Below, piece by piece: positions 1 to 64,000 of a stretch of DNA of 64,000 nt. The translations under genes were made by a program, and so were the position numbers. Numbering within the stretch: the stretch's first letter is position 1; each line of letters starts with the position of its first letter. Source of the DNA: Escherichia phage PBM-2; the sequence record PV029541; one strand, given 5' to 3'. The notes beneath the pieces were generated by a model. The model did not search any database. It had not been told where the DNA came from and worked only from the letters and a program-made list of their open reading frames with translations.

Positions 1-143
1 GTGGCTGGGGCTACACCCTTACACTCAACCATCCCCCCCGGTATGTTGACGGTGTAGCCACTACCCTACCCCACCTTACACGTTACACATGCTCCGCATG
101 TTATGGACATGTCGTCCTATCATCAACTATTGGAGCTATCATC

Positions 144-422
144 ATGACTACTACCGCTACTGTACGTATGACCGCAGGAACTTTACTTGGTACTGTTAAC
201 TCAGCTGCTACTACTGTTGCAGATACATTTGGTACAGCAACTAAAGCAGTAGGTATGCTTAATTCATATGTAAGTACTATGGCAGAGAAACAAGCCATCC
301 GTACTAAATTAGAAATGCATACCTTTGTTAATAAACTGGCAGAGGAGACAGCTATGACTGAGACTCTGCGTAAGAAAAGTATTGAAGAATTCTGTAAGGA
401 TAAAGAAAACGGGTTCCGCTAA
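144..422 (+). CDS. hypothetical early protein (92 aa)
   Basis: ORF track; co-oriented with downstream early genes; ATG about 40 nt after a 6-bp-stem hairpin at about 87-101; no recognisable motif. Confidence 0.35.
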   Translation: MTTTATVRMTAGTLLGTVNSAATTVADTFGTATKAVGMLNSYVSTMAEKQAIRTKLEMHTFVNKLAEETAMTETLRKKSIEEFCKDKENGFR

Positions 423-664
423 GGGTTATCCTGATGGGGATTCCATCTTGTGGAAACTTAACGAGAAAGAAATTGATGACATGATAGCCTTGCTTAAAGC
501 TATCAAACAGCACCGACCTAATAACAGTTAAAACCAAGACGCTCCGCGTCTTATGGATGATTTAAATGCATCCACTAATCATTGAAATCTTAAGTCTTTT
601 CTTGGGTTTAGTCACCGACGGACAAACCCATAAATCAAACAATCATTTATCTGGAGAGTACAAA

Positions 665-1048
665 ATGTCTATTCAAAAATTCACTTTCGGTCAATCTAAC
701 ACTGCTGCTACTTCTACTGCTAAAGCTGATAAGCCTAAAGCTCAGTTCTGGCTGAACATTGGTTATGTAGCTAATGAAGGCTCTGATGATGAGAAATTCA
801 TCTCATTGCCTACTGGTATTCCTTTGGATACTCAGGAGCCGCTGCCTACTAATAGCAGCAATGCTGACTTCCGTGCTATGCGTTGTGCACAGAACGACCT
901 GTTGGAACAGTTAATTGAATATGCTCAGAACCTGGAACCAGGTGAAGAAGGTATCATTAACCTGCAAGTTCAACTTCGTCGTGTGAAAGCAGAGGCTGCT
1001 GACATCCCAGCAGACGAGAATAAATATGCTCGTAAACTGACTTTCTAA
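665..1048 (+). CDS. hypothetical early protein (127 aa; start moved to internal ATG)
   Basis: Track ORF 566..1048; internal ATG at 665 is preceded by GGAGAG RBS; followed directly by a strong intrinsic terminator. Confidence 0.45.
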
Positions 1049-1056
1049 TCAACCAC

Positions 1057-1086
1057 TAGACTCCCTTCGGGGAGTCTTTTATTTTT
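1057..1086 (+). terminator. rho-independent terminator (approx. coords)
   Basis: 8-bp GC-rich stem tagactccc/gggagtct with TTCG loop followed by T-run. Confidence 0.6.
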
Positions 1087-1191
1087 AACTAGACGATAAT
1101 CTATTTCTACTTTTTGAGTATCTTTAGACGAAGGGTACTGAAACAGTAACCAGATAGATATAGATTTATATTAGATGAAGGAGTAACCATT

Positions 1192-1377
1192 ATGCGTACA
1201 GTATGTAACCGTTATAACTCACAAAAGTTGATTGTTATGTTACAACCTTGGGGTAGTAAGATGTCTCTTAATGCTCGTTGGCAGGTATCTGTAGAAGATA
1301 AGAATGGTCAGCATTATGACCACTTCTTTGTAGCTAAACCTACTCGTAAACAAATCCGTAAACTTCATAAGGTGTAA
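1192..1377 (+). CDS. hypothetical small protein (61 aa)
   Basis: ORF track; AGGAG-like RBS (gaaggag) upstream of ATG. Confidence 0.35.
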   Translation: MRTVCNRYNSQKLIVMLQPWGSKMSLNARWQVSVEDKNGQHYDHFFVAKPTRKQIRKLHKV

Positions 1378-1381
1378 GACT

Positions 1382-1600
1382 ATGTTGGACTTCATTGCGT
1401 TTGTAATACTCTGTTATGTGCTGTATCGCCTACGTGGTTACATTCTCAATGGAGCCAAGTGGGTAAGAACTAAGCTGGTACTTATTTGTAAGTTACCAGT
1501 TGTATTCGTTAAGTGTCTGTTTGCTTCCATCATAGCTAAAGAGGTACGTAAGCAACTCTGGGCTAAAGAAGCAGAAGAGTTTGCAAAGAGGAACCAGTGA
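1382..1600 (+). CDS. small putative membrane protein (72 aa)
   Basis: ORF track; hydrophobic N-terminal segment FIAFVILCYVLY; tight spacing to upstream gene. Confidence 0.35.
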   Translation: MLDFIAFVILCYVLYRLRGYILNGAKWVRTKLVLICKLPVVFVKCLFASIIAKEVRKQLWAKEAEEFAKRNQ

Positions 1601-1897
1601 TATTCACTAACATTGAGGATGCCATTGAAGAATGTATCTTTCGTAGATATCACACTGGTGTACAGAAACGACACTATGGTGTTGTACAACTCAATGGCTA
1701 TCAAATGGTTGTAAGAATTGTACGTAACAACAACAAGCCTTTTAACTTTATGTGGAGTACCAAACATGCGTAAGTCATTAATCATGGGAACCAAAGCTGA
1801 CGTACAGAAGATGAAGGAACGTCTGGCTGCTAAGCAACAGACATCTGAACCAGTACGTAAGATTGTTACTTACAATCATCCATGTATCAAATAGTAA

Positions 1898-1935
1898 GGA
1901 GTCCTCCAATAGGAGGCTCCTATTTTTTATTTTTG
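1898..1935 (+). terminator. rho-independent terminator (approx. coords)
   Basis: ggagtcctcc/ggaggctcc stem with AATA loop followed by tattttttatttt. Confidence 0.55.
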
Positions 1936-1971
1936 AATAGTTAGATATGTATTTAAATAGGAGAAATAATC

Positions 1972-2286
1972 TTGAATGAAATAGTATGTATACTTCCTCA
2001 CCAAGCTAAAGTAGCTGACAGGAATATACGGGTACATTTACCATTCCCATTAAGTAATCCATTTGCTCGTAATGAAAGAACCACAGTAGAAGATATAGAG
2101 GTAGCTTATGAAGCTTACCTTCGTAATCGTCTTATTAATGGTGACAAGTTAATTACAGCAGAGATGGAAAGGATTGCTGGCTTTGTAACTGATAGTACAG
2201 GTAAACCTGTTGGTTTAATTGGTACTGAATCTGATGTTAACGTTATTCGTAAAATACTGATGGAGGCACTCGGTGAACAATCTTAG
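1972..2286 (+). CDS. hypothetical protein (104 aa, TTG start in track)
   Basis: ORF track; AGGAG 9 nt upstream of TTG; no motif recognised. Confidence 0.35.
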   Translation: MNEIVCILPHQAKVADRNIRVHLPFPLSNPFARNERTTVEDIEVAYEAYLRNRLINGDKLITAEMERIAGFVTDSTGKPVGLIGTESDVNVIRKILMEALGEQS

Positions 2287-2518
2287 TGATGTCATCGTAG
2301 ATAAAACAATATTAGTAAATCCCAAAGGGTATGCCTGGTTCATGCTAAAGCATACCCGTAAGGTATATGTTAGAAAGGTATATATACGTAACTTTGGTAA
2401 GTTATCTTACAGAGAAGTACGTATTAATAATGAGATGTACTTTCTAGATGAATCAGTGATTATCAAATCAACTGAAGACAGAAAGGCTCCTTACTTTAAC
2501 TATTACGGATTCAACTAA
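2273..2518 (+). CDS. hypothetical protein (81 aa)
   Basis: ORF track; overlaps upstream stop (coupled arrangement). Confidence 0.3.
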   Translation: MNNLSDVIVDKTILVNPKGYAWFMLKHTRKVYVRKVYIRNFGKLSYREVRINNEMYFLDESVIIKSTEDRKAPYFNYYGFN

Positions 2519-2519
2519 A

Positions 2520-2741
2520 ATGATGTACTCAACTGATTATGGTGTTTGCCCTGTATGTAACAAACGTAAAGGAGTTGCTAATCATAAGCGTTGTAGTCGT
2601 ATATTACAGAAACAACGGAACCAGAAAGAATGGGATAAGCTGTTGGAAAACCAGCGTAAAGAAGAAAATCAACAGATGGCTGTTAAGGCATCTACTCAAC
2701 GTATTCGCCGTATTAACTATATACAGGGGTATCAGAAATGA
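2520..2741 (+). CDS. hypothetical basic protein with CxxC pair (73 aa)
   Basis: ORF track; CPVCNKRKG...KRCSR, possible zinc ribbon; very basic. Confidence 0.35.
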   Translation: MMYSTDYGVCPVCNKRKGVANHKRCSRILQKQRNQKEWDKLLENQRKEENQQMAVKASTQRIRRINYIQGYQK

Positions 2742-3094
2742 GACTAATCGTAGCTGGTGGAAGAGACTTCGTAAATACCAATCTTATGATTGAGGAATTA
2801 CAGAAGTTAGTAAATTCAGGGAATATACCTGAATGTCCGGAATTAGTATGTGGTATGGCTCGTGGAGCAGATATGCTTGCATATAGTCTATGGGCTAATA
2901 ACAAAATGCCTATTCATAATTTCCCAGCAAACTGGGATAAACATGGTAAATGTGCTGGTTATAAACGTAACCTGGAAATGGGTGAATTTGCAGATGCTGC
3001 TGTATGTTTCTGGGATGGTAATTCCAAAGGAACCAAGCACATGATTGATATCATGTATAGGCTTAATAAACCCGTATACGTTGTGAGGTACTAA
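2738..3094 (+). CDS. SLOG-type Rossmann-like protein (DUF2493-like), putative nucleotide-binding
   Basis: N-terminus MRLIVAGGRDF and GMARGADMLA glycine-rich motif resemble my recollection of DUF2493/SLOG-family phage proteins. Confidence 0.45.
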   Translation: MRLIVAGGRDFVNTNLMIEELQKLVNSGNIPECPELVCGMARGADMLAYSLWANNKMPIHNFPANWDKHGKCAGYKRNLEMGEFADAAVCFWDGNSKGTKHMIDIMYRLNKPVYVVRY

Positions 3095-3349
3095 ATGATT
3101 ATTACATATCCTACAGGCAAGACTGTGGAATATATGAAGCACACCATTCAAGTACCTCACTGGGTTAAGTATATAGCTTTATTACCACGTCAATATAAAA
3201 GTGCTAATACCTCATTAATAGGATTCTCTAAGAAGCCTAAGCTAACAGAAAACAATATCTGGGTATCCTCTGGGAGACAAGAAGAAATTGGTTTTTGTGA
3301 TTTGAGTATTGTCGATAATAACATCTATGGGACATTGAGAAAGGTATGA
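3095..3349 (+). CDS. hypothetical protein (84 aa)
   Basis: ORF track; abuts neighbours with no gap. Confidence 0.3.
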   Translation: MIITYPTGKTVEYMKHTIQVPHWVKYIALLPRQYKSANTSLIGFSKKPKLTENNIWVSSGRQEEIGFCDLSIVDNNIYGTLRKV

Positions 3350-3660
3350 AAACTATTCTAGTAGTTCATGATTCTACATTTACAGATGTAGATAAAATGA
3401 TGCGTAATATTGATTATGTATCTCAAACAAGCCAGGCATTCAATGAAGAATTTACCCTCTACTGCAATGCTGAATCTCCACTGGTTCCTATCCTTAAAGA
3501 ATCAGGTCTACCATTCTCTACAGAGAACTTCCCGGAAGAACCAGACTATGTAATCTCATTCATTTATGACTTACATGATGGTTCTGAAACTAGTGAACTA
3601 GCTATGAACCAGTGGCGTAGTAAACGTCCTGTGTTCGCATTCCAGGTACTTAAGCCATGA
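3346..3660 (+). CDS. hypothetical protein (104 aa)
   Basis: ORF track; 4-nt overlap with upstream gene. Confidence 0.35.
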   Translation: MKTILVVHDSTFTDVDKMMRNIDYVSQTSQAFNEEFTLYCNAESPLVPILKESGLPFSTENFPEEPDYVISFIYDLHDGSETSELAMNQWRSKRPVFAFQVLKP

Positions 3661-3899
3661 TTTATGAAGAATATTATGTATTCAAAAAGGGGGATGATTT
3701 TATAGCTATGCCGGATGATTATATAGATTGGCATACAACTCCCGTATTAAATGAAGCATTTTCTGTACCTAACCTAGAAGAGGTTAATAAAGTAATGAAC
3801 GGGGTAATGTTAACAAGAGGGTTAGCTTACAAAATAGACGCATTAGAAGGAACTACTGTATGTAAAGTAAGTACATCTATTGAGGCATTAAAACCATGA
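3657..3899 (+). CDS. hypothetical protein (80 aa)
   Basis: ORF track; 4-nt overlap with both neighbours. Confidence 0.3.
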   Translation: MIYEEYYVFKKGDDFIAMPDDYIDWHTTPVLNEAFSVPNLEEVNKVMNGVMLTRGLAYKIDALEGTTVCKVSTSIEALKP

Positions 3900-4276
3900 A
3901 GACTATTACATTAGGGGACGACACCAATGCTTTGCTGGGTGTAGCTGCACGTCCAATTATCATTGTTAATAAACATCACGGTAAATCCGGTGAGTATATC
4001 GGACGTGGTTCACCATTAGGAAATCCATTCGTTATTGGTAAAGACGGTTCAAGAGAACAGGTTATAGCCAAATATCGAGTATGGCTTAATGAACAAATCA
4101 TGAGGAAGAATCAAGCTGTATTGGATGAACTTAATCGTCTTGGTAATAAAGCCATTGATGAGAAAGGGTTGGCCTTACAGTGCTTCTGTTATCCGAAACC
4201 ATGTCATGGTGAGGTTATTAAAGAGAAGCTAGTAAAAGCTATGTATAACTACTTTGTGGAGAATCCAAAGGGGTAA
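3896..4276 (+). CDS. DUF4326-like protein
   Basis: Motifs YIGRGSPLGNPF and CFCYPKPCHGEV resemble the DUF4326 family as I recall it; function unknown. Confidence 0.4.
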   Translation: MKTITLGDDTNALLGVAARPIIIVNKHHGKSGEYIGRGSPLGNPFVIGKDGSREQVIAKYRVWLNEQIMRKNQAVLDELNRLGNKAIDEKGLALQCFCYPKPCHGEVIKEKLVKAMYNYFVENPKG

Positions 4277-4279
4277 CTA

Positions 4280-4630
4280 ATGAAAGAAATATTCGTATTC
4301 ACTACCAATACACTAGGACAACATACCAATGCTTCTGCCAAGTTAGCTTATAAGAAGCATGGTGCTCGTTGGGGTATGGCCTATGGTCATTATGGTAATA
4401 GCTTTGCTATTCCAGTAAGAGATGGCAATGGTAACCGTATCAAAGAGGGTGCTATCTATGGCTTCATTGAGGGCTTTATTGCTTATGCATCTGCCAATCC
4501 ACAATGGGATTTCAAAGTCATGAGTAATGACTACCTGGACCCATACCAGTTCATTAATGTAACCGGAAATGTACTGTTACCCGAAGCATGGCGTAAACAC
4601 TTAGGCGATGCTTACAACTACTGGAGTTAA
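4280..4630 (+). CDS. hypothetical protein (116 aa), glycine-rich Rossmann-like N-terminus
   Basis: ORF track; IFVFTTNTLGQHTNASAKLA...GARWGMAYGHYGNSFAIP; family not identified. Confidence 0.35.
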   Translation: MKEIFVFTTNTLGQHTNASAKLAYKKHGARWGMAYGHYGNSFAIPVRDGNGNRIKEGAIYGFIEGFIAYASANPQWDFKVMSNDYLDPYQFINVTGNVLLPEAWRKHLGDAYNYWS

Positions 4631-4632
4631 TA

Positions 4633-4893
4633 ATGACTTATGAAGAACTGTGGACTGCTCAAGTCAGAGCCAGAGCACTTACACGGCATGATATCTATTG
4701 TGCATTACAAAACGAACTAAAGGATCGTACTAAACTAGGTCACATATCTGGTTTAATTAAAATACCTATGCGTAGTCTGGTATGGCCTTACCAGAAGAAA
4801 AATAACGAGTTTAGTGGTAATGGTTTATATGTACGTATTGACTACCTTGGTCAAGAGAACAGTATTCGTATTACCTTTTGGACTAAACGTTAG
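4633..4893 (+). CDS. hypothetical protein (86 aa)
   Basis: ORF track; followed by a hairpin plus T-run. Confidence 0.3.
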   Translation: MTYEELWTAQVRARALTRHDIYCALQNELKDRTKLGHISGLIKIPMRSLVWPYQKKNNEFSGNGLYVRIDYLGQENSIRITFWTKR

Positions 4894-4946
4894 GTAATAG
4901 CTGCTCCGCAGCTTTTGGTTATTAATCACATTTAGGAGAATAAGCG

Positions 4947-5765
4947 ATGTACTCATCCATTGAACATCAGAAGCAACTCGAAATTCTTTTCAACAAAAAT
5001 CAATTACTCCCTCGCATGAGGAAGGAATTTGAGGACTCCGAAGAAATTGACTTTAAGGCATTCGCTGCCTATTTGGAAATTGATTATAAGCTGCTCATTG
5101 ATGCAATGGTGCAGATTGCCCTACATAAACGTGCTGACCTTCAGACTATGATTGGCTCTCTTATGAGCCATTCAGATGATGCTCAGTACATCGCTGACTG
5201 TCTGTATAAGATGGCAGAGAATGACTGCTTCAACTATGACCCTACCATCGACAAGTTCGGTGTTATCTACGAGATTAGTGAAGATGTTCAGATGGAACTG
5301 GAAGCATTCCAGTATCCATTACCTATCGTAAGTGCTCCTAAGCCTGTTCTGTGTAACCGTGATACAGGTTACTACGAGAGCAGGGGAAGTATCATCCTCA
5401 AGAAGAACCATCATGAGATGGATGTCTGTCTTGATCACATCAACCGTATGAATAATCAGCGTCTAAGTATCAACTGGGACGTTGCTAACTATGTAAAAGA
5501 CTCTCGTCCTAATATGGATAAGCCCAAAGAGGGTGAAACCCGTCAGGAATACGAGAAACGTGTTAAAGCCTTTGAGAAGTACAGCCGTACCGCTAAGGAA
5601 GTAATGGAGTTAGTGACCAAAGAAGGTAATAACTTCTCACTGGGTCACAAATATGACAAACGTGGGCGTACTTACGCTCAGGGCTATCACATCAACTATC
5701 AGGGAACCAGCTACAACAAAGCTGTACTGGAGTTCGCTGATAAGGAGTTAGTAAACGATGAGTAG
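4947..5765 (+). CDS. putative small subunit of split T7-like RNA polymerase (N4 RNAPII-type)
   Basis: 272-aa ORF with AGGAG RBS, immediately upstream of the catalytic subunit; assignment by size and synteny only. Confidence 0.5.
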   Translation: MYSSIEHQKQLEILFNKNQLLPRMRKEFEDSEEIDFKAFAAYLEIDYKLLIDAMVQIALHKRADLQTMIGSLMSHSDDAQYIADCLYKMAENDCFNYDPTIDKFGVIYEISEDVQMELEAFQYPLPIVSAPKPVLCNRDTGYYESRGSIILKKNHHEMDVCLDHINRMNNQRLSINWDVANYVKDSRPNMDKPKEGETRQEYEKRVKAFEKYSRTAKEVMELVTKEGNNFSLGHKYDKRGRTYAQGYHINYQGTSYNKAVLEFADKELVNDE

Positions 5766-5997
5766 GTTAAAACTATGGCTCATTAGCCAGGAAGAGAATA
5801 CAGGATGGGATACATACGATTCCGCAGTGGTAGCTACTACAACTAAGGAAGAAGCTCGCCTTATTAATCCAGACGGAGAATGGAATCTATCTTCCGCTTG
5901 GTGTTCTTCCCCAGATAAAGTGCACGTCGAGTACCTGGGTATTGCCACAGAAGGTGTGGAACCAGGAATAGTATTGTCATCATTTAATGCTGGCTAA
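5758..5997 (+). CDS. hypothetical protein (79 aa)
   Basis: ORF track; lies between the two RNAP subunit genes. Confidence 0.3.
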   Translation: MSRLKLWLISQEENTGWDTYDSAVVATTTKEEARLINPDGEWNLSSAWCSSPDKVHVEYLGIATEGVEPGIVLSSFNAG

Positions 5998-6054
5998 TCC
6001 ATCCAATAAGCAGGCTCTTCATAGTGAGGAGCCAAGAAGCAAAAGGAACATAAA

Positions 6055-7272
6055 ATGCAACTGTTAACCGCTCGTGAATACCTGAAAGTAGATATTGCCA
6101 ATAACTATGGTCTGGATAAAAAGACCTGGGATGAGCGTATTGCTTGGTTCGATGAGAATGAAGCTAACTTGCTTAATCTGGTAGATGAAGCTGAGGAATC
6201 TGCACTGTTCTATGCTGGTGTAAACGCATGGAAAGATATGAAAGCTGGTAAGCCTATCGGATATGCCGTAGCCCTGGATGCTACATCATCAGGCTTGCAG
6301 TTACTGGCCTGCCTGACTGGTGACCGCTCTGCTGCTGAACTGTGTAACGTAGTTAATTACATGGGAGAGAATGGTAAGCCATTACGACGTGATGCTTATA
6401 CAGTTATATATCACAAGATGCTGGACATCCTTGGTGAAGCATCCCGTATTAAACGCAGTGATACCAAGCAGGCAGTTATGACTGCATTCTACGGTTCAGA
6501 AGCCAAACCTAAAGAAGTATTCGGGGAAGGTATCCGTCTCAAGACTTTTGAAAATGTAATGGAAACAGTTGCAAGTGGTCCTTGGGCACTTAACAAGTTC
6601 TTACTGCAATGTGGTAACCCGGATGCTAACCGTTACATATGGGTACTCCCTGACAACTTCCATGCTGTCATTAAAGTCATGGTTCTTGAAGTACAGACTG
6701 TTAACTTCTTGGGTAAACCATTTGACATCACTCGTATGGTTCAGGGTACTGAAGAGAAGACCCGTATGCTCTCTGCTAACATCACTCACTCTATTGATGG
6801 GATGGTAGTACGTGAGATGCTGCGTCGTTGTAACTTCGACCCTAAACTGGTTGCCTATGTACGGGAACTGTGCGATATCGGGCCAAGTGAATACCCCGTT
6901 ATTGAGGGGAACCAAGAGAAGACTATGGAAATCTGGAATCATTATGAAAGGTCAGGATTCCTGTCGCTGTCTATCCTAGACTTCCTTGACCCGAATACTA
7001 TTGCATTGGTAGACCGTCAAGTAGTAGCAGATATGATCGACACTATGCCTAAGAAACCATTCCCTGTAATGACTGTACATGATTGCTTCCGTTGCCACCC
7101 TAACTATGGTAATGACCTGCGTCGTCAGTACAATCAGATTCTGTCTGACATTGCTAAGAGTGACTTACTGGGCTTCATTCTGTCTCAAGTACTGGGGCAA
7201 GAGTTCTCTGCTGGTAAGCTGGATGACAGCCTCTGGCAGGACATTCTTGAAACGGATTATGCATTAAGTTAA
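6055..7272 (+). CDS. T7-like single-subunit RNA polymerase, catalytic subunit (N4 RNAPII large subunit-like)
   Basis: DATSSGLQLLA (cf. T7 RNAP DGSCSGIQHFSA) and C-terminal VHDCF (cf. T7 motif C HDSFG); 405 aa, too short for a full T7 RNAP, so a split enzyme. Confidence 0.75.
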   Translation: MQLLTAREYLKVDIANNYGLDKKTWDERIAWFDENEANLLNLVDEAEESALFYAGVNAWKDMKAGKPIGYAVALDATSSGLQLLACLTGDRSAAELCNVVNYMGENGKPLRRDAYTVIYHKMLDILGEASRIKRSDTKQAVMTAFYGSEAKPKEVFGEGIRLKTFENVMETVASGPWALNKFLLQCGNPDANRYIWVLPDNFHAVIKVMVLEVQTVNFLGKPFDITRMVQGTEEKTRMLSANITHSIDGMVVREMLRRCNFDPKLVAYVRELCDIGPSEYPVIEGNQEKTMEIWNHYERSGFLSLSILDFLDPNTIALVDRQVVADMIDTMPKKPFPVMTVHDCFRCHPNYGNDLRRQYNQILSDIAKSDLLGFILSQVLGQEFSAGKLDDSLWQDILETDYALS

Positions 7273-7279
7273 TAAACTA

Positions 7280-7312
7280 GCCTCATTCCTTCGGGAGTGA
7301 GGCCTATTTTTT
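7280..7312 (+). terminator. rho-independent terminator (approx. coords)
   Basis: 10-bp stem gcctcattcc/ggagtgaggc, TTCG loop, T-run. Confidence 0.6.
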
Positions 7313-7329
7313 GCTTGGAGGTAACAACT

Positions 7330-7512
7330 ATGCTAATCCCCTTTGAAGTAATCTTTCAGTTAATACTGATAGTTTTATCTGTACTGGTTCTGTCTACGAT
7401 AGTTAGTGCTCATAAGTCTAAGTTTGCATATTACTACTATGGAGCATACTCACTTGGCTGCTTTGTAATGGCAGGATGGATAGCTTTTGCTATCTACTGT
7501 GTAAACAACTAA
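7330..7512 (+). CDS. small membrane protein, two predicted TM helices (60 aa)
   Basis: Track ORF 7297..7512; internal ATG at 7330 has GGAGG RBS; two hydrophobic stretches. Confidence 0.35.
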   Translation: MLIPFEVIFQLILIVLSVLVLSTIVSAHKSKFAYYYYGAYSLGCFVMAGWIAFAIYCVNN

Positions 7513-7540
7513 CCCTCTTAACGGAGGGTTTATTTTTTTA
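7511..7540 (+). terminator. rho-independent terminator (approx. coords)
   Basis: aaccctc/gagggtt stem followed by tattttttta. Confidence 0.6.
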
Positions 7541-7586
7541 CATGTCATGTATACTAATCCTGCTATTTACTTATGAGGAAATTCAT

Positions 7587-8420
7587 ATGCCAACTTTAAA
7601 AGTAGGTTTTAACAAAACCACCAATGTCGCAACTGTACTGGATGCGAGTGGTTCTATCCCGGGTGGTTCAGTAGAAGTAGGTACTTTTGTACACCCGGAT
7701 GCCACTTACCCAGATAGTTTAGTTATTTTTCATGGTGTTCGTGATCTGCTGTATAAACGTTCTGCTAAAGACCCTAGTAAAGCAGGCTTCTGGCCTAACA
7801 ACATCGTGGATATGCAAGCCATCTCTATTGACATGAAAGCTACTCCACGACTGACTGTTGCTACCAAACTGCCTCGTGTAATCTCTGCTATCGAAGGCGA
7901 AGATATTAACTGGCATGTTGATGTAGCAGGTGGTAAAGCACCGTTTACTTATAAATGGCAATTTAAAGCCGATACCGCTGGTGCAGTATTCACTGATATT
8001 GATTCTGGTGATAACGCATCTGCTGCTACTGCAACGTTGACTCTTAATAACGTAACCGCTGCTTCTGCTGGTACTTATAAAGTGATTGTTACTGATGCCA
8101 ATGGAACCACTGTAGAAGATACGACGTTGCTGGCAGTAGGCTACTATGAAGCAAGCTCACTGGTAGCTACTCCTGATTCACTGGCTCTGTCTGTTGCTGA
8201 TGATACTGCTGCCGGTAAGACTGTAACCATTGCTGCTATGCCTGTTGGTTCATCTGCTGGTACTTTGTCTATTAAGACTGCCCCGGATTCTGCCCGTGCT
8301 ACAGCTACCATTTCTGGTAACGTACTGACAGTTAAACCTGTAGCTGCTGGTGAAGCTACTTCTGTAGTAGTTACCAACGGTACGGTCGATGTAACCATCG
8401 CTATTACTGTTGCAGAATAA
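7587..8420 (+). CDS. Ig-like domain protein, putative capsid decoration protein
   Basis: Track ORF 7476..8420; internal ATG at 7587 with GAGG RBS; Thr/Ala/Val-rich beta-strand sequence with GTYKVIVTDANGT and C-terminal Big_2-like segment; N4 encodes its decoration protein at the equivalent position. Confidence 0.5.
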   Translation: MPTLKVGFNKTTNVATVLDASGSIPGGSVEVGTFVHPDATYPDSLVIFHGVRDLLYKRSAKDPSKAGFWPNNIVDMQAISIDMKATPRLTVATKLPRVISAIEGEDINWHVDVAGGKAPFTYKWQFKADTAGAVFTDIDSGDNASAATATLTLNNVTAASAGTYKVIVTDANGTTVEDTTLLAVGYYEASSLVATPDSLALSVADDTAAGKTVTIAAMPVGSSAGTLSIKTAPDSARATATISGNVLTVKPVAAGEATSVVVTNGTVDVTIAITVAE

Positions 8421-8470
8421 GGGTATTCTTTGTTTGGGGTCATAAACCCTGAAATGAAACCCTCAAGTTT

Positions 8471-8501
8471 GACCTCCCTATTGAAGGGAGGTCTTTTTTT
8501 G
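8471..8501 (+). terminator. rho-independent terminator (approx. coords)
   Basis: 8-bp stem gacctccc/gggaggtc followed by seven T. Confidence 0.65.
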
Positions 8502-8525
8502 ACTTAAACATTCTGGAGCCAGGAA

Positions 8526-8714
8526 ATGTATAAAGAGATTGCATTCTTCTCGTTCTTACTGGGTGGTTTAATAGGTGCAGGATTTGTAGCTATTTCTAAT
8601 ACCTACTTTGGTTCTACTCCAAATTCTGTAACACAAACCCTCAAGCATGAATGTGAATTGAATATCCCTCGCAATCAAAACTGTGTAATGAAGTTTGTAC
8701 CGGAGAAGAAATGA
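8526..8714 (+). CDS. small membrane protein (62 aa)
   Basis: ORF track; hydrophobic FFSFLLGGLIGAGFVAI segment. Confidence 0.3.
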   Translation: MYKEIAFFSFLLGGLIGAGFVAISNTYFGSTPNSVTQTLKHECELNIPRNQNCVMKFVPEKK

Positions 8715-8896
8715 AACTTACTCAGTCCCAAGCAATCTTCCTTCGTATGGTTCAAGGTGGTTCTGCCACCAGTAACCGTAATAACAAAACCGCACAGTCT
8801 CTTAAGAAGCTGGGCTTAGTGCAGTTTAATGCTGGTCTTGGGTGGTCATTAACCCCTACCGGAGTACTTCAACTCAACGAATTAAAAGGTAACTAA
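8711..8896 (+). CDS. hypothetical protein (61 aa)
   Basis: ORF track; 4-nt overlap with upstream gene. Confidence 0.3.
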   Translation: MKLTQSQAIFLRMVQGGSATSNRNNKTAQSLKKLGLVQFNAGLGWSLTPTGVLQLNELKGN

Positions 8897-9223
8897 ATGA
8901 AAACTTTAATTGCTGTTGCTGTAGTAGCTTTATCAGCTCTGTCATTCAATGCTCAAGCATCCAGCCGTGAAACCTTGTTGGAAGCTGCTGCTGATTACAA
9001 AGCCAATAATGCAAACTTTGTGAACCAGGGTTACTTCATGGGCATGGTTACTATGGGTGTAGAAGCGGGAAAGAACTGCGTACCAGATAGTTTGAAGTTA
9101 GGAAATGTCTTTGACAAAGTAGCCACTATTATCCTGTACGACCGAAAGGTTAATGCAGTAAAAGTGCCATCAGACATGGTTCTAATGGCAATTGATACAG
9201 CCTACCCATGTATTAAATCTTAA
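8897..9223 (+). CDS. secreted (periplasmic) small protein with two Cys
   Basis: Classic Sec signal peptide MKTLIAVAVVALSALSFNAQA with AQA cleavage site; mature part has Cys in GKNCVPDS and YPCIKS. Confidence 0.45.
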   Translation: MKTLIAVAVVALSALSFNAQASSRETLLEAAADYKANNANFVNQGYFMGMVTMGVEAGKNCVPDSLKLGNVFDKVATIILYDRKVNAVKVPSDMVLMAIDTAYPCIKS

Positions 9224-9257
9224 TTAGTAATTCCATTAACTTTAGGAGAGTAAGTAA

Positions 9258-10310
9258 ATGGCGAGCATTGACTCACTGACCGTATGTAATACACGTCAGG
9301 CCCGTAACTTTATTATTCGTGCCCTGCAAGCAGGTAACGTACCATTCCTGACTTCATCACCAGGCATGGGTAAATCTGCAATTATTCGTTCTGTTGCAGA
9401 AGAATTTGGTATGAAGCTGATAGACCATCGTCTGTCTACTTCTGCCCCGGAAGACTTATCTGGTTTACCATTCCGTAATGGTGACCGTGCAGAGTTTATC
9501 CCATTCGCTGATTTATTCCCTATTGAGGGGGATGAAATACCAGAAGGATATAATGGTTGGCTCTTGTTCCTTGATGAGTTCCCATCTGCTCGCAAAGAAG
9601 TAATAGCTGCTGCATATAAACTGATTCTAGACCGTATGACTGGTCAGAAAAAACTCCATCCTAATGTGATGATTATCTGCGCTGGTAACAAGGCTACTGA
9701 CCGTGCCATTGTTAACCCACTGGGTACTGCAATGCAGTCTCGTGTTGTCCACTTCGAAATGGAACTTAACTTCGACATCTTTGTTGAAGACGTAATGATT
9801 CCACAACAATGGGATGAACGCCTGGTTGCATTCCTACATGCTAATCCAGGTTATCTGCATGACTTTGACCCAGCCCATAAGAACAAAACGTTCTGTTGTC
9901 CTCGTACCTGGGACTTTGTTAATAAAGACCTCAAGAACCGTCCTGAAGGTGCTCTGCCTGACGAAGATTCTATCTACTATGCAGGACACGTTACTGCTGG
10001 TAAGGCTACAGAATTTGTTCAGTTTACTCAGGTATACAATCGTATGATTACGATTGAGAAGGTAGTAAAAGACCCTTTGGGCTGTGCACTACCAGAAGAT
10101 AACAACCTGTGCTGGGCTACCGTTAACCATCTGGCTAACAAAACCACTGAGGAAAACTTCGCTGATGTTCTTCAGTACATCGAACGCTTTAAAACGTTCA
10201 CCCATAAGATTCTGTACTTCCGTACAGTAGGCAGAGCATTACCAGAACTTCAGGCTACCCCTGAATGGCGTAAGGCTGCTGCTAATATCTCTCGTTACCT
10301 TCACGGATAA
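9258..10310 (+). CDS. AAA+ ATPase, MoxR-like
   Basis: Walker A SPGMGKSA, Walker B LLFLDEF; about 350 aa; immediately followed by a VWA-type partner as in MoxR systems. Confidence 0.7.
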   Translation: MASIDSLTVCNTRQARNFIIRALQAGNVPFLTSSPGMGKSAIIRSVAEEFGMKLIDHRLSTSAPEDLSGLPFRNGDRAEFIPFADLFPIEGDEIPEGYNGWLLFLDEFPSARKEVIAAAYKLILDRMTGQKKLHPNVMIICAGNKATDRAIVNPLGTAMQSRVVHFEMELNFDIFVEDVMIPQQWDERLVAFLHANPGYLHDFDPAHKNKTFCCPRTWDFVNKDLKNRPEGALPDEDSIYYAGHVTAGKATEFVQFTQVYNRMITIEKVVKDPLGCALPEDNNLCWATVNHLANKTTEENFADVLQYIERFKTFTHKILYFRTVGRALPELQATPEWRKAAANISRYLHG

Positions 10311-10314
10311 AATA

Positions 10315-11490
10315 ATGAACCAATTTCCTCAGCACTCCCTTAGTGATGAACAACTCATGCGTGAATATGATCGTATTCAGGCTCAGACTTTCCTAGGCAA
10401 GTCTGCTGCGTTCTTTGGTTCATTACTATGTAGCCTTAAGTTCTCATGGAAACGTGAGGATTGTCCCACCGCATGTACTGATGGGATAGAACTACACTTC
10501 AACCCGGATTTCTTTATCTGGATGTGTCCAGACGCAAGAGAAACAGTGTTAATGCACGAACTCTGGCATGTAGCATATCTGCATGACATCCGTCGTGGAA
10601 GCCGTGACCCAGAAATCTGGAACCAGGCATGTGACCACTTCATTAACCTCCAGTTAGAAGAAGATGGTTACAAGTTCACTGGTATTGATGAAGGTATTTG
10701 CAAAGACCCTCAATATAAAGGATGGGTTGAAGAAGACATCTACGATGACCTGATGAAGAACCCTCAGAAAAGGCAGAAGCCGTCAGGGGGTGCTGGAGCA
10801 GGTCTTGCTGGCGACATGAAATCCCCCTCTTCGGGGCAGTCCCAGGGTGCTGTTGTCAACAACGTAGTACGTGCAATGCAGAGCCAGAAAATGGCTGGTG
10901 GAACAATGCCTGGTAAGGGTGCTGGTCGTATGGAAGAGGTTATTACCCAATTCCTCAAACCAGTGGTTCCATGGCAGGAAGTTCTGATGAACTTCTTTAC
11001 CGACATTGACGATACTCATTATACGTGGGCCAGACCTAACCGTCGTTACACTGACATCTATCTACCTTCCATGGAAGATGATGAAGGACGTCTACGACAC
11101 TTAGCCTACTTTGAGGATGTATCTGGTTCCATTAGTAGTGCTGACTCTCTGCGATTTAACTCAGAAGTTGCCTATGTCAAGAGCCAGTTCAATCCTAAGA
11201 AGATGTCCTTAATTACCTTCGACGATATTATCCAAGAAGAGATAGACATCACTGAAGAAGATACTTTTGAAGAGATTAAGATTACTGGTCGTGGTGGTAC
11301 AAGCCTTGTGCCAGTACGAGATTGGATTATTAAGAATAAGCCAACTGCTGCAATCATATTCTCCGATATGTATGTTCATCCAATGGAAGAATTACCATTT
11401 GATATTCCTATCATCTGGTGTGTTCTGAATAATCCCAATGCTACCGTACCTTTTGGGGAGGTAGTTCATATCCCTAAAGGAATGAAATAA
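10315..11490 (+). CDS. VWA-domain protein with N-terminal HExxH metallopeptidase-like motif (MoxR partner)
   Basis: VLMHELWHVAYLHD (HExxH); gene pairing with the MoxR-like ATPase; C-terminal half consistent in size with a VWA fold. Confidence 0.55.
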   Translation: MNQFPQHSLSDEQLMREYDRIQAQTFLGKSAAFFGSLLCSLKFSWKREDCPTACTDGIELHFNPDFFIWMCPDARETVLMHELWHVAYLHDIRRGSRDPEIWNQACDHFINLQLEEDGYKFTGIDEGICKDPQYKGWVEEDIYDDLMKNPQKRQKPSGGAGAGLAGDMKSPSSGQSQGAVVNNVVRAMQSQKMAGGTMPGKGAGRMEEVITQFLKPVVPWQEVLMNFFTDIDDTHYTWARPNRRYTDIYLPSMEDDEGRLRHLAYFEDVSGSISSADSLRFNSEVAYVKSQFNPKKMSLITFDDIIQEEIDITEEDTFEEIKITGRGGTSLVPVRDWIIKNKPTAAIIFSDMYVHPMEELPFDIPIIWCVLNNPNATVPFGEVVHIPKGMK

Positions 11491-11996
11491 TGGTTGTTAA
11501 TGGTAATTCTCTATACCGTTCATCTCAGTTGCTGGATGTCCCAGACCGTAAGATATCAGAGCATGGTGTAAGCTATGGATTAGGTGAAGCTGGTTATGAT
11601 ATTCGTATCAAACAAGACATTACCTTCTATCGCTTATTTGGGTTGATTCCAATGGTGAAAGTCGTTGATGGAAATCAAGTATCACGCCATCTCGGTAAGT
11701 TCACCTTGGCTTCAGCAATTGAGAAGTTCAACATGTCTCCATCCTGTGTAGCTATCGTTCACGATAAGTCTACGTGGGCAAGACGTGCATTATCAGTGTT
11801 CAATACCGTGATTGAGCCAGGTTGGAAAGGGTATCTTACCCTTGAACTGGTCTATCATGGTCGTAAGAAACTACATATCCCGGCTGGTGCTGGGATAGCT
11901 CAAGTATTATTTCATCTGGTTCAGGAACCTGCTAATTACAATGGCAAGTATCAGAACCAGGAAAACCAACCAGTAGCTGCTAGACCTTCAAAATAA
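11490..11996 (+). CDS. dcd: dCTP deaminase (dUTPase-fold)
   Basis: GYDIRIKQDITF and IEPGWKGYLTLELVYHG match dCTP deaminase signature regions. Confidence 0.6.
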   Translation: MVVNGNSLYRSSQLLDVPDRKISEHGVSYGLGEAGYDIRIKQDITFYRLFGLIPMVKVVDGNQVSRHLGKFTLASAIEKFNMSPSCVAIVHDKSTWARRALSVFNTVIEPGWKGYLTLELVYHGRKKLHIPAGAGIAQVLFHLVQEPANYNGKYQNQENQPVAARPSK

Positions 11997-12026
11997 AAGG
12001 CTATCCAGCTTAATTAAGGAAACAAC

Positions 12027-12227
12027 ATGTCAGTATTTCAAGTAACTCCTGTTGGCAGTACCGTGCGTAAAACTATTGTTGCAACTAACGTAGTAGATGT
12101 AGATGAGACATCAGTCGGTGCTGTAATTCATCTGATTGATGGGCGAACAGTATCTGTAAAAGAAAGTTACCGTTCTGTGCGTGGTTACGTTCGTAAAGCT
12201 TTAACTGCTGTCTCTGACGCAGAGTAA
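12027..12227 (+). CDS. hypothetical protein (66 aa)
   Basis: ORF track; RBS-like aaggaaacaac upstream. Confidence 0.3.
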   Translation: MSVFQVTPVGSTVRKTIVATNVVDVDETSVGAVIHLIDGRTVSVKESYRSVRGYVRKALTAVSDAE

Positions 12228-12300
12228 GTAGCTGCCTAAATAGCCCAGCATAGTTGGGCTATTTGTGAAGAAACTAACTCAACCCCACATAGGAACCATC

Positions 12301-12543
12301 ATGGAATCTTTAGCAGCAATCCTTGTTTTCTTATTCATACTAGCTGTATACCTCATCCCTACTATCATTGCTTTTGCACGAGGCCATGCCTCCAAGTGGG
12401 GTATTGGTGTACTCAATATTGTATTAGGCTGGTCACTGGTATTCTGGGTAGTAGCACTGATTTGGGCACTGTCCAACAAAGGGCAAAGCCAAGTTACAAA
12501 CGTAACTGTTGTTCAAACCAATGGCGGTAGTAAAGCAGAGTAA
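12301..12543 (+). CDS. superinfection immunity protein (T4 Imm-like), membrane
   Basis: Track ORF 12265..12543; YLIPTIIAFARGH...LNIVLGWSLVFWVVALIWAL matches my recollection of the Imm-type family; two TM helices; AGGA RBS before internal ATG at 12301. Confidence 0.55.
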   Translation: MESLAAILVFLFILAVYLIPTIIAFARGHASKWGIGVLNIVLGWSLVFWVVALIWALSNKGQSQVTNVTVVQTNGGSKAE

Positions 12544-12618
12544 CTAACCTAAGCATCATTACATAGTGGTGCTTGTGGAAGTTACTTCCAGCTCATTGCT
12601 TATCCATCTCCTAACCCA

Positions 12619-12647
12619 AGCCCACCTAACCAGTGGGCTTTTTTATT
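12619..12647 (+). terminator. rho-independent terminator (approx. coords)
   Basis: aagcccac/gtgggctt stem followed by ttttttattt. Confidence 0.6.
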
Positions 12648-12660
12648 TACAGGTACTCTT

Positions 12661-13047
12661 ATGTCAAACAGACGAAATGGTAAGTCTATCCTGCAAGGAC
12701 TGGACTTCGGTAAGCTGGAACAAACTGCAATGCTTGCTTTAGGTAAAGCTGTACATGATCAAGTAGATAATGAAATTGAATTAGATCTTTACACAGCAAT
12801 GCAGGCTATTGTTCAGAAAGGATGGACTACTAGCAGACCATTTTATGCCACTTCATACACTCCACCGGAACCCCATCTGAAATCTAAGGTAGACCGAATC
12901 ATAGACAAGTTCTGGCTTAGTCCGTGTTATGACGAAATGCATCTTTACTTGGCTCAAATACAAAAGAATCCCCGTACTAAGGATGTATTCAAAGGTAAAA
13001 GTACTACTCATCATTATCCCTGGTATAGAAGAGGTAGTAAATACTAA
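12661..13047 (+). CDS. hypothetical protein (128 aa)
   Basis: ORF track. Confidence 0.35.
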   Translation: MSNRRNGKSILQGLDFGKLEQTAMLALGKAVHDQVDNEIELDLYTAMQAIVQKGWTTSRPFYATSYTPPEPHLKSKVDRIIDKFWLSPCYDEMHLYLAQIQKNPRTKDVFKGKSTTHHYPWYRRGSKY

Positions 13048-13490
13048 TGCGTATCCCATTCCTACGGAAAAGGGAACGAAATCCTGTTCTTTACAATAAA
13101 GGCATAGAGGATGAGTATGAACTCAACCGTAAAGCTCGTTCCTACACAACAAAATTATTTATGGGGACTAACAATCCTGATAGATTACTGGACTTTGTTT
13201 TTGAACAAGTCTTTATCATATACAGCTTAGCTATGTCTGCTGGTTCACAAGAAGTAAGTGATAAGGCAAGAGATGCTCTCTGTATGCTCCGTAAAGAGTA
13301 TGAAGCCCTCATGTATGAAGACTTATACTCCTTTAAAAAAGAAACCGCTGTAGCGTGTTCTGTGGCCCTTACTGAAGGTATAGCAGTATTGCAAGAGCTA
13401 CCCCGTAGTGAGTTTAAGCTGGTATATGTTCAGGTTAAGAAAATTACAGAAAACCGTAGTGGTATCACCAACTATCTAAGGTCATTCTAA
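13047..13490 (+). CDS. hypothetical protein (147 aa)
   Basis: ORF track; start overlaps upstream stop. Confidence 0.35.
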   Translation: MRIPFLRKRERNPVLYNKGIEDEYELNRKARSYTTKLFMGTNNPDRLLDFVFEQVFIIYSLAMSAGSQEVSDKARDALCMLRKEYEALMYEDLYSFKKETAVACSVALTEGIAVLQELPRSEFKLVYVQVKKITENRSGITNYLRSF

Positions 13491-14434
13491 TGATTAAGGC
13501 AACTGTCATTGCAGATTCCGTTCACCCAGAAACAGGAACTCGTATTACTACCTTTGAATTGGTTTATCCCCGATTCATTCACAGTGAGTTTATGACCCAC
13601 CGTGTATTTAACCGTAATGCTTCAAGCAGTCGTGCTATTCCTACATCTAAGTTAATTGAACAGGTTCGTAATGAACCAGTGATGCCAAGTCACTGGGGCA
13701 AGAACCAGAAAGGTATGCAAGCAGATGAAGAACTCACTCCTGCTGAGATTGAAGATGCTAAGTTTATCTGGGATAACGCTGCATCTGCTGCTGCTGTGTA
13801 TGCTGAACAGCTACGACGTGGACAAGTACATAAGCAGATTGTTAACCGTATCCTGGAACCATTCACGCATATTCGTGTAGTGGTAACTTCAACTAGCTGG
13901 GCTAATTTCTATGGACTGCGTGACCACAAAGATGCACAACCAGAGATTCGTGAACTGGCTCAAGCAATGCGTAAGGCACATGAAGAAAGTACACCAAGAG
14001 CACTACCGTATGGGCAATGGCATCTGCCTTATATTGCTCATATTGACCGTGTTGGGGCTTATAATTTCTGCAAACGTAATCGAATTACACGCGATGAACC
14101 AAGTGATGCAGAAGTGCATGGGCTACTTCTCAAAGTAAGTGCTGCACGCTGTGCCCGTGCTTCTTATAACAACTTTGAAGGACGTCCTTCTACTATTGAG
14201 GAAGACCTTAGCTTATTTGCTAAGTTAGTGGAAAACCAACCTATTCATGCTTCCCCAACAGAGCATCAAGCTACACCTATGAATCTTGGTGAGAAGTACG
14301 TGAATAACATGAACCCAGTTACATGGGAACAAGGTGTTACATCCATGGATAAAGAAGGGAACCTGTACTCAGGTAACCTGCTTCACTTTATCCAATTCCG
14401 TAAGTTAATCCCAGGTGAGACAATTACTGAATGA
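13490..14434 (+). CDS. thyX: putative flavin-dependent thymidylate synthase (ThyX-like)
   Basis: FMTHRVFNRNASSSRAIP resembles the ThyX RHR-x7-S signature, with Thr in place of the first Arg; size of about 314 aa fits. Confidence 0.45.
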   Translation: MIKATVIADSVHPETGTRITTFELVYPRFIHSEFMTHRVFNRNASSSRAIPTSKLIEQVRNEPVMPSHWGKNQKGMQADEELTPAEIEDAKFIWDNAASAAAVYAEQLRRGQVHKQIVNRILEPFTHIRVVVTSTSWANFYGLRDHKDAQPEIRELAQAMRKAHEESTPRALPYGQWHLPYIAHIDRVGAYNFCKRNRITRDEPSDAEVHGLLLKVSAARCARASYNNFEGRPSTIEEDLSLFAKLVENQPIHASPTEHQATPMNLGEKYVNNMNPVTWEQGVTSMDKEGNLYSGNLLHFIQFRKLIPGETITE

Positions 14435-14667
14435 AAAAACTAGCTATCCAGGCAATGATTATAAATATCATCCTGGTTCTGGAATTTGTATTTTCATTAC
14501 ACAATGTTCAGAGCCTAGAAGAGATGTTCTTCGTAGTGGCCCGTTTCTCTGCATGTATTATTGGCCTATGGTGTGCATATTACTATGCACGAGATTATGT
14601 AGCCATTAAAGAGCAGGATGAAGCAAAGGAGCGTGTGATACGCTTCTTTGGAGGAAATCGTAAGTAA
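14431..14667 (+). CDS. small membrane protein (78 aa)
   Basis: ORF track; two hydrophobic segments; followed by terminator. Confidence 0.35.
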   Translation: MKKLAIQAMIINIILVLEFVFSLHNVQSLEEMFFVVARFSACIIGLWCAYYYARDYVAIKEQDEAKERVIRFFGGNRK

Positions 14668-14672
14668 ACCTA

Positions 14673-14699
14673 AGACCTCCTCCGGGAGGTCTTTTTTTG
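14673..14699 (+). terminator. rho-independent terminator (approx. coords)
   Basis: agacctcc/ggaggtct stem, TCCG loop, seven T. Confidence 0.65.
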
Positions 14700-14727
14700 G
14701 TTTCAATTAACTCTTTTAGGAGGGCAT

Positions 14728-14940
14728 ATGCCTGCTAAATACCGTATCAAAGATACACCCGTAATGTGTGAGGGTGAGAAAGGTGACATTGTATATGCCT
14801 GTATCCAGGATGATTTCAATGCTGCTCTGATGCTAACTCAGATGACAAATACACTGCATGTATCAGTGACACTGGACCCTACCGGTGACTATCCATGCTT
14901 CCCTATTCCTGCCCATAACCTGGAGCAAATCCATGATTAA
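14728..14940 (+). CDS. hypothetical protein (70 aa)
   Basis: ORF track; AGGAGG RBS upstream. Confidence 0.35.
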   Translation: MPAKYRIKDTPVMCEGEKGDIVYACIQDDFNAALMLTQMTNTLHVSVTLDPTGDYPCFPIPAHNLEQIHD

Positions 14941-15247
14941 CCCTGAAGTAATTCATAGCAAAACTGGTAAAACTGTTCCTCTTAGTGAAATTGCGGTAAC
15001 TGGTGATATTGCTGCTTGCCCAGCTAACATCGCTTCTATATGTATGTGCATTGCTGCACTGGCAGAGGAACGTAAGTTATGGTTGGAACCAAGCAAGGAA
15101 ATGGTACTGGCTGGCATGTCTGAACTGAATGCACTTCTGAAAGAAATGTATGACGAGGATGGGCAACTAGTTGAACCAACTGATGACCAAATATCAGATG
15201 CTGTCGTATTCATCCTTCAAGCAATGGCAGGTAAACGCAATGGCTAA
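14933..15247 (+). CDS. hypothetical protein (104 aa; internal ATG start)
   Basis: Track ORF 14885..15247; ATG at 14933 overlaps upstream stop (ATGATTAA) with GGAG RBS. Confidence 0.35.
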   Translation: MINPEVIHSKTGKTVPLSEIAVTGDIAACPANIASICMCIAALAEERKLWLEPSKEMVLAGMSELNALLKEMYDEDGQLVEPTDDQISDAVVFILQAMAGKRNG

Positions 15248-15431
15248 TGTAAATATCGCCTCAGAGAAAACGTATAGCATTCAGATAAATGGATTAACCG
15301 AGTATCAGGTCTTATTCCTAATGAATGCTTTTCAAAATAGTCCCGTGGGTCACCATCCTAATGATGAACCACAGGAAGAAGCTGAACTTCGTAAAGCTAT
15401 TTTTGATAAGTGCAAACAAGTCCTACTATAA
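15240..15431 (+). CDS. hypothetical protein (63 aa; internal ATG start)
   Basis: Track ORF 15171..15431; ATG at 15240 overlaps upstream stop (ATGGCTAA). Confidence 0.3.
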   Translation: MANVNIASEKTYSIQINGLTEYQVLFLMNAFQNSPVGHHPNDEPQEEAELRKAIFDKCKQVLL

Positions 15432-15458
15432 GCAACATTTAAACTGGAGAGTAAATAA

Positions 15459-18026
15459 ATGTTAGTTGCAGATACCAATGAAGTAGCTACCTCAGCGACA
15501 CTGGGTGGCAAAGAAACGATTGCCTTTGGCATCTCTGATGACCCGACATTCTTTCACGTATTAAGTACTTCCCTGTACAACAACCCCACTCTGGCAGTAG
15601 TCCGTGAGACTATCTGTAACAGTTGGGATGCTCATATTGAAGCAGGTAAGACTGATACCCCTATTCGTATCACTATTGATACAGACAACTTTATTACCTT
15701 CCGTGACTTTGGTAATGGCATCCCCGATGAACTCATTGGTTCCATTTATGGTGTCTATGGTGCATCTACTAAGAAAGCCAACAGTAGTGTTACTGGTGGT
15801 TTTGGTCTGGGATGTAAATCCCCGTTCGCTTATACAGATAGCTTCCAGGTTACTTCATGGAACCAGGGAAAGATGTCGGTATATAACGTAGCTAAAGCTG
15901 CGATTGAGAATGACGGTAAACCAGGCATTGTTCCTATTGTTACTAATATTCCTACTGAGGAATCTGGGCTGGAAGTTAAATTCCAGTTAGGCAAGCATGA
16001 TTTAAATACCTTTGTACATTACATCACATCAATAGTATTTAACGGTGAGATTAAAGCTGAACTTAGTATCCCTAAACTCGTTAAAACAGAAGAAGGTAAT
16101 AGTATTCAGCAAGGTGACTACACTCTACTGAATACACTAGGAATGTCATTTGAACCTGGTTCATACGATATGTCTGATAGATGGTATCAAGGCTATATGG
16201 GTAACAGTAACATATTCGTTCGTTACGGTAACGTAATGTACCCAATTGTATCCAGCCCAGCTAGTGAAGAGGCTGTAGGTCTTATCCTCAACTTTATGAA
16301 TATCATTGGTGCTTCTAATCTGGTGGTTCAGGCTGCACCTGATACTCTAGCTATTTCTCCTAGTCGAGAAACACTGTCTAACCAGAAGTTAACTGACGAT
16401 GGTATTACTACTCTGTGTGTAGATTTAGTAGACCGTATGGAGAAAGAGATTAGGGCTAAAATTCCTGAAGCTATTAAGCAGATTGAAGAATATGCCGCTA
16501 AAGCATCTACCCGCTTCTGGACCTATCCATCTTTCTTGATTGCTGTCACAGACCCTATTGTTCAACGCTATATGTCCTCTAGTTTGTGGGCTAAGCAACG
16601 TAAACATCACATCAAGCACTGGCGTAACTTATCTAATAAGGCATTATTAGCCCGGCCAGAATATGCTGGTCTTAAGAAGTTGTATGGTAAGGCTATGCGT
16701 GCTCTTAAAGATACTCGTGAAGAAGGTGCATACTCTCCATTTCAGGAATTAGTATATCGCCATCTGCACTTACCACAACTCGCTGCTTTAAAAACCTCTG
16801 GTATTAAGTGGTCTGGTTACATAATGAACCAGGGTAACCATGTTGACCTGGTGAAAGGTAAACTTACTGACTACTTTAGGATATTCTATAACTCCCATCA
16901 GAGTATTGGCATATTCACTACTAAAAATGTTGTAATTACCCGACGTTTATCTGATTGTGCAGACTCTTTCTCATATTTCCCAGAGTACAATCGTGGTGAC
17001 CTGGAACGTACAGCTTTTGTTCACGTCGTTAGTCCTAAAAAGGGTGCAGCAGAAGAAGCTGTAGCTAAGTTCACTGCTATGGGTTATCGGGTAATTGACC
17101 TCACTCAATATAATGAGTGGGACAAACCAACTAACTACCGCAGAGAACAAGCTAAGATAGCTGCTGAGAAACGAGCTAAGACGATAGCTGCCAATAAAAC
17201 CAAAGCAGGGGGTAAAACTAATGCTCTGATTTCGTTGAATGCAGTTCTCGGTACTACTTCTGTACGAAATAAAAGTGGGGATTGGGATTCTAAGCCGTAC
17301 ATTGACAAGGATTTTACTGACCCAAGCTTCCATGAGAAGTACGGTTTCGTTGAAGTGGAACAGCCTAAGTACTACGTACTAGCCAATCAGGTTAGTTCTG
17401 GTAGTCCTGTAACTGCTCGGATTGGAACCATGTGGAAATGGTATGAGTTATCTGACGAGATGAAAGCAGAGACTGTTGTCTGTCGCAATCAAATTGAAGC
17501 TAACAAAGCTAAACGACGTGGTGCTATTCACATTGATGACGTTCGTTTTATGGAGCTGATGCCAGTTATTACCAGCAAAGGCTTCAAGAAATATGTTACT
17601 GAACACCGTATTGGTATTCTGGAATATGTAGGATTAGATGACAGGGAATACTGGGAAATCCTCGATATTCTTGGTCTAACATTCAAACCATTACAGAATC
17701 TGATTTTTAAACCAGAGTATGAATGGGCATATGACTTTCTACGGAATCGACCACATAACAACAAAGAAAAACTTGTTGAAATGGGTTGTATTAAGTCAGT
17801 TGATGACTTAGAGCCATATACAATGATGGTTAATCCGCGTAATCATAAGTACTTTGAAATACTTAATCAGTACAAGGGGTTATTCAGCTATAGCTTGAGT
17901 GCTGGTGACATACTACAGAGTCTGGACTTGGGGAGTTTAGTTAAACACCTCAAGAAAAATCCAGAGGATATTCCTGGGTTTAAGTCCCTCTACCGTAATC
18001 GTCTAAATAAACTGAAAGGTAACTAA
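15459..18026 (+). CDS. rIIA: rIIA-like protein (GHKL ATPase-like N-terminus)
   Basis: LSTSLYNNPTLAVVRETICNSWDAH and GGFGLGCKSPFAYTDSFQVTSW closely parallel T4 rIIA N-terminal motifs as recalled; 855 aa. Confidence 0.8.
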   Translation: MLVADTNEVATSATLGGKETIAFGISDDPTFFHVLSTSLYNNPTLAVVRETICNSWDAHIEAGKTDTPIRITIDTDNFITFRDFGNGIPDELIGSIYGVYGASTKKANSSVTGGFGLGCKSPFAYTDSFQVTSWNQGKMSVYNVAKAAIENDGKPGIVPIVTNIPTEESGLEVKFQLGKHDLNTFVHYITSIVFNGEIKAELSIPKLVKTEEGNSIQQGDYTLLNTLGMSFEPGSYDMSDRWYQGYMGNSNIFVRYGNVMYPIVSSPASEEAVGLILNFMNIIGASNLVVQAAPDTLAISPSRETLSNQKLTDDGITTLCVDLVDRMEKEIRAKIPEAIKQIEEYAAKASTRFWTYPSFLIAVTDPIVQRYMSSSLWAKQRKHHIKHWRNLSNKALLARPEYAGLKKLYGKAMRALKDTREEGAYSPFQELVYRHLHLPQLAALKTSGIKWSGYIMNQGNHVDLVKGKLTDYFRIFYNSHQSIGIFTTKNVVITRRLSDCADSFSYFPEYNRGDLERTAFVHVVSPKKGAAEEAVAKFTAMGYRVIDLTQYNEWDKPTNYRREQAKIAAEKRAKTIAANKTKAGGKTNALISLNAVLGTTSVRNKSGDWDSKPYIDKDFTDPSFHEKYGFVEVEQPKYYVLANQVSSGSPVTARIGTMWKWYELSDEMKAETVVCRNQIEANKAKRRGAIHIDDVRFMELMPVITSKGFKKYVTEHRIGILEYVGLDDREYWEILDILGLTFKPLQNLIFKPEYEWAYDFLRNRPHNNKEKLVEMGCIKSVDDLEPYTMMVNPRNHKYFEILNQYKGLFSYSLSAGDILQSLDLGSLVKHLKKNPEDIPGFKSLYRNRLNKLKGN

Positions 18027-18030
18027 TCTG

Positions 18031-20091
18031 ATGAAAATCGAACTGATTTCTATCATCGCACTGGCAGTTGACAGTCGAAACTTAACATTGTGGAAGCCTG
18101 ATGGCTCCACAATTGTATATCCACAGAGCGACCCACGGGTTGCTCGTATCGTATCTGAAGCACAAACCAAAGGCTTGGGAATTACCAAAGACCTGATAGA
18201 AGTAAACATTGCACCAGAAGTATCACTGCGTAATGAGTATCTGGAAGCAGAGAAGAACACTAATGGATTCGTCCGTTTCTTCAAGGTAGCTAAAGCTAAA
18301 CTCAAAGAGTTCTTCCAGGATGGTACAGATGTTCAACCTACCCAAGCCGTTTCTGATATTAAGCTAGGCAATCCCACCAAGACATTAGTATCTAAAGCTA
18401 TGGATACATTCCTGGCTGTACAAGCTAATGAACCAGAAGTAACAGTATCAGATGGTTGCTACGACAGACGTGACAATCTGATGTGGATTACTGGCTGGGA
18501 TAAGGACTATAACTATCCTGCACTGGTTCGTTTTATTAACGACGTAATGGGTTGGGGGTATGAACAAACCAACACCATGCTCAGACAGGAATGGCCTGTT
18601 GCAGTTCGTGCAGTATCCGATGATGAAATGGGTGAGTTTGCTAAACAAGCCAAGCACATCAAAGGTGTACATATTGTATTTACCAGCCGTAAACATACCC
18701 CACCACCTTACATTGAAGTAGCTAAAACTACGAACCAGGATAAGCTGGCTGCTGCATCCGAGAAATTAGCTGCATTAGGTGCTATTAGTACTGATAACGC
18801 TAACTTTCACACTGATGTGAAGGAAGATGAAGTGGTTGTTGCTGTTACCAACGATGGGGTTATCCCTGGAGTTGAGAACCTGCAACGTCACTTACGTCAG
18901 TCTGCCAAGTTGAAAGACTACAAGGGCTTCACTAAGTTCCTTGAGCGTCTGGCTCCGGTTATTAAAGACCGTCTGCACTCAGTAGAAGACCTGATGAAGT
19001 TCATGGAAACTGCTGAATTGCCTATCGCTGATGATGGTTCAATCCTGTTCCTTAAACGCCTTCAGTATAAAGGGAAAGAAGATGGTAAACGTGTATTCGT
19101 TGACTGTCACTCAGGTAACATCAAACAGTGGGTAGGCTGTAAAGTGCAGGTACGGGAAGACCTGGTAGATCCTGACCGTCGTCAGGACTGTTCTAACGGT
19201 CTGCATGTAGCATCCATGAGCTATATTCGTAGCTTCGGTGGTAACGTAACTATCCTTGGTAAAGTAGCACCAGAAGATGTATTTGCTGTTCCTCAGTACA
19301 GCACTAATAAGATGCGTGTATCTGCGTATCACATTATTGCTGAACTGCCGGAAGAGGAACGTAATAACGTTAACAGTGGTATCTATTTGTCTAAAACTGA
19401 AGTAGGTAAGAAACTACTTAATGATGCCATCGTTGGGAACCATAGTTCACCTACCACACTTATTATGGTTGGTGGACATCGTGGTACTAACCTCAAATAC
19501 ACCAATCTCACATCTGGTTCTGTAGAACAATTCCGTACAGTTGCTAGCAAAGAAGCACTGGACATGGAAGAGTCACTGAATGAAGCTGTAGCTGCTGAAC
19601 CAGTGAAGGCTACTGACCTTAAACCCGTTATTAAGAAGGCTCCTACTGTGAAAGAACAAATCCAGGAACTGGTTAAAGAGTTCCTTAATGCAACAACACC
19701 AGAAGATAAGTTAGCTGCTGCTGACCTTCTGGTAGAACTGCGTTCCAAAGCTCGTAAGCCTTGGGCTGCATTTGATGTAGGTAGTGACGTGGTAGCTAAG
19801 ATTGCTGATGTACGTGCTACCTATACAATTAAGCCTATTGGTAAACCTAAAGCTGTTAAGCAGGATAAGACAGTTAAACCTACACGTTCTGCTGCTGCTT
19901 CTAAAGTAGCTCCTTCTGGTAAACACGTTGATAATCTGCGTAGCATCCTGAACGATACGTCATATTCTGACTATCAGAAAGGCCATGCTCTGCAAGACTA
20001 TAAACGTCATGCTAAGAAGTCATTCACTGCAATGGGTCTGACTGAAGAAGAAGCTAAATTAGCTACCAAGCTGGTTAAAGCAGTTAAGTAA
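18031..20091 (+). CDS. rIIB: putative rIIB-like protein
   Basis: 686-aa ORF immediately downstream of rIIA; assignment by synteny only. Confidence 0.4.
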   Translation: MKIELISIIALAVDSRNLTLWKPDGSTIVYPQSDPRVARIVSEAQTKGLGITKDLIEVNIAPEVSLRNEYLEAEKNTNGFVRFFKVAKAKLKEFFQDGTDVQPTQAVSDIKLGNPTKTLVSKAMDTFLAVQANEPEVTVSDGCYDRRDNLMWITGWDKDYNYPALVRFINDVMGWGYEQTNTMLRQEWPVAVRAVSDDEMGEFAKQAKHIKGVHIVFTSRKHTPPPYIEVAKTTNQDKLAAASEKLAALGAISTDNANFHTDVKEDEVVVAVTNDGVIPGVENLQRHLRQSAKLKDYKGFTKFLERLAPVIKDRLHSVEDLMKFMETAELPIADDGSILFLKRLQYKGKEDGKRVFVDCHSGNIKQWVGCKVQVREDLVDPDRRQDCSNGLHVASMSYIRSFGGNVTILGKVAPEDVFAVPQYSTNKMRVSAYHIIAELPEEERNNVNSGIYLSKTEVGKKLLNDAIVGNHSSPTTLIMVGGHRGTNLKYTNLTSGSVEQFRTVASKEALDMEESLNEAVAAEPVKATDLKPVIKKAPTVKEQIQELVKEFLNATTPEDKLAAADLLVELRSKARKPWAAFDVGSDVVAKIADVRATYTIKPIGKPKAVKQDKTVKPTRSAAASKVAPSGKHVDNLRSILNDTSYSDYQKGHALQDYKRHAKKSFTAMGLTEEEAKLATKLVKAVK

Positions 20092-20153
20092 TAGCCTGTT
20101 CAAATGCCCTCACTTGTAATAAAGTGAGGGTAAATTTGAAGAGGAATTGTACT

Positions 20154-20549
20154 ATGAGTAAAGTATTCAGAAGTAATCGCAAAGCAACTGATGAAGACAT
20201 CATTCGTATGAATGCTGTTGGGCTATCCCTCGCAACTATCGCTAAGACGTTGGGGGTTCACCCCACTACGGTTACTTTGCGATTGCGTTCTTTAAACATT
20301 GAACCAGCCGACACACGTCGGACGTTCATGGAAAACGTATTACGTCCTTTACCAACCCATGTGGCTGATTGGCTATCAGAACAAGTTGGTCCTGCTTATG
20401 AAATTCGTTCATATGTAAGGGACTTGATTCTGGAGGCATATAATAATCGCCACCTTAACCAAGAGAGTGAGCATGACAAGTTCATCCGTTTGTACGCTGG
20501 CAAATACGGAAGCCTGGTTCCGGAAAGCAGTACCAAATCCGACGAGTAA
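20154..20549 (+). CDS. helix-turn-helix DNA-binding protein
   Basis: Track ORF 20124 (GTG); ATG at 20154 with GAAGAGG RBS; HTH-like GLSLATIAKTLGVHPTTVTLRL. Confidence 0.45.
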   Translation: MSKVFRSNRKATDEDIIRMNAVGLSLATIAKTLGVHPTTVTLRLRSLNIEPADTRRTFMENVLRPLPTHVADWLSEQVGPAYEIRSYVRDLILEAYNNRHLNQESEHDKFIRLYAGKYGSLVPESSTKSDE

Positions 20550-20934
20550 GAATATTAGTACCCAGATTGGTTGTCATCTGGAAGAAGTAGTAGAGATGCT
20601 AGACGAGTTATACGCTAACTCAGAAGATGCTTACGATATTCTTCACAATGCCATTGCAGCATTAACCGAATTGTCTGATTTAATGAAAAAAGATGACAAA
20701 GAGGTATATGCACCGAACAGCCATCGTTTAGCTATCCTTGATAGTCTTGCTGACCAGATTGTTACAGCAACCGGCGTCGGTACTTTCCTTGGGATGAATG
20801 TCCCTGGAGCATTGAATGAAGTCAATCGCTCTAACTATTCTAAGTTTGAAGATGGGGAACCTGTCTTCAATGAGAATAAGAAAGTTATGAAAGGGAAAGA
20901 CTACACTCCCCCGGATTTAACCCCATACATCTAA
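20467..20934 (+). CDS. putative MazG-like nucleotide pyrophosphohydrolase (start uncertain)
   Basis: HLEEVVEMLDELY resembles the MazG EExxE metal-binding helix; 5' end overlaps upstream gene by 83 nt in another frame, first ATG after upstream stop is at 20596. Confidence 0.35.
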   Translation: MSMTSSSVCTLANTEAWFRKAVPNPTSKNISTQIGCHLEEVVEMLDELYANSEDAYDILHNAIAALTELSDLMKKDDKEVYAPNSHRLAILDSLADQIVTATGVGTFLGMNVPGALNEVNRSNYSKFEDGEPVFNENKKVMKGKDYTPPDLTPYI

Positions 20935-20955
20935 CCCTCTACAGAGGGTTTTTTA
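20933..20955 (+). terminator. rho-independent terminator (approx. coords)
   Basis: aaccctct/agagggtt stem followed by ttttt. Confidence 0.55.
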
Positions 20956-20967
20956 CTGGAGATTTAA

Positions 20968-22278
20968 ATGTTTTCCAAACCTACCAAAGCCCCACTGAAC
21001 CAGGGGCAAGAAGCGGTTGCGAAGGAGTTCTTCGACTTCCTGCTCGACCCTAATGCTACCGAATTCAATATTAGTGGCCCAGGGGGAACTGGTAAGACAT
21101 TCCTGATGTCGCACCTCATTGATGACACTATGCCTGCATACATGGAAACTTGTTCTCTCATGGGAACCAAGCCCCTGTATAACGAAGTCGTCATGACTGC
21201 GACCACGAACAAAGCTGCTGAAGTTCTGGCTCAAGCTACAGGACGTCCAACATCTACCTATCACTCCTTCCAGGGTCTGATTGTTAAGAATGATTTTAAG
21301 ACTGGCGAGGCTAATGTCGTACCATCTAAATCATTCAATATTAAGAAGAACAAAATCATCTTCGTAGACGAAGCATCCATGATTGACCGTCAGTTACTTA
21401 AGTATGCTCGTGAAGGTACTCACCAGTGCAAACTGGTATTTGTAGGTGATGCTTCTCAGCTTTTGCCTGTTAAAGAGAATAAGTCTCCGGTATACGCAGG
21501 TAATATCCCAACACACTATCTGACTGAACAGATGCGTACTGATGCACCGGAACTTAAAGCATTGCACCAGCAATTGCGTGATACGGTGGAAGGTAAGACA
21601 GGCTTCCTGCCAATTAAATGTATCCCAGGTATCATTGACTGGGTACAGGAGGAAGAGATGGAGAAATTGGTTCTCAGTCACTTCACTCAACCTACCAACA
21701 GCCGTATTGTTGCTTACACAAATGACCAGGTTATTAATTACAATAACTACATTCGTGAAGCTAACGGTTATGTGGGTGAATACTCCATCGGTGAACAGTT
21801 AGTTTCTAACTCTGCTGTTCGCTTGGGTGTGGATAATCGTTTATCTATTGAACAGGACGTAAAACTCATTGACCAGGATAGTAGTACTCGCATGATTAAG
21901 GTTACAGGTGACCTGGAACTGGAAGTTCGTGATAGTACTCTTGACCTAGGCTATGGTGGCATTGTAAGTGAAGTTCCAGTACCTACTGACCCAGACTACT
22001 TCAACCGTTTGGTTAAGTGGTTAGGTAAGGAGAAGAACTGGGAACCTTACTTCCGTCTTAAAGAAACCATTCCAGACCTGCGTGCTACTCATGCATGTAC
22101 TGTCCATAAATCACAAGGCTCTACTTACGACACAATCTTCATTGATGCAAATGACCTCTCAAGCTGTCGCCAACCAGATATGGTTGCCCGTCTGCTTTAC
22201 GTCGCTGTGTCTCGTGCCCGTAAGCGAGTAGTGTTCTATGGCAATCTTGCCAGTAAGTACGGTGGTCTAACTTTCTAA
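20968..22278 (+). CDS. SF1 DNA helicase, Dda/RecD-like
   Basis: Walker A GPGGTGKTF, Walker B IIFVDEASM, C-terminal VHKSQGSTYD motif typical of Dda/RecD-type helicases. Confidence 0.75.
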   Translation: MFSKPTKAPLNQGQEAVAKEFFDFLLDPNATEFNISGPGGTGKTFLMSHLIDDTMPAYMETCSLMGTKPLYNEVVMTATTNKAAEVLAQATGRPTSTYHSFQGLIVKNDFKTGEANVVPSKSFNIKKNKIIFVDEASMIDRQLLKYAREGTHQCKLVFVGDASQLLPVKENKSPVYAGNIPTHYLTEQMRTDAPELKALHQQLRDTVEGKTGFLPIKCIPGIIDWVQEEEMEKLVLSHFTQPTNSRIVAYTNDQVINYNNYIREANGYVGEYSIGEQLVSNSAVRLGVDNRLSIEQDVKLIDQDSSTRMIKVTGDLELEVRDSTLDLGYGGIVSEVPVPTDPDYFNRLVKWLGKEKNWEPYFRLKETIPDLRATHACTVHKSQGSTYDTIFIDANDLSSCRQPDMVARLLYVAVSRARKRVVFYGNLASKYGGLTF

Positions 22279-22288
22279 GGGAGGATAT

Positions 22289-22819
22289 ATGCCTCAGATT
22301 GGTTCAGCGACTATTGGTCAGGTTGCCAATAGTAGCGAGATGGTCAAGCATCTGTTCTTAGCAGAACTGGTTCGTCTTGATGGTGTGTTAAACAGTATTA
22401 TTGATAAGAATGACCGTATTAACGGTGTAGATGTATCGGCTGGATTCCTTCACCAGGGAGAGTTCTATCAGCGTTCTAATGCTACCAGACCTCCCACCTA
22501 CGGTGAGCGATTAACGCTTAATCCAGAACTATGGCCTTCAATGGACAAGTATCTGAAAGCCTCCAGTCGTTTGATTATGGAAGTACACCTTGTGAACCAG
22601 ACTGTATATCGTCTGGTTCGCGGTTGTATGTCCTATCAGGATGTACGTGATGCTCTGCCTGAGTGTCTGGTAGCACAAGACCAGACGGGTCAGTACAAAG
22701 GTCTGCCTCGTAATCGTGAAGCAGCCTGGACACTTGCTGGTGATGCTATGGCAATCAAGCAGTATGAGAAGATTCTGCCCTCTATTGAGTATTATGCAGC
22801 TTCCCATCTGATTTTCTAA
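22289..22819 (+). CDS. hypothetical protein (176 aa)
   Basis: ORF track; GGAGG RBS; lies between helicase and DNA polymerase. Confidence 0.4.
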   Translation: MPQIGSATIGQVANSSEMVKHLFLAELVRLDGVLNSIIDKNDRINGVDVSAGFLHQGEFYQRSNATRPPTYGERLTLNPELWPSMDKYLKASSRLIMEVHLVNQTVYRLVRGCMSYQDVRDALPECLVAQDQTGQYKGLPRNREAAWTLAGDAMAIKQYEKILPSIEYYAASHLIF

Positions 22820-22828
22820 GGTAAAGCT

Positions 22829-25408
22829 ATGCGTTACATCACCTCTCAAGATACTGGTAAGTATCCTATTGCTATCCTCGGTCATCAAATCCGAAGGGAG
22901 GAGATGATTAAAACCTACCTGCTGCCTTATGACCTAAGCATGGAAGACTTCATCTTCATTGAACTTCATTCTGCTCCAGGCAAGAAGAAGACTCCTGCAA
23001 GGGAGATTAAGGAGTTCATACAGCAGGAACTGCAACAAGTACTGGATGATGCGGAAACTCAATACATTATCTGTACCGATTCTGACTACTTTAAAATACT
23101 GACTAAGGAAGCTAAAGCAGAGGCTAACCTCGGCTATGTTTGTGATTCAGTATGGGGTAAGCAGAAGGTTATCTATACGCCTAGTTACAGACAGGTATTT
23201 TATGACCCACCTGTAGTGAAATCCAAGATTGCTCAGGGTATGGATGCATTACTCAACCATATACGTGGGCAGTATGCTGAACCAGGTCAGGGAATCATTG
23301 AGTTTGAAGCCTATCCAGATACTCCTGAGAAGATTAAAGCCTGGTTAGACCAGTTGCTTGAGATGAATAAGCCTTTGGCTATAGACATCGAAGCATTCGG
23401 TTTAAAGCACTATAACGCCGGTATAGGAACAATTACATTCTGTTGGAGTAAGACACAGGGCATAGCCTTTAATGTGGACTACGAGCCAATTGAGGGGGCT
23501 ACTGAAGCACCTTATGGACGTATCAACAGAAATGATATTGTTCGAAATCTTCTGCGCGAGTTCTTCATTAAGTACACCCAACGGCAGATGTATCACAACA
23601 TTAGCTATGACGTGTATGTGCTTATCTATCAGCTGTTCATGGGTAACCTGATTGATACAGAAGGACTACTGCATGGCATGGACATCATGCTGCGTAACTG
23701 GGACTGTACTAAATTAATTACTTACCTGGCTACTAACAGTTGTGCTGGCAATCATCTTAGCCTAAAAGAGCAGGCTCAGGAGTATGCTGGTAACTATGCT
23801 CAGGATGATATTAAAGACATTCGCCTTATTCCTAATGAGCAGCTGTTACGCTACAACCTCATAGATGGCTTGTGTACTTGGTACACCTATGAGAAGCACT
23901 GGGATACTCTCATTGCTGATGACCAATTAGATGTTTACAACAACATCTTTAAGCCAGCTTGCGAAGACATCATTCAGATGCAGTTAACCGGTATGCCCAT
24001 GAATATGGAAACCGTTAACCAGGTAGCTGAAGAAATGGAAACTGACAGGAACCAGGCACTGAAAACTATTCGTGAGTCTAACCTCATGAAGAACTTTACC
24101 CTGATGCTTCGTCAGGAATGGGTAGACGATAAGAATGCTAAGTTGAAAAAGAAACAGGTAACACTGGCTGATTGTGACATCGAGTTTAATCCTAACTCTG
24201 GTCCACAACTACAGAAGTTGTTATTTGATTATATCGGCTTACCGGTTCTTGGTCTTACTAAGAGCAAGCAACCTGCTACTGACGGTGACACTATTAAAGC
24301 ACTGCGTACACATACGCAGAGTGAAGATGTTAAGGAACTGCTCAATGCACTTATCGACTATAAGCTCGTGGATAAGATTATCACTAGCTTTATACCAGCT
24401 TTCAGGAATGCCCAACCGGGACCAGATGGCTGGCACTACCTGTTCGGTAACCTCAATCTGGGAGGCACAGTCTCCGGTAGGTTATCGGCTTCAGAGCCAA
24501 ATCTACAAACAATTCCATCCGGCTCTAAATATGCCAAGAAGATTAAGAAATGCTTCGAAGCTCCTCCAGGCTGGATATTTTGCGGCTTGGATTTCGCCTC
24601 GCTGGAAGACAGAATCTCTGCACTGACGACTAAAGACCCACAGAAGCTTAAGGTATATACCGATGGTTATGACGGTCATAGTCTTCGCGCATATGCTTAT
24701 TTTGGTGAGCAGATGCCAGACATTGAAGACACAGTAGAATCCATTAACTCCATTCAGCATAAGTACAAATCATTGCGTAGTGACTCGAAGGCTCCAACCT
24801 TCTTACTTACCTATGGTGGTACTTATATGGGCTTAATGAAAAACTGTGGCTTCTCCGAAGAGAAGGCTAAGACTACAGAGAAACGTTATCACGATCTCTA
24901 TGTAGTTAGTGATATGTGGGTTCAGGCTAAGCTAGATGAAGCTGCTAAGACTGGTTATGTAACTGCTGCATTTGGTTTGAGAGTGCGTACTCCTTTACTG
25001 GCTCAGGTATTACGTGGGACATGTAAGACTCCATATGAAGCAGAAGCAGAAGGCAGAACTGCTGGTAACGCATTAGGTCAAAGCTGGTGTCTACTGAATA
25101 ACCGTGCTGGCTCAGAGTTTATGCGTAAAGTCAGAACCAGTGAGTTCAGGTTAGATATACGCCCTTGTATTCACATTCATGATGCCCAATACTTCATGAT
25201 TCGCGATAACATGGACACCTTGCAGTATACGAACAAGCACTTGGTTGAAGCCGTTAACTGGCAGGATCATCCTGATATTGCTCATCCAGAAGTTGGTTTG
25301 GGTGGGGAACTATCCTTGTTTTACCCAACGTGGGCTAACGAGATTGAAATTCCAAATCACGCTACCCCAGAAGAAGTTCATCAAATAATTCAAAAGGCAT
25401 TCGCATGA
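22829..25408 (+). CDS. family A DNA polymerase with 3'-5' exonuclease domain
   Basis: GRLSASEPNLQTIP (Pol A motif A region), exo motif in LAIDIEAFG, 859 aa. Confidence 0.85.
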   Translation: MRYITSQDTGKYPIAILGHQIRREEMIKTYLLPYDLSMEDFIFIELHSAPGKKKTPAREIKEFIQQELQQVLDDAETQYIICTDSDYFKILTKEAKAEANLGYVCDSVWGKQKVIYTPSYRQVFYDPPVVKSKIAQGMDALLNHIRGQYAEPGQGIIEFEAYPDTPEKIKAWLDQLLEMNKPLAIDIEAFGLKHYNAGIGTITFCWSKTQGIAFNVDYEPIEGATEAPYGRINRNDIVRNLLREFFIKYTQRQMYHNISYDVYVLIYQLFMGNLIDTEGLLHGMDIMLRNWDCTKLITYLATNSCAGNHLSLKEQAQEYAGNYAQDDIKDIRLIPNEQLLRYNLIDGLCTWYTYEKHWDTLIADDQLDVYNNIFKPACEDIIQMQLTGMPMNMETVNQVAEEMETDRNQALKTIRESNLMKNFTLMLRQEWVDDKNAKLKKKQVTLADCDIEFNPNSGPQLQKLLFDYIGLPVLGLTKSKQPATDGDTIKALRTHTQSEDVKELLNALIDYKLVDKIITSFIPAFRNAQPGPDGWHYLFGNLNLGGTVSGRLSASEPNLQTIPSGSKYAKKIKKCFEAPPGWIFCGLDFASLEDRISALTTKDPQKLKVYTDGYDGHSLRAYAYFGEQMPDIEDTVESINSIQHKYKSLRSDSKAPTFLLTYGGTYMGLMKNCGFSEEKAKTTEKRYHDLYVVSDMWVQAKLDEAAKTGYVTAAFGLRVRTPLLAQVLRGTCKTPYEAEAEGRTAGNALGQSWCLLNNRAGSEFMRKVRTSEFRLDIRPCIHIHDAQYFMIRDNMDTLQYTNKHLVEAVNWQDHPDIAHPEVGLGGELSLFYPTWANEIEIPNHATPEEVHQIIQKAFA

Positions 25409-25710
25409 CCAAAAGTACTAAAGAAACTGTAGTCAAAAAGTATCATTGGATGGTGGCAGCACAGGTAATCTTCCAGCTTCCTAAAGCTGATGATGGCTCC
25501 CTGCTTACCATGAACACAATGCTGCTCACTGACGAACCTCATGTGACCTATAAAGATTTGGCTCGTGCCAATCACTCACTGAAGATTAGTCTGGACCAGC
25601 GTTTTGATACCTCGGTTGACTTGAAAGACATCGTTTATCTATCTATTAACAACCTGGGCCTGATGTCTGAACCAGAGTTCCAGGCAAACATGATTCCCAA
25701 GGGGGAATAA
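25405..25710 (+). CDS. hypothetical protein (101 aa)
   Basis: ORF track; 4-nt overlap with DNA polymerase stop. Confidence 0.35.
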   Translation: MTKSTKETVVKKYHWMVAAQVIFQLPKADDGSLLTMNTMLLTDEPHVTYKDLARANHSLKISLDQRFDTSVDLKDIVYLSINNLGLMSEPEFQANMIPKGE

Positions 25711-26177
25711 TGACTAAGCTCTCCGGTGGTCTTAATAACTACTATGTAGTTACAATTAAGAATCCCCAACGGAAAGAGCAAGAGCCATACCAAGCAGAGT
25801 GTGAGGATATTATCCAAGCACTAGGCATGACCTTCGATGAAGGTTGTGCCTTTAAAGCTCTATGGCGAAATGCTGCTGCCCGTATGGGTAATGGTAAACC
25901 TGGAAACACTTCAGTTTATGACTGTGAGAAATTGGTTCATTACGCTAATCGTATTCTTACTAAAGAGAAGTTAGTAGATGAATTACCTGCCACAGATATC
26001 ACTGCTACTGGGAGATGCTGGCATTACCCGGGGAATGGAAATCCTTATCTAACAGTGAACTTTCAGTTCATTGAGGTAGCGTACAAAGGTGAACTAGATA
26101 ACATAGTCAGCTATAGCTTCGATGAGGTAGAGAGTATTCGTTGGAACCAGGTGCATAGATACAGGATTACTTACTGA
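25710..26177 (+). CDS. hypothetical protein (155 aa)
   Basis: ORF track; start overlaps upstream stop. Confidence 0.35.
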   Translation: MTKLSGGLNNYYVVTIKNPQRKEQEPYQAECEDIIQALGMTFDEGCAFKALWRNAAARMGNGKPGNTSVYDCEKLVHYANRILTKEKLVDELPATDITATGRCWHYPGNGNPYLTVNFQFIEVAYKGELDNIVSYSFDEVESIRWNQVHRYRITY

Positions 26178-27157
26178 TGAAGATAACCAACAACCATGAT
26201 GTCTCGCTGGCCCTGGCTGTATGGCTATTACATGACGAGTATGATTATGTAGACAATCCTAAGTATCTGTCTGTAACCACACTGCTTAAGCCACTTAAGC
26301 AAATCGTCATGAAGCATCGTGTAGACCTCAGTGACCAGTCAATTGATGTTATGGATTTTGTCTCCACATCAATGGGTACTGGCTTACACGATTCTATTGA
26401 GAAAGCCTGGAAGTTAGGCCATAAGACTGCATTGAAAAAGTTGGGTTATCCTCAGCGAGTAATTGATGCAGTAGTCATTAACCCAACCAAAGCAGACTTT
26501 GATGCTAACCCTGACCTTATCCCAATCTACATTGAACAACGTGGAACCAGGGTAGTTAAGGGTTGGACTATCGGAGGTAAGTTCGACATCGTAACAGAAG
26601 GTCTATTGCAAGACTTTAAGTCTACCTCAACCTATTCCTGGGTTGCTGGTTCCCGTGATGATGAACACAAGATGCAAGGTAGCTTGTACCGTTGGATTCA
26701 CAACGACATCATTACCGAGGATGTAATCCGTATTAACTACATCTTCACTGACTTCATGAAACACATGGCTAATAGCAATCCGAACTATCCTGCTAATCGT
26801 ATTATGCATAAGGATATTCCGTTGTTATCTGTCGATAAGACTGAACGTTGGGTAGAAGAGAAGATACATCTCATCGAAAAGTACTGGGATGCTCCTGAAG
26901 AGGAAATTCCTGAATGTACTGACGAGGAGTTGTGGCGAACAGAGCCACAGTTCAAATACTTCTCTGATGCTTCTAAGGTAGATATGCCTGGAGCCAGAAG
27001 TACCAAAAACTTTGACGATATGGCATCTGCCCGTATCTTCATGGCTGAAAAAGGTGGCAAGGGTGCTATCAAGGTCGTGGAGGGGCAGGTTAAGCGTTGC
27101 TTATACTGCCCTGTCGCAACCATTTGCAAACAAAGAGAGAGATATTTTCCATCATGA
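26177..27157 (+). CDS. putative PD-(D/E)XK nuclease with C-terminal Cys cluster (Cas4/RecB-like exonuclease)
   Basis: GKFDIV...LLQDFKS (D...DxK-like) and C-terminal KRCLYCPVATICK (C-x2-C-x5-C) resemble Cas4/AddB-type nuclease domains; weak. Confidence 0.4.
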   Translation: MKITNNHDVSLALAVWLLHDEYDYVDNPKYLSVTTLLKPLKQIVMKHRVDLSDQSIDVMDFVSTSMGTGLHDSIEKAWKLGHKTALKKLGYPQRVIDAVVINPTKADFDANPDLIPIYIEQRGTRVVKGWTIGGKFDIVTEGLLQDFKSTSTYSWVAGSRDDEHKMQGSLYRWIHNDIITEDVIRINYIFTDFMKHMANSNPNYPANRIMHKDIPLLSVDKTERWVEEKIHLIEKYWDAPEEEIPECTDEELWRTEPQFKYFSDASKVDMPGARSTKNFDDMASARIFMAEKGGKGAIKVVEGQVKRCLYCPVATICKQRERYFPS

Positions 27158-27669
27158 TTAAGCTGACTCAGCAACGGCTAAAAGAGTTGCTGCATTATGA
27201 CCCACTTACTGGGATATTTACTCGCCGCATCTCCCTCAGTAACCGAACACCTGTCGGTAGTGTTGCTGGGTCGCTCAATAACAGTGACGGTTATCTCTAC
27301 ATAACAGTTGATGCCAAACGGGAAGCTGCCCATAGGTTAGCTTGGTTGTACGTGTACGGTATGTGGCCTACTGGTTTAATAGACCATAAAGACACCATAC
27401 GTCACCACAACTGGATAGACAATCTAAGGGAAGCGGATAAAAGCACCAATGGTGCTAACCGTGGACTGAATAAAAACAACACCAGTGGTTTTATGGGTGT
27501 TACTAAGTTCAGGGGTAACTACTTAGCCAAAATCAAAGTAAACCGTAAATCAATTCATTTAGGTGTATTCCTGGAAGCAATTGAAGCTGCCAAAGTATAC
27601 GACTTAGCTGCCGTAAAATACTTCGGAGAATATGCCGTCACTAATAAGAGCATAGGATTAATCAAATGA
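27154..27669 (+). CDS. HNH homing endonuclease with AP2 DNA-binding domain (free-standing)
   Basis: Track ORF 27097..27669; ATG at 27154 with GAGAGAG RBS; HNH region AHRLAWLYVYGMWPTGLIDHKDTIRHHNWIDNLR and AP2-like SGFMGVTKFRGNYLAKIKVNRKSIHLGVF; overlaps both flanking genes by 4 nt. Confidence 0.7.
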   Translation: MIKLTQQRLKELLHYDPLTGIFTRRISLSNRTPVGSVAGSLNNSDGYLYITVDAKREAAHRLAWLYVYGMWPTGLIDHKDTIRHHNWIDNLREADKSTNGANRGLNKNNTSGFMGVTKFRGNYLAKIKVNRKSIHLGVFLEAIEAAKVYDLAAVKYFGEYAVTNKSIGLIK

Positions 27670-29819
27670 GTATCGACCTTACTGGCATCAGTCACCATCC
27701 AGCGATTGAAGAAATCGTAGATGTGCTCTGCAATAAAACCCAGAATAATGACCGGGGATTCTTCCGTGTCGAAGTAGCCTACTTCTTGGCTAAAATGGCA
27801 TCCTGCATGGGTGCAACCATTGTAACTAAAGACCGTGGTGACCTGCCGGTAAACATCTACGCTATAGCGTTGGCTACATCTGGTTTCGGTAAAGGTCACT
27901 CAGTAAATATCATTGAAGACGGGTTCATGTCTGGCTTCCGTAAACGCTTTATGGAAGACACCATGCCCGTCATTGCAAATGATCGTCTATGGAAGATTGC
28001 TAACGAACGTTCTGCTCGTCAGGGTACTGACCAGCAGGAAGAGTTTGATAAAGTTGAAGCAGAGTATAAACGTGCCGGGGCATATCCGTTTACGTTTGAC
28101 TCTGGTACTCCACCAGCAGTTAAACAGCTACGGCATAAGCTGTTAATGGCTGGGTGTGGTTCAATCAATCTTCAGATTGATGAAATTGGTTCGAACCTGT
28201 TGGCTAACATGGATGTACTAACCCTATTCCTGGAGTTATATGACCAGGGAAAAGTAAAACAGAAGCTAACCAAGAATACTGCTGAAAGCGTTCGTGGTGA
28301 AGAATTGGATGGAAAAACTCCAACTAACCTGCTGCTGTTCGGTACTCCGAGTAAGCTGCTGGATGGTGGTCAGACTGAAGACCAGTTCTATGGCTTTCTC
28401 GATATAGGGTATGCACGTCGCTGTCTGTTTGCTACTGGTCACTTAGACAAGAGAGCACATGCAACACTAACCCCGGAAGAAATCTACCGTAACCTGATTA
28501 AACAAGATAACGTACAGACTCTTGGTAAGTGGGCTAACCATTTCCATAGTCTGGCTGACCCAAACCTGTTTGGTTTTAAGATGGTTGTAGAAGATGCCGT
28601 GGGTATTGCTCTGATTGCTTACAAAATTGATTGTGAGAAGCAAGCAGAAGCTATGGCTGACCATGAAGATATTCGTAAAGCTGAAATTTCTCACCGTTAT
28701 TTCAAAGCACTTAAGCTGGCAGGTGCACTGGCGTTTGTTGACCAAAGTTCATTCATTGAGATGACCCACCTTAAACAAGCAATTCTGCTTGTAGAAGAAT
28801 CTGGAGCAGCATTTCAGACAATCCTCAATCGTGAGAAGGCTTATGTGAAGCTGGCTAAGTACATTGCTTCTGTAGGTAAAGAAGTAACCCATGCTGATTT
28901 GGTGGAGTCTTTACCATTCTATAAGAGTGGTAATGCAGCTCGTAATGAGATGATGACTCTTGCTACAGCATGGGGTTACAAGCAGCACATCATCATTAAG
29001 AAGACCTTCAATGAAGGTATTGAGTTCTTCCGTGGTGAAACTCTTAAAGAGACAGACATCAATGAGATGATTGTGGCGTATAGTGATAGCTTTGCTTATG
29101 ACTACATTGGTGAACGTGTACCGTTCGACCAGTTGCATGTATTAACCCAAGCTCCCGGTATGCACTGGGTAAACCATCACATGAAGAATGGGCATCGTTC
29201 TGAAGAAAATGTTATCCCAGGATTTAACATGATTGTTATTGACTGTGATGGTGGAGTACCCCTGCATACGTGCCATGAACTAATGAAGGAATATAAGTTC
29301 ATGACCTATACCACCAAGCGTCATACTGATGAAGAGAACCGCTTCCGTCTGATTATTCCAATGAACTATGAGTTACACCTCGACACTGAGGAATACAAAG
29401 AGTTCATGAATAACGTTATGGCTTGGCTACCATTTGAAACAGATGAGTCTGCTAACCAACGAGCCAAGAAGTGGATGTCCTGTGAGACTGGTTCCTATCA
29501 TTACAATCTTGATGCGAATCTGTTAGATGTGCGTGACTTTATTCCTCGTACTAGTAAGAACGAGCAGTTCCAGAACCAGATGAAGGAAGTACAGTCGTTG
29601 GATAATCTGGAGCGTTGGTTCGCTAGTCGTATTGCCTCCGGTAATCGTAATAATCAAATGATTAAGTACGCACTGGCATTGGTTGACAGTGGTTGGGACT
29701 TTGCTCAAGTACAGCAAGCCGTCCACACATTCAATAAGAAACTGGCTAATCCATTACCAGATGATGAATTGAATGCAACCGTAATGGTCACCGTGGCTAA
29801 ACGCTACGCTGGCAAATAA
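27666..29819 (+). CDS. putative DNA primase
   Basis: 717 aa in the replication module; C-terminal IVIDCDGG...HTCH resembles an AEP-type hhhDhD/H catalytic arrangement; by motif and synteny only. Confidence 0.45.
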   Translation: MSIDLTGISHHPAIEEIVDVLCNKTQNNDRGFFRVEVAYFLAKMASCMGATIVTKDRGDLPVNIYAIALATSGFGKGHSVNIIEDGFMSGFRKRFMEDTMPVIANDRLWKIANERSARQGTDQQEEFDKVEAEYKRAGAYPFTFDSGTPPAVKQLRHKLLMAGCGSINLQIDEIGSNLLANMDVLTLFLELYDQGKVKQKLTKNTAESVRGEELDGKTPTNLLLFGTPSKLLDGGQTEDQFYGFLDIGYARRCLFATGHLDKRAHATLTPEEIYRNLIKQDNVQTLGKWANHFHSLADPNLFGFKMVVEDAVGIALIAYKIDCEKQAEAMADHEDIRKAEISHRYFKALKLAGALAFVDQSSFIEMTHLKQAILLVEESGAAFQTILNREKAYVKLAKYIASVGKEVTHADLVESLPFYKSGNAARNEMMTLATAWGYKQHIIIKKTFNEGIEFFRGETLKETDINEMIVAYSDSFAYDYIGERVPFDQLHVLTQAPGMHWVNHHMKNGHRSEENVIPGFNMIVIDCDGGVPLHTCHELMKEYKFMTYTTKRHTDEENRFRLIIPMNYELHLDTEEYKEFMNNVMAWLPFETDESANQRAKKWMSCETGSYHYNLDANLLDVRDFIPRTSKNEQFQNQMKEVQSLDNLERWFASRIASGNRNNQMIKYALALVDSGWDFAQVQQAVHTFNKKLANPLPDDELNATVMVTVAKRYAGK

Positions 29820-29875
29820 GTAAACAGGAGTCTTTCTTTGGTTTGAAGGACTCCTAAATTAAACGAGGAAAAATA

Positions 29876-30628
29876 ATGTCCGAAGAAATCTCCAATGATA
29901 TGAACACTCAGCTAATCCTGATTGCAGGATTCTCAGCGAGTGGTAAATCAGCATCACTGCGTAACATCAGGAACCAGGAACGCTGGCTCTATCTGAATAC
30001 TGAAGCAGGTAAACGTCTACCTTTCCGTAACAAGTTTAATACCTACAACATTGAAGACCCATATCAGATTTGGGAAGCATTTGATGTTGCATCCCCAGGT
30101 GGTGAAATGGCAGACGATGTTGATGGAATCATTATCGACTCTGCTACCTTCATGATGGATATGCTGGAATCTCAGTATGTACTGCCATCTGCTAATACTC
30201 AGAAGGCATGGGGAGATTTTGCACAGTTCTTTAAAATACTGCTGCAACAGAAAGTTGTTAAATTTGGTAAGCCAGTAATTATTACTGCCCATGCCAAAGA
30301 TGAACTCGACGAAGCTGCTGGTGTGATTAAAACATTCATCCCAGTGAAAGGTTCTCTGAAGAACAATGGTCTTGAGGCTTACTTCTCTACAGTGGTTTAC
30401 GCAGAGCGTGTAGACATTAAAGAGCTGGAGAAGTATGGCAACAAGATGCTTGAAATTACCGAAGAAGAACGTGACTTAGGTTATAAGCACGTATTCCAGA
30501 CTCGCCCAACCAAGAAGTCTGTTGGTAAACGTCTACGTTCCCCAATGGGTATGTTCGATAAGTCTGAGACTTACATTGATAATGATGCCCAGAAACTCTT
30601 AGACCATCTGGCTGAATACTACGCTTAA
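29876..30628 (+). CDS. P-loop ATPase, possibly Sak4-like recombination protein
   Basis: Walker A GFSASGKSAS near N-terminus, Walker B-like IIIDSATF; about 250 aa; directly upstream of the putative SSB. Confidence 0.4.
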   Translation: MSEEISNDMNTQLILIAGFSASGKSASLRNIRNQERWLYLNTEAGKRLPFRNKFNTYNIEDPYQIWEAFDVASPGGEMADDVDGIIIDSATFMMDMLESQYVLPSANTQKAWGDFAQFFKILLQQKVVKFGKPVIITAHAKDELDEAAGVIKTFIPVKGSLKNNGLEAYFSTVVYAERVDIKELEKYGNKMLEITEEERDLGYKHVFQTRPTKKSVGKRLRSPMGMFDKSETYIDNDAQKLLDHLAEYYA

Positions 30629-30668
30629 GCGTTTGCCTGGTTGTTAATCACTTATTAGGAAAAATATT

Positions 30669-31466
30669 ATGTCACTGTTCAGTAACTTGAAAGAAAAAAC
30701 CAAAAACGTTGAAGCTGTAAAAGACTCCCTTGGTGGTGGTGGCTTCGGTGCAAAGGAGTCAGATATCTACACCGGTACTGTAAAAGTAGCTTACGTAGGT
30801 AAAGCTGACTCTGGTGCAGACTGGATGCAGTTAATCATTGAAAACCTGAAAGGTTCTGATGGTAATGATGCTGGCGAGTTCCGTTCACAGGTGTACTTCA
30901 CTTCTGGTAATTCTAAAGGCAATAAGCCTACTTACGAGAAGAATGGTAAAGAATACTTCCTGCCAGGTTATACCGTCATCAATGACATGATGCTGATGGC
31001 TACCGGTACAGAACTGCCTGAAGCTGACTTCGAAGAGAAGATTGTTAAAGTCTATGACTTCGATGCTAAAGCAGAAGTTAATAAATCTGTCATGGTTCCA
31101 GTTGACCTGGTTGGTCAGACTGTTACCTTTGCTCTGGAAAAAGTTCTGGAATCCAAGCAGGTTAAGGGTGACAACGGTTACGTTGATTCCGGTGAAACCC
31201 GTGAAGTAAACGAGATTCAGAAAGTGTTTCACCCGGAACTGCTGGTCACAGTCGTCGAGGCTCAGGAAGCAGAGAAGGCTGAGAAAGAACTGACCCCAGA
31301 ACTGGCTGTATTTTATGCAGCATGGTTAGAAAAGAACAAGGGTAAAACCCGTGATAAGACCAAGGGTTCTGCTGGTGGTAATGGCAAAGGTGGCTTGCCT
31401 CCTAAACCAAGTGCTGGCACGGGTACTGCTCCTGCTGGTGGTAAATCACTGTTCGGTAAACGTTAA
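30669..31466 (+). CDS. putative single-stranded DNA-binding protein
   Basis: 265 aa with Gly-rich flexible C-terminal tail (GSAGGNGKGG...GKSLFGKR); position between ATPase and resolvase; synteny-based. Confidence 0.4.
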   Translation: MSLFSNLKEKTKNVEAVKDSLGGGGFGAKESDIYTGTVKVAYVGKADSGADWMQLIIENLKGSDGNDAGEFRSQVYFTSGNSKGNKPTYEKNGKEYFLPGYTVINDMMLMATGTELPEADFEEKIVKVYDFDAKAEVNKSVMVPVDLVGQTVTFALEKVLESKQVKGDNGYVDSGETREVNEIQKVFHPELLVTVVEAQEAEKAEKELTPELAVFYAAWLEKNKGKTRDKTKGSAGGNGKGGLPPKPSAGTGTAPAGGKSLFGKR

Positions 31467-32020
31467 TGAAAATCCCAATTGTTGGTGCAGACATTAGTCT
31501 CCGCAATTGGGGTTTAGCTCGTGGGATGCTGGACATTGAGTCCGGCGTCTTCGAGCAGGTCGAACTTAAACTGGTTCAAACTGAAGTTGACCACAACAAA
31601 CAAGTTCGAACCAACTCCAAAGATATACAAGCCGCTCACGATTTGTTTCTTGGTTGTGAAGAATGGTTACGGTCTGCTAAAGCAGTATTCGTAGAAGTAC
31701 CAGTAGGCTCTCAGTCTGCTAACGGTATGAAATCCTATGGCGTATGCGTAGGATTAATTGGTGCATTTCGTGCATTGGGTTGTCCAATCTTTGAAGTATC
31801 CCCAATTGAAAACAAACTTGCACTGGTCGGCGATAAAACTGCATCTAAAGACACGATGATTCGTGCTGCTCATGCCATCTATCCCGAAGCCAACTGGCTC
31901 ACAGATAAGAAAGGCAAACTTCTGAATAAGAATGAGCACTTAGCAGATGCAATCGGTGCAATCCACGCTGGAGTAAATCTACCAGCTTTCCAGAACCTCA
32001 TTAAATTAATAAAGGCATAA
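31466..32020 (+). CDS. RuvC-like Holliday junction resolvase
   Basis: IVGADISLRNWG (cf. RuvC ILGIDPG), VFVEVPV (cf. FAIEQVF), KLALVGDKTASKDTM (cf. RuvC VVGIGSAEKSQV), EHLADAIGAIHAG (cf. ADAADALAIAITH). Confidence 0.6.
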   Translation: MKIPIVGADISLRNWGLARGMLDIESGVFEQVELKLVQTEVDHNKQVRTNSKDIQAAHDLFLGCEEWLRSAKAVFVEVPVGSQSANGMKSYGVCVGLIGAFRALGCPIFEVSPIENKLALVGDKTASKDTMIRAAHAIYPEANWLTDKKGKLLNKNEHLADAIGAIHAGVNLPAFQNLIKLIKA

Positions 32021-32021
32021 T

Positions 32022-32465
32022 ATGCAAATCATTTTGAACCAGTCCGAAGTAGAAGCTGCTGTACAAGCTTATGTCGATGATCAAATCAATCTTGCTGGTG
32101 ACATTAATATTGTCATCAATGCAGATGGTACAGCCTCCGTTGGTATCAACGAAGAGGTAAGTCATAACGATGATACTCCACCCTTGGTAGAGAAGAAGAC
32201 GCGTCGTTCTCGTAAGAACCCTCAGGAAGCTAAACACCGTCCGGTAGAACCGGAACCGGAAGAAGTGGTTGAAGAGGTAAAGGAAGAAGAAACCCAGACC
32301 TCTACTGGTGGACAGAACGAGAGTTCTACGCCGGAACCTGAAGAAGAAGCAGTAGCTGAACCAGAAGCACAAGAAGAAGTTGTGCAGGAAGAGGTTAAGG
32401 CTGAAGAACCAGCAGAGAAACCTGCTACTAAGCCTTCACTGTTCGCTGGCCTTAAACGTAGTTAA
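32022..32465 (+). CDS. acidic low-complexity protein (Glu/Pro-rich C-terminal half)
   Basis: ORF track; C-terminal half dominated by E, P, V, A repeats. Confidence 0.4.
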   Translation: MQIILNQSEVEAAVQAYVDDQINLAGDINIVINADGTASVGINEEVSHNDDTPPLVEKKTRRSRKNPQEAKHRPVEPEPEEVVEEVKEEETQTSTGGQNESSTPEPEEEAVAEPEAQEEVVQEEVKAEEPAEKPATKPSLFAGLKRS

Positions 32466-32696
32466 TCTGGTAGGTGGCTCAGAAGCTGCTGCTAGGTGTG
32501 GTAGTGTTTATAGTCCTGATGCTACTACTGGTCAGGATTATAGACGTGTCGGCTCCATACATAGCTTTTATCATCACTGTCATTATCCTGTGGAAATGCA
32601 GTGGTAAACACGGTGGTGACAAGCCGCCAGAGTAACAACAACCGAACCAGTCCCCTTTAATACTCTCCGAAGGGGATTGGTTCAAACGAGGTTAAC

Positions 32697-32867
32697 ATGA
32701 ACAAATTTACTATTCACTGGCTCAATGGAAAGGTTAGTTCTTTCGTGGGTGGAGAACCTGTTGAAGGGAACAAAGCATTCCACATTGATTCAGAAGGTTG
32801 CAAAATCTTAATACCATATGCTTGGTATAAAGATGGTGAAGTAAAGGCATTAAAAAAGAGTAGTTAA
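32697..32867 (+). CDS. small hypothetical protein (56 aa, below track cutoff)
   Basis: Hand-translated MNKFTIHWLNGKVSSFVGGEPVEGNKAFHIDSEGCKILIPYAWYKDGEVKALKKSS; AACGAGG RBS 7 nt upstream of ATG. Confidence 0.3.
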   Translation: MNKFTIHWLNGKVSSFVGGEPVEGNKAFHIDSEGCKILIPYAWYKDGEVKALKKSS

Positions 32868-34331
32868 TATCGTGAAGGGTTCTGTTAGAATCCTTTGAGA
32901 TAGGAACTCCTATCATAACCTTTCTTAACTTAATCTTTGCCGTATGGCACTGACGCTAGGGGTGGACCCCCATCCGTCAGACAGACTATTTTAAGAATTG
33001 GTTATCACAGCAAATGTAAAGCAACATTCGGGTTAATCAATGGCCTCTCCCTATAGGGGCCATTTCTGAATCTTAGGCTATATCCCAAAGGTTAGTATCT
33101 TTAGGATAAGGCTTCAGATCCCTTATCAAACTAACCGCTCAATGTTGAGCATTCTAATCACATAAGCCCCTATATGGGCTGGGTTAAATGTCGGATAGCC
33201 TAGCTACCTACAACATCGAACTGTTAGATCTTACATGCAATATAGGGTATAAAGGGAGGATTCGTCCCCTCCCCCCTATTATGGGCTATCAGTGAGTGCA
33301 TTAGTTGATTAGCTGTGGAAGGTAGGCCGATGTCCACAAGCGTGGCCCAGAGCTAGTGTACTCTTTGATAGTTTTCGTAAGCGATTATGCGGTTTTTTAG
33401 AAACGAACCAATAACATAAATGCAAACGATGATGTTGTTCTGATGGCAGCCTAATAAGCCAAGCGTCAGTCAGGAGTGAGTCGTCCTGATTATCAAACGA
33501 CCGTGGAGTGTCCCCGTCCATGTATTAGAAACGGGGAGTTAATCAATGGTATGTGATAGCTCAAATAGGTAGAGCGTGAGGCTACAGTGCTGAATGGTTT
33601 GTGGGTTCGATTCCCACCCATGCCTACAGTCCAGACGATATCTGAGTGACTATAAAAACAGATGGAGCCAGGTGGAATCCCTGGCAATTAATTCCGGTGT
33701 AGGTACTAGTGTCGTGCACGGCATGAGTGTTCTGGTTCGAGTCCAGACGCCGGAACCAATTATCAGTTGCACGAGATGGCTTGACATGTTCAAGTTTGGA
33801 CTAAGTGTGACACCGCTAGATTGGAGGGCTGCTGCGGTAAGCTATAGACTCCAACCGGAGGTTCGAATCCTTCACTGATAACCAATTCAAAGTAGCATTG
33901 TATATTTAAATGTTTCCCGGCATTTAAAGCACCCACCGTGACAGTGCTACTCTAAATTGGAAGAATTATGGGGGTAAGTCGTAACCATACGACGGCGTAA
34001 GTACCAGATGAGACTTCTGGACGCCCCTACCATATTTGAGGTGTAACAGTTAAATCCAGTTGCCGGAAGTGCAATTCTAGATACGCTGCCAATGTGTGAA
34101 CGGTAAGGCTGTACAGGACTCGGACTCCCACCTCAAACCAAAGTCGCCAGGTACTTATGGCAAACGGGTAGTAACGAACTAGTCATTCGTCAAACGCCCA
34201 ACCCAATTATGAGTCAGCAAGAACGCCTTCACTTAAACTTAAACAAAAAAGCTTAACGCAATAATTATGTAGGGGTATGTAAGGATTGCGAAGAAGGAGC
34301 CAGTTAGAGTCTGGCATGACTCACCTATTAA

Positions 34332-34407
34332 TACCCGGTAGGCTTAGTGGTAAAGCCCCACTAGTAAACCAACTAGGACGCAGGTTCGAATCCTGTCCGG
34401 GTAACCA
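34332..34407 (+). tRNA. tRNA gene (anticodon not resolved; CCA encoded; approx. coords)
   Basis: Perfect 7-bp acceptor stem tacccgg/ccgggta, D-arm ggct-tagtggtaa-agcc, T-arm gcagg-ttcgaat-cctgt, discriminator A then CCA; anticodon arm folds only as ctagt/actag with a 6-nt loop, so possibly aberrant. Confidence 0.5.
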
Positions 34408-34413
34408 TATTAT

Positions 34414-34487
34414 GTCCGCTTAGCTTAGACTGGGAAAGCAACCGACTAATAATCGGAAAGTCACTGGTTCAAATCCAGTAGTGGACA
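34414..34487 (+). tRNA. tRNA gene, hand-folded anticodon AAU (needs confirmation; approx. coords)
   Basis: Acceptor gtccgct/agtggac (one G-U), D-arm gctt-agactggga-aagc, anticodon stem accga/tcgga with loop ctaataa (U33, A37), T-arm actgg-ttcaaat-ccagt. Confidence 0.55.
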
Positions 34488-34731
34488 CCCATTTAGCAGT
34501 AACATAGTCCTGATTGCATCGCACTCTAAAGACAACACTGGTAAGACAGTCCAGTGGCTGCTATTGTATTGTTATTCCCTTCGACGGGAATTTCGCTGGA
34601 GAATAGGAACTCCTTAAATCCTAGCCTGAGTAATTACCACAGGAACGGGACTATCAATCCCAAGCCTGGTCAGCGTGGACTGTCTTCGTGGTAAGAACCA
34701 AAAGCCTCCCAGCTATGGGTAAATAGTACTA

Positions 34732-34768
34732 AGTCCCCTGGAGCCGTCACTCTGGGGGACTTTTTTAT
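34732..34768 (+). terminator. rho-independent terminator after tRNA region (approx. coords)
   Basis: agtcccc...gggggact stem followed by ttttttattt. Confidence 0.5.
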
Positions 34769-34795
34769 TTGAGTATTAATAATTGGATAATCAAT

Positions 34796-34954
34796 ATGAT
34801 TGACCTAATCTCAACCCCGTATGCCTATGAGGTAACGGATAATCGAGGACGCAAGTCTTTGGTGTTTGCAGGTAGCGTAGCCTATAACAACGCAGTCATG
34901 TTTAAGTACAAACTCAAACCACTCTATGAGGCTAATAATGGCAACAGTAAGTAA
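34796..34954 (+). CDS. hypothetical small protein (about 52 aa)
   Basis: Track ORF 34769..34954; internal ATG at 34796 more plausible; first gene after the tRNA terminator. Confidence 0.3.
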   Translation: MIDLISTPYAYEVTDNRGRKSLVFAGSVAYNNAVMFKYKLKPLYEANNGNSK

Positions 34955-35318
34955 AGAAGCAATCGAAGCTAAGATTAAGAGCGTCTACTATTTTAATGGA
35001 GCTGATGCAGTGAAGTCTGCATTTGTTGATCCATCTGCACTCCCGGCAGATGATTTGGCTAACCTGGGTCTGATAACCTATTGCATTATCATCTTGGAAA
35101 ATGGCTTCAAAGTTGAAGGTGTATCTGCCTGTGTTGACCCAGCTATCTATGATGAGCAAAAAGGCCGTCAGTATGCATATGAAAATGCATTCAATAAGAT
35201 TTGGGAATTAGAAGGTTACCTGCTACGTCAGGCACTGCATGAGAAAGAAGAGACTGCTAAAGCTCTGGCTTCCTTTGCAGAAAACAACACCTGTGATGGT
35301 GGTGGTTGTACAATCTGA
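34938..35318 (+). CDS. hypothetical Cys-containing protein (126 aa)
   Basis: Track ORF 34926..35318; internal ATG at 34938; C-terminal CDGGGC; family not recognised. Confidence 0.4.
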   Translation: MATVSKEAIEAKIKSVYYFNGADAVKSAFVDPSALPADDLANLGLITYCIIILENGFKVEGVSACVDPAIYDEQKGRQYAYENAFNKIWELEGYLLRQALHEKEETAKALASFAENNTCDGGGCTI

Positions 35319-35436
35319 TTCAAAAGTGTAAGGTAGTTTTTACCGAAAGGTACTGAACTACCCGACATGTGGTAAGGCTCATGAAGCCAAAACAAAACAA
35401 GCCCTCCTAGTGAGGGCTTTCTCATTTGAGGTAGTT

Positions 35437-35937
35437 ATGTCAGAAGAAATTAAAGTCCATTTTACCAATTATATCGGAACCAAGTGTGTAAATGGTTTCC
35501 GAATGAACAAAGAAACATACTGCAAACTTCGTGGCTGGGATGTACCTGCTAATGAAGACCCATTAGAAGAAGGTTACTTAGTAGAGTACCCAGACTCTAA
35601 GTCTAACCATCCTCAGTTCCGTGGCTATATTAGCTGGTCACCTAAATCTGCATTTGAAACTGCGTACCATGACGTAGAAAAAGGTTGCACCTTTGGTCAT
35701 GCAGTAGAGCTTCTCAAATCCGGCTTCAAACTAGCCCGTAAAGGCTGGAATGGTAAAGGAATGTACATTGAGTACGTTGCTGCTCAAGAATGGAATAGCA
35801 GTAGCTTAGAGCGTCCAGGACTTGCTGATGAATTGAAACCTCGTCCATGGTTAGGAATCAAAACTGTTGATGACCAGTTTATGCCTTGGGTCCCATCCCA
35901 ATCAGATATATTAGCTGAAGACTGGGTGTTAGTTTAG
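35437..35937 (+). CDS. DUF2829-like protein, candidate Tad2-type anti-Thoeris sponge with N-terminal extension
   Basis: Track ORF 35410..35937; C-terminal half has LARKGWNGKGMYIEYV and terminal PWVPSQSDILAEDWVLV, matching hallmark strings of the DUF2829 family as I recall them. Confidence 0.5.
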   Translation: MSEEIKVHFTNYIGTKCVNGFRMNKETYCKLRGWDVPANEDPLEEGYLVEYPDSKSNHPQFRGYISWSPKSAFETAYHDVEKGCTFGHAVELLKSGFKLARKGWNGKGMYIEYVAAQEWNSSSLERPGLADELKPRPWLGIKTVDDQFMPWVPSQSDILAEDWVLV

Positions 35938-35940
35938 TAA

Positions 35941-35975
35941 AAATTAAAGCCCCTCTAATGAGGGGCTTTTTCATT
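35941..35975. terminator. bidirectional intrinsic terminator between convergent genes (approx. coords)
   Basis: 8-bp stem aaagcccct/aggggcttt flanked by an A-run on one side and a T-run on the other; lies between a plus-strand gene end and the vRNAP stop. Confidence 0.55.
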
Positions 35976-38900
35976 TAGTTAGCTAGATTGAGCCAAGGGT
36001 TAAGGTTATGGGCACGAAGTCCCTGACCGAAGCCCCAGGAGTAACCGAGATTGCCTTGTGCAGCAATACTGAAGATGTTGTCCTGAATAGGTAAACCAAC
36101 ATTACCAAACATGGTAGGAGTTGGAGCCAACATAGCCATAGCTGCGTGTACCGGGTTGTTACGAATCATGGATACTGCAATTTTTGCAGAACGAATCTTA
36201 AAATTATAGAACCACATAAGACCAACACTTTCCATATACCCACGGAAGCGACCAGGCAGACGGTCATAGTTAATGAACTCTTCCGTTACACGTCCAAGTG
36301 CTTCTTCACGAGTCTTACCTTTACGCTGAGTCAAATCATCATAGATGATTGCTTTAGCAATAAAGTCAGAGTACTCAACCGTCTTCTGGATACCCTGGAA
36401 TAAAGCAGTATCCTTGGTGATAAGGGCATAACGTCCAGCATTACGTACAGACTTAGGTAACTTATCAGCCAGTTTATCCATGTATTCGTGAAGTTTACCT
36501 TCAGTAATCAGGATGTCATCTCGTCCAATACCAGCATCTGCAATTGAAGAAAACTCACCAGCTTCTAACAGAGGCCAGATACTCATACGCTTATGACTAT
36601 CAGTGATGGACTGAATTTCAGCCTTAAGCTTACGAATCTGGTTCGGGTTAGTAGCTGCACGTAATTCTGCTTCTGCATCTACCTGACGCAGACGAGATTT
36701 CAGGTACTGGTTAATCTCAGCAGTCTTCTGTGGAATGCTCTTAGCAATGTTCTTAACAGGTACACCACGACCAACCATCTGGTAAAGGTTAGCCAGGAAG
36801 TTAACAGCAGGAACAACTACTGATTTAACTACAATCAGAGTCTTAGCTTCTTTAACTAAGTTTTGAACCAGGTTCTCACCACCCATTACATACTTATAAG
36901 CACGGTTGCCGAATACACCCAACATAGCTTTCTTGAAGGTATCCAGTGTTTCTGGTGACCAACGAGAATTGCCAGACCAGGCATCACCTACGGAAGCTGC
37001 ACGATAGCCCAGTGCATCATTCAGCATGTCACGACGTACCCACAACTCACCAGGACCAAACAGACTTTCTGCTTTCTGACGAGTTTCACTGTTCATCAGC
37101 TTAAGGGCATCAGCAGTTACTGGGTCCAGTTTAGAACCAAGAAGGTTAACGTACTGTGACTTGTTAGAGGCAGACATTTTAATGTCGTTTTCATACATGC
37201 TATGCAGGTTCTCAATCAGCATATCGTTAAAACGCTGAGCCTTAGCTTCCTCTACCTGACGACCACGCCATACACCGATTGCACGAGCGAGATGGTTCTC
37301 ACCCTCAATGTGCTTCAGCATGTTAGGGTCAATAGATTGCTCATAAGCAACCACATTGCCTTTATCATCATATACAGGCAGCAGTGGTTCATTACCACGT
37401 TCACCGCGAGCCAGTGCTTTAGTGATACGGTCTACAGAAGGCTTGTCAGTGATACGACCAGCTACCATTGTACCCATCGTAAAGCCTGTACCAAGGTCTA
37501 CACCACCAGCAGTATTGCGAACGTTCTGTAAGATACCTTGCGAGAATGGAGCCTGTGCCTGTACCGGTGCAAAGTAGTAGCTACGTGCTGGACCACGATT
37601 AGCAGAGCTACCCTGATAAGTACCCAGACGTACATAGGACTTCTCAATCAAATCAGCAAACTGACTATCTTCAGCAACAATCAAGTTAACACCCTGTTTA
37701 GTCTCACCAGGAATATACCCTTTGTACTGGTTCAGAGTTGCACGAGTATCAGATTTGGCTTTAGCCATTTCATCTTTACGCTGACCAACCAGATAAGAAG
37801 TAGCGAAGTCCATGCCTTCAATCTCTGTCTGAGCCAGTGAAGATAACATCTCACGGTCAGTCTTACTCATTGCTTCCAGTGCATACAGAGTAATCAGTTT
37901 ATCCAGTTGAGCTACATCTACAGTAGAACGTGCAGCCTGTCGTTCACCCAGCATACGAGAGATTGCAGTAGCATTACGCAGCAAGTTATTACCAACTGTG
38001 CCATTAATCATGTACTGAGCCAGTTGCTTAGATTTACGGCTAATCAAAGGCCAGTTACGTCCTGCTTGTTTCTGCAAATCTGCTTCCAGCTTATTCACTT
38101 CACGGTCAACAATCTTTTGGTCAGTCAGCAAGTCACGAATTTCACCCAGAGACATAGTGTCACGCAGAACAGCTAAGTCGGTTTTACCCATACCGGTATG
38201 CATTGCTTTCCACTCATCATTAGTAAGCTTACGGCTGAACTTAGATGCAATAGTGGTAGGCAAATGTTCACGGAACTGCTGACGGTCAGCCTGTACCTGT
38301 GCACGCACTGCTTTAATCAAATCATATACAGAAGCATTGCTCTTAGTACGACCAGTTAAGTCATTAACCAGGTCATGGAAAGGTTGCCATACCTTACCCT
38401 GGTTCATTGCAGCCATAACACCCTCAGCTACGATTGCACCATTTTTCTCTGTAGCAATAGCAGCTATTAGTTGTGCAGCATGAGCAGCACCTTTAACCAA
38501 CGGGTTCTTGGTATTAGCTGCAACTTCACGAGCACCCTCTAAAGCACGGGTAGACAGTACATCAATAGAATCCACCAGATACTGGTTAGCACGGTCGATA
38601 GCATTACCACTAGGAGTAGCAATGGAATCATAGAAGGACTGCGCATTGAGACTCGTCTGCATGATTGTCTGAGCCAGTGCATCCATACCTTCCTGTACGT
38701 TGGTAGCTTTAGTATCTCCTGCTACACGAGCATTCAGACTAGCCATTGCAGCAGTACCGATGTTAGTCAGCATTGCATCAGCGGTATTGCCAGATTTCTT
38801 GTCTACTTTCATAACAGGAATGTCAGCCAGTACTTTACGCACTTCTTCACTTACCATTGCCAGACCAACAAAGGTAGGCAGTAAGGAAGAACGGCCTTGT

Positions 38901-41900
38901 GCATCAAACTCAATGTTGTTAGCACCCATGATGGTATCGAACTTCTGCTGTGCATAGTAACGGTCAGCAGGGTTAGTACTATCTGGGTCAGCCATGAATG
39001 ACTCAACGGTCAGGTTCTTAGTAACATGTGTGTAGTATTCCTGTGCACGAGCCAGAGCAGCAGGATTAATAGCAGCTTCAGTAGCCAGTGCAGCAACAAT
39101 GTTAGTAAAGAGACGTTGTTCCTGCATATTCATAGTGAAGCCATGAGCCTGAACATCACGAGTTACTTTAGTCGCATTAACCACTGCATCAGAGAACTTA
39201 CCTTTACGAATTACTTGCTGTACTGGTTCAGAACCAATGTAGTCAGTAATCAGTTTATCGAAGGTTTTCCCTAGCTCTTCCAGACGAGTATTGTCACCAT
39301 ACGTTTTGTTATGGAACAGAGTAGTATCTTTGGCTACAGCAGCAGTAGGAGCTTGCCCACGCATAACTACGGACGAGTTAAACAGTAAGCCAGAGAACAT
39401 ATCATCTGCATTAGCTGGTGCTTTCTTACGCCCAAATACCAGACGCTTGATTGCTTCATATACAGCCTGAACCATAGTCTTCAGTGCAGTGGTTTTCTTC
39501 TGCTTACTAATCAGTTCACGGTTAGTTAAACCCCATGCCATGTACTCATTCAGTGCAGCAGCTTTAGCCATTGCTGGCTCAATGAAGCCATTAGATAGAT
39601 GACCGTTAATAGTATTAAGAGCATCTGCATATGCTTCCCGAACTGCCGGGGATTCATCCTTAACATCCAGAGCACGGAACTGGTTCATCAGGTCTTCAAT
39701 GTTCTGGACCGCTTCATTAGGAGTACCCTCATAGTGAGCCAGTACAGATTCAAAAGTAGAAGCATGCACCAATTCATGAACCAGAGTCTCTAAGGAAGGG
39801 GTAACTAAGTAGATGGTCTTATCTTCAAAGTTAGTCCAACCATACGCATTACCAGCTTCAGCAGCTTCAATATCTTCTGGTGCTGGGCGAGTAATATTCT
39901 TCTCAATAGCATAAGCATCCAGTTGGGAAGGTGTACCGTAAACAACCTTATAATCTTTAGCAGCAAGGGATTTCTGTACTTCTTTCAGTACTGCTTGCTG
40001 TTCCGGAGACATCTCTTTAGCCAGCTTAGAGATAGCAGTATTAGACAGTAGGCGTACACCAGACTTCAGTACACGACCAACCTGTTCCATTGCTGGCACT
40101 TCTTTCACTGGTTCTACTTTAGCAGCACGTACTGCATCACGACGTTTGTTTAATTCAGCATCGAACAGTTCATTTAGCTTAGCTACTTGTTGGTCTACGG
40201 TCAGACCTTCCAGAGAGATTTTACCGTTGTTCACATAAGGAGCACCAACAGCAGCCATCTGGTCAACAGTAGTCTGTACCTGGTTCATTACTTTGTGACG
40301 AATATCTACACCCAGAGCAATATTACGCAGGTTACGTTCAATCTGTTCAGCACCAACACGTAACAGGTCATCGGTAGCACCTTCACGCTGGTCATATTCC
40401 AGAGCAGATTTAGCGATAGCCTGTTTGGTTTCATCAGATAGTTTGCTGAAGTCTACGTTCTTCATGAACTTAGTAAAAGACTCATAAACATTCTTGATAG
40501 GGTTACCCTGCCAGGAAGTGTATACAGCCTCGTTAGCTTTACGACTTGCATCAGTGATGTTGTCGATACCAATGTTCATACCATCAAAGATTTTCAGGGT
40601 ATTCTTCGGAGCACCTTTCATAGTAGAAAGGGTCTGCATCATCATGCCATCACCAGTGCCAATGGTCATAAATGGAATACCTGCAACGCCTGCCTGAGAA
40701 GGAGCATAGATGCTCATTGGCACACGCATACGGTCATCTAAGTTGGTAGCCAGTACCTGGTTAGCAACATCAGTATTCTCACTACCAGCAATATAGAAAG
40801 TCTGTGAACCAGTCTCAATCATTGGAGCCAGTGGAGACAATGATTCCTGAATTTCATTCAGTTCTTTCTGTGTTAAGAAATCACCCTTCTTCCAGGTTGG
40901 GTCTTTTTCTTTTTCTGCCAGCTTAGCCTGTACTGCTTGTTGGAACATGTCTTGTAGAACCAAAGACTGAATCTGGGTAGCCTTCTGCAAGTTCTCAGTA
41001 GAATGCATCAGACCTTCCCCAACAGTATTCCGGATACCAGTACGCATTGGTTCAACGAACAGGTGAAGCATGTTCTCTTGTAAGTTCTTCAGGGCATTAC
41101 CCGATACGGTAAACTTCTGAGGGTCTAACTTACCAGTCAGAGCACCTTCTACCTGTTGAATAGACAATTCACCTTTACGCATAACTGGAACATTACCAGT
41201 CAGTGCTTCCATAGAAGTAAGGAAAGTATCCAGCATAGCCTGAGCATCAGCCTCAGACGCAGCCTCCTTACCAAACATTGCCATAGCTGGGGAAATACTA
41301 GGGTCAGCAGCACGAGCTTGCAGAACATCACTGAAGCGTTCATAGATGGTATCAGTAATTGCACTAACCATCTTGCCAGCAATACCACGAGCACCTGAAC
41401 CATAGATGGTAATGGTCAGTGGGTTTTTAGCGATACCACGTTTTAGGTCCAGAGTACCGTCTTCATTCAGGTTAAAGTCTTTAATAAACAGGTCCATTAA
41501 CTTCTGAAGATGATTCATTTGGTTCATAACCGGAACGTTGTTACGGTAAGTAGTACGTAACTCATTAAGTGCTTGTTGCAGACCATTGGTAGATGCTTCA
41601 TACAGGTCAACACTGTCATCCTGTGAACGATGCTCATTCATAGTCTTACCAGCTTTACCGAAGAACAGACCACCTTTAGCAGTATTCTTAATCCAGTCTG
41701 AAGTGAACTTACCACCTGTCATTAATATCATTGCGTTGATTGGTCCGTTGGTTACACCATCGGCTTCAACGTACAGTGGGGTATTAAAGTTGGCACGGTC
41801 ATCACTGTTCAGGTAACGGGCATATTCCATAAGAGCCATGAGAGCTACGAATGATTTATCGCCACCCAAAGAAGTCTTCAGAATATCTACTGCATCAGCT

Positions 41901-44900
41901 GGTAAGTGGCCAGACTTATCAAACTCAACCATCATATCAACAGCAGGTTTCAGATTACCTTCCAGAGCTTTGGTCAGCTTTTCAGACATAGCTTCACGGG
42001 ACATATTATGTACCTTGATACCCAATGCCTGAGCCAGTCCTAGCTGGAAGTCAGAGAATGTTTGGCTGTTTTCATTACTCAAGTCAATAGTAGAGAAGGT
42101 TGGCAGAATTGCTTCACGAACCAGTTTACTGGATTGTGGGTTGTTCTTACCTAACATCTGCATACGACCTACACGGGTCATGTTGTAACCATAGTGAATA
42201 GGCGTATCCAGACCATTCTCCTGTTCCTGTAACTGGTTGATTACACCGAACAGGGAATCATATGCCATAGACACTGACAGGTTTTTACCCTCCAGTGACT
42301 TAGCAGTGTTCACGTTCAGCAGTTCAGGATTAAGAGTACCAGCACCCATCAGTTCCAGAATGTTGTCACGACCTAATGCTTCATAGAAGTTAACCATCGG
42401 CATGTGTACACGGAACTCGGTAGCCTGTTCTGCTTTAAGAGCAGCTTTCTGCTCTGGGGTATTCTTAACAGCAGGGTTACGTAACTGAGTTTGAGCCACG
42501 GAAGGAATATCATCACCAAAGTACATTTTCTCTTCTGGTTCTACGAGAACAGCTTCCTCGATAGCAGTAGGGAACTTGTTAATGGCATCGTTATCATCCA
42601 GCTTCTCAATGGTATACAGACCGACGGTCTTATTAGAGTCTGGGTCAATCTCAGACACATCAAGCATAGACTCTTTAACTTCACCCATCTCAATGAGAGA
42701 AGACAGAATCTCTGTAGCCATTGCCATTGGAATACCTTTGGTATAACCCAGTGGTGCATTAGGATTACGATTCAATCCCCAGTAAGATTCAATCTTTTGA
42801 GCCAGTGAGTTAGTAGCTTCAACCAGAGTCTGAGCATTCTCAAATTCAGCCAGGATACCTTCAGGTAACAAGGATGCTTCTACTCCAGTAATAGCAGCTA
42901 CATCTTTCATGTCTTTAACAGCAGCATTCTGTGTAGCAGTCAGTCGCCATTGCAGACCAGCAAGTACAGCAGTCTCTAACAACTGGTCATTGAACTTAAA
43001 GGTGTCTCCGTCTTTCTCTACGATATTAAGTAACTTACCACCTACCCAACGGTTAGCCTCTGTGCCTTCTGCAAAGCGTTTACCAACGTTCTTATTAGCA
43101 AGAAACTTAGCCAGACGATCAGACAGAGTAGTCTTCAGAGTTTCACCAAAGCCCATTAAGTCCTGATAACGCTTAATCACATCACTTGTGAGAGCGTTAT
43201 TTTCTTTTTGAGTGAATGCTTCAAAGCGTGCAGTAGAAGACAGTGCTTGCTTAATATCAGTCAAAGGGGATTCAGAACCAATGGTGCGAGACTTAGGTTC
43301 TTCCGGCAGGGTAAATGATTTCAGGAACTGGTTCGGTGTCTTGTCATTGTTATAGACAGGGAAAACTGTTTCCATTTCCGTTTTAGTTTCAGCTACTTTT
43401 TGAGTGGTATCCTCATTGGTGAGGGTAGCATCTACTGTTTCAGACTTAGTAGTAGAGACTTCTTCTGCTTTTGAACTAGCCTCTTTAACAGGAACAGTCT
43501 TATTTTCTACCACTGGTTTAGCTTTAGGCTGTACAGTAGTAGTAGTAGTCTCTTGCGCTGGTGCAGGAGTTTCATCAACCTGATTCACTGGTTCATTGGT
43601 CTGTTGAGACTGAGTGGCATCAAGACCACCTTGACGGAACTCTTTAACTACCTGGGCAGCAGGCTTGTCCAGACGTGAATCTAATGGAGTAACCTTCACA
43701 TGAGAAACATTAAGCTCCGGGTAAGCCGTAGCAAGTGCGTTAGCAATATCAGCTACGGTTTTGGCCTCCAGTCCTACTTGCTGGGCAAACTTAACCGACT
43801 TGGTATCATACGGATTGACACCAAGACCAGTACGACTACGTACCCATTCACGGGAGGGAGTAAGAGCCTGATAATGGACAGACTTATTCTTATCCGCATT
43901 CCCAGAAATCAGATGCTCATTCAACGCTCCGACCTTATTCTGCATGTGCTGGGCGAACTTCATAAAGTCGTCGAGGTAAGCGGAAGCCAAATCGAAGTTA
44001 CCAGAGTTGTACGCAGAACGAATGCGTTTAGCATGTTGCAACGCAGAGTACTGACCTTCATTAGAACGAGACTCGTCGGTTTTAATCTGTTTACTAACAA
44101 TGTCTTGAGGACGTAAGCCTAGTTCTTCTGCTTTAGCGTCAAATTCTCGTGCTCCTTGCAATAGAGCAGCAGCAGATTGCAGGGCAGCACGCTGACGATT
44201 CCCCAGTGTAATCTTACCTTCACTTGCATGTTTCAGAACCATGTTCACTGAGTCTGCATCCAGTACTTCTGGAGACATATCAGCAGCCATAGCAATGTTG
44301 TTTGCTTGGGCTTGGTTAGCTTCTTCGGTAGCTTTCAGTTTACCTGCTTCAGCCTGTTCCTGAATCATAGAATGGATGGCACGGAATGCACGAAGTACCT
44401 TTGGTGTATTCTGAACGTTAGCCATCAGGCCGGAGAACTGGTCAACAATATTAGCAGCAGGAGAACCCTGTTCCAGATTAGCTAAAGCACCAGGATCACG
44501 GTTAATGAAGCTATCCATAGACATGATGTTGTCATACATCTGGATTGCAGCTTCCATTTGAACGTTAGGGTCTTCAGTAGTATTAACCAGGTCTGCCATC
44601 TTCTGAATAGCTTCCACACGGTTAGTGGAACCAGAAACAGCTTCACGGATTGTAGGACTAGCTTGCTCCAGTTCTACTGGGTCAAACTTCATTGCCTGAG
44701 TTAAGTCAGCAGCATACTGAGTAGCAGCAGCTTTCTCTTCAGGAGAAATGTCCATTGCATCTACTGCTTCCTGTACAGTTGCTTGTGCTTGTTCTGCTTG
44801 AGCAGTAGCTTCTTGTGCAGCAGCATTAACCGTAGCATCTGATACAGGGGATGCTTGCTCATTACGCTTAGCAACTTCTTCGCCACGCTGAACCAGGATG

Positions 44901-46330
44901 TTAGTAATAGGAGAGGCAGCTTTTGCTAATGCACTACCAACCAGAGAAGCACCAGCCAGAGTAGTACGTAAAGCAGGCCCAGCAGAAGCACCAACAGCTT
45001 TAACAGTTGTACCTGGAGCCTGAGCAACACCAGCACTACCGAAGCCGTAGAGTGCACCAAGACCTGCTTGCTCACCGACACCTTTAAGCAAATCACGCTT
45101 AGCATCTACATTACCCTGAATTGCCTTGTTCTGTGCAAACTGACTTGTACCAGACTGAATACCTTCTTCTACTGTTTCACGTAGCATGTTAGAACCAGCA
45201 CCAGCCAGCGAACCTACCTTAAGTGGGTTAAGTTCAAATTTGGATACCAGAGGACCAGTAGCAGCAGCAACCGGAGCAGTTAAGCCAGCAGCAATGATAC
45301 CCGTTTCAGATGCAGTTTGGCGACGTGCTTCATCAGGAGATAAACCATCAGCGATATGCTGTTGATAAACAGGAGACTTACTTGCCAATTCTTGATGGGA
45401 CATCTTCATGATTTCGGAAGCAGTCTGTTGGTATGCACCACCAGCTTCCATACCACCAATTGCAATAGCAGGTGCAGCAACACGACCAGCAGACAATGCA
45501 ACCTGTGCAGGACGTGAACCTAACTCAGCAGCTAAGGTAATACCCTTAACAGCTTTATCACCACCTACCATTACTTTACCGAGTGCAGATACACCACGAA
45601 TTAATGGACCACCGGTAAAGAGAGAACCAACACCTTCACTCAGCCCATCAGTAGCAGCCATACCATTATCAAGCGTATTAGCAACAGAATCAAAAGCATC
45701 ACGACCAATACGAGACAGAGAGGCAACCAAACTGCTCTCTCCATTTTTAATGTCTTCTTCGTAGAGTTTCTGGTTCTTTTGTGCAGAAATCTGGTTCTGA
45801 TTCTGAACAACCTTACGGGTAGCATTCAGTGCGTCAGACTGTAGATTGTGTACCCCTTCATTCAGCCAATCCATCCCGGAAGCAATGGATGCCCCGGCAT
45901 TATCATTGACCAAACCCGTACCAAGAGCAGCAATGCCCCCAAGGGTATTAGCAACACCAAGACCAACACCAGAAAGAGTATCACCAAATGCTTCTGCGTT
46001 AGTACGTTGCTTAGATAAGTCCTGACGTACAACATCAGCAGCATTAGCTCGGCTATTAAGAATCTGTAGACCTTGCTCATTACCGTATTTATTAAGAATT
46101 TCTAATGGGGAGGCTTGAGTGAAATCTGCCTGAAGTGAACCTGGTTCGAATGCACCGATTCCAAGATTACCTACACGACCAGTTTGGAGATTGTAAGCAT
46201 TCTCTGGGGTTAATTGGAAAGGGCTTTGCCCTTGTGCAGCTTGCTTCTGAGAGGTTGCAGTAGAGACATCGACTTGCTTAGCATTAGTGATGCTGTCTGC
46301 GAAACCTGCCAGACGGTCAAATGTTGACAT
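35975..46330 (-). CDS. virion-encapsidated RNA polymerase (N4 gp50-like giant vRNAP)
   Basis: About 3450-aa ORF; central region has YVEADGVTNGP (motif A-like Asp) and KIFDGMNIGIDN (motif C-like Asp) as in N4 mini-vRNAP as I recall it; track start is TTG at 46348, ATG at 46330 has AGGAA RBS. Confidence 0.85.
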   Translation of the reverse strand: MSTFDRLAGFADSITNAKQVDVSTATSQKQAAQGQSPFQLTPENAYNLQTGRVGNLGIGAFEPGSLQADFTQASPLEILNKYGNEQGLQILNSRANAADVVRQDLSKQRTNAEAFGDTLSGVGLGVANTLGGIAALGTGLVNDNAGASIASGMDWLNEGVHNLQSDALNATRKVVQNQNQISAQKNQKLYEEDIKNGESSLVASLSRIGRDAFDSVANTLDNGMAATDGLSEGVGSLFTGGPLIRGVSALGKVMVGGDKAVKGITLAAELGSRPAQVALSAGRVAAPAIAIGGMEAGGAYQQTASEIMKMSHQELASKSPVYQQHIADGLSPDEARRQTASETGIIAAGLTAPVAAATGPLVSKFELNPLKVGSLAGAGSNMLRETVEEGIQSGTSQFAQNKAIQGNVDAKRDLLKGVGEQAGLGALYGFGSAGVAQAPGTTVKAVGASAGPALRTTLAGASLVGSALAKAASPITNILVQRGEEVAKRNEQASPVSDATVNAAAQEATAQAEQAQATVQEAVDAMDISPEEKAAATQYAADLTQAMKFDPVELEQASPTIREAVSGSTNRVEAIQKMADLVNTTEDPNVQMEAAIQMYDNIMSMDSFINRDPGALANLEQGSPAANIVDQFSGLMANVQNTPKVLRAFRAIHSMIQEQAEAGKLKATEEANQAQANNIAMAADMSPEVLDADSVNMVLKHASEGKITLGNRQRAALQSAAALLQGAREFDAKAEELGLRPQDIVSKQIKTDESRSNEGQYSALQHAKRIRSAYNSGNFDLASAYLDDFMKFAQHMQNKVGALNEHLISGNADKNKSVHYQALTPSREWVRSRTGLGVNPYDTKSVKFAQQVGLEAKTVADIANALATAYPELNVSHVKVTPLDSRLDKPAAQVVKEFRQGGLDATQSQQTNEPVNQVDETPAPAQETTTTTVQPKAKPVVENKTVPVKEASSKAEEVSTTKSETVDATLTNEDTTQKVAETKTEMETVFPVYNNDKTPNQFLKSFTLPEEPKSRTIGSESPLTDIKQALSSTARFEAFTQKENNALTSDVIKRYQDLMGFGETLKTTLSDRLAKFLANKNVGKRFAEGTEANRWVGGKLLNIVEKDGDTFKFNDQLLETAVLAGLQWRLTATQNAAVKDMKDVAAITGVEASLLPEGILAEFENAQTLVEATNSLAQKIESYWGLNRNPNAPLGYTKGIPMAMATEILSSLIEMGEVKESMLDVSEIDPDSNKTVGLYTIEKLDDNDAINKFPTAIEEAVLVEPEEKMYFGDDIPSVAQTQLRNPAVKNTPEQKAALKAEQATEFRVHMPMVNFYEALGRDNILELMGAGTLNPELLNVNTAKSLEGKNLSVSMAYDSLFGVINQLQEQENGLDTPIHYGYNMTRVGRMQMLGKNNPQSSKLVREAILPTFSTIDLSNENSQTFSDFQLGLAQALGIKVHNMSREAMSEKLTKALEGNLKPAVDMMVEFDKSGHLPADAVDILKTSLGGDKSFVALMALMEYARYLNSDDRANFNTPLYVEADGVTNGPINAMILMTGGKFTSDWIKNTAKGGLFFGKAGKTMNEHRSQDDSVDLYEASTNGLQQALNELRTTYRNNVPVMNQMNHLQKLMDLFIKDFNLNEDGTLDLKRGIAKNPLTITIYGSGARGIAGKMVSAITDTIYERFSDVLQARAADPSISPAMAMFGKEAASEADAQAMLDTFLTSMEALTGNVPVMRKGELSIQQVEGALTGKLDPQKFTVSGNALKNLQENMLHLFVEPMRTGIRNTVGEGLMHSTENLQKATQIQSLVLQDMFQQAVQAKLAEKEKDPTWKKGDFLTQKELNEIQESLSPLAPMIETGSQTFYIAGSENTDVANQVLATNLDDRMRVPMSIYAPSQAGVAGIPFMTIGTGDGMMMQTLSTMKGAPKNTLKIFDGMNIGIDNITDASRKANEAVYTSWQGNPIKNVYESFTKFMKNVDFSKLSDETKQAIAKSALEYDQREGATDDLLRVGAEQIERNLRNIALGVDIRHKVMNQVQTTVDQMAAVGAPYVNNGKISLEGLTVDQQVAKLNELFDAELNKRRDAVRAAKVEPVKEVPAMEQVGRVLKSGVRLLSNTAISKLAKEMSPEQQAVLKEVQKSLAAKDYKVVYGTPSQLDAYAIEKNITRPAPEDIEAAEAGNAYGWTNFEDKTIYLVTPSLETLVHELVHASTFESVLAHYEGTPNEAVQNIEDLMNQFRALDVKDESPAVREAYADALNTINGHLSNGFIEPAMAKAAALNEYMAWGLTNRELISKQKKTTALKTMVQAVYEAIKRLVFGRKKAPANADDMFSGLLFNSSVVMRGQAPTAAVAKDTTLFHNKTYGDNTRLEELGKTFDKLITDYIGSEPVQQVIRKGKFSDAVVNATKVTRDVQAHGFTMNMQEQRLFTNIVAALATEAAINPAALARAQEYYTHVTKNLTVESFMADPDSTNPADRYYAQQKFDTIMGANNIEFDAQGRSSLLPTFVGLAMVSEEVRKVLADIPVMKVDKKSGNTADAMLTNIGTAAMASLNARVAGDTKATNVQEGMDALAQTIMQTSLNAQSFYDSIATPSGNAIDRANQYLVDSIDVLSTRALEGAREVAANTKNPLVKGAAHAAQLIAAIATEKNGAIVAEGVMAAMNQGKVWQPFHDLVNDLTGRTKSNASVYDLIKAVRAQVQADRQQFREHLPTTIASKFSRKLTNDEWKAMHTGMGKTDLAVLRDTMSLGEIRDLLTDQKIVDREVNKLEADLQKQAGRNWPLISRKSKQLAQYMINGTVGNNLLRNATAISRMLGERQAARSTVDVAQLDKLITLYALEAMSKTDREMLSSLAQTEIEGMDFATSYLVGQRKDEMAKAKSDTRATLNQYKGYIPGETKQGVNLIVAEDSQFADLIEKSYVRLGTYQGSSANRGPARSYYFAPVQAQAPFSQGILQNVRNTAGGVDLGTGFTMGTMVAGRITDKPSVDRITKALARGERGNEPLLPVYDDKGNVVAYEQSIDPNMLKHIEGENHLARAIGVWRGRQVEEAKAQRFNDMLIENLHSMYENDIKMSASNKSQYVNLLGSKLDPVTADALKLMNSETRQKAESLFGPGELWVRRDMLNDALGYRAASVGDAWSGNSRWSPETLDTFKKAMLGVFGNRAYKYVMGGENLVQNLVKEAKTLIVVKSVVVPAVNFLANLYQMVGRGVPVKNIAKSIPQKTAEINQYLKSRLRQVDAEAELRAATNPNQIRKLKAEIQSITDSHKRMSIWPLLEAGEFSSIADAGIGRDDILITEGKLHEYMDKLADKLPKSVRNAGRYALITKDTALFQGIQKTVEYSDFIAKAIIYDDLTQRKGKTREEALGRVTEEFINYDRLPGRFRGYMESVGLMWFYNFKIRSAKIAVSMIRNNPVHAAMAMLAPTPTMFGNVGLPIQDNIFSIAAQGNLGYSWGFGQGLRAHNLNPWLNLAN

Positions 46331-46393
46331 AGCATGTTTCCTGTTCAAACTTATATCGTATATAGAAAGCTTACTCTACAGTAAGCCAGTGTA

Positions 46394-46418
46394 AGAAAAA
46401 AGCCCCGAAGGGCTTTTG
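46394..46418 (-). terminator. intrinsic terminator upstream of vRNAP gene (approx. coords)
   Basis: Minus-strand RNA would read stem aaagccc/gggcttt then UUUUUUC. Confidence 0.5.
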
Positions 46419-46424
46419 TTAGTA

Positions 46425-48389
46425 TTACCGATTTTGTCTTGGTTGCATATACTCAGGCAAACCCTGTGCCTGACGTAAATACCGTGCAGCACGTTCTTCA
46501 TCTTCCTTGGCTCGTGCTCTGTCCATACTAGCCTGTGACCGGAAACCTCTTGGAGCCAGGTTAGATGGGTCTGCTTGAACTTGTGCTTGAGCAGCTTGTA
46601 GCATTGCAGCAGCTTTAGTAACAGCTTCCTGACGAGCAGGCAACAATGCAGTAAGTCCTGTTTGTCCGGTGTTAATCTTGTTCTGGGTATTTGTCAGTGC
46701 AGCTACAGCAGCATCATAAGCAGTCTGTGCTGCCTGAATATTCTGCATGGCTTGAGCACGACCAAGGTTACGCACACTGCCTTCCAGTGGTTCACCACGT
46801 TGTACACCCTCAATTAACTGATCTACCAGACGGTCATTAAGACGCATACCATTACCAGCTTCATTGGTAATGAATGGGTTAACCGCATCAATAGCACGGC
46901 TAATGTAACCTTCAGGTACACCAGTCTGTGCACGTTGCATAACAGCAGCAGCCATAGCTGGAGACATATTCCCACGTTGAGAAATATCAGTTAATCGGTT
47001 AAGTACCCAGTTACGGTCAGCACCCTTAAAGTCACCATCCAGTAGACGATTAGCAATCTCACCTACTGGAGTATTATCGGTGACAGTACCCAGGAAATCG
47101 GTATTAAGGCTACCGGTATTATCCTGCATAGAGCGAGTACCAATCATACCCTGAGCCAAGGTAGATACTGCCTGATTTCCCTGATTATTCTGAAGCAGAG
47201 AGAATGGGTCAGCCCCTACTTCAGCTTGGGCAATAACAGGTTTAATCTGTTCCCAAGTCATATCCTTATAAGCACCTGGGGTAGAGTTAGGTAAAGCAGC
47301 CCAGGTATCTTTAAGGTTACCATTCTTACGAGCCTCAAAAATAGCCTTACCAATCTTCTCCTGGTTCTCAGGGGAAAGAGGTTGGTTCTGCCAATCTGAA
47401 CCAAGAACTTTGGGGGCAAAGTCTTTCAAGGTAGCTTGGTTAATCTGAAATGCACCAACAGGGGAAGCACCCTGGTTCGATTTCATACCATCCTGGTGTT
47501 TAATTACATCACCAATACTCATTTGAGTAATAGGAGTAGATGTACCAGCAAACTGATAAGTAACATCGTAAGGTGAACCCTGACGAGTACCAGCAGTACC
47601 AGGAGCAGACGTAGCACCTACACCATTACCGTAAACACCCGGGTAAGCATTAGCCAGTAATCCCTGCAAGCGTGCCTGTGCAACTGGAGACAGGTTCTTA
47701 CTGTATGCTTCTGCCAACAGACGGGCATCATTAGGGTTCTCAGCACCACGGGTAATCTGTGCCATTACACCCATAGCTGCCTGACTATCGGCATCATTAC
47801 GTTGAGCAACACCCAAATCAAAACGATTGCTCGCCTGATTAATAGCAGCACTACCCTGTCCTTGTAAACTACCTAACAATTCTAACTGTTGGTCAGCTGG
47901 GAGCGTAGATAATGCCTCACGAGTCTGACCCAATGCAGTATTAATACGATTCTGGTCACCAGACTGATAAGCCTCAGACAATAAACGAATAGCCGGAGAA
48001 GCATTATCTAGTGCTGAGTTAATATCCTTTAAGCGACCAAAGCGATATGCAATGTAGTCATTGGTTCCCTGCTGTCCTTGTTGAGTCAGCAGTGTACCTG
48101 CTCGCTCATCCAGATTCTGGAGAGTACGCTGGTTTACCAATGAAGGGTCAACCCCCTGAAACAGTGCACCTGATGCCAAAGCATTACGGTACTCAGTAGG
48201 ATCTTGATACTGCATAGCATTCATCATGACGGCATTGCCAGCCTCCTGCTTGGCAGCGTTCTGGAAATTACCCAGTGCATCACTTAAGCCAGAGGTGGCG
48301 TTACCAATCATGTTGCCAAATGTGCGAATGCTGTCACCTACTCCAGAGAAGTTAGGTGCATCAACATTACGCCATGTAATTTGAGCCAT
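46425..48389 (-). CDS. putative virion protein (654 aa)
   Basis: ORF track; Gln/Ala/Asn-rich; located in virion module next to vRNAP. Confidence 0.45.
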   Translation of the reverse strand: MAQITWRNVDAPNFSGVGDSIRTFGNMIGNATSGLSDALGNFQNAAKQEAGNAVMMNAMQYQDPTEYRNALASGALFQGVDPSLVNQRTLQNLDERAGTLLTQQGQQGTNDYIAYRFGRLKDINSALDNASPAIRLLSEAYQSGDQNRINTALGQTREALSTLPADQQLELLGSLQGQGSAAINQASNRFDLGVAQRNDADSQAAMGVMAQITRGAENPNDARLLAEAYSKNLSPVAQARLQGLLANAYPGVYGNGVGATSAPGTAGTRQGSPYDVTYQFAGTSTPITQMSIGDVIKHQDGMKSNQGASPVGAFQINQATLKDFAPKVLGSDWQNQPLSPENQEKIGKAIFEARKNGNLKDTWAALPNSTPGAYKDMTWEQIKPVIAQAEVGADPFSLLQNNQGNQAVSTLAQGMIGTRSMQDNTGSLNTDFLGTVTDNTPVGEIANRLLDGDFKGADRNWVLNRLTDISQRGNMSPAMAAAVMQRAQTGVPEGYISRAIDAVNPFITNEAGNGMRLNDRLVDQLIEGVQRGEPLEGSVRNLGRAQAMQNIQAAQTAYDAAVAALTNTQNKINTGQTGLTALLPARQEAVTKAAAMLQAAQAQVQADPSNLAPRGFRSQASMDRARAKEDEERAARYLRQAQGLPEYMQPRQNR

Positions 48390-48401
48390 GATGGTTTCCT
48401 A

Positions 48402-48866
48402 TTAACGGGTTAATTTATTAGCTGCAATATAAGCATCAGCAGTAGACTGGTCACGGTTCTCTGCTGTAGCACGACTACGAGCACGATCTTCCAGTGCAGT
48501 GTTATAAGACTTAATCTGGTTATTCAGGTTAGTGTTAGTAACACTCTTAGTAAAGTTCAACTGGTCTTTGGCTAACTTATTAGCCTGGAAACCACTGTAG
48601 ATATTAGCTAATGAACCAAGTGCACCCAGTCCTAATTGGAAGGTAGGTACATTCAATCCCAACTGATCAGCTGAACCAGACAGGAAAGAAGTAGGGGAGG
48701 CTACTCCTGTATTTGCCCCCATACCAATAGTTGCACCTGGGTTATAGTTCATAGCCGGGGTATTAAAGTTCTGATTGTTATTAGACATCCAAGACATAGC
48801 AGCTGGCTGTGGAGTTGGGTTGCCTGTTAAGAATGACAAATCCATGGGGATTCTCCTGTTAAACAA
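48402..48866 (-). CDS. putative virion protein (154 aa)
   Basis: ORF track; overlaps downstream gene start by 8 nt. Confidence 0.4.
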   Translation of the reverse strand: MFNRRIPMDLSFLTGNPTPQPAAMSWMSNNNQNFNTPAMNYNPGATIGMGANTGVASPTSFLSGSADQLGLNVPTFQLGLGALGSLANIYSGFQANKLAKDQLNFTKSVTNTNLNNQIKSYNTALEDRARSRATAENRDQSTADAYIAANKLTR

Positions 48867-51513
48867 GGTCAGTATTAAGAGTCATATCAGAGTAGTTGCC
48901 AACCATGTCTAAAGACAAGTCAGCTATATCTGAACCAGTCATGAGAGTACGTGACAAGAATGAATCCAACGACTCCATTGACACGAATTGCATGGGGTCA
49001 ATCACACCCTGTCCAGCAGTACCGAACATCTCTTCATACTGCTTATTGATTGCCATCATATCAGTATTGTACTGCTGCATTACACTCTCTGCTTTCTGAA
49101 TAGTAGCAGCCGTGGATGCATTAATATACTGACTAATGCCATTACCCACTGAACTGGTAAGTTGCATGATGTTTTGAGCATTCATCATTTCACCAGCTAA
49201 AGAGGATAAGGATGTACCAGTAGACAAAGCAGTACCAACGTTCATGGCTACCATTGAGGCAATAGCAGCAATGATAAAACCTAGCTTATCACCGAACAGT
49301 GAAGTAGATACTTTAGTAATAATGGATACCAGAATCATTGCAGCTATGGCGTTTGCTACAGCACCAACTATTACAGCAGCTAATCCAACAAAACCAAGTG
49401 ATGCACCGACTGCACCGTATGCCCCAAGTATACCTGCACCACCAGCACCTGCTGTAAATACAGAGACAACTACAGCTACCACTACAACAACAATTTTAAA
49501 TGCCCCAGTCTGATACCACTTCTGCTTAACCTTCTTATATGAGTTCATCACTAAGTAGGAGCAGGCAGTGGATAACTGAGTGCTACGAACCAGTGACATT
49601 GAACGGTAGATATTGGTGTGCAGTGGAATAATGAATCCACTCTCCTCTGCATCACCCATTGCTTCGGCAACATCAATGTGCACTGACTTATTTTTATATA
49701 CCCTGTTGTTGTGATTTAGACCCAGTACCCTAAGTTTACGATAGGTATTATTACCATCCTGCCAAAGCAACTCGTATTCCTGCATTGAATAGAATGTGTA
49801 TGTTACCTCAAGTTTCTTAGCAGAACCGGAGTTGGAAGCTGTCCTTATGTTCTTACGAGTAAGGGTTATATCTCCTGCATACCTGGCTCGAAGTTGCCCC
49901 TGCTTAGCACCAGACCATGCTTGACCTGAATGGGTAGTTTCAGATACATAGTTCCAGCCAATAGTCATGTCGTACTTGTACTGCTTATTACTATGCACCC
50001 TAAACTCTCGCTTAGGTATAACTGGGTATTCTGGCAGTGGTGGAGGTGTTCCAATAATATGCCCTTCAGTCCTGTTCCACCATTCCACATATGCGTCAAC
50101 TGCATCATTTGCTGCCTGATAGCCTGCAATCACTGCTTCCAGTGTTGGGTAGGTTGGGTCAGGTGGGAATGCTTCAGTAGCCATCTGAAAGAAACGATAG
50201 ATGTATTCCTTAGCACTATCCTCGGGGGTATTAAGGGATACACCAAATGAACCATAGATGTACTGAATATCACCTATGTCATCATTCTTCTTAAGCTCTG
50301 TGACTACTTTATCAATTTTTCCACCAGTAGCTTTATAAAGGGCTTTCTTACAGTGTGGGTAGATTGGGTCATTCTCTACCCATTGCTTATCATTTCTGAT
50401 TGGAATGAATGGGTAGAATCGGTTATCAGTAGCTTCAGTCTCGAACAAAGAATCCAGTGCAACGTTACCGGAGTTCTGCTTATAAATAAGCATTTTAGGT
50501 GTACTAACAGCAGTCATCTCGGTATCAGTACGGGTAGTCTGGGATGAGTACTTACGAACCAGTGTCTCTGTGGTTGTAGTGATTGTATCTGTACGAGTAA
50601 CACCTCCACCTATATCAACCACATTAGTAGTTACAGAAGTACTGGATTGAATCTCACCAAATTTTGTATGAGTCATTACCCTGTCAGATACAACTACAGT
50701 CACATCATCAGGTTTCTCAGTGAATCCTCTACGATAAACTTTAACGTAAGAGTTCCAGTTATCCACACTTGGTTCTGTGACAGTACTGTCTTCATCCGGT
50801 CTGCCATCAGAGTAAACAGAATGAGTATGTATAGTCTTAGTAAGATTGGTTGTGTTAGCCGTCGTATCACTTGAGACGGTAGTCCATAACAAAGTGGAAG
50901 GTAAGTCATCCTCATCATCATAGACAGTAGTCGGTCCTACTACCGGAGGATTAGTAGAAGGGGACTTATAGAATGAGTAATCAGCATAGAGATATAAAGC
51001 ACCTGGTTCAAAGTTAGTAGGTGTGAATGTAATAGTAGAGCCCCCATCTAAGGAGGTCATAGTGATTTCATTAGTATCTTCATCAATATCTATGTCGAAT
51101 CGTTCCATGATTCGACTTGGAGCATTCTCATAAAGATACTGGTCACACCATTGCTCAAAGTCAGCAAAGCCAATCTCTGCTGCCTGAACATAGACTGATT
51201 CACCAGCAGGGGGTGTAATTTGACCCTCTATAACGGTAGGGTCAATCTTAGCCAATACACCCAATGAAGAACCAGCCATACCAACTACTGAATCATAGTG
51301 GTTCTTACTCCAGCTGGAGAACAGTCGCATACGAATACCTGGCCCATTCAGATAACTATCAGAGATAGTATCTGCCATAGTGAATCCTGTATTGGAAACA
51401 ATATTACCTATAACTACAGTCTTCATATAGTTAGGGCGTTTATGTATATCCCCTGCCATGTTATAGACAGAGGATGCTACGTATACTTTGGTCTTCCCAC
51501 TGAATAAGCCCAT
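48859..51513 (-). CDS. large virion protein with multi-helix transmembrane block, putative ejection or channel protein
   Basis: 884 aa; residues about 640-760 form a roughly 100-aa Gly/Ala/Val-rich hydrophobic block (FKIVVVVVAVVVSVF...GAVANAIAAMILVSIITKV...FIIAAIASMVAM). Confidence 0.45.
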   Translation of the reverse strand: MGLFSGKTKVYVASSVYNMAGDIHKRPNYMKTVVIGNIVSNTGFTMADTISDSYLNGPGIRMRLFSSWSKNHYDSVVGMAGSSLGVLAKIDPTVIEGQITPPAGESVYVQAAEIGFADFEQWCDQYLYENAPSRIMERFDIDIDEDTNEITMTSLDGGSTITFTPTNFEPGALYLYADYSFYKSPSTNPPVVGPTTVYDDEDDLPSTLLWTTVSSDTTANTTNLTKTIHTHSVYSDGRPDEDSTVTEPSVDNWNSYVKVYRRGFTEKPDDVTVVVSDRVMTHTKFGEIQSSTSVTTNVVDIGGGVTRTDTITTTTETLVRKYSSQTTRTDTEMTAVSTPKMLIYKQNSGNVALDSLFETEATDNRFYPFIPIRNDKQWVENDPIYPHCKKALYKATGGKIDKVVTELKKNDDIGDIQYIYGSFGVSLNTPEDSAKEYIYRFFQMATEAFPPDPTYPTLEAVIAGYQAANDAVDAYVEWWNRTEGHIIGTPPPLPEYPVIPKREFRVHSNKQYKYDMTIGWNYVSETTHSGQAWSGAKQGQLRARYAGDITLTRKNIRTASNSGSAKKLEVTYTFYSMQEYELLWQDGNNTYRKLRVLGLNHNNRVYKNKSVHIDVAEAMGDAEESGFIIPLHTNIYRSMSLVRSTQLSTACSYLVMNSYKKVKQKWYQTGAFKIVVVVVAVVVSVFTAGAGGAGILGAYGAVGASLGFVGLAAVIVGAVANAIAAMILVSIITKVSTSLFGDKLGFIIAAIASMVAMNVGTALSTGTSLSSLAGEMMNAQNIMQLTSSVGNGISQYINASTAATIQKAESVMQQYNTDMMAINKQYEEMFGTAGQGVIDPMQFVSMESLDSFLSRTLMTGSDIADLSLDMVGNYSDMTLNTDLV

Positions 51514-51514
51514 A

Positions 51515-52357
51515 TTAGTTCAGCCCGTTGTTAGACTTCAGCTTGGTCAGAATGGTGTCAATACTTGCGTTAGTGAAACCATTTGGTGGATTCAAGCCTT
51601 CATCAATAGTCTTCTGAGTAATCCATGCATCAGTAAACAGCTTAGATGCTTTAACCTCTGCATCACGTTGATAAGAAGTAATCTGTTGTGAGTACAACTC
51701 TTTCTGTTTACCTACAGAACCAGTAACAGTAGCTCCATCACTACGGGTATCAAGTGTCTGTGCACGTTGTGCTTCAGTCTGCTCAGTAAGCAATTTAAGC
51801 TGTTGAGGTAACATCTGACTAACATTAAACAATGCAGCACAGTATGTTTCAGACTCAGTAGCAATCTTCATCTTAGTAAGAGCATACTCACTCTTAGCAG
51901 ACAGTGCCTGAATCTTAGCCAGCACAAACTGTGCTTTAGACGTTGCCAGTTGAACACGAGCAGTAACTGCCTGAATCTGTGCCATAGCAGCAGCCCAGTA
52001 TGCCTGGTCACGACCAAGTAAGAACTGAACAGCATTGCTCATGCAAGATTCCATCATAGCAATGTATGCTTTGGTATATTCACCACCGGTAATACGGTTA
52101 GCTTTAAACTCAGCTTTCAGATGATTGTGTGCAGATTCCATTAATGCATCAAACGTACCACTACCACCAACTTCACGGGTAGTGAGTGATTCATTGGATA
52201 TTTTATCAATAGCACCAAAGATTGGGGAAGCATCCCCACCAGGGATATCCCATTCGGGGCCAGTCATATCAACATCAGGAAGGGTAAAGTCATCACCCTT
52301 AGTTAACTCTTCTAGGAGTCGGTTAGCTTCTACCTCAGCAGAACAAGACATAATCAT
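51515..52357 (-). CDS. putative virion structural protein (280 aa)
   Basis: ORF track; coiled-coil-like Ala/Gln-rich middle; stop adjacent to start of next gene. Confidence 0.4.
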
Positions 52358-52427
52358 TCCTCTTGGTTCAAAAAGAAACGGCCCACGGAGTTACCCCAGT
52401 GAGCCGTGTTGAACTGTAGCTTATACG

Positions 52428-53069
52428 TTAATCGTTCAGGCTACCAGCAGCAATCTGTGCCTGAGCTAGTTGAGCTAATTCAGCTTCAGTCAACGGAGGC
52501 AGTACCTCAATGGAGAACTCTCGTGCTTCAGTTGCACGAATATCCGGTAAGCCATTCTTACCTTTACGGGTCGTAATGTTGATGAACTTACGCTCTTTAA
52601 GGAACTCGTAGATACAATACGGAATGTGATAACCATTGTCGGTTACTTCACCGAATGGAACAAACTTACGCACAGTACCCATATATTCGTTAGCTACGGT
52701 GATAATCTCACCTGGCAGGTCTTTCTTCTTAGGGTCAAGGTTCTGGATACGTACACGAATCAGTCGAGTCTGTTCTGCACGAATCTTTTGACCAAGAGTC
52801 ATCTTCTTAACACCAGCTTCCTGTTTTTCACCCAGCGGATTAACGGCAGCTTCTTCTACTACTGGTTCATCTTTTACTTGTGCAGCTTCAATCTTCTCAC
52901 GAAGCTTTTCAACGGAAATGTTGTTAGAGAACTTGATATTCATCAACGTTGCACGTTGCTTAAGAACTTCAAGTTCGCTAGGCATTGCAATATCGTTAAC
53001 GGTATCTTCGTTGCCCTGTACGTTCACTTCTACGTCAGTGGTCGGTTTATCGTTAATGCTCATGTTCAT
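52428..53069 (-). CDS. putative head-associated protein (213 aa)
   Basis: ORF track; directly downstream of capsid candidate on minus strand. Confidence 0.4.
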   Translation of the reverse strand: MNMSINDKPTTDVEVNVQGNEDTVNDIAMPSELEVLKQRATLMNIKFSNNISVEKLREKIEAAQVKDEPVVEEAAVNPLGEKQEAGVKKMTLGQKIRAEQTRLIRVRIQNLDPKKKDLPGEIITVANEYMGTVRKFVPFGEVTDNGYHIPYCIYEFLKERKFINITTRKGKNGLPDIRATEAREFSIEVLPPLTEAELAQLAQAQIAAGSLND

Positions 53070-53136
53070 ATTTCCTGTGGTTCATTCAGTTTTATTAAGA
53101 GGGGGACATTAGTCCCCCTTGTTTTATTTCGGACTA

Positions 53137-54339
53137 TTACAGAGGAGCAACAGTCTTAATCATAGCCAGACGTTCTGGGCGTTTAACCAGGATACCGTAG
53201 TACCACTTGATAGAACTGAAGCCAGTTTCACCATACGGGTCATTACGGTCAGCAGTTTCTTTACCAGGCATCTTAGTCATGATGGAGAACTTAACAGACT
53301 TACCATCAGTCTGGAAGCCAATGGTAGAGAAGGAGTCATCACCAACTACCAGCATCGGGAATACGTCGTAGTGTTCCTGACCACCAACCATAGTAGAACG
53401 ATAGCCTGGGTTAGAAGTAGCCTGAGCACCAGCACCTGCCCAATGCAGCATCTCAGGAACCTGGATAATACGGAACTTGTCGATACAACCAACTTCACCA
53501 TTCATCAGAGTACCGGCATCAGCATAGTGCTGAATTTCGATGAATGCTTTGTTACCGAACAGATCTTTCATCGCTTTCAGTTCTGGAACCAATTCAGAAC
53601 CAACGTACATTACACGAGTACCACCAAGTACTTTGGTATCAGTCAGTTTAGAACCAGTGATAATAGTAGTCTGAGTCGGGGTACGGTTCTCAGTAAGAAT
53701 CTGGTCAAGACGCATCAGGTTCTTATAAGAAACTACAGACGGAGTAGAACCATCACCGGTGATGGTAGCATCAGAAGTAGCAGCACCTGCATACAATACA
53801 GTACCAGCAGCAGCAAGCAGGTCTTTCTGGAGAACAGCTTCAGTCAACTGTACAGCACCGTTCATCAGTTCACGAGACAGGTGTTCTTTCAGCTGGTCAT
53901 CAGAATCAAAGTCCAGAGACTCTTGAGTAAATTCATAGAAGAAACCGAACTTATGGATGGAGCCTTCACGAGACAGACGGGTAAAGCCTACACGGTTAAC
54001 ACGACCACCATTCTCTGTCAGCAGAGGCAGTTTGGAAGTGATGTTACCTACGTCTTTAGAAGAACCATACAGGTTCCCATTAACAATGGTAGCACCATTA
54101 GCATCAATGCCCTGGTCGTTAATGTTCTTATCGTCGAGCAGTGGAACGTACTCATACACCTTAACAGTCTTACCATAGTTCTTAGGCATGTTAATGGTGT
54201 TAGCCAGTGGCATGAAGTACTGGTCTTTACGAGACTGAATAATAGCTTTCTTCAGCCAGTAAAAGGTATTCATCTGATCGGAACCAGCACCATCAATGCT
54301 AGATTTCTGACCGTCAATTGGAGCGTTATAGTTTAACAT
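53137..54339 (-). CDS. putative major capsid protein
   Basis: 400 aa (N4 major capsid protein is about this size), AGGA RBS, position between scaffold and portal candidates, structured hairpin downstream; synteny-based. Confidence 0.5.
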
Positions 54340-54355
54340 ATCGTATTATTCCTGT

Positions 54356-55576
54356 TTAAAGACTACCCGGTACTGGGAGTTTAGCGAAATCTTCATCACT
54401 CATAGCGAGTGGGTTTACAATAGGTGTTGCTTTGCGTGTAGCAGCCCGATTAAGGGAAGCTGCTTTAGCTTGCTCACTGTTAGCCAGAGTCTGCTTAGGT
54501 TGTGCTACACGCACTACCGGCTGAACTGCTGGTTTAACTGCTTGTACCGGCTCAGGCTTAGCTACTTGGTTAAATGCTCCCTGTTGTGCAAGGAGGTTGC
54601 CAACGTAGTTATAAGCCTGAATGAACGGAGTACCTACCGGAATCTGACCTAACATCTGAAGACGATTCACTTCGTTAGCAATGGTGTCATAAATACCATT
54701 CTCACGCTGTTCGTGAATCGTATGGAGTAAGCCACGATTCTGATAAAGAGCATCTTTACTGGCAGCATCCCATGTCGAGCCAATAACACCTAATGTAGCT
54801 TGTCCTTCTTGAGTAGACTTTAAGTCGTCAATTTCGGTTGCAAAATCTGCTTCGGTGTCGGTAACACGGTGATTGCCACCCTGGTAGTTAATTTCCTCAT
54901 CTGGGTTAAAGTCCAGAGGGTCTGTACCAGAGTCTTTGAGCAACTTCTTAATGGCCTCAGGATTCTTCTTATCCAGGTCAATCAGGAAAGAGAGTTTGTC
55001 CTCATCCATTAAACCGTTGTTCTGTAACATCAGCATTACCTTACGGTATGGCTGTAGTTCTTGCATTTTGCGAGTATAGTTAGCACCCATCTGCATCAGG
55101 CTAATGGCCTCCTCCGGTGAACGGGGAGTAATCATTTTGCCGTTAGCTTTAAAAGGAGCCATCAACTTCTCGTAACCTTCCTTATAGTTGAAGTCAGCAG
55201 GCAGACCTTCAGACTGTTTGCCTTCTTCTTTCTGTTCCTGGCCGGGTTCAGCAGTAGAAGGTTCAGCTTTAGTAATCGGCTTACCGTTACTATCAACTTC
55301 TGTGTCAACAACTTTATCATCAACTTTATCAGAAGTTAAAGAATTTGCTGCATCTTCTTCAACTGGTTCGGTTTCAGGGGAGGTTTCTTCGGTTGGTAGG
55401 TCTTCAACAGCAGAGGTGTCAACTTCTTCATCAGGAGTCTGTACGCCGTTGGTTTCTGGGTTGTTCTGAGTGGAAGTATCTTCCTCAGCGATAACTGCTG
55501 GGGCTTCCATATTCAGAATCTCATCATCCGACATTGCGAGAATGTCGGAAGCTGTGGTTGCAGCTTCCGTAGTCAT
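54356..55576 (-). CDS. putative scaffolding protein
   Basis: 406 aa, highly acidic low-complexity N-terminus, lies between portal and capsid candidates. Confidence 0.4.
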   Translation of the reverse strand: MTTEAATTASDILAMSDDEILNMEAPAVIAEEDTSTQNNPETNGVQTPDEEVDTSAVEDLPTEETSPETEPVEEDAANSLTSDKVDDKVVDTEVDSNGKPITKAEPSTAEPGQEQKEEGKQSEGLPADFNYKEGYEKLMAPFKANGKMITPRSPEEAISLMQMGANYTRKMQELQPYRKVMLMLQNNGLMDEDKLSFLIDLDKKNPEAIKKLLKDSGTDPLDFNPDEEINYQGGNHRVTDTEADFATEIDDLKSTQEGQATLGVIGSTWDAASKDALYQNRGLLHTIHEQRENGIYDTIANEVNRLQMLGQIPVGTPFIQAYNYVGNLLAQQGAFNQVAKPEPVQAVKPAVQPVVRVAQPKQTLANSEQAKAASLNRAATRKATPIVNPLAMSDEDFAKLPVPGSL

Positions 55577-55595
55577 AGGAAATATCTCCGGTTAA

Positions 55596-55940
55596 TTATT
55601 CATCTTCAGGTTCAGCACGAACTGCATCGAGTTCTTCTTCTACCTGAAGAATAACGTCAGCTTCGTTTTCGCCCATACGAATGGCGAGGTCGAGCCAACG
55701 ACGTAAGTGACCAGCAGCTTGAGCCATGTTCAATGCATCTGCACGGTTATTAGGTTCAAGCAGTGGGTCACCAGACTCCTGCACGTAACGTGCACAATCT
55801 TCCACACAGAACTGACGAAGAATTACTTTACGGAACAGTGGATACTCCAAAAGTTTACGTACATCTTCTGCGTGTGCAACTGCACCTTTAGCAGCTTCCA
55901 GTCGATGTTCCAGTCCTGCGATTGTTGATTCTTTACTCAT
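55596..55940 (-). CDS. hypothetical head protein (114 aa)
   Basis: ORF track; between portal and scaffold candidates. Confidence 0.35.
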   Translation of the reverse strand: MSKESTIAGLEHRLEAAKGAVAHAEDVRKLLEYPLFRKVILRQFCVEDCARYVQESGDPLLEPNNRADALNMAQAAGHLRRWLDLAIRMGENEADVILQVEEELDAVRAEPEDE

Positions 55941-55953
55941 GTGAAGGTCTGCC

Positions 55954-58224
55954 TTACAAGTTCATGCCAAGAGCCGATGCTGGGTCTTGGCTAGGGTCAT
56001 AGAATTGGGAACTAAGTGAATAAGCTGGGTCTTGTTGTGCAGCTAAGTCACGTTCTGGTATAGAGTTCCCATTAGTCAAAGCGTTATATCCAACAGCAGC
56101 AGATATGTTGGGGGTAGTTTCACCTTCTTTAGTAGGTGTTGTCAACGCCTTAGTTATCTGAAGATTCTGGTTTCCTTGAGATTGTGCTTTTTGTTTTTCC
56201 ATGTCACGAGCATGTTTAGTACCAGATTCCTGTTCCAGATAATCCAGATCTTTAAGGTCACCACTAGAAGCAGCCTCTTTAGCCTTAGCCATATTGAGTG
56301 CAATCTTACTTTGCAGCTCTTCGTTCTCAAGCTGTGCTTTCTGAATTGCCAATTGCTTAAGCTGTTCTTCCATAGGGTCTGGTTGTGGTTGCCATGTACG
56401 TAACTCATGAGCAAGGTCTGGCATACGTTTAAGTTCTGCAATCTTAGCTACAAGAGATAACGTAATAGTCTGGTCAACCGTATTACCTAACGTTTGAACC
56501 ATGAAGCTCAAGTCCTGGGATTTCTGGTTATCAATCTCAGCAGTATTAATATCAACTTCAATGTCGAAATTACCTTTAAGGTCTTCACGGTTAATCTCTA
56601 CGTACTGCTCGTTAGTAATACGTACTACTTCTTTCTCAGATAAGAACACAGCATTCATTGCACAAATCTTAGTACCAATGTCTGCCATACCCTTAGCTAA
56701 TCGACGAAGGATTGCCATCTCACGTTTGGATGCTGCATCTAGTACACCACGAATACCAGCAGCTACATCTCCGTAAGCTTCACCAGTTACACCACCCGAG
56801 AATGCTTTAACACCCGTTAGTGCTTCTGCTTCCTGGTTTTGCATCTGAGTCATTACTATTGCCGACTGGGGTAACTCAGGGAACTTGTGTTCCATAATGG
56901 CCTGACTAGGATTGCCCTGCATTGGGTTATATTCGTAGTCTTGTCCATCATCGTATCGACGACGGTTCAAGGTATCTAACATCCCTTTAGGATAACCACG
57001 TTGACCATTTGCACTTCGGCCCAACAGGTCAATCATCCCACGCATGGTTGCACCAAGAATTGCTTGGTTATCTCCTAGCAATTCAGCATCAGCTTCACCA
57101 TAGAGTTCACGTTTACGAGGCATATAAGGAACAACTACCAATGGTAACTTACCATCTGGGAATGGGTTCTTCTCCATACGAATAAGAGTAGAACCAATCC
57201 AGGTAGCAACAATTGGTTCCAGTGAACCATCATCATTGATGTCGTAGAATCCCCAGTACTCATAAGCAACTACCTTCTTACGAAGTGCATCCTTAAACTG
57301 GAAATCGCTAGGGGTTTTACTTTCATGGTCTGGGTCAGTAATGGGGCTGGAACTCTCCCAGTCAATTTTATCTAGGTTGTGATAACGGTCTTTGTTTTTC
57401 ATAAGGTCTGCTTTGCAAGTCTCAAAGGAAATGACTGCATACAGAGCCTTATCCAAATCACCATTGCAGCTCGGGTCAATAACTACGTTATTAGGATTAA
57501 GCATTTCAACGGTAGGTCTGTTAACCAGTGCTTTTTCTACTTCTACTTCAGTGACCCCTGTCTGAATTGCATAAGTAGCTTCTCCAGTTTCATTGAAGTA
57601 GTTAACAGCTTCTTTGATATCTTCTGGCATTGTTTCGTCATACTCACGGGGATTCTCTGCCTGAAGCTGCAAAGCCTGTTGGAGAACATCTGCTTGTTCC
57701 TGGTTCTCAATTGGATACAACTGGAAGACTGGAGTTTCTGTTTTAATCTTAATAGTCTTACGTTCCCAACCGATACGAGCAATACCAGTACCGTCATCTA
57801 CGACACTATGCACGTAATCATCTACCAGTTTTACTTTATTAAGCTGAGTACGGAATTGGTAGTTAAGAACTAGCTCATTCTGGCGTGCAGCTAACTCATC
57901 TTCAAAAGTAACCGGAGTTACCTTAAATAGTTTGTTAGACGAGAGGAATGGTTCAGACAATGGAGCATAACGCCACTCTGCCTGACGGCGAACCAGTCTA
58001 GGCTGGACTTGCGAGCGTCCCTTAACCTTTGGGGGTTTAGCCTTACCCTTTACTTCCATTAAATCATTCCACTCACGAATCTGTGCCATGATTGCATCGT
58101 GAGCAGGTTTAGCAGATTCCAAATCACCCTTCAGTAATTGGATACTTGGTTCCTTCTTCCAGTCCGTTAACTTCTCTGATTGAGCCGGGTCTGGTAAAGG
58201 CTTAAAAGTGTCTTGGTGTTCCAT
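55954..58224 (-). CDS. putative portal protein
   Basis: 756 aa; AGGAA RBS; position upstream (in transcription order) of scaffold and capsid; synteny and size only. Confidence 0.5.
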
Positions 58225-58226
58225 AG

Positions 58227-58733
58227 TTATTCCTGTTCAAAAAGTTTACGGTCAGCCTGAATCTGTTTACCCAACTCAATTAGTTGGCTGTCACGGAGTC
58301 TAACAGTTGCCCGGAGTTCTTCAACCAAACGTCTGCCTTCTTCAAGACTATTGTCGAGTCTGGCTGCATGGCTTGCAAGACTTCTGCACTCAAGGGTTCC
58401 GGCTTCGGCTTGACGTTTATATACCGATGCTCGTCTTTCAGACTGTTGCATCCGGCTGTCGTAATCACTGCTAACGCGAGCAAGCTCGCTTGCGTAATTA
58501 CTCTCAGCCGTCTGCAACCGGGAAGTGAGTAACCCGACTTCATAACTATGGTTTCTTTGGAGAGCATTGTATTTGTCCTGTAATTTTTGCGTTGCCTTTT
58601 GGTCTTCGACCTTTTGGGCATCCCATTTCTTTTGAACAGTAGACTGCCCATTGGAATTGCCCCAAAAGTAAATGGTGGCCCCAAGGACCACCACCAGAAG
58701 ATAAGGCCAACCTTTAGAGATTAGCATCTTCAT
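58227..58733 (-). CDS. Rz-like i-spanin
   Basis: N-terminal TM helix [16 protein letters not shown] followed by coiled-coil-like periplasmic region; contains embedded Rz1 in the +1 frame; track start 58754, ATG at 58733 preferred. Confidence 0.55.
58280..58543 (-). CDS. Rz1-like o-spanin lipoprotein, fully embedded in Rz
   Basis: [32 protein letters not shown]: signal peptide with lipobox TTAGC; Pro-rich mature part; entirely inside the Rz ORF. Confidence 0.55.
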   Translation of the reverse strand: MKSGYSLPGCRRLRVITQASLLALAVITTAGCNSLKDEHRYINVKPKPEPLSAEVLQAMQPDSTIVLKKADVWLKNSGQLLDSVTAN

Positions 58734-59349
58734 TACATGCCTCCAGTGGCACATTGCCTATTCGGTTAGCTACCCAACCATACGTAAAGTCTGGCATGTT
58801 TAATGAGGTATAGTGGTTCAGTTGTTTAGCATCAAGCAGCTTAATCATTACCTGACATGCTGCAACTTTGCCCCGTTTTTTCTGTAATGCTTTATATGCA
58901 TTAACAGTACTTGTACCGACTTTACCATCAACCTGTATTTTAGGGTAGTCTTTGCCATTACGTGACATTTCATTAAGAGACATCTGCAACCACTTAGCAG
59001 GACGGGTTACACCAGTATTAACACCAGCATCTACTAGCTTATGCGTTACAGCAGGAGATATATCAGCGAAGGCTACGAAGTTAGGTTTAAGTACATAGTC
59101 ATCAATGTATATCTCAGCAGCCATCTCTTTAGATAAACCCTTCATAGAACCATCCCAACCATACTCAGTAGCCAGAACTTCTTTATGAGTCTTAGCTACT
59201 GATTGGGTAATACCATGATTAGTTTCCCCACCTGGGTCACGAGGATTGTTTACGTAACCCCCTTCCATATAGAACACTGCCCCCAGAATAGCAGCGACAA
59301 CCCCTCCCACTGCACCACCTTTCGCAGCAAGTTTCTGTTTAGCTTTCAT
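58714..59349 (-). CDS. endolysin, GH108-type muramidase with N-terminal SAR-like signal-anchor
   Basis: EGGYVNNPRDPGGETNHGIT matches the GH108 catalytic motif; N-terminus MKAKQKLAAKGGAVGGVVAAILGAVF is a Gly/Ala-rich weakly hydrophobic helix typical of SAR domains; C-terminal DGKVGTSTVNAYKAL resembles a peptidoglycan-binding motif. Confidence 0.7.
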   Translation of the reverse strand: MKAKQKLAAKGGAVGGVVAAILGAVFYMEGGYVNNPRDPGGETNHGITQSVAKTHKEVLATEYGWDGSMKGLSKEMAAEIYIDDYVLKPNFVAFADISPAVTHKLVDAGVNTGVTRPAKWLQMSLNEMSRNGKDYPKIQVDGKVGTSTVNAYKALQKKRGKVAACQVMIKLLDAKQLNHYTSLNMPDFTYGWVANRIGNVPLEACNEDANL

Positions 59350-59599
59350 GAGAATTTTCCTTTGGACGGAATCGTACTAACCTGCCTATGATATTTAAGG
59401 CAAACAGTACGATTGCAATATTGGAACCATGTGGAATATCTTCCAGGATGTGACGAGGTAACCCTGTCATCATTGGTTGGATAACATCTATAGCGGAAAA
59501 TAAAACTAAACCAAGTGTACTAATCTGAATGGATGCCCACTTCCAACATCTTTTCCAGTTAGGTACTAACTCTACTTTTCTTTTTAGCCTGCGAACCAT
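59339..59599 (-). CDS. putative holin or pinholin (two TM helices)
   Basis: Track ORF extends to 59665; ATG at 59599 gives 86 aa with two hydrophobic helices; immediately upstream of the SAR endolysin. Confidence 0.4.
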   Translation of the reverse strand: MVRRLKRKVELVPNWKRCWKWASIQISTLGLVLFSAIDVIQPMMTGLPRHILEDIPHGSNIAIVLFALNIIGRLVRFRPKENSHES

Positions 59600-59913
59600 G
59601 CGAATATCTCCCGTCTTGCAGCAGCCAATACACCAATAATTGCACCTGCCCCAGCCCACACCCACTTACCAAAAATTCCAGCACCAACGACTTTATGCTT
59701 AATGGTGATGAACTCTTCAATAGTAGGTTCATTCTTAGCTAAGCTATCCTCCACATTTTTCAGTCTATTACCTATGTCATTGATTGAATCCCGTAGTTCT
59801 CCCAGAGTTTCCTCCAGTTTCTCACGGTCCTGTCTGTCCCTTGTCTGGTTCTCAAACAGAGTCTTCAATCGTTCCTCCAGTCTGACTAGAAGCAGTTCAC
59901 CCGATTCATTCAT
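59584..59913 (-). CDS. membrane-anchored coiled-coil protein (possible lysis regulator)
   Basis: N-terminal charged coiled-coil-like region, C-terminal TM segment GAGIFGKWVWAGAGAIIGVLAAA. Confidence 0.35.
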   Translation of the reverse strand: MNESGELLLVRLEERLKTLFENQTRDRQDREKLEETLGELRDSINDIGNRLKNVEDSLAKNEPTIEEFITIKHKVVGAGIFGKWVWAGAGAIIGVLAAARREIFAWFAG

Positions 59914-60092
59914 AAGATTACCGTAGTTATGTAGTTAGGAACCCCAATAGGGTCATATCATAAGATGACCATTAGATAATACTTAATATAATTAAAGGCA
60001 TCCAGGTATAGAATGTAGTCCTACCAAATCCTCAAAACCCACAAGGAGGTAATGAGCCTCCGATGGACTTCGATGACGATATTCCGTTTTGA

Positions 60093-60122
60093 TGATAAAA
60101 CTAACCCCGCCGAAGCGGGGTT
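60093..60122 (-). terminator. intrinsic terminator downstream of tail-fibre gene (approx. coords)
   Basis: 8-bp stem aaccccgc/gcggggtt, CGAA loop; minus-strand RNA continues GUUUUAUC. Confidence 0.45.
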
Positions 60123-60350
60123 TAGTGATTATTGTTAGGAAATATAAGCCGTAATAACCCAAACTACAGTATATGCTAACACTGGTACTAACTAATCCAA
60201 TAGACTAGGTAAGTCCCATGCTCGCCAGTCGAATCCACCCCACCAAGGTATATTGGCGCGCCTCCTGCACCCCACATACCTAACACAATGCCAATTCCGC
60301 TTTGGATAATGACAGCGGCCCCCGCATGTAATAATGGGGAAAATCATGCA

Positions 60351-63029
60351 TTACTTAGCCTCCAGTTTTTTTAATCGCTCTTCAATACGATCACAGCGGC
60401 GTCGCTGATAAGCGGCCTCCAACCAGAAACACTGATCGGGACGAATGCCCCAGCGATTACCGGCAGCTCTAGTAAGTAGGGTATTACCGGTTTCCACTTG
60501 ACGGGTAACTTCGGTATCGACACCATCAATATTAACAGTAACAATCTCATCAACGAACTCAGGTTCATATTCATCTTCCCACTCGTCGTAACAAAGCAGG
60601 CCAAAGGCAGTACCATCCAATCCATGCTTGATGAACGTGTCACGAACCTGTTGGGCAATTACCCCAAAATGCCAACGAGCAGAGTCCTCCCCTTTAGATG
60701 CGATAGAAGCTAACCACTTATAAGTGATCACCTGTACATCGCCCCAGGCATCAAGGATATCATCCGATATTTCAGAAGGATCAGTTTTTTCACGGGAATC
60801 AGACGTATTAATAGTACCAATTGCCGCGAATACTTGAGCCACACGTAATGATGGATTACCTAAATTGTAAGCATTATCTGTGTATGGACGTAGAGATGTA
60901 TCATCTAAACGCCATCGAATAGTGCCACCTAGGGTTGCGGGCGACGGATTAGTAGCAAAACTAATAGTCGTAGCACTCTTAAATAATGAAGAGCCGCCAC
61001 CTAAAATAAGAGAATGTGCAGATGCGGAACTTTGTTGATCGAGGACAAGAATCTGTTCTGCTTCGGTTAAAGTTGTGTTACCGAAAGCTCTGGCAGCGAT
61101 ACGCCCCTGAGTTAAAGACCCAGAGTCAGTATTGTTTAAAGTTAAACGGTAAGTCTCCAAACCAGTAGCCGCAGTAACTACTGTGTAACCGGAGGTGTCA
61201 TAAGTAACACGAACAGTTTTACGGGTAGTTGGCCCGGTCTGATCTATAGAGAAGCTCTGGTTATTCAGGTTGCTAATATGAAGCTCTATCCCGATTGGGT
61301 AGGCAACTCCAGCCAGGTCTGTAAGACCGGTGCTTGATGTATAGATAGTAACTGCCTTCTGCCCGGACAACCGCATAAAGTCCAATACTGCTGACAATGA
61401 AGTCATGGCAATACCGGTCAGAGGGTTATAGAGTACGTCGCCTGCGAGTATTCGTGGATAAACCCCAGAAGCCATCCGAATGGTATCGTAACCTGGGGAT
61501 ACCGTTGTCACCGCAGAAAAATCCAAGTCCGGGAAATTGGAATACTCTTTGGTAATTAGGATTCCATGCGTATACGCATTCGAGGTGGTTCGGTCGTTAT
61601 AGATCCATAAGGTGAACACTTCACCATTTGAATAGCAGATGCCCTCATTCTCTATACGAGAAGTCGTTAAGCCTTTAGCATCCAGGACACTAATAAAACC
61701 AGTAGGAGGAATTACTGCCTCTACCATTTTGTGCCCATCGGTGCTGAACGCTTTTACCCCCTGATAATTAGTAGGCGCTTCTACAGTTGTTCCTGTAATG
61801 TACACACCACCGAATGCCATAATCAAAACACCAGGAGCTAAACAGATTGCTTGTCGCTTAGTTTGAAGTGACCCATAATCAGTAGTAGTTGCCGTGATGT
61901 ATCCAGCGTCATACGGAGAAAATTCCGTGAAGCCAGTTAATGCAAATGCGGAGTTGAAGTACGCAATAGCATTACGTTGGCGGTTAATGCCCAACGCTGG
62001 GATGGCCTGTTCAACTGCCCACATTCCATTGTGGAAGGAGAACTGGTTATACAGACCTACCTGATGCAAGGCTGTATAGCTAATCGTGGTGCCGTAGGTC
62101 ACCGCTGAGATATCAAACTCAGCTAAGTTACCATCGTAAGACCCCAGGAATAACTTAAGTGAACCATAGTAATTGGTTACGATAATCCCTTCGGATACCG
62201 CAGAACCATTTACCCCAGTGCCTCCATTATTAGTCTGGAGATACCCTAAGTATTCACCTTCCCCTGAGTAAACTACAACGAAACGTTCCGTCGCTGCGTT
62301 ATTACTTGGGCCGTATGCAATATAGATTTTGCCATCATCCCCGATACAGAATGACCCTGGATAAATAAACGTCCAGTCAGGGTGTGCCGCCAGAATCGCA
62401 TCGTAATCTGGGAATAGTAATGGCAGGTCAAAACGAATTTCTTTTTTATCTGCGCCCGAATTAGCCCAACGACTACCCAGGACTGTAGACAGTGTTTCCC
62501 CGTTTTTTGCGCCAATTAAATTTGTTCCGGTTGGTTTTGCAATATCGGCGCGCAATGACGCATCACCAACACTAACCCACGCTCCTAATTTAACCTCACC
62601 CGTGCTGTCTGGAGTTGAACCAGCGGGCACTACTTTAGGCAGCTCGCCATCCCAGCGATACTTACCATCGGTAAAGACAACTAATTCATTCTTAGTATTA
62701 ACTGTTACACCGGTATCAAATGAACCAGGCAAGGTCACATACTCTTCACGAGTAACAGCCAATGCACCTAAGTCCACATTACCAGCAGAGTGGACCAATA
62801 CCCCAGCAGTACTAAGACTTACAGCAGTAACCTCAGAACCAAGGTTAGCTGGTAAGGAATATGCTCGCTGAGTTACCTTGTCATAAATAACTTTGTAGCC
62901 ATCGAGTAATGCACCAACTGAGAAGTAAACAACCTCATTCTGCTTAACACCAAACTTACGGGCAATGGCTTGTTTGTTGGTAAGAATACCAGTGGAGCCT
63001 TTACCACCTTGTGAGAACATTTCGTTCAT
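60351..63029 (-). CDS. tail fibre or tailspike with C-terminal intramolecular chaperone (peptidase S74-type) domain
   Basis: 892 aa; C-terminal DAWGDVQVITYKWLASIASKGEDSARWHFGVIAQQVRDTF...RWGIRPDQCFWLEAAYQRRRCDRIEERLKKLE matches the self-cleaving chaperone domain of endosialidase-type fibres. Confidence 0.7.
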   Translation of the reverse strand: MNEMFSQGGKGSTGILTNKQAIARKFGVKQNEVVYFSVGALLDGYKVIYDKVTQRAYSLPANLGSEVTAVSLSTAGVLVHSAGNVDLGALAVTREEYVTLPGSFDTGVTVNTKNELVVFTDGKYRWDGELPKVVPAGSTPDSTGEVKLGAWVSVGDASLRADIAKPTGTNLIGAKNGETLSTVLGSRWANSGADKKEIRFDLPLLFPDYDAILAAHPDWTFIYPGSFCIGDDGKIYIAYGPSNNAATERFVVVYSGEGEYLGYLQTNNGGTGVNGSAVSEGIIVTNYYGSLKLFLGSYDGNLAEFDISAVTYGTTISYTALHQVGLYNQFSFHNGMWAVEQAIPALGINRQRNAIAYFNSAFALTGFTEFSPYDAGYITATTTDYGSLQTKRQAICLAPGVLIMAFGGVYITGTTVEAPTNYQGVKAFSTDGHKMVEAVIPPTGFISVLDAKGLTTSRIENEGICYSNGEVFTLWIYNDRTTSNAYTHGILITKEYSNFPDLDFSAVTTVSPGYDTIRMASGVYPRILAGDVLYNPLTGIAMTSLSAVLDFMRLSGQKAVTIYTSSTGLTDLAGVAYPIGIELHISNLNNQSFSIDQTGPTTRKTVRVTYDTSGYTVVTAATGLETYRLTLNNTDSGSLTQGRIAARAFGNTTLTEAEQILVLDQQSSASAHSLILGGGSSLFKSATTISFATNPSPATLGGTIRWRLDDTSLRPYTDNAYNLGNPSLRVAQVFAAIGTINTSDSREKTDPSEISDDILDAWGDVQVITYKWLASIASKGEDSARWHFGVIAQQVRDTFIKHGLDGTAFGLLCYDEWEDEYEPEFVDEIVTVNIDGVDTEVTRQVETGNTLLTRAAGNRWGIRPDQCFWLEAAYQRRRCDRIEERLKKLEAK

Positions 63030-63213
63030 AAGAACCTCTTTGTTTTTCTGGTTAATGGCGTCCTTGCCGAATATATCCTTATGTACACATTGGAAGATTA
63101 TTTAAATTTTTCCAATTGCCGACGAAGAAATGCACACTTAAGTACGGGAGATTTCTCATAACTAATACCGTATCCACCCCTCCACCAACTTAATGGCAAA
63201 ATGGTTTTGTTTA

Positions 63214-64000
63214 TTACTTCTGTTCAAGAGCAGAAAGTCTGGCTTCGATTCTTTCCAGTTTTCTTCTCTGATAAGCGGCTTCAGCAAAGAAAATTCCGTC
63301 AGGCCGAACACCCCACTCCTCACCCTCTTCATGAATAACCACCTCGGTGTATACAGGTTCTTCCGTAGTAGTGACATTACCCTCCTCGTCAGTATGTTCA
63401 ACGATTTCATTGTGTGAAAATACCGTATCGGTCATCCGTGGATACTTGTCATAGCACAGAACAGCATAACGACAATTCGTACTGTTTTCATCCATCAGAC
63501 CATGTGCAATGAATACATCACGAATTTGTTGAGCAATAACCCCGAAGTGAATACGAGCATCATTACCTTTCAGTTGAACAGCATCTAACCACTGGTACAT
63601 GATGTAGTGAACGTCACCCCAGGCATCCAGGAAAGCATCATCAAAAACTACCGGCTCTGTTTTCTTCTCCCCGTTAGAAGTAACAATAGGGTTACTTCCG
63701 AGGTATGCAGTGGTGAAACGGTTTCTTGGTCCACCAAGCGCAATGACGTTATCGTTATAAGGCTTAACATCAGCACCCTGAAACAGATGTTCATTTCCGT
63801 TGTAAACTATCCTGCGAGAAGCTGTGTTGCTCGCACCGTAAAGCGTAATCTGTGCACCAGTAGAAGAACTGGTTCCGTCTCCCCCGCAAAATATGATGCG
63901 CTGCCCTGCTGGGTTATTAGTCGGTACAGATTTCCCGATAAACCCATACTCACCTTCCATTAAAACTTCAGAGCGAATGTTACTACTGGTGCTGGCTCTA
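63214..64000 (-). CDS. second tail fibre with C-terminal chaperone (S74-type) domain, 5' end beyond window
   Basis: C-terminal DAWGDVHYIMYQWLDAVQLKGNDARIHFGVIAQQIRDVF...EWGVRPDGIFFAEAAYQRRKLERIEARLSALE; reading frame stays open upstream of the first ATG (63960) to the window edge. Confidence 0.6.
   Translation of the reverse strand, partial: RASTSSNIRSEVLMEGEYGFIGKSVPTNNPAGQRIIFCGGDGTSSSTGAQITLYGASNTASRRIVYNGNEHLFQGADVKPYNDNVIALGGPRNRFTTAYLGSNPIVTSNGEKKTEPVVFDDAFLDAWGDVHYIMYQWLDAVQLKGNDARIHFGVIAQQIRDVFIAHGLMDENSTNCRYAVLCYDKYPRMTDTVFSHNEIVEHTDEEGNVTTTEEPVYTEVVIHEEGEEWGVRPDGIFFAEAAYQRRKLERIEARLSALEQK

Follow-up and report, generated by a model that had tools for sequence, protein, structure and literature searches.

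Early-region hairpins of a Gamaleyavirus genome are probable virion RNA polymerase promoters equivalent to P1, P2, and P3 of phage N4

Background

Short inverted repeats lie ahead of early genes at the left end of the DNA analyzed here, raising the question of whether they are promoters for a virion RNA polymerase (vRNAP), terminators, elements that act in early mRNA, or coincidences of sequence. Initiation by vRNAP at N4-type hairpin promoters depends on supercoiling (gyrase) and on host SSB. The whole stretch analyzed, here called the window, comes from a G7C-like (Gamaleyavirus) N4-like coliphage and comprises the left 64 kb of its genome. Its sequence matches that of Escherichia phage PBM-3 (Gamaleyavirus) at 100% identity, and its left end coincides with that of several related records.

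Results and discussion

Three hairpins with a common core

The original prediction described two hairpins, at 87-101 and 4899-4913, as candidate vRNAP promoters. Its coordinates, sequences, 6-bp stems, and 3-nt loops are exact, and the 9-mer TGCTCCGCA and template-strand loop GGA that it assigned to both sites are seen there. Its count of two was incomplete, because a third hairpin of the same type, with a 7-bp stem, lies at 536-552. We refer to the three elements as P1, P2, and P3 (Table 1).

All three reside on the + strand inside the first 5 kb of the ~73-kb genome, ahead of homologs of the N4 genes gp1, gp2, and gp15. Their stems (6, 7, and 6 bp, respectively) are perfect, and all loops are 3 nt. 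The template (-) strand reads GC-GGA-GC at each site, with the P1 template hairpin being ACATGC-GGA-GCATGT, and the non-template strand carries G at -9, C at -8, and T at -1. The spacer at -4 to -1 is TTTT at P3 and TTAT, without a T-run, at P1 and P2. Predicted template-strand DNA folds have energies of -4.7 to -6.9 kcal/mol, the range of N4 P1-P3. From these and the following sequence comparisons, we estimate a probability of about 0.9 that the elements are early promoters, counterparts of N4 P1, P2, and P3, with predicted starts at G105, G555, and G4917.

Table 1. Positions of predicted promoters, early genes, terminator-like hairpins, and the vRNAP gene in the window
Feature	Positions	Strand	Details
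P1-type hairpin promoter (predicted), ACATGC-TCC-GCATGT	87-101	+	loop center (-11) at 94; start G105; would drive gp1
Predicted +1/+2 (GG) of P1 transcript	105-106	+	8 nt past -8, as in N4 P2 (PMC4496689; oligo in PMC13492108)
gp1 homolog, first early gene downstream of P1	144-422	+	74% identity to N4 gp1
P2-type hairpin promoter (predicted), AAGACGC-TCC-GCGTCTT	536-552	+	loop center at 544; start G555
gp2 homolog (RNAPII cofactor in N4), downstream of P2	566-1048	+	69% identity to an N4 contig copy (L013)
Strong intrinsic-terminator-like hairpin after gp2	1058-1077	+	8-bp stem, TTCG loop, T-rich tail; -14.1 kcal/mol; z -4.0
P3-type hairpin promoter (predicted), AGCTGC-TCC-GCAGCT	4899-4913	+	loop center at 4906; start G4917; would drive RNAPII subunit genes
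N4 gp15 homolog (RNAP1 in N4 record; RNAPII subunit), downstream of P3	4947-5765	+	67% identity
N4 gp16 homolog (RNAP2 in N4 record)	6055-7272	+	68% identity
Strong intrinsic-terminator-like hairpin after second RNAPII subunit gene	7280-7303	+	-18.3 kcal/mol; z -4.5
Virion RNA polymerase (vRNAP) gene	35975-46330	-	full-length match to N4 vRNAP structures

Correspondence to the promoters of N4

The N4 vRNAP promoter consists of a GC-rich heptamer centered at -11 with inverted repeats on both sides; its template strand carries A or G at -11, G at -10, G at -8, C at +1, and a purine at -1; its loop has a C:G closing pair and contains a 3' A and a 5' G; and transcription starts 8 nt downstream of -8 (PMC4496689). 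All of these determinants are present at all three window sites. Each has a stem of 5-7 bp, a 3-nt loop with G(-10), R(-11), and A(-12), and -8G/-9C in the stem; by position, the predicted +1 C that lies 8 nt past -8 corresponds to G105/G106, G555/G556, and G4917/G4918.

N4 likewise has three such promoters (Haynes & Rothman-Denes 1985 and Glucksmann et al. 1992, cited in PMC4496689; structures 3C2P/3C3L), with stems of 5-7 bp, 3-nt loops, and a G start 8 nt past -8. Its hairpins at 90-102, 557-573, and 4546-4562, ahead of gp1, gp2, and gp15, are syntenic with P1, P2, and P3 of the window. The site at 557-573 is the published P2, as the hairpin oligo for that promoter in a vRNAP cryo-EM structure (PMC13492108) has its reverse-complement sequence. 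The template core GC-GGA-GC of the window sites is that of N4 P2 and P3, whereas the loop of N4 P1 is GAA. The P3 hairpin and spacer are approximately base-for-base identical to N4 4546-4562, and when the P3 footprint is aligned with relatives, hairpin and spacer are conserved whereas the upstream sequence has diverged. The outer stems of the other two elements differ from N4 by compensatory changes: ACATGC/GCATGT instead of GTTGC/GCAAC at P1, and AGACGC instead of AGAAGC at P2. The P1 and P2 spacers, both TTAT here, are TTAT and TTTT in N4. Because the hairpins correspond to the well-studied N4 promoters, the feature is an ordinary one for an N4-like phage, and the three predicted window promoters leave the understanding of N4-type transcription unchanged.

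The window also encodes a cognate giant vRNAP, which is predicted from its sequence to be the enzyme that reads the three hairpins. The open reading frame is listed from a TTG at 46348, but the region that aligns with N4 gp50 starts from the Met codon at 46330. The protein (3,451 aa) is 67% identical to N4 gp50 overall and 71% identical in the mini-vRNAP domain. Residues K114, R119, W129, K268, K437, R440, E557, K849, K850, D901, and R904 are identical to those of N4, and these include all of the base-reading residues (K114, R119, W129, D901, and R904). Among the contact residues only K267, which is involved in stem-base melting, differs, being N in the window enzyme; this substitution counts against the promoter assignment. 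Overall, the proposal that the hairpins are vRNAP promoters gains support from the sequence determinants, the synteny of P1 and P3, the compensatory stem changes, and the cognate polymerase.

Conservation and covariation in related phages

A comparative set of 45 distinct sites was assembled from IMG/VR relatives and N4 by using the pattern GC-T(C/T)C-GC and stems of at least 4 bp. The GC-TCC-GC core, including -9/-8, is invariant in the 45 sites because the core defined the search. The pairs -15/-7, -16/-6, and -17/-5 each occur as four Watson-Crick types, with no G-T pair and no mismatch in 45 sites; the -17/-5 pair lies outside the selection criterion, whereas the other two are partly enforced by the 4-bp minimum set for the stem. 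The sites score 0.504 for covariation, compared with 0.132 in shuffles (0 of 500 reach 0.504) and at most 0.109 when pairing partners are slid, although counts of covariation overstate the number of independent events because related loci are phylogenetically non-independent. Thus, the stem is maintained by compensatory change around a fixed core, in sequences that are related and with two of the pairs partly selected.

Conservation extends to the predicted start, as 44 of the 45 sites retain GG at +1/+2. Of 68 GCTYCGC copies on the gene-sense strand, 65 have a stem of 5 bp or more, whereas none of the 21 copies on the opposite strand has the GG. Absence of the motif from related phages had been named as an observation that would count against promoter function; the motif is present in relatives, and the proposal withstands this check.

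Further sites and alternative explanations

The genome-wide search for the core that the original prediction called for yields three core hairpins in the 64-kb window, all on the + strand. These are also the only three copies of GCTCCGC in the window; each forms the center of a hairpin with 5 bp or more in its stem, and GG follows exactly 11-12 nt past the loop center. A relaxed scan of both strands (C-TNC-G loop, minimum stem 4 bp) gave no further window site with -8C and GG at +1/+2; outside the window, the remaining 9 kb of PBM-3 added only the terminal-repeat copy of P1. It might be argued that the hairpins are chance inverted repeats whose shared 9-mer is coincidental, since perfect hairpins with 6-bp stems and 3-nt loops are common in the window (41, compared with 17.7 ± 4.4 in shuffles) and the bare heptamer is not over-represented (3 copies, 2.4 expected). 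The case therefore rests on hairpin formation, spacing, and position rather than on heptamer counts. In 300 dinucleotide shuffles of the window, GCTCCGC-centered hairpins occur at a mean of 0.023 and a maximum of 1, compared with 3 observed; moreover, N4 and dozens of related contigs show the same core, spacing, and positions. By these sequence comparisons, coincidence is refuted for practical purposes. The general excess of 3-nt-loop hairpins was considered as a marker of additional promoters and was rejected: an excess also exists at loops of 4, 6, and 8 nt, and the core is absent from the other 38 hairpins. Another proposal, which we consider very improbable, is that the hairpins act in early mRNA as processing sites, stabilizing stem-loops, or protein-binding sites rather than as DNA promoters. 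They are intergenic inverted repeats on the transcribed strand, and any read-through RNA from an upstream promoter would carry them. However, P1 is only 87 nt from the genome end, where nothing upstream is available to transcribe its hairpin. The three covarying pairs are exclusively Watson-Crick, with no G-U among 135 cells, a pattern to be expected when pairing is also required of the complementary (template) DNA strand. Conservation also reaches the GG at a fixed distance and is strictly strand-asymmetric, which fits a start site, and crystal and cryo-EM structures show vRNAP binding the identical N4 core in its DNA form.

The remaining alternative concerns P3, for which the original prediction had allowed a terminator, instead of or in addition to a promoter. 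Read-through RNA would contain AGCUGC-UCC-GCAGCU followed by UUUU, and an intrinsic terminator or attenuator at this position would stop or dampen P1/P2 read-through just past the ORF ending at 4893, thereby insulating the RNAPII operon; we regard both this activity and its insulating role as unlikely. The hairpin begins 6 nt past the stop codon of that ORF, passes a permissive terminator scan (6 pairs, 4 of them GC, tail TTTGGTTATT), and has an RNA fold of -11 kcal/mol with flanking pairs included. Like intrinsic (Rho-independent) terminators, it combines a GC-containing stem-loop with four T after it; unlike them, its stem is short, its loop is 3 nt, and its T-run is broken by the conserved GG. 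It is the weakest + strand candidate (z -1.95, only 4 T before GG), whereas the clear terminators of the region have 8-10-bp stems, tetraloops, 5-7 T, and z of -4 to -4.6; much stronger elements are found at 1058-1077, 1903-1924, 7280-7303, 7511-7530, and 8471-8493. The T-run is not conserved, because relatives carry TTGT, TTTC, TTTA, or TTAA at -4 to -1 while retaining GG, and P1 and P2 of the window share the core yet have TTAT. Moreover, TTTT is the spacer of the experimentally proven N4 promoter P2. The T-run of P3 is its own -4 to -1 spacer, as in N4 P2 and P3, and so is poor evidence for termination. Thus, the element falls short of the stable, conserved GC-rich stem, typically followed by at least 5-6 U, that characterizes the class. 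It is similarly doubtful that P3 is bifunctional, serving in template DNA as the vRNAP promoter for the RNAPII genes and in RNA as a partial terminator of P1/P2 read-through. If it were, a single 19-nt element would mark both the end of the upstream early unit and the beginning of the following one.

Proposed early transcription units and mechanism

If the hairpins are promoters, they yield a three-unit early operon map for a Gamaleyavirus. The gene contexts given in the original prediction hold, as ORF1 is the homolog of gp1 and the ORF at 4947 is the homolog of the N4 RNAPII subunit gene gp15. The gp2 ATG is 11 nt downstream of the predicted start G555, and the hairpin after the second RNAPII subunit gene likely marks where the P3 unit ends. 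In favor of the promoter assignment, positions 1-9000 are poor in host-type, sigma-70-like promoter sites (12 found, compared with 25.1 ± 5.5 expected). The predicted P1 transcript has a small stem (GGAC...GUCC) at its 5' end, as does that of N4, but this stem is no better than shuffles and was rejected as a candidate element.

By analogy with N4 biochemistry and structures, the inverted repeats would extrude as small cruciforms. Host SSB would then melt the non-template hairpin, whereas the unusually stable template-strand hairpin would remain. Injected vRNAP, if it acts as in N4, would recognize the loop bases -11G and -10G together with -9C/-8G of the stem, count 8 nt from -8 across the single-stranded spacer, and start with GTP opposite a template C. 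Transcript 5' ends are accordingly predicted at the G residues given above, and gp1, gp2, and the two RNAPII subunits would take over middle transcription. The starts thus proposed are exact and testable, in a phage for which the public annotation gives no promoters.

The stability of so short a hairpin, and its resistance to SSB, can be explained by its core. At all three sites the template core 5'-GCGGAGC-3' fits the GCGNAGC DNA mini-hairpins (Hirao; PMC13037366), which contain two G-C pairs and a sheared G:A pair. GCGNAGC is a structural class and not a functional family; the window mini-hairpins are extended by 3-5 bp and are predicted to be read by a polymerase.

Related promoters in other phages

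For Klebsiella phage KP8, putative promoters P1-P4 have been identified from their resemblance to those of N4 (PMC6950046, Table 1); they have the same GCTCCGC core and a downstream T(A/T)TGG. The 22-mer of KP8 P2, AAGACGCTCCGCGTCTTATGGA, is identical to window positions 536-557. KP8 has four sites, the extra one being ahead of an added gene, compared with three in the window, and its sites are likewise predictions.

Early promoters of the Pseudomonas N4-like phages LUZ7 and LIT1 (PMC3715699) are likewise early-region hairpins; their loops are 3 nt and their stems 4 bp or longer, transcription begins at a downstream G with constant spacing, and injected vRNAP is the enzyme that reads them. Their early starts have been mapped by ONT-cappable-seq (PMC9163698). 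These phages belong to another subfamily and differ in having nine mapped early starts rather than three, other stem and loop sequences, and starts 13-14 nt from the hairpin center rather than 11.

Across dozens of N4 relatives, the sites follow the vRNAP promoter rule (a GC-GGA-GC mini-hairpin, a variable paired outer stem, and a predicted start 8 nt past -8), which could also be used as a simple annotation pattern. In scans of viral contigs that used the vRNAP recognition segment to compare residues of the -11 pocket with the loop-center base in distant relatives, all of the phages reached had TCC or TTC loops. More distant relatives have the same architecture with a pyrimidine at the loop center (template GTA or GCA), which, in a reading that we consider unlikely, would imply lineage-specific retuning of the vRNAP pocket for -11.

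Three core hairpins at the left end of an N4-like genome

The first 6 kb of the window match Escherichia phage PBM-3 at 100% identity and many G7C-like phages (Schitoviridae, Enquatrovirinae, Gamaleyavirus) at 86-99%; several records of the latter begin at the same base. The window therefore represents the leftmost 64 kb of the genome of an N4-like coliphage. Its homologues of N4 gp1, gp2, gp15, and gp16 are arranged in the same order as in N4 (see table). Positions 1-9000 contain fewer sigma-70-like promoter matches than expected (12 versus 25.1 +/- 5.5), which is compatible with early genes that are independent of host polymerase, and more terminator-like hairpins (19 versus 4.9 +/- 2.1).

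The original prediction listed two hairpins with a common core, at 87-101 and 4899-4913, as candidate promoters for the giant virion RNA polymerase (vRNAP; gp50 in N4). Both are present exactly there, but the list was incomplete, because a hairpin of the same type lies at 536-552. We term the three P1, P2, and P3 after the N4 early promoters. The window-wide search called for in the original prediction located the core GCTCCGC three times, always on the + strand and within the first 5 kb. For the bare heptamer this number is at chance level (2.4 expected). However, each copy is the center of a perfect stem, with GG exactly 11 and 12 nt past the loop center, and core hairpins averaged 0.023 in 300 shuffles, never exceeding one. 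It is the joint occurrence of core, stem, GG spacing, and position, rather than any single feature, that exceeds chance. A relaxed scan of both window strands yielded no candidate promoter beyond these three.

Hairpins with 6-bp stems and 3-nt loops are common in the window (41 versus 17.7 +/- 4.4 in shuffles), and this excess is shared by other loop lengths. Among perfect hairpins whose stems reach 6 bp or more, those with loops of 3, 4, 6, or 8 nt are ~2.3-2.5 times as frequent as after dinucleotide shuffling, and those with loops of 0 or 5 nt show no enrichment across the window. Part of the excess is due to terminators and nested counting.

Features of the window, N4, and related loci (L0xx, compared loci from IMG/VR)
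Feature	Location	Strand	Comment
P1	87-101	+	ACATGC-TCC-GCATGT
P2	536-552	+	AAGACGC-TCC-GCGTCTT; predicted +1 = 555, 11 nt before gp2 start codon
P3	4899-4913	+	AGCTGC-TCC-GCAGCT
gp1 homologue	144-422	+	74% identity to N4 gp1
gp2 homologue	566-1048	+	69% identity to N4 gp2
gp15 homologue (RNAPII subunit)	4947-5765	+	67% identity to N4 gp15
gp16 homologue (second RNAPII subunit)	6055-7272	+	68% identity to N4 gp16
vRNAP giant ORF	35975-46348	-	full-length match to N4 vRNAP structures
Strong terminators	1058-1077, 1903-1924, 7280-7303, 8471-8493	+	RNA fold z-scores -3.7 to -4.6
Strong terminator	7511-7530	+	
N4 (EF056009) hairpin	90-102		GTTGC-TTC-GCAAC then TTATGGA; before gp1
N4 (EF056009) hairpin	557-573		AAGAAGC-TCC-GCTTCTT then TTGG; before gp2
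N4 (EF056009) hairpin	4546-4562		AAGCTGC-TCC-GCAGCTT then TTGG; before gp15
TAC/TGC-loop hairpins	L021:1448-1460; L023:1448-1460; L024:350-362 and 1438-1450; L025:95-107; L030:1361-1373		distant relatives; L025 and L030 derive from IMGVR_UViG_3300027776_000002 and 3300040771_000124
Placement-variant hairpins	L006:1219-1233, L008:147-161, L009:1211-1223, L011:962-978, L015:1043-1059; L040:894-908, L043:920-934, L044:917-931, L049:907-923		close relatives

Correspondence to N4 early promoters

The N4 hairpins preceding gp1, gp2, and gp15 are syntenic with P1, P2, and P3. The oligonucleotide (...CCAAAAGAAGCGGAGCTTC...) of a 2026 vRNAP cryo-EM structure (PMC13492108) carries the P2 hairpin, whose reverse complement is N4 557-573. 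N4 early promoters are conserved from -17 to +1, with a GC-rich heptamer centered at -11 between inverted repeats and a purine at template -1. N4 vRNAP specifically reads -11A/G, -10G, -8G, and +1C of the template strand and starts 8 nt downstream of -8, with the single-stranded spacer serving as a ruler; hairpin extrusion requires a C:G loop-closing pair and loop 3'A and 5'G (PMC4496689). Counting from the predicted start, the template (-) strand at all three window sites carries GC-GGA-GC, giving -12A, -11G, -10G, -9C, and -8G, followed by A at -1 and CC at +1/+2. Thus, the proposed reading as N4-type vRNAP promoters agrees in every sequence feature at P1, P2, and P3. Transcripts are predicted to start at G105, G555, and G4917, with leaders of 39 nt to gp1 (carrying an SD-like TGGAG), 11 nt to gp2 (10 nt for the N4 counterpart by the same prediction), and 30 nt to the RNAPII gene (with AGGAGA).

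Promoters of this type were predicted earlier in LIT1/LUZ7 (PMC3715699) and in Pectobacterium CB1 and the Klebsiella phage KP8 (PMC6950046), whose putative P2 is identical to window 536-557 (22-mer), and the LUZ7 early hairpin promoters were confirmed by mapping of transcription start sites (PMC9163698). We predict, with a probability of about 0.9, that P1, P2, and P3 are orthologous members of the well-known N4-type vRNAP promoter class. Such predictions are routine in N4-like genomes. In the one public Gamaleyavirus record inspected, the annotation covers terminators and lists no promoters, and a literature search for Gamaleyavirus transcript mapping found none.

Conservation and covariation in related phages

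Scans of IMG/VR with two queries, gp2 and an RNAPII subunit, gave 55 loci. Together with N4 and the window, these contain 45 distinct 30-mers that match GCT(C/T)CGC and have a stem of 4 bp or more, so that core invariance among the 45 is a consequence of the search pattern. Pairs -15/-7, -16/-6, and -17/-5, the last of which lies outside the selection criterion, each occur in all four Watson-Crick combinations and are free of mismatches and G-T. The absence of G-U from these inner covarying pairs is compatible with a structure that forms in the complementary template strand. The stem covariation score is 0.504, compared with 0.132 +/- 0.021 in column shuffles (0/500 reach 0.504) and no more than 0.109 after shifting partners by 1-3 columns; because the sites share ancestry, the underlying counts are of cells, not of independent events. 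Pair -18/-4 is present in 34 of the 45 sites and -19/-3 in 20, in line with N4 stems of 5-7 bp.

GG at +1/+2 is kept in 44/45 sites. When the stem filter is dropped, the gene-sense strand has 68 GCTYCGC copies, 65 of which carry stems of 5 bp or more; GG accompanies 64 of these 65, versus 0/21 copies on the opposite strand. Absence of the motif from related phages had been named as evidence against the proposal; instead, core hairpin and GG recur across the related loci. Upstream of the RNAPII gene, the preceding coding sequence is fully diverged in the alignment, and the hairpin (CTGC/GCAG, GTGC/GCAC, CAGC/GCTG), spacer, GGTWATTAA, and SD are retained.

Close relatives differ in the count and placement of hairpin promoters. 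Some have a fourth, 270-440 nt upstream of gp2; others have a P3-type hairpin lying 270-290 nt ahead of the RNAPII gene, leaving space for a putative inserted small gene. Hairpin promoters may travel together with gene cassettes. Distant relatives (gp2 40-53% identical) keep GG at unchanged spacing after a hairpin with a GC-rich stem of 5 bp and a 3-nt loop. Their TAC or TGC loops place T or C at the template loop center, in contrast to the purine required by N4 vRNAP, which suggests lineage-specific changes in specificity.

The cognate polymerase and a possible mechanism

Identity between the window vRNAP and N4 gp50 is 67% over the whole protein and 71% in the mini-vRNAP domain, which occupies about residues 973-2076 of the 3,457-aa ORF counted from TTG 46348. 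Residues were mapped as mini-vRNAP numbering + 997, which gives the named residue at every N4 position. The readers of -10/-11 (K114, R119, W129) and of -9/-10 and -8 (D901, R904) are identical in the two enzymes, as are K849, K850, K437, R440, E557, and K268; the sole change among the residues compared is K267 to N. K114, R119, and W129 are also invariant in a five-sequence segment alignment with identity down to 54%, in which all phages have TCC or TTC promoter loops. The mechanical ORF start is TTG 46348 (- strand). The N4 gp50 alignment starts six codons downstream at ATG 46330 (MSTFDRLAGF...), which is likely the true start.

Predicted template-strand DNA folds (-4.7, -6.9, and -5.7 kcal/mol, by standard parameters that omit the sheared G:A bonus) fall within the N4 P1-P3 range of -3.7 to -7.3. 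The core on the template strand, 5'-GCGGAGC-3', is a GCGNAGC mini-hairpin (Tm ~73 C for N = G), a class that its authors themselves connect to the N4 promoter (PMC13037366). Sequences, structure potential, position, conservation, covariation, and cognate enzyme are established here directly, and mechanistic steps are drawn from N4 work. By that analogy, the genome's left end would enter the cell first, and gyrase-driven supercoiling would extrude the hairpins. SSB would melt the non-template hairpin, vRNAP would bind the template hairpin, thereby unlocking its active site, and initiation would use GTP at +1/+2.

Promoter or terminator at P3

The T-run after P3 had raised the question whether this hairpin is alternatively or additionally a terminator, and it passed a terminator scan with permissive settings. 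However, it is the weakest + strand candidate (RNA fold z-score -1.95), whereas the clearest terminator-like hairpins combine stems of 8-10 bp with tetra- or pentaloops and 5-7 T. N4 P2 and P3 likewise have TTTT at -4 to -1 as their spacer, which a review describes as a ruler without base contacts (PMC4496689). Moreover, the T-run is not conserved: relatives have TTGT, TTTC, TTTA, or TTAA, while GG is fixed. A role of the P3 RNA hairpin as a minor attenuator is quite improbable. Strong terminator-like sites follow both gp2 and the second RNAPII subunit gene, which accounts for the need of the RNAPII genes for a promoter of their own.

Other features of the genome end

The right end of PBM-3 carries an exact second copy of window 1-402, so that the direct terminal repeat measures at least 402 bp; the N4 repeat is of comparable size (390-440 bp reported). 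P1 consequently occurs twice per PBM-3 genome, with the right-hand copy directed toward the genome end, and this copy is the sole extra core hairpin in the 9 kb of PBM-3 past the window. The PBM-3 record has 172 additional bases ahead of window base 1.

A small stem, GGAC-AUGUC-GUCC (window 105-117; L001 107-119), opens the predicted P1 transcript, and its fold is no better than shuffles. It has an N4 counterpart, GGACAUGUUGUCC, and ACATGT at +3 to +8 is conserved across P1 sites. Directly upstream of P1, the non-coding C-rich tract CTACCCTACCCCACCTTACAC (61-84), near the genome end, is conserved in N4 and several relatives; it could be linked to the genome end, packaging, injection, or hairpin extrusion.

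Follow-up and report, generated by a model that had tools for sequence, protein, structure and literature searches.

The gene pair and its locus

The window analysed here is a stretch of 64,000 nucleotides from Escherichia phage PBM-2 (PV029541), and it matches the Gamaleyavirus genome of the N4-like Escherichia phage PBM-3 at 100% identity. It contains two neighboring genes, one for an AAA+ ATPase and one for a protein with a zincin-like domain and a von Willebrand factor A (VWA) domain (Table 1). The initial annotation had read this pair from its motifs, and both open reading frames are real. The pair is the PBM copy of the N4 gp24/gp25 core pair; it is already catalogued. The two genes are part of a probable transcription unit that also includes three small ORFs upstream, and a dCTP deaminase gene (Pfam DCD, 7.2e-16) and two small ORFs downstream; the terminator-like hairpins that bound it (8471-8493 and 12618-12640) come from a consensus scan only. 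The ATPase and partner genes are probably co-transcribed and translationally coupled.

Table 1. Positions of genes, motifs and domains of the pair and its surroundings, numbered from the first letter of the window
Feature	Position	Strand	Remarks
Probable transcription unit with the pair	8471..12640	+	
MoxR-like AAA+ ATPase gene	9258..10310	+	350 aa; N4 gp24 homologue
Walker A, GMGKS	9363..9377	+	aa 36-40
Conserved loop DHRLSTSAPEDLSGLP	9423..9470	+	aa 56-71; after strand 2 and before the Walker B strand
Walker B, LLFLDEF	9561..9581	+	aa 102-108
Sensor-1 CAGN (N144) to candidate arginine finger QSR (R162)	9678..9743	+	
Zincin-like and VWA protein gene	10315..11490	+	391 aa; N4 gp25 homologue
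HELWH and H90	10555..10584	+	HELWH at aa 81-85; putative zinc site and catalytic Glu
ACDHFIN	10627..10647	+	aa 105-111; D107, on the next helix, may be the third zinc ligand
Gly/Ser-rich disordered linker	10762..10848	+	aa 150-178; conserved GDM (D167)
Conserved WARPNRRYTDIYLPS segment	11026..11070	+	aa 238-252; immediately N-terminal of the VWA domain
VWA domain with MIDAS	11101..11472	+	aa 263-386
MIDAS D268-x-S270-x-S272	11116-11130	+	
MIDAS T329	11299-11301	+	
MIDAS D351	11365-11367	+	
dCTP deaminase gene	11490-11996	+	

The ATPase

The Walker A and Walker B motifs named in the initial annotation are present. In an alignment of 23 homologues (49-82% identity), P35, G38, K39 and S40 of Walker A and D106 and E107 of Walker B are invariant, as are A142, G143, N144, S161 and R162. 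Based on the usual AAA+ layout, we assign N144 as the putative sensor 1 and R162 as the putative arginine finger. The same alignment shows D56, H57, R58, S62, P64, D66, G69 and P71 of the DHRLSTSAPEDLSGLP loop to be invariant, and the structure model has low confidence over residues 66-73, as a flexible loop would give. This loop may correspond to the helix-2 insert that characterises the MoxR/dynein/midasin clade. In the model, residues 59-99, which connect the strand at 52-58 to that at 100-106, form short strands and the conserved loop, not a single helix.

The predicted fold is nearest to dynein, midasin and the MoxR proteins CbbQ and NorQ, the last two being the nearest small solved relatives. 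Only generic AAA is above threshold in Pfam, and no MoxR-type Pfam model is reached at its curated threshold: AAA_5 scores 14.9 bits (cutoff 22, E 0.028) and bpMoxR 13.3 bits (cutoff 27, E 0.044). Among the 23 homologues, AAA_5 is found at E<=0.05 in 14 (best 1.6e-4) and bpMoxR in four. A search of PDB sequences with the ATPase gave a weak midasin match only. All catalytic motifs are intact in this protein, a divergent member of the dynein/midasin/MoxR structural group of AAA+ ATPases. The MoxR-type label of the initial annotation holds for motifs, fold and pairing with a VWA protein but misses the Pfam thresholds, and profile assignment places the partner in specific families and the ATPase in the generic one.

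The partner protein

The partner has two Pfam domains, DUF2201_N ("putative metallopeptidase", HExxH; aa 17-253, 4.4e-56) and the VWA-like DUF2201 (aa 263-386, 4.7e-34), in agreement with the HExxH motif and the presumptive VWA domain first read from the sequence. H81, E82 and H85 lie on a helix (residues 72-87) in the predicted structure. All three are invariant in 120/120 close clusters, and the full motif is kept in 137 of the 146 alignable 50% representatives (~94%), so the motif is conserved among homologues; it is also present in homologues from rV5-like, jumbo and cyanophages. The nine representatives without HExxH retain the MIDAS, and the ATPase is intact in the single such lineage examined. 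Therefore proteolysis cannot be the activity that is required universally.

There are two conserved candidates for a third ligand: H90 (139/146, replaced by D in six) and D107 (145/148), which is on the next helix, 22 residues beyond H85. N103, A105, D107, I110 and N111 are invariant, with the rV5-like, jumbo and cyanophage homologues counted in. Searches of the PDB with the single protein, a full-length profile and a profile of the N-terminal domain found no significant similarity to any characterised peptidase. The only solved proteins touched by the N-terminal domain profile, with non-significant E values of 0.26-0.9, are M48 peptidases (HtpX, 0.26; BepA, 0.41) and minigluzincins (MJ1213, 0.86). 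These alignments span a strand and the HExxH helix, but the candidate third ligand in the partner is D107 or H90 and not Glu. The N-terminal domain is zincin-like, with H90 and D107 as possible further ligands.

The linker has a pLDDT of ~60 in the model (<50 over aa 158-164), and its D167 is invariant in an alignment of 20 sequences. In the same alignment W238, P241, R244, Y249, L250 and P251 of the WARPNRRYTDIYLPS segment are invariant, and the P-x-R-R core of this segment is retained in the rV5-like, jumbo and cyanophage homologues; model confidence is <50 over aa 232-252. The C-terminal domain has the VWA fold, and the VWA domains of NorD and BchD are among its matches. From its sequence it has a complete MIDAS with essentially invariant residues: D268, S270, S272, T329 and D351 are found in 120/120 close clusters and 148-150 of 150 representatives.

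The partner is labelled "HNH endonuclease" in GenBank PV053165, in RefSeq records and in phrog_1314. We found no HNH family in it (Pfam, E<=0.1), and DUF2201_N and DUF2201 account for the whole length of the protein, so this identity is not supported. Genuine HNH genes adjoin or interrupt the locus in relatives, and these may be the origin of the label. A virion proteomics paper on close relatives detected an "HNH endonuclease" among many non-structural proteins, which indicates expression at most and not virion association.

Inteins are inserted between A105 and C106 of the partner in P0244, P0248 and P0338. Phage pSb-1 has an 868-nt intron-like element, probably a group I intron, in ATPase codons 66-68 (PED|LSG, in the DHRLSTSAPEDLSGLP loop). 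A homing endonuclease also targets the locus. Such mobile elements typically home to conserved sites. The gp25 homologue of pSb-1 is split by two 1-nt deletions in homopolymer runs; we rejected a natural two-polypeptide form, and sequencing errors are the simplest explanation.

Distribution of the pair

The initial annotation mentioned a homologous pair in N4-like phages with no assigned function, and this is correct: gp24 and gp25 are among the 14 core genes of N4-like phages, with function unknown, and their transcripts in N4 are of the middle class (PMC4193335). Matches to the partner (tblastn) in LIT1 and EE36phi1 are annotated "N4 gp25-like protein". The ATPase gene is upstream of the partner gene on the same strand in 72/72 assessable IMG/VR loci (38-98% identity), assessable being those of 77 with enough upstream DNA. 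The recurring order in related loci is RNAP2, ATPase, VWA, dCTP deaminase, ThyX.

Homologous pairs also occur in rV5-like, jumbo and Vi1-like phages and in some cyanophages. The genes are adjacent in jumbo phage WPEC3, outside the N4-like phages, and a MoxR ATPase is 2-4 kb from the partner homologue in cyanophage MinM2 and in the rV5-like MaxTheCat. In phage records the genus distributions of the two proteins are near-identical (823 vs 730). A profile of the partner matched 20,943 protein clusters. A scan of genome contigs found no cellular context for the pair, the matches being a partial VWA match in Methylomonas, a fragment of 357 bp and three contigs of phage size or phage character that had been binned into MAGs. 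Neither protein gave a useful match in PADLOC or NCBIfam. A literature search on N4 gp24/gp25, DUF2201 and COG3864 found no paper with functional data, and in the CRISPRi-ART paper N4 appears only for rIIA/rIIB.

Predicted function

We predict that the two genes most likely encode an ATP-driven, MIDAS-mediated protein remodelling or processing module, and probably a two-component MoxR-VWA machine. If the pair works like CbbQ/CbbO, NorQ/NorD, RavA/ViaA and midasin, its MIDAS metal would capture an acidic residue of a target protein. The ATPase ring would grip the VWA protein or the target, probably via the invariant DHRLSTSAPEDLSGLP loop, and ATP hydrolysis would remodel or extract the target. 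Cleavage of the exposed chain by the zincin domain would follow in most lineages, and the pair would thus be an adaptor-bridged ATP-dependent metalloprotease. Synteny and analogy suggest a physical interaction of the ATPase with its partner; PMC7159879 reviews how MoxR and VWA proteins are coupled elsewhere. The pair is of the middle class, sits between RNAP II genes and nucleotide-metabolism genes and is universal in N4-like phages, and because of this a strain-specific defence factor is a less likely target than a protein of the phage, or a very conserved one of the host, used for replication, takeover or assembly.

An unlikely, though not negligible, alternative is a virion assembly chaperone or maturation protease that folds, processes or loads structural or ejected proteins such as the giant virion RNA polymerase or the capsid. 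This role was proposed for the homologous pair of jumbo phages by Iyer et al. 2021 (PMC7824862), who cite a MoxR-VWA precedent in tail development of Acidianus two-tailed virus. The WPEC3 pair is directly downstream of genes annotated as virion structural, a structural-looking Ig-domain protein is encoded ~1 kb upstream of the pair in the PBM-2 window, and roseophages have a second structural module near the gp24/gp25 homologues (PMC4193335). However, the conserved neighbors in N4-like phages are RNAP II, dCTP deaminase and ThyX, with no structural genes, the downstream neighbors in WPEC3 are DprA-like and thymidylate synthase genes, and a primase gene is near the MinM2 homologue. The middle-class timing of the N4 transcripts, which are not late (PMC4193335), also argues against assembly.

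We rank two further readings low. The first, which we consider improbable, is a non-proteolytic MoxR-VWA maturation factor for metal or cofactor insertion or for activation of an enzyme complex, in which the HExxH domain would serve for binding only. There are precedents in NorQ/NorD, CoxD/CoxE, CbbQ/CbbO and the BchI/BchD or CobS/CobT chelatases, and the structural matches to CbbQ, NorQ, NorD and BchD fit them, as do the lineages that kept the MIDAS and lost HExxH. The neighboring genes also encode metallo- and flavo-enzymes of nucleotide metabolism. Against this, HExxH, H90, D107 and N111 vary little or not at all in the large majority of homologues, even in very distant phage groups at 22-30% identity, and inteins target the ACD site, so the active site appears to be under strong selection that pure binding would not need. 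In the loci examined, neither a chelatase large subunit nor a client enzyme co-varies with the pair.

The second is very improbable: a protease for host takeover or anti-defence that would destroy a protein of the host (a defence system, or a replication or transcription factor). Expression before the late genes, a region rich in small host-interaction ORFs and the logic of a protease with an unfoldase suit targeted destruction. Anti-defence genes, however, are mostly variable parts of the accessory genome. The pair is a universal core in N4-like phages of Escherichia, Pseudomonas, Vibrio, Rhizobium and roseobacters (PMC4193335), and there were no PADLOC matches, in a library of defence and not counter-defence systems.

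Comparison with known systems

The closest system is the pair itself in Schitoviridae, N4 gp24 (AAA ATPase) and gp25 (vWFA protein), which is homologous, in the same order and in the same place, after RNAP II and before dCTP deaminase and thymidylate synthase (PMC4193335, PMC2784036). No substantive difference separates the two, the PBM pair being the Gamaleyavirus version, with 61% identity to the copy on the 70,153-bp contig L017. Group 2.2 jumbo phages have the same two-protein architecture, MoxR and metallopeptidase-vWA (Iyer, Anantharaman, Krishnan, Burroughs, Aravind 2021; PMC7824862), with both proteins at 23-30% identity (tblastn). The jumbo pair was proposed for virion assembly, whereas the N4-like pair consists of middle genes of a 70-kb podophage.

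CbbQ/CbbO and NorQ/NorD belong to the MoxR CGN subfamily, but their VWA partners have no HExxH domain, their clients (Rubisco and nitric oxide reductase) are absent at the PBM locus and the sequence similarity does not reach Pfam thresholds. In midasin/Rea1 and in dynein, six AAA modules are strung together in one giant chain, whereas the PBM ATPase is one 350-aa module, presumed to oligomerise, and the MIDAS is on another protein. AAA+ proteases such as FtsH likewise join an AAA+ motor to an HExxH zincin, by analogy only. FtsH, which is from another AAA+ clade and from peptidase family M41, carries both activities on a single chain anchored in the membrane; the predicted PBM activities are on separate soluble proteins and would be bridged by the VWA domain.

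Implications

The widespread "HNH endonuclease" label is unsupported, and "metallopeptidase/VWA domain protein, N4 gp25-like" would be better. A more speculative extension, which we think doubtful, is a novel type of ATP-dependent protease whose functions are divided between two proteins. Substrates captured by the MIDAS would be fed or exposed by a MoxR-type ring to the zincin domain of the partner, and D167 of the linker GDM might hold the MIDAS or the zinc site as an internal latch until the ATPase releases it. Without such a protease, N4-like phages and several further large phage groups would not get through their replication phase.

Only ~14 genes are common to all N4-like phages, gp24 and gp25 among them, and homologous pairs are found in 730-823 sequenced phage genomes. 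The substrate, once found, would close one of the few gaps left in the N4 core genome, and would also tell if MoxR-VWA machines can couple to proteolysis.

Genomic context

The feature described in the initial annotation coincides exactly with two ORFs, an ATPase gene and a partner gene (homologues of N4 gp24 and gp25), and all three of the motifs quoted for it are present in them. PBM-3, a Gamaleyavirus (G7C-like) of the N4-like family Schitoviridae, is 100% identical to the window across the coordinates of the pair, and about 50 related coliphages have 90-95% identity across this stretch. The ATPase gene is preceded by a good ribosome-binding site, 4 nt separate its stop from the partner start, and the partner stop overlaps the start of a dCTP deaminase gene by 1 base. 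Terminator-like hairpins (predicted by consensus scan only) flank the pair and probably bracket one transcription unit that holds it.

The gene at the end of this probable unit encodes a hydrophobic protein labeled "immunity protein" in GenBank. Directly upstream of the ATPase is a protein with an N-terminal signal-peptide-like segment, labeled "tai4 protein" in GenBank. In Pfam it weakly resembles Rap1a type VI immunity proteins (E 0.002, below threshold), and homologues of it were seen solely in the most closely related loci (Gamaleyavirus-like). A structural-looking gene lies about 1 kb before the pair, within the early/middle region; its product, labeled "fibritin (wac)" in GenBank, has sub-threshold Pfam immunoglobulin matches (Ig_3 6.2e-6, I-set 2.8e-4).

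Coordinates of the gene pair, neighboring features, and features of related loci
Feature	Sequence	Position	Strand	Description
"fibritin (wac)" gene	PBM-2 window	7476-8420		314 aa
Hairpin	PBM-2 window	8471-8493		terminator-like
"tai4 protein" gene	PBM-2 window	8897-9223		108 aa
ATPase gene	PBM-2 window	9258-10310	+	ORF, 350 aa
Partner gene	PBM-2 window	10315-11490	+	ORF, 391 aa
"immunity protein" gene	PBM-2 window	12265-12543		92 aa
Hairpin	PBM-2 window	12618-12640		terminator-like
DUF3150-containing locus	Synechococcus phage MinM2 (L009)	629-5086		
Insertion in ATPase gene	Shigella phage pSb-1 (L018)	4273-5140		868 nt
Deletions in VWA gene	Shigella phage pSb-1 (L018)	~6446, ~6508		1 nt each
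HNH ORF	phage G7C (L013)	5525-6001		158 aa
HExxH-less N4-like lineage	L087	2390-4631		
HExxH-less N4-like lineages	P0297, P0301, P0323, P0329, P0355, P0356, P0358, P0379			

Pairing across phages

N4 genes 24 ("Unknown") and 25 ("vWFA domain") belong to a core of 14 genes in N4-like phages and are middle transcripts in N4 (PMC4193335). They were earlier annotated as "putative ATPase, AAA superfamily" and "vWFA super-family", function unknown (PMC2784036). The initial annotation also mentions a homologous pair without assigned function in N4-like phages. We found no experimental study of gp24 or gp25 in the literature.

We analyzed 77 IMG/VR loci that encode relatives of 38-98% identity. In all 72 whose upstream DNA is long enough, an ATPase homologue precedes the partner gene in the same orientation, mostly directly adjacent and now and then 0.2-3.6 kb apart. 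RNAP II subunit 2 is encoded further upstream, and dCTP deaminase and ThyX are downstream in most. In tblastn searches, 730 phage records matched the partner and 823 the ATPase, and the two sets are spread over genera in almost the same way. Outside the N4-like group, the genes lie side by side in jumbo phage WPEC3, where DprA-like and thymidylate synthase genes follow. The MoxR ATPase is about 2 kb upstream of the partner homologue in cyanophage MinM2, with a primase nearby, and about 3.7 kb from it in the rV5-like phage MaxTheCat. Judged from sequence, this is a strict pairing of a MoxR-like ATPase, whose catalytic motifs are intact, with a protein bearing a complete MIDAS and a conserved zincin-like site.

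The partner profile had 20,943 matches at E<=1e-3 (4,908 at E<=1e-30) among 1.84 billion cluster representatives. In MinM2, small ORFs and a DUF3150 protein, perhaps a third component in some lineages, lie between the two genes. A gp25 homologue with 50% identity is on a 296,681 bp contig of a Roseococcus MAG (L003). Two readings fit this contig, which is far longer than any N4-like genome: a chimeric assembly or an integrated N4-like provirus.

ATPase

Only the generic AAA model in Pfam matches the ATPase above threshold (1.2e-5); the MoxR-type models AAA_5 (dynein-related, E 0.028) and bpMoxR (E 0.044) fall below it. Among 23 homologues, 14 match AAA_5 at E<=0.05 (best 1.6e-4) and four match bpMoxR. 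The predicted fold ranks dynein, midasin, CbbQ, and NorQ above clamp loaders and Clp/Hsl-type unfoldases, and the profile matches midasin among PDB sequences (E 3.9e-4). Invariant among homologues (49-82% identity) are K39 and S40 of Walker A, D106 and E107 of Walker B, N144 (the sensor-1 Asn), and R162, a candidate arginine finger. Because fold, motifs, and gene context agree, the initial assignment as MoxR-type is supported; within this type the protein is divergent, and curated MoxR sequence models miss it. Conservation peaks in the loop DHRLSTSAPEDLSGLP (aa 56-71). This loop joins strand 2 to the Walker B strand, at the position of the helix-2 insert in this AAA+ group. The predicted model has low confidence here. 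We consider this PEDLSG loop a candidate functional site.

Partner protein

In Pfam, aa 17-253 of the partner match DUF2201_N (4.4e-56), a "putative metallopeptidase domain", and aa 263-386 match DUF2201 (4.7e-34), a "VWA-like domain". We counted conserved residues in the 120 closest 90%-identity clusters and the 150 best 50%-identity representatives, aligned to the family profile. H81, E82, and H85 of HExxH are present in 120/120 clusters and in 137 of 146 alignable representatives. H90 (139/146), D107 (145/148), and N111 (136 representatives) are also conserved; HExxH, N103, A105, D107, I110, and N111 are invariant even with homologues of 22-30% identity (rV5-like phage, jumbo phage, cyanophage). 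In gluzincins and aspzincins, the third ligand is on the helix after the HExxH helix. D107 is on the corresponding helix, 22 residues past H85, and either it or H90 is a candidate third zinc ligand.

Among solved structures, nothing is significantly similar to the N-terminal domain. Its only matches, all below significance (E 0.26-0.9), are to the M48 peptidases HtpX and BepA and the minigluzincin MJ1213 and span the strand and HExxH helix; they are in keeping with a zincin theme but are not evidence for it. Other conserved features are D167, the invariant Asp of a GDM motif within the disordered Gly/Ser-rich linker, and a segment (WARPNRRY..YLPS) immediately ahead of the VWA domain. The ACD motif is a candidate functional site.

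Conservation of the MIDAS exceeds that of HExxH. The MIDAS residues D268, S270, S272, T329, and D351 are found in 120/120 clusters and 148-150 of 150 representatives. In nine of 146 representatives the catalytic Glu and/or a zinc-binding His is replaced (HQxxH, EExxH, KVxxH, HIxxH, HLxxH, KAxxS, HQxxT, HGxxR, and HSxxQ), while all nine retain a full MIDAS. The two HExxH-less loci inspected have an ordinary N4-like context, with the partner directly behind the ATPase gene, and the ATPase translated from one (L087) retains the Walker A, Walker B, AGN, and SR motifs. Selection on the predicted peptidase site is therefore strong but not universal, whereas selection on the MIDAS and ATPase appears universal.

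Mobile elements and annotation

In the zincin-like domain of the homologous proteins P0244, P0248, and P0338 (a fragment), the ACD motif is interrupted by an insertion that separates A105 from C106. Pfam identifies the P0248 insertion as an intein (Intein_splicing 4.7e-11, above threshold); the other two have sub-threshold Hint/intein matches only. The pSb-1 ATPase gene is interrupted at codons 66-68, within the invariant PED/LSG loop, by an insertion with an ORF for a 215-aa HNH endonuclease and a sub-threshold Rfam group I intron match (RF00028, 26.8 bits, E 2.3e-4). Splice boundaries can be drawn (U before the 5' site, G at the intron end) that restore EDLSGLP. The shortened ATPase calls P0141 and P0145 may be the same or a similar interrupted allele. 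In G7C, a free-standing homing-endonuclease-like HNH ORF lies exactly between the ATPase and VWA genes. These elements fit the conservation data, since inteins, introns, and homing endonucleases usually home to conserved sites of important genes.

Two 1-nt deletions in C-runs split the pSb-1 VWA gene into ORFs of 195 and 204 aa. Sequencing errors are the simplest explanation, and the separate family phrog_30358 (aa 188-391) may stem from them. The partner is labeled "HNH endonuclease" in phrog_1314 and many RefSeq/GenBank records, including PBM-3 (PBM3_57c). Pfam finds no HNH domain in it, DUF2201_N and DUF2201 spanning its full length, and the label looks like a propagated mis-annotation. The HNH elements in or near the locus may be its source.

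Possible function

By analogy with CbbQ/CbbO, NorQ/NorD, RavA/ViaA, and midasin (reviewed in PMC7159879), the MIDAS would capture a client through an acidic residue, the ATPase ring would engage the VWA protein or the client and remodel it, and in most lineages the zincin domain would then cut the client. ATP-driven, MIDAS-mediated remodeling would be the core activity and proteolysis an extra, usually kept step; our main argument for this is that selection on the MIDAS and ATPase appears universal and that on HExxH does not. The observation in the initial annotation is confirmed, and its interpretation as ATP-driven remodeling or processing is supported.

We favor a client that is phage-encoded or highly conserved and acts around replication, because the pair is expressed in the middle phase, is universal across hosts, and has neighbors with roles in transcription and nucleotide metabolism. 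The main rival is a structural client. Iyer et al. proposed for the MoxR plus metallopeptidase-vWA pair of jumbo phages a role in virion assembly with peptidolytic processing, citing an Acidianus two-tailed virus precedent (PMC7824862); structural-looking genes close by in the window and WPEC3, and the second structural module of roseophages, also point this way. A purely non-proteolytic maturation role or an anti-defense role of the pair is less likely.

The pair is already in Pfam and in the N4 and jumbo-phage literature, to which we add nothing on that point, and GenBank already contains the phage genome. The remaining gap, the function of a core gene pair, is real and long-standing. It is sharpened here by the greater conservation of MIDAS than HExxH, by the ACD motif and PEDLSG loop as candidate sites, and by the flagged annotation error.

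Follow-up and report, generated by a model that had tools for sequence, protein, structure and literature searches.

tmRNA is seen as a single bacterial molecule in which a tRNA-like half and an mRNA-like half work together. Apart from Bacillus phage G and a few mycobacteriophages, phages are not known to carry copies of it. According to Hudson et al. 2014 (PMC4131195), the tmRNA of phage DS6A consists of the TLD alone, and a similar TLD-only RNA has been shown to act as a tmRNA inhibitor. To our knowledge, the only templates held to tmRNA by intermolecular pairing alone are the cognate pieces of the naturally permuted two-piece tmRNAs. Other phage RNAs of relevance are T4 species 1 and RNA C and D, small stable RNAs that are co-transcribed and processed with the phage tRNAs. 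A dependence on tmRNA was also observed long ago for Mu and for some P22-type hybrid phages.

The DNA analyzed (the window, 64,000 nucleotides) has 100% identity to Escherichia phage PBM-3 (PV053165.1), an N4-like Gamaleyavirus, and the locus is called PBM-3 below. Positions 32870-34760 are a genuine cluster of RNA genes, poor in ORFs and without a credible protein gene. This island comprises two tRNAs, three tRNA-like RNAs with a T-arm, several small conserved structured modules, an RNA that we call the tag RNA and one strong terminator (all features given below are on the + strand). It lies at the end of the rightward gene block, would be transcribed, and is closed by the single strong terminator. 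An earlier note, made without database searches, had seen no convincing protein ORF in about 2 kb, and this held. The longest + strand ORF between 32868 and 34768 is of 94 aa (33594-33878) and overlies tRNA-like modules whose order is permuted in relatives. The same note had suggested structured noncoding RNAs and/or unusual tRNAs beyond tRNA supplementation, had named ARAGORN (including tmRNA mode), Rfam and comparative alignment as checks, and had held that finding only ordinary tRNAs and no covarying structure would refute it. ARAGORN in tmRNA mode and Rfam at gathering thresholds reported only tRNAs. Comparative alignment gave covariation in the tag RNA, in two of the tRNA-like RNAs (C1 and C2), in the terminator stem and in a module at 34497-34563. 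The refuting outcome was not met, and the suggestion is supported by the tool results. The main feature, the tmRNA-like tag RNA at 33370-33537, had not been recognized.

One rival explanation is that the region is regulatory or coding, its hairpins being N4-type polymerase promoters or terminators and its small ORFs encoding micro-proteins. In favor of this view some GenBank records annotate many short ORFs here (for example, 13 in Bas96), and one genuine terminator is present. Against it, Pfam and PHROG searches gave no match for any of the five ORFs tested, no frame is conserved across the tag RNA, promoter-like matches are at chance level (7 found vs 5.2 expected), and the annotated ORFs overlap covarying RNA helices. 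We consider this explanation very unlikely.

The tag RNA core (33370-33537) was defined by its homologues, by covariation on an alignment described below (A1) and by sub-threshold Rfam matches. It is the mRNA-like half of a tmRNA, composed of a structured and conserved 5' domain, a start-less 10-codon tag frame, a helix enclosing the tag's end together with its stop codon, and pseudoknots PK2 and PK3 downstream. The tag frame (33422-33454), GCA AAC GAT GAT GTT GTT CTG ATG GCA GCC TAA, reads ANDDVVLMAA. It lacks a start codon, an in-frame TAG is located eight codons upstream, and a second TAA is found at 33455-33457. In the equivalent of tmRNA helix 5 (33440-33469) codons 7-10 pair with the sequence that follows the stop, leaving the stop codon in the loop; compensatory changes were seen in all four pairs of the outer stem and in one of the three inner pairs. 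Stem 1 of PK2 (33470-33501) pairs 33470-75 with 33484-89, and its loop GTCG (33480-83) pairs with CGAC (33498-33501). Both stems covary throughout the family (e.g., CCGA/UCGG, CCAG/CUGG, CCAA/UUGG). PK3 (33502-33537) consists of stem 1, CGTGGA (33502-07) with TCCATG (33517-22), and stem 2, TCCCCG (33511-16) with CGGGGA (33532-37). Its stem 1 covaries as CGCAC/GUGUG, CGCAG/CUGUG and CGCAU/AUGUG, and as CGUGG/CCAUG vs CAUGG/CCGUG. The PBM-3 sequence following PK3 is GGGGAGTTAAT, with no ACCA. Support for a PK1-like pairing upstream is weak, at 80% paired with one compensatory pair.

Directly upstream of the tag RNA is a conserved hairpin module with a GUGGA...UCCAC stem (33310-33354). The stem covaries relative to the L094 locus (GAGGA/UCCUC), and the module has a 47-nt match of about 90% identity in Ackermannviridae loci. 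Between this module and the core lies the 5' flank motif AGTGTACTCTTTGAT (33355-33369), the PBM-3 form of the family boundary motif AGTGCTCTTTCC. Its complementary 3' partner is absent in PBM-3, and no partner above chance was found anywhere in the window. The most conserved segment of the RNA, AGCGATTATGCGGTTTTTTA (33380-33399), is a predicted docking loop complementary to nt 67-92 of the host tmRNA.

The tag RNA belongs to a large, unannotated phage RNA family descended from tmRNA. By use of a 17-nt pattern, a 24-nt degenerate pattern and BLAST, 113 distinct copies were collected from P1, HK620, N4-like, Ackermannviridae, Drexlerviridae and 7-11-like phages. This sampling was seeded with patterns from the element itself and may overstate the uniformity of the family. 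GenBank phage records with the RNA number 314, and 362 of 5426 complete E. coli genomes (about 7%) carry it; in none of the records found is it annotated. An earlier description was not found in the literature searched; coverage was incomplete, and a description elsewhere is not excluded. The best Rfam match of the PBM-3 tag region was to tmRNA_permuted (RF04321) at 32.7 bits (E 4e-4), which is below the gathering score of 47. Other scores were 15 bits for RF01849 and 15.5 bits for RF00023, the latter from a T-arm only. Sub-threshold tmRNA_permuted or beta_tmRNA matches to the tag region were obtained in all seven phages scanned by E-value (PBM-3, HK620, Det7, ESP2949-1, Serratia 3M, Bue1 and 7-11), the best E being 4e-4 and the range extending to 0.68. 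Eleven family loci scanned at the gathering threshold gave no tmRNA-family match. In alignment A1, which comprises 63 sequences and in which 31 base pairs were tested, pairing was 90.1% vs 81.1% in shuffles, and slid partners gave 37-48%. Two-sided changes were present in 16 of the 31 pairs (168 cells), a level reached by 0 of 500 shuffles.

The tag is exactly 10 codons long in 35 of 35 distinct tag sequences, and every copy keeps the AN…(A/V)A frame with variation that is mostly synonymous. Codon entropy is 1.05 at the third position vs 0.58 at the first and 0.49 at the second, and single-nucleotide neighbor pairs of tags are synonymous in 13 of 19 cases vs the 23.5% expected. The stop codon is TAA, TAG or TGA, depending on the copy. 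There are two classes of tag, …MAA and …AVA, and the host YALAA type is never seen. The two classes probably differ in ClpXP recognition, and for this reason no single downstream effect of the tags is evident. Protein coding on either strand of the tag RNA was rejected: no frame on either strand is open across the element in more than 10 of the 63 sequences, hence there is no conserved open frame, and the ORFs tested lacked Pfam or PHROG matches. Ordinary translation of the tag was rejected owing to the lack of an in-frame start and the presence of the in-frame TAG upstream; an overlapping AUG frame is missing in Serratia 3M and Bue1, which also counts against it. That the tag is decoded we infer, in the absence of tagging data, from the length of the frame, its AN…(A/V)A pattern and the synonymous excess. 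If so, decoding would proceed via trans-translation, since the frame has no start codon and no other route for decoding such a frame is known.

The tag RNA has no tRNA-like domain: the T-arm, the G3·U70 acceptor stem and the CCA are all missing. It is because this domain is missing that no copy passes the ARAGORN or Rfam thresholds, and neither the window nor any of the 23 family loci scanned gave a tmRNA in ARAGORN's tmRNA mode. A search for T-arms from -300 to +600 nt found none for 56 of the 113 copies, and a search of the whole of HK620, the smallest carrier genome, gave no tRNA, tmRNA or tRNA-like match. In PBM-3 the T-arm element adjoining the tag RNA has U3·G70 and no CCA. No acceptor piece was found upstream in the same gene: in Ackermannviridae, Jersey-like and L012-type loci promoters are located directly upstream with no T-arm between. 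A circularly permuted gene was rejected given the recognizable sigma-70 promoters directly upstream and helix-2-like strands only about 35 nt apart. The flank motifs AGUGCUCUUUCC/GGUAAGAGCAUU were rejected as a general acceptor stem in that PBM-3 lacks the 3' strand and P1 lacks the 5' strand; these motifs also bracket neighboring modules, with compensatory changes there, which argues against such a role. PK3 plus ACCA as a plant-virus-like acceptor (TYMV type) was likewise rejected, being found only in some N4-like relatives and absent in PBM-3.

These data bear on a second rival explanation, that of a self-sufficient minimal tmRNA, in which the RNA itself is aminoacylated and enters stalled ribosomes via a reduced acceptor arm. 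The arm would be either the 12-bp flank helix AGUGCUCUUUCC/GGUAAGAGCAUU, which has a G·U near its end, or PK3 plus the ACCA of N4-like relatives, as in a plant-virus tRNA-like structure. In its favor, the 5' flank plus GUUUUCGU is in our own reading colinear with the tmRNA 5' end GGGGCUGAUUCUGGAUUCGAC, many copies have the 12-bp complementarity of the flank motifs, and in several N4-like relatives PK3 ends ...ACGGGGA-ACCA with a spacing like that of a tRNA 3' end in an array. However, PBM-3 lacks both the 3' flank strand and the ACCA (its sequence there being GGGGAGTTAAT), the 5' strand is missing in P1 and the L012 family, and the flank motifs of P1, Det7 and ESP2949-1 instead pair with neighboring modules, with compensatory changes. 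Moreover, the 5' strand at which Jersey-like copies start transcription is not complementary, the G·U occupies position 2:71 instead of 3:70 and is not conserved (P1), and CCA is missing in most copies. A self-sufficient minimal tmRNA seems unlikely.

Whole-molecule RNAduplex of the phage RNA with ssrA was uninformative, and docking was tested segment-wise in its place. About 19 pairs are predicted by RNAduplex between the docking segment and nt 67-92 of host tmRNA, at -22.8 to -23.6 kcal/mol (z -4.7). The target spans the 3' strand of pseudoknot 1, the A-rich linker, the frame-setting bases A86-C89 and the first two bases of the resume codon. Positions 33380-33399 rank first among the 127,960 20-nt windows of the 64-kb stretch. 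For 21 of the 22 distinct versions of the segment the best E. coli ssrA duplex is at nt 67-93, with energies of -19 to -25 kcal/mol and z values of -1.3 to -5 (20 of the 21 being below z -2). The consensus segment gave -23.0 kcal/mol vs -16.8 ± 2.1 for shuffled ssrA (0/300). Pairing of the segment with its own equivalent region averages only -9.4 kcal/mol, and E. coli's own best cis partner gives -15.1 kcal/mol. The target sequence is kept in about 118 Enterobacterales and Orbales tmRNAs. A near-invariant GCGG within the segment finds its perfect partner (CCGC) only in the host, its own partner CCAC giving a C·A mismatch. Hence, the extended and conserved complementarity of the docking segment to host tmRNA exceeds chance, whereas pairing in vivo and any functional effect are inferred. 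The complementarity partly follows from homology, and a weak pairing of the same topology also exists between the segment and its own resume region, where there is some cis covariation (CUUUG:CAAAG vs UUAUG:CAUAA). Similar duplex energies are reached by another locus of the window (12367-12370) and by a GC-rich PK3 window. The helix proposed to present the docking loop (GUUUU/GAAAC) is invariant and thus covariation cannot test it.

The docking data apply equally to a third rival explanation, a pure antisense inhibitor or decoy that binds the host tmRNA resume codon, or titrates a tmRNA partner, without its own tag being decoded. By our inference the duplex of about 19 bp could also recruit RNase III, and the DS6A case shows that partial tmRNAs occur in phages (PMC4131195). 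Against this explanation, one would not expect an untranslated frame to remain at exactly 10 codons in 35 of 35 variants with variation concentrated at the third position, nor to swap TAA, TAG and TGA yet retain AN…(A/V)A. Furthermore, helix 5 and two pseudoknots under compensatory selection are needless for a simple antisense RNA. A purely antisense role is unlikely but remains possible.

The remainder of the island includes the tRNAs and tRNA-like RNAs. Two adjacent tRNA-like genes at about 34332-34487 had been claimed by the earlier note, and ARAGORN placed them at 34332-34407 and 34413-34491. The first has a 6-nt anticodon loop (AAACCA) together with a normal acceptor stem, D-arm, T-arm and ACCA. 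ARAGORN calls it tRNA-??? and GenBank tRNA-OTHER, and it scores 40.7 bits against Rfam tRNA (RF00005; gathering 29). The second is a tRNA-Ile with anticodon AAU (ARAGORN) that scores 61.6 bits against the same gathering value and meets the tRNA criterion. The claim of at least three further T-arm-like elements without a canonical cloverleaf also held: the T-arms are GTGGG-TTCGATT-CCCAC (33602-33618), TCTGG-TTCGAGT-CCAGA (33731-33747) and GGAGG-TTCGAAT-CCTTC (33857-33873), and neither ARAGORN nor Rfam gave a canonical cloverleaf for any of them. Rfam tRNA searched at E<=10 did not match the elements that contain them (33549-33626, 33693-33758 and 33761-33884). The element at 33549-33626, annotated in GenBank as tRNA-Cys (ACA), has a good D-arm and T-arm and an acceptor stem with a 7:66 mismatch. 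It lacks a canonical anticodon stem and CCA, its fold z is -0.24, and ARAGORN calls it in ECBP1 and not in PBM-3. C1 (33693-33758, 66 nt; fold z -2.45) combines an 8-bp acceptor stem and a T-arm with one central hairpin, whose loop is of 4 nt; its 3' ACCA is encoded, and it has neither a D-arm nor an anticodon loop. Compensatory changes were found in its T stem and central hairpin among 9 phages. In C2 (33761-33884, 124 nt) the acceptor stem is TATCAGT/ACTGATA and the structured body is enlarged; a T-arm is present, and ACCA is again encoded at the 3' end. Three of its acceptor-stem pairs are compensatory, with further changes in the T stem and an inner hairpin. Thus, C1 and C2 are tRNA-like RNAs with covarying acceptor and T stems and an invariant ACCA; aminoacylation has not been shown.

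A fourth rival explanation sees only an ordinary tRNA cluster with debris in decay: the tag-like stretch and the T-arm fragments would be functionless pseudogenes or recombination scars from hosts. In support, the region is strongly mosaic, its modules being present, absent or permuted among close relatives, there are junction repeats (GTTAATCAATGG twice, and ACCAAT), and the tRNA-Cys element has no proper anticodon stem and a fold no more stable than those of shuffles. However, the tag RNA is kept across unrelated phage families with compensatory changes and a preserved frame, its tags are never of the host YALAA type, and the stems of C1 and C2 are maintained by compensatory changes with an invariant ACCA. 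Overall the debris explanation is very unlikely. It is strongly disfavored for the tag RNA, C1 and C2 and remains possible for 33549-33626 and for some of the hairpins.

The ccctata hairpins, which the earlier note had stressed, proved to be the least informative part of the island. The note had reported many stable hairpins, several of them with a common ccctata/tataggg core, which held only in part. The hairpins that it named exist, but only that at 33039-33064, a 10-bp hairpin AATGGCCTCTCCCTATAGGGGCCATT with no U-tract, clearly beats shuffles (fold z -3.4), those near 33166 and near 33252 having z values of -0.4 and -1.3. The CCCTATA core is not enriched over the whole window (5 found vs 8 expected), and four of the five occurrences are within 33049-33247. 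The junction repeat GTTAATCAATGG precedes the 33039-33064 hairpin and recurs at 33538. A compact three-helix module that ends ...CCCCTACCA (33967-34033; z -2.6, 0 of 200 shuffles as stable) is conserved in close relatives only. In the module at 34497-34563 a GCAGT...GCTGC stem closes a CACTGG...CCAGTG hairpin; it is nearly invariant in six N4-like phages, among which there is one compensatory pair. The RNA island ends with an intrinsic terminator (34731-34762) composed of a 13-bp stem that covaries followed by TTTTTTATTT (z -4.5).

The explanation of the locus that we favor, an RNA island with a tag RNA that docks on host tmRNA, is unproven, and we consider it somewhat more apt to fail than to hold. 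In this explanation the phage RNA, which itself lacks an acceptor arm, would dock on host tmRNA nt 67-92 through its 20 most conserved nt. The start of the host tag would thereby be masked, and the phage frame would be tethered to the alanine-charged tRNA-like domain of the host and to SmpB. The outcome would be a heterologous two-piece tmRNA by which stalled ribosomes are rescued with the phage tag instead of …YALAA. The neighboring ACCA-ended tRNA-like RNAs would be separate products of the same processed transcript. As there are no expression, end-mapping or tagging data, all mechanistic steps beyond a conserved structured RNA with a coding-like tag frame are inference. A bolder reading, which we consider less likely than not, is that a widespread phage RNA class, through an antisense segment docked on the resume region, turns host tmRNA into a heterologous two-piece tmRNA in which the degradation tag of the host gives way to the phage frame. 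The fate of every protein from stalled ribosomes would then be rewritten by phages and by prophages such as HK620 and P1, and the ACCA-ended RNAs would be further mimics aimed at translation or the tRNA-targeting machinery.

A conserved family that consists of the mRNA half only and reaches textbook phages (P1, HK620), lytic phages of therapeutic type (N4-like, Vi1-like, T1-like) and about 7% of complete E. coli genomes would imply that interference with ribosome rescue and protein quality control is routine for viruses. Annotation pipelines miss the tag RNA entirely and sometimes place spurious ORFs over it. The RNA offers a direct and testable explanation for the tmRNA dependence of the P22-type hybrids and Mu, and the docking proposal supplies a concrete, mutable interface of 20 nt.

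Compared with known systems, the tag RNA is like the loop-displayed trans-acting antisense RNAs in having a conserved segment of about 20 nt whose complementarity to one particular host RNA is extended and falls in a single-stranded region. It is unlike them in that the docking segment, whose pairing is so far only predicted, is part of a molecule with a large, pseudoknotted and apparently decoded domain. By analogy, and with no claim of a sequence relationship, C1, C2 and 33549-33626 resemble T4 species 1 and RNA C and D. The earlier phage tmRNAs (the mycobacteriophage Bxz1 group, Bacillus phage G and the TLD-only DS6A, PMC4131195) are likewise phage-borne tmRNA derivatives. They are either complete or consist of the tRNA-like domain only, whereas the tag RNA is the mRNA-like half only and is found in enterobacterial phages not listed there. 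With bacterial tmRNA (SsrA, RF00023) the tag RNA shares a start-less frame that opens GCA AAC GA (Ala-Asn-Asp/Glu) and has 10 codons as in E. coli, a tag that ends in a small hydrophobic residue plus Ala, a stop codon in the helix-5 hairpin, an A-rich stretch before the resume codon, H-type pseudoknots after the tag and a 5' part colinear with ssrA nt 1-36. It differs in having two downstream pseudoknots rather than three and about 170 nt rather than 363, in lacking the T-arm, G3·U70 acceptor stem and CCA, and in tags that are never …YALAA. It also falls below ARAGORN and all Rfam gathering scores, and it is phage-encoded, often beside tRNA genes. The known two-piece permuted tmRNAs (Alpha- and Betaproteobacteria, cyanobacteria; RF01849-51, RF04321) have pieces that come from one gene and one precursor, whereas the tag RNA comes without an encoded acceptor piece (none in HK620). 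Moreover, the proposed partner is the intact one-piece host tmRNA, and the contact would be made at its resume region instead of via helix 2 and the acceptor stem. The models of these two-piece tmRNAs are nevertheless the best (sub-threshold) Rfam matches of the tag RNA, and in both a coding RNA would be joined to the acceptor function by base-pairing alone.

The interval 32870-34760 of PBM-3 (the name used for the phage of the window, which is presented as Escherichia phage PBM-2 and matches the PBM-3 record PV053165.1 at 100% identity), a Gamaleyavirus of the N4-like Schitoviridae, lies between the last + strand genes and an opposite-strand gene of 3457 aa and is closed by a strong, conserved intrinsic terminator (34731-34762). 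We read the region as an RNA-gene island centred on a new tmRNA derivative without a tRNA-like domain, a reading that is very likely as regards a conserved, structured, tmRNA-related RNA. An earlier note had described the interval as ORF-poor with no convincing protein gene, and this held: the longest ORF is 94 aa and none of the five ORFs tested matched a Pfam or PHROG family. Its two adjacent tRNA genes were also upheld, ARAGORN giving exactly two, both confirmed by Rfam (34332-34407, 40.7 bits, with a 6-nt anticodon loop, and 34413-34491, tRNA-Ile with anticodon AAU, 61.6 bits), as were the at least three additional T-arm-like elements, since perfect T-arms lie at 33602-33618, 33731-33747 and 33857-33873. 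The hairpins it named exist, but clear excess stability over shuffles was found only for 33039-33064 (z -3.4), and the shared CCCTATA core held only in part, being present without window-wide enrichment. The ARAGORN and Rfam scans that it had proposed as a check gave the two tRNAs plus a sub-threshold tmRNA_permuted match. The overall claim of an RNA-rich region with structured non-coding RNAs or unusual tRNAs was thus borne out, and the tmRNA derivative goes beyond it.

That match, from a permissive Rfam scan, lies at 33352-33454 (32.7 bits, E 4e-4); ARAGORN reported no tmRNA for the window. Its aligned part, AUAAAU GCA AAC GAU GAU GUU GUU CUG AUG GCA GCC UAA UAA, encodes a tmRNA-style tag, ANDDVVLMAA, with an A-rich leader 5' of it. 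We call the RNA at 33370-33537 (+ strand) and its homologues the tag RNA. Viral contigs were scanned with a 17-nt tag pattern and a degenerate one of 24 nt taken from the conserved 5' block, and GenBank phages were searched by BLAST, which together gave 113 distinct copies. By BLAST, 314 phage records carry the tag RNA, as do prophages and P1-like plasmids in 362 of the 5426 complete E. coli genomes, and the annotation at almost all matches was "None". The host tmRNA gene, ssrA, is present in all 5426 genomes yet was not matched, and therefore the family is distinct from the host gene. Its members are carried by Gamaleyavirus and further N4-like phages, by the Ackermannviridae Det7, PWKp5, Serratia 3M and Erwinia Bue1, by Salmonella phage 7-11, and by Drexlerviridae, Jersey-like siphoviruses and others. 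P1 and HK620 are carriers too: the P1 copy (NC_005856 68899-69062) is flanked by the dicF-like region and tRNA-Asn in the leader of the ban operon, which C1 controls, and the HK620 copy has the late promoter pR'/qut on one side and the terminator tQ on the other. In the P1 locus (L119, 2393-2494 and 2488-2680) the annotated "dicF-like region" has a terminator that is directly followed by the start of the tag RNA, and tRNA-Asn and tRNA-Thr lie further downstream; as all of these share the C1-repressed ban leader, the leader is an RNA-gene cluster.

A structure model of seven helices and 31 pairs was tested on an alignment of 63 copies. It comprises two upstream, PK1-like helices, a two-part helix 5 in which codons 7-10 pair with sequence 3' of the stop codon, both stems of pseudoknot PK2 and stem 1 of PK3. 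Pairing was 90.1% versus 81.1% in shuffles, and both-side changes occurred at 16 of the 31 pairs (168 cells), a level reached by none of 500 shuffles; with slid partners pairing was just 37-48%. Variants include CCGA/UCGG, CCAG/CUGG and CCAA/UUGG in the PK2 loop-downstream pairing, CGCAC/GUGUG, CGCAG/CUGUG and CGCAU/AUGUG in PK3 stem 1, and CUGA/UCAG versus CUGG/CCAG in the outer stem of helix 5, where the CGAG/CUCG of phage 7-11 keeps the pairing but changes an amino acid. Of the two upstream helices, GUUUU/GAAAC does not vary, so no covariation signal is possible, and the second pairing is only weakly supported. Sub-threshold tmRNA_permuted or beta_tmRNA matches to the tag region were found in all six other phages scanned (E 0.002 to 0.68). 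We consider it very likely that the tag RNA is a conserved, structured relative of tmRNA.

All copies have a 10-codon frame that starts with GCA/GCT AAY and ends with (A/V)A and a stop codon. About 21 distinct peptides occur across the family, among them ANEEMYLAVA, ANDEQFLAVA, ANDNTFLAVA and ANDDLMLMAA, with ANDDLMMVAA in P1, ANDNAFRVAA in 7-11 and ANDNEFKVAA in Bue1. Among 35 distinct 33-nt sequences, entropy at third codon positions was about twice that at the others (1.05 versus 0.58 and 0.49), 13 of 19 single-nucleotide neighbour pairs were synonymous (23.5% expected) and the stop codon alternated between TAA, TAG and TGA. Length, entropy, synonymous excess and stop-codon variation argue that the frame is under coding-type selection. 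The tag has no in-frame start codon, an in-frame TAG lies eight codons upstream, and no long ORF is conserved across the element (any frame on either strand is open in at most 10 of 63 sequences). That the tag is decoded is an inference, made without tagging data, but a likely one.

No copy was detected as a tmRNA by ARAGORN among the loci scanned, nor did any copy scanned reach the gathering score of any Rfam family. Half of the copies (n=113) lack a T-arm within -300 to +600 nt, and the whole HK620 genome gave no tRNA, tmRNA or tRNA-like match. An upstream acceptor piece, as in permuted tmRNA genes, is excluded because recognisable sigma-70 promoters lie immediately 5' of the Ackermannviridae, Jersey-like and L012-type copies. 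Complementary motifs, AGUGCUCUUUCC and GGUAAGAGCAUU, flank many copies. These were rejected as a general acceptor stem for three reasons: the same motifs also bracket neighbouring modules; those of P1, Det7 and ESP2949-1 pair with such neighbours, with compensatory changes; and PBM-3 lacks the 3' strand and has no above-chance partner anywhere in the window. Arrays of RNA modules in unrelated phages show CAGGTAAGAGCATT and AGTGCTCTTTCC, which are complementary boundary motifs, in alternation (for example in HK620 locus L124 at 533-545, 603-614, 790-805 and 876-888), and in some loci (L134, L004, L145, L191) a T-arm directly precedes the AGTGCTC motif; processing sites, acceptor-like stems and recombination linkers for cassette exchange are all possible roles.

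Two tRNA-like RNAs accompany the tag RNA in the island. Acceptor stem and T-arm are common to C1 (33693-33758, 66 nt), which has one central hairpin besides, and C2 (33761-33884, 124 nt), whose body is large and structured; the two share an invariant terminal ACCA, and both lack an anticodon loop and G3·U70. Their stems are kept through compensatory changes across 7-9 N4-like phages, with three compensatory pairs in the C2 acceptor stem alone. Such neighbours might mimic tRNA acceptor ends, an idea only, without functional data. The GenBank "tRNA-Cys (ACA)" at 33549-33626 has good D- and T-arms, lacks a proper anticodon stem and CCA, and folds no more stably than shuffles; it may be a decaying tRNA. 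Further modules are a compact three-helix element (33967-34033, ending …CCUACCA; fold z -2.6), a nearly invariant structured element (34497-34563) and a small hairpin also present in Ackermannviridae (33310-33354); conservation of 32870-33300 and 34035-34330 is limited to close relatives. Modules are gained, lost and permuted among close relatives with junctions at ACCAAT-type sequences, and therefore the island behaves like a series of RNA cassettes that can be exchanged and are processed in the manner of tRNAs.

Several other features of these loci were observed. One copy of the direct repeat GTTAATCAATGG (33033-33044) precedes the hairpin at 33039 and the other (33538-33549) the tRNA-like element that starts at 33549; at the second site relatives carry ACCAATCAATGG, suggesting a cassette junction. 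The tRNA at 34332-34407 has the anticodon loop AAACCA, otherwise canonical arms and ACCA; ARAGORN assigns it a 2-base anticodon, GenBank lists it as "tRNA-OTHER", and it is conserved (96%) only in the related contig L115. The AAU anticodon of the neighbouring tRNA is unusual, and relatives have it annotated as Ile or Xle. A second conserved RNA-like module, distinct from the tag RNA and unannotated, follows it in several temperate and T1-like phages (HK620, L124, 876-1000; pYD38-A, L126, 840-960; also 3' of it in L004 and L134); the same boundary motif (AGTGCTCTTTCCG(G/T)TGTGGTGAATGCGCAGGCTGATGCGCG…) opens it, and GGTGTGGTG pairs with CCACCACA in a long-range helix. In several GenBank records, including Bas96 (L002, 838-2334) and some Klebsiella and Salmonella phages, the RNA modules are overlain by rows of short ORFs labelled "hypothetical protein" or given unrelated names such as "RIIA lysis inhibitor", which are likely annotation artefacts. 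The 3457-aa ORF (35975-46348, - strand) is called "DNA polymerase" in the PBM-3 record; its size and position would fit the N4-type virion RNA polymerase.

The most conserved segment of the family, AGCGACUUUGCGGGUUUUUA (AGCGAUUAUGCGGUUUUUUA in PBM-3, 33380-33399), is complementary to E. coli ssrA nt 67-92 (GUAAAAAGCCGCAAAAAAUAGUCGCA); the match covers about 19 nt and leaves a single 5-nt bulge in the host strand. The target comprises the 3' strand of the host's pseudoknot 1, the linker, the frame-setting A86-C89 and bases 1 and 2 of the resume codon. For 21 of the 22 distinct variants this was the best site by RNAduplex (-19 to -25 kcal/mol, z -1.3 to -5), and the consensus duplex of -23.0 kcal/mol compares with -16.8 ± 2.1 for shuffled ssrA (0 of 300). 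Among 127,960 20-nt windows of the 64-kb sequence the segment ranked first (-23.6 kcal/mol; mean -6.6, sd 2.7). The best cis partner that E. coli itself offers the target reaches -15.1 kcal/mol at most. Conservation of the target extends over about 118 Enterobacterales and Orbales species, in agreement with the host range of the carriers, and the two main segment variants, …GACUUUG… and …GAUUAUG…, both retain pairing with the same host sequence in different registers. The sole other comparable locus in the window, 12367-12389 (-23.1 kcal/mol against ssrA nt 61-100), is within a coding region and is likely a chance match.

Owing to these complementarity data we favour a docking model, in which the phage RNA would anneal to host tmRNA via the conserved segment and mask the start of the host tag. 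The ribosome would enter trans-translation through the host alanyl tRNA-like domain and SmpB and be offered the phage frame in place of the host tag, the net result being a heterologous two-piece tmRNA. It is also the case that homology explains part of the complementarity. In cis, where the segment can pair in the same topology with the equivalent region of its own RNA, the mean is merely -9.4 kcal/mol, although this pairing too shows some covariation. Moreover, the helix that would expose the segment in a loop is invariant, so presentation is purely a proposal. Docking on host tmRNA with tag substitution remains a possible specific mode of action, inferred without expression or tagging data.

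In E. coli ssrA-type degrons the terminal Ala-Ala is critical, and nearly all gammaproteobacterial tags carry YALAA (bioRxiv 10.1101/2024.01.29.576913). Phage tags ending …LMAA keep Ala-Ala, those ending …LAVA lose it, and the SspB-binding part differs as well; hence, rescued proteins would meet a different fate, the direction of which the sequence does not predict. Genomic context suggests that expression timing differs among carriers. The lambdoid late promoter pR' is generally held to fire constitutively, and the HK620 element, lying behind it, may be expressed in lysogens, as inferred from annotation and this background. By inference from context, expression of the P1 element would follow loss of repressor, and that of lytic-phage elements would occur during infection.

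We found no description of the tag RNA in the full-text literature searched. The phage cases of an earlier tmRNA survey were only the mycobacteriophage and Bacillus phage G tmRNAs plus the DS6A form, which consists of the tRNA-like domain only (PMC4131195). The 2025 tmRNA database would by design discard sequences such as these, because its entries had to be complete genes including CCA (PMC11915505). Compared by eye with host ssrA, the 5' part of the tag RNA, AGUGCUCUUUCCGAUAGUUUUCGU…GCGACUUUGCGG…AGAAAC, is colinear with ssrA nt 1-36.
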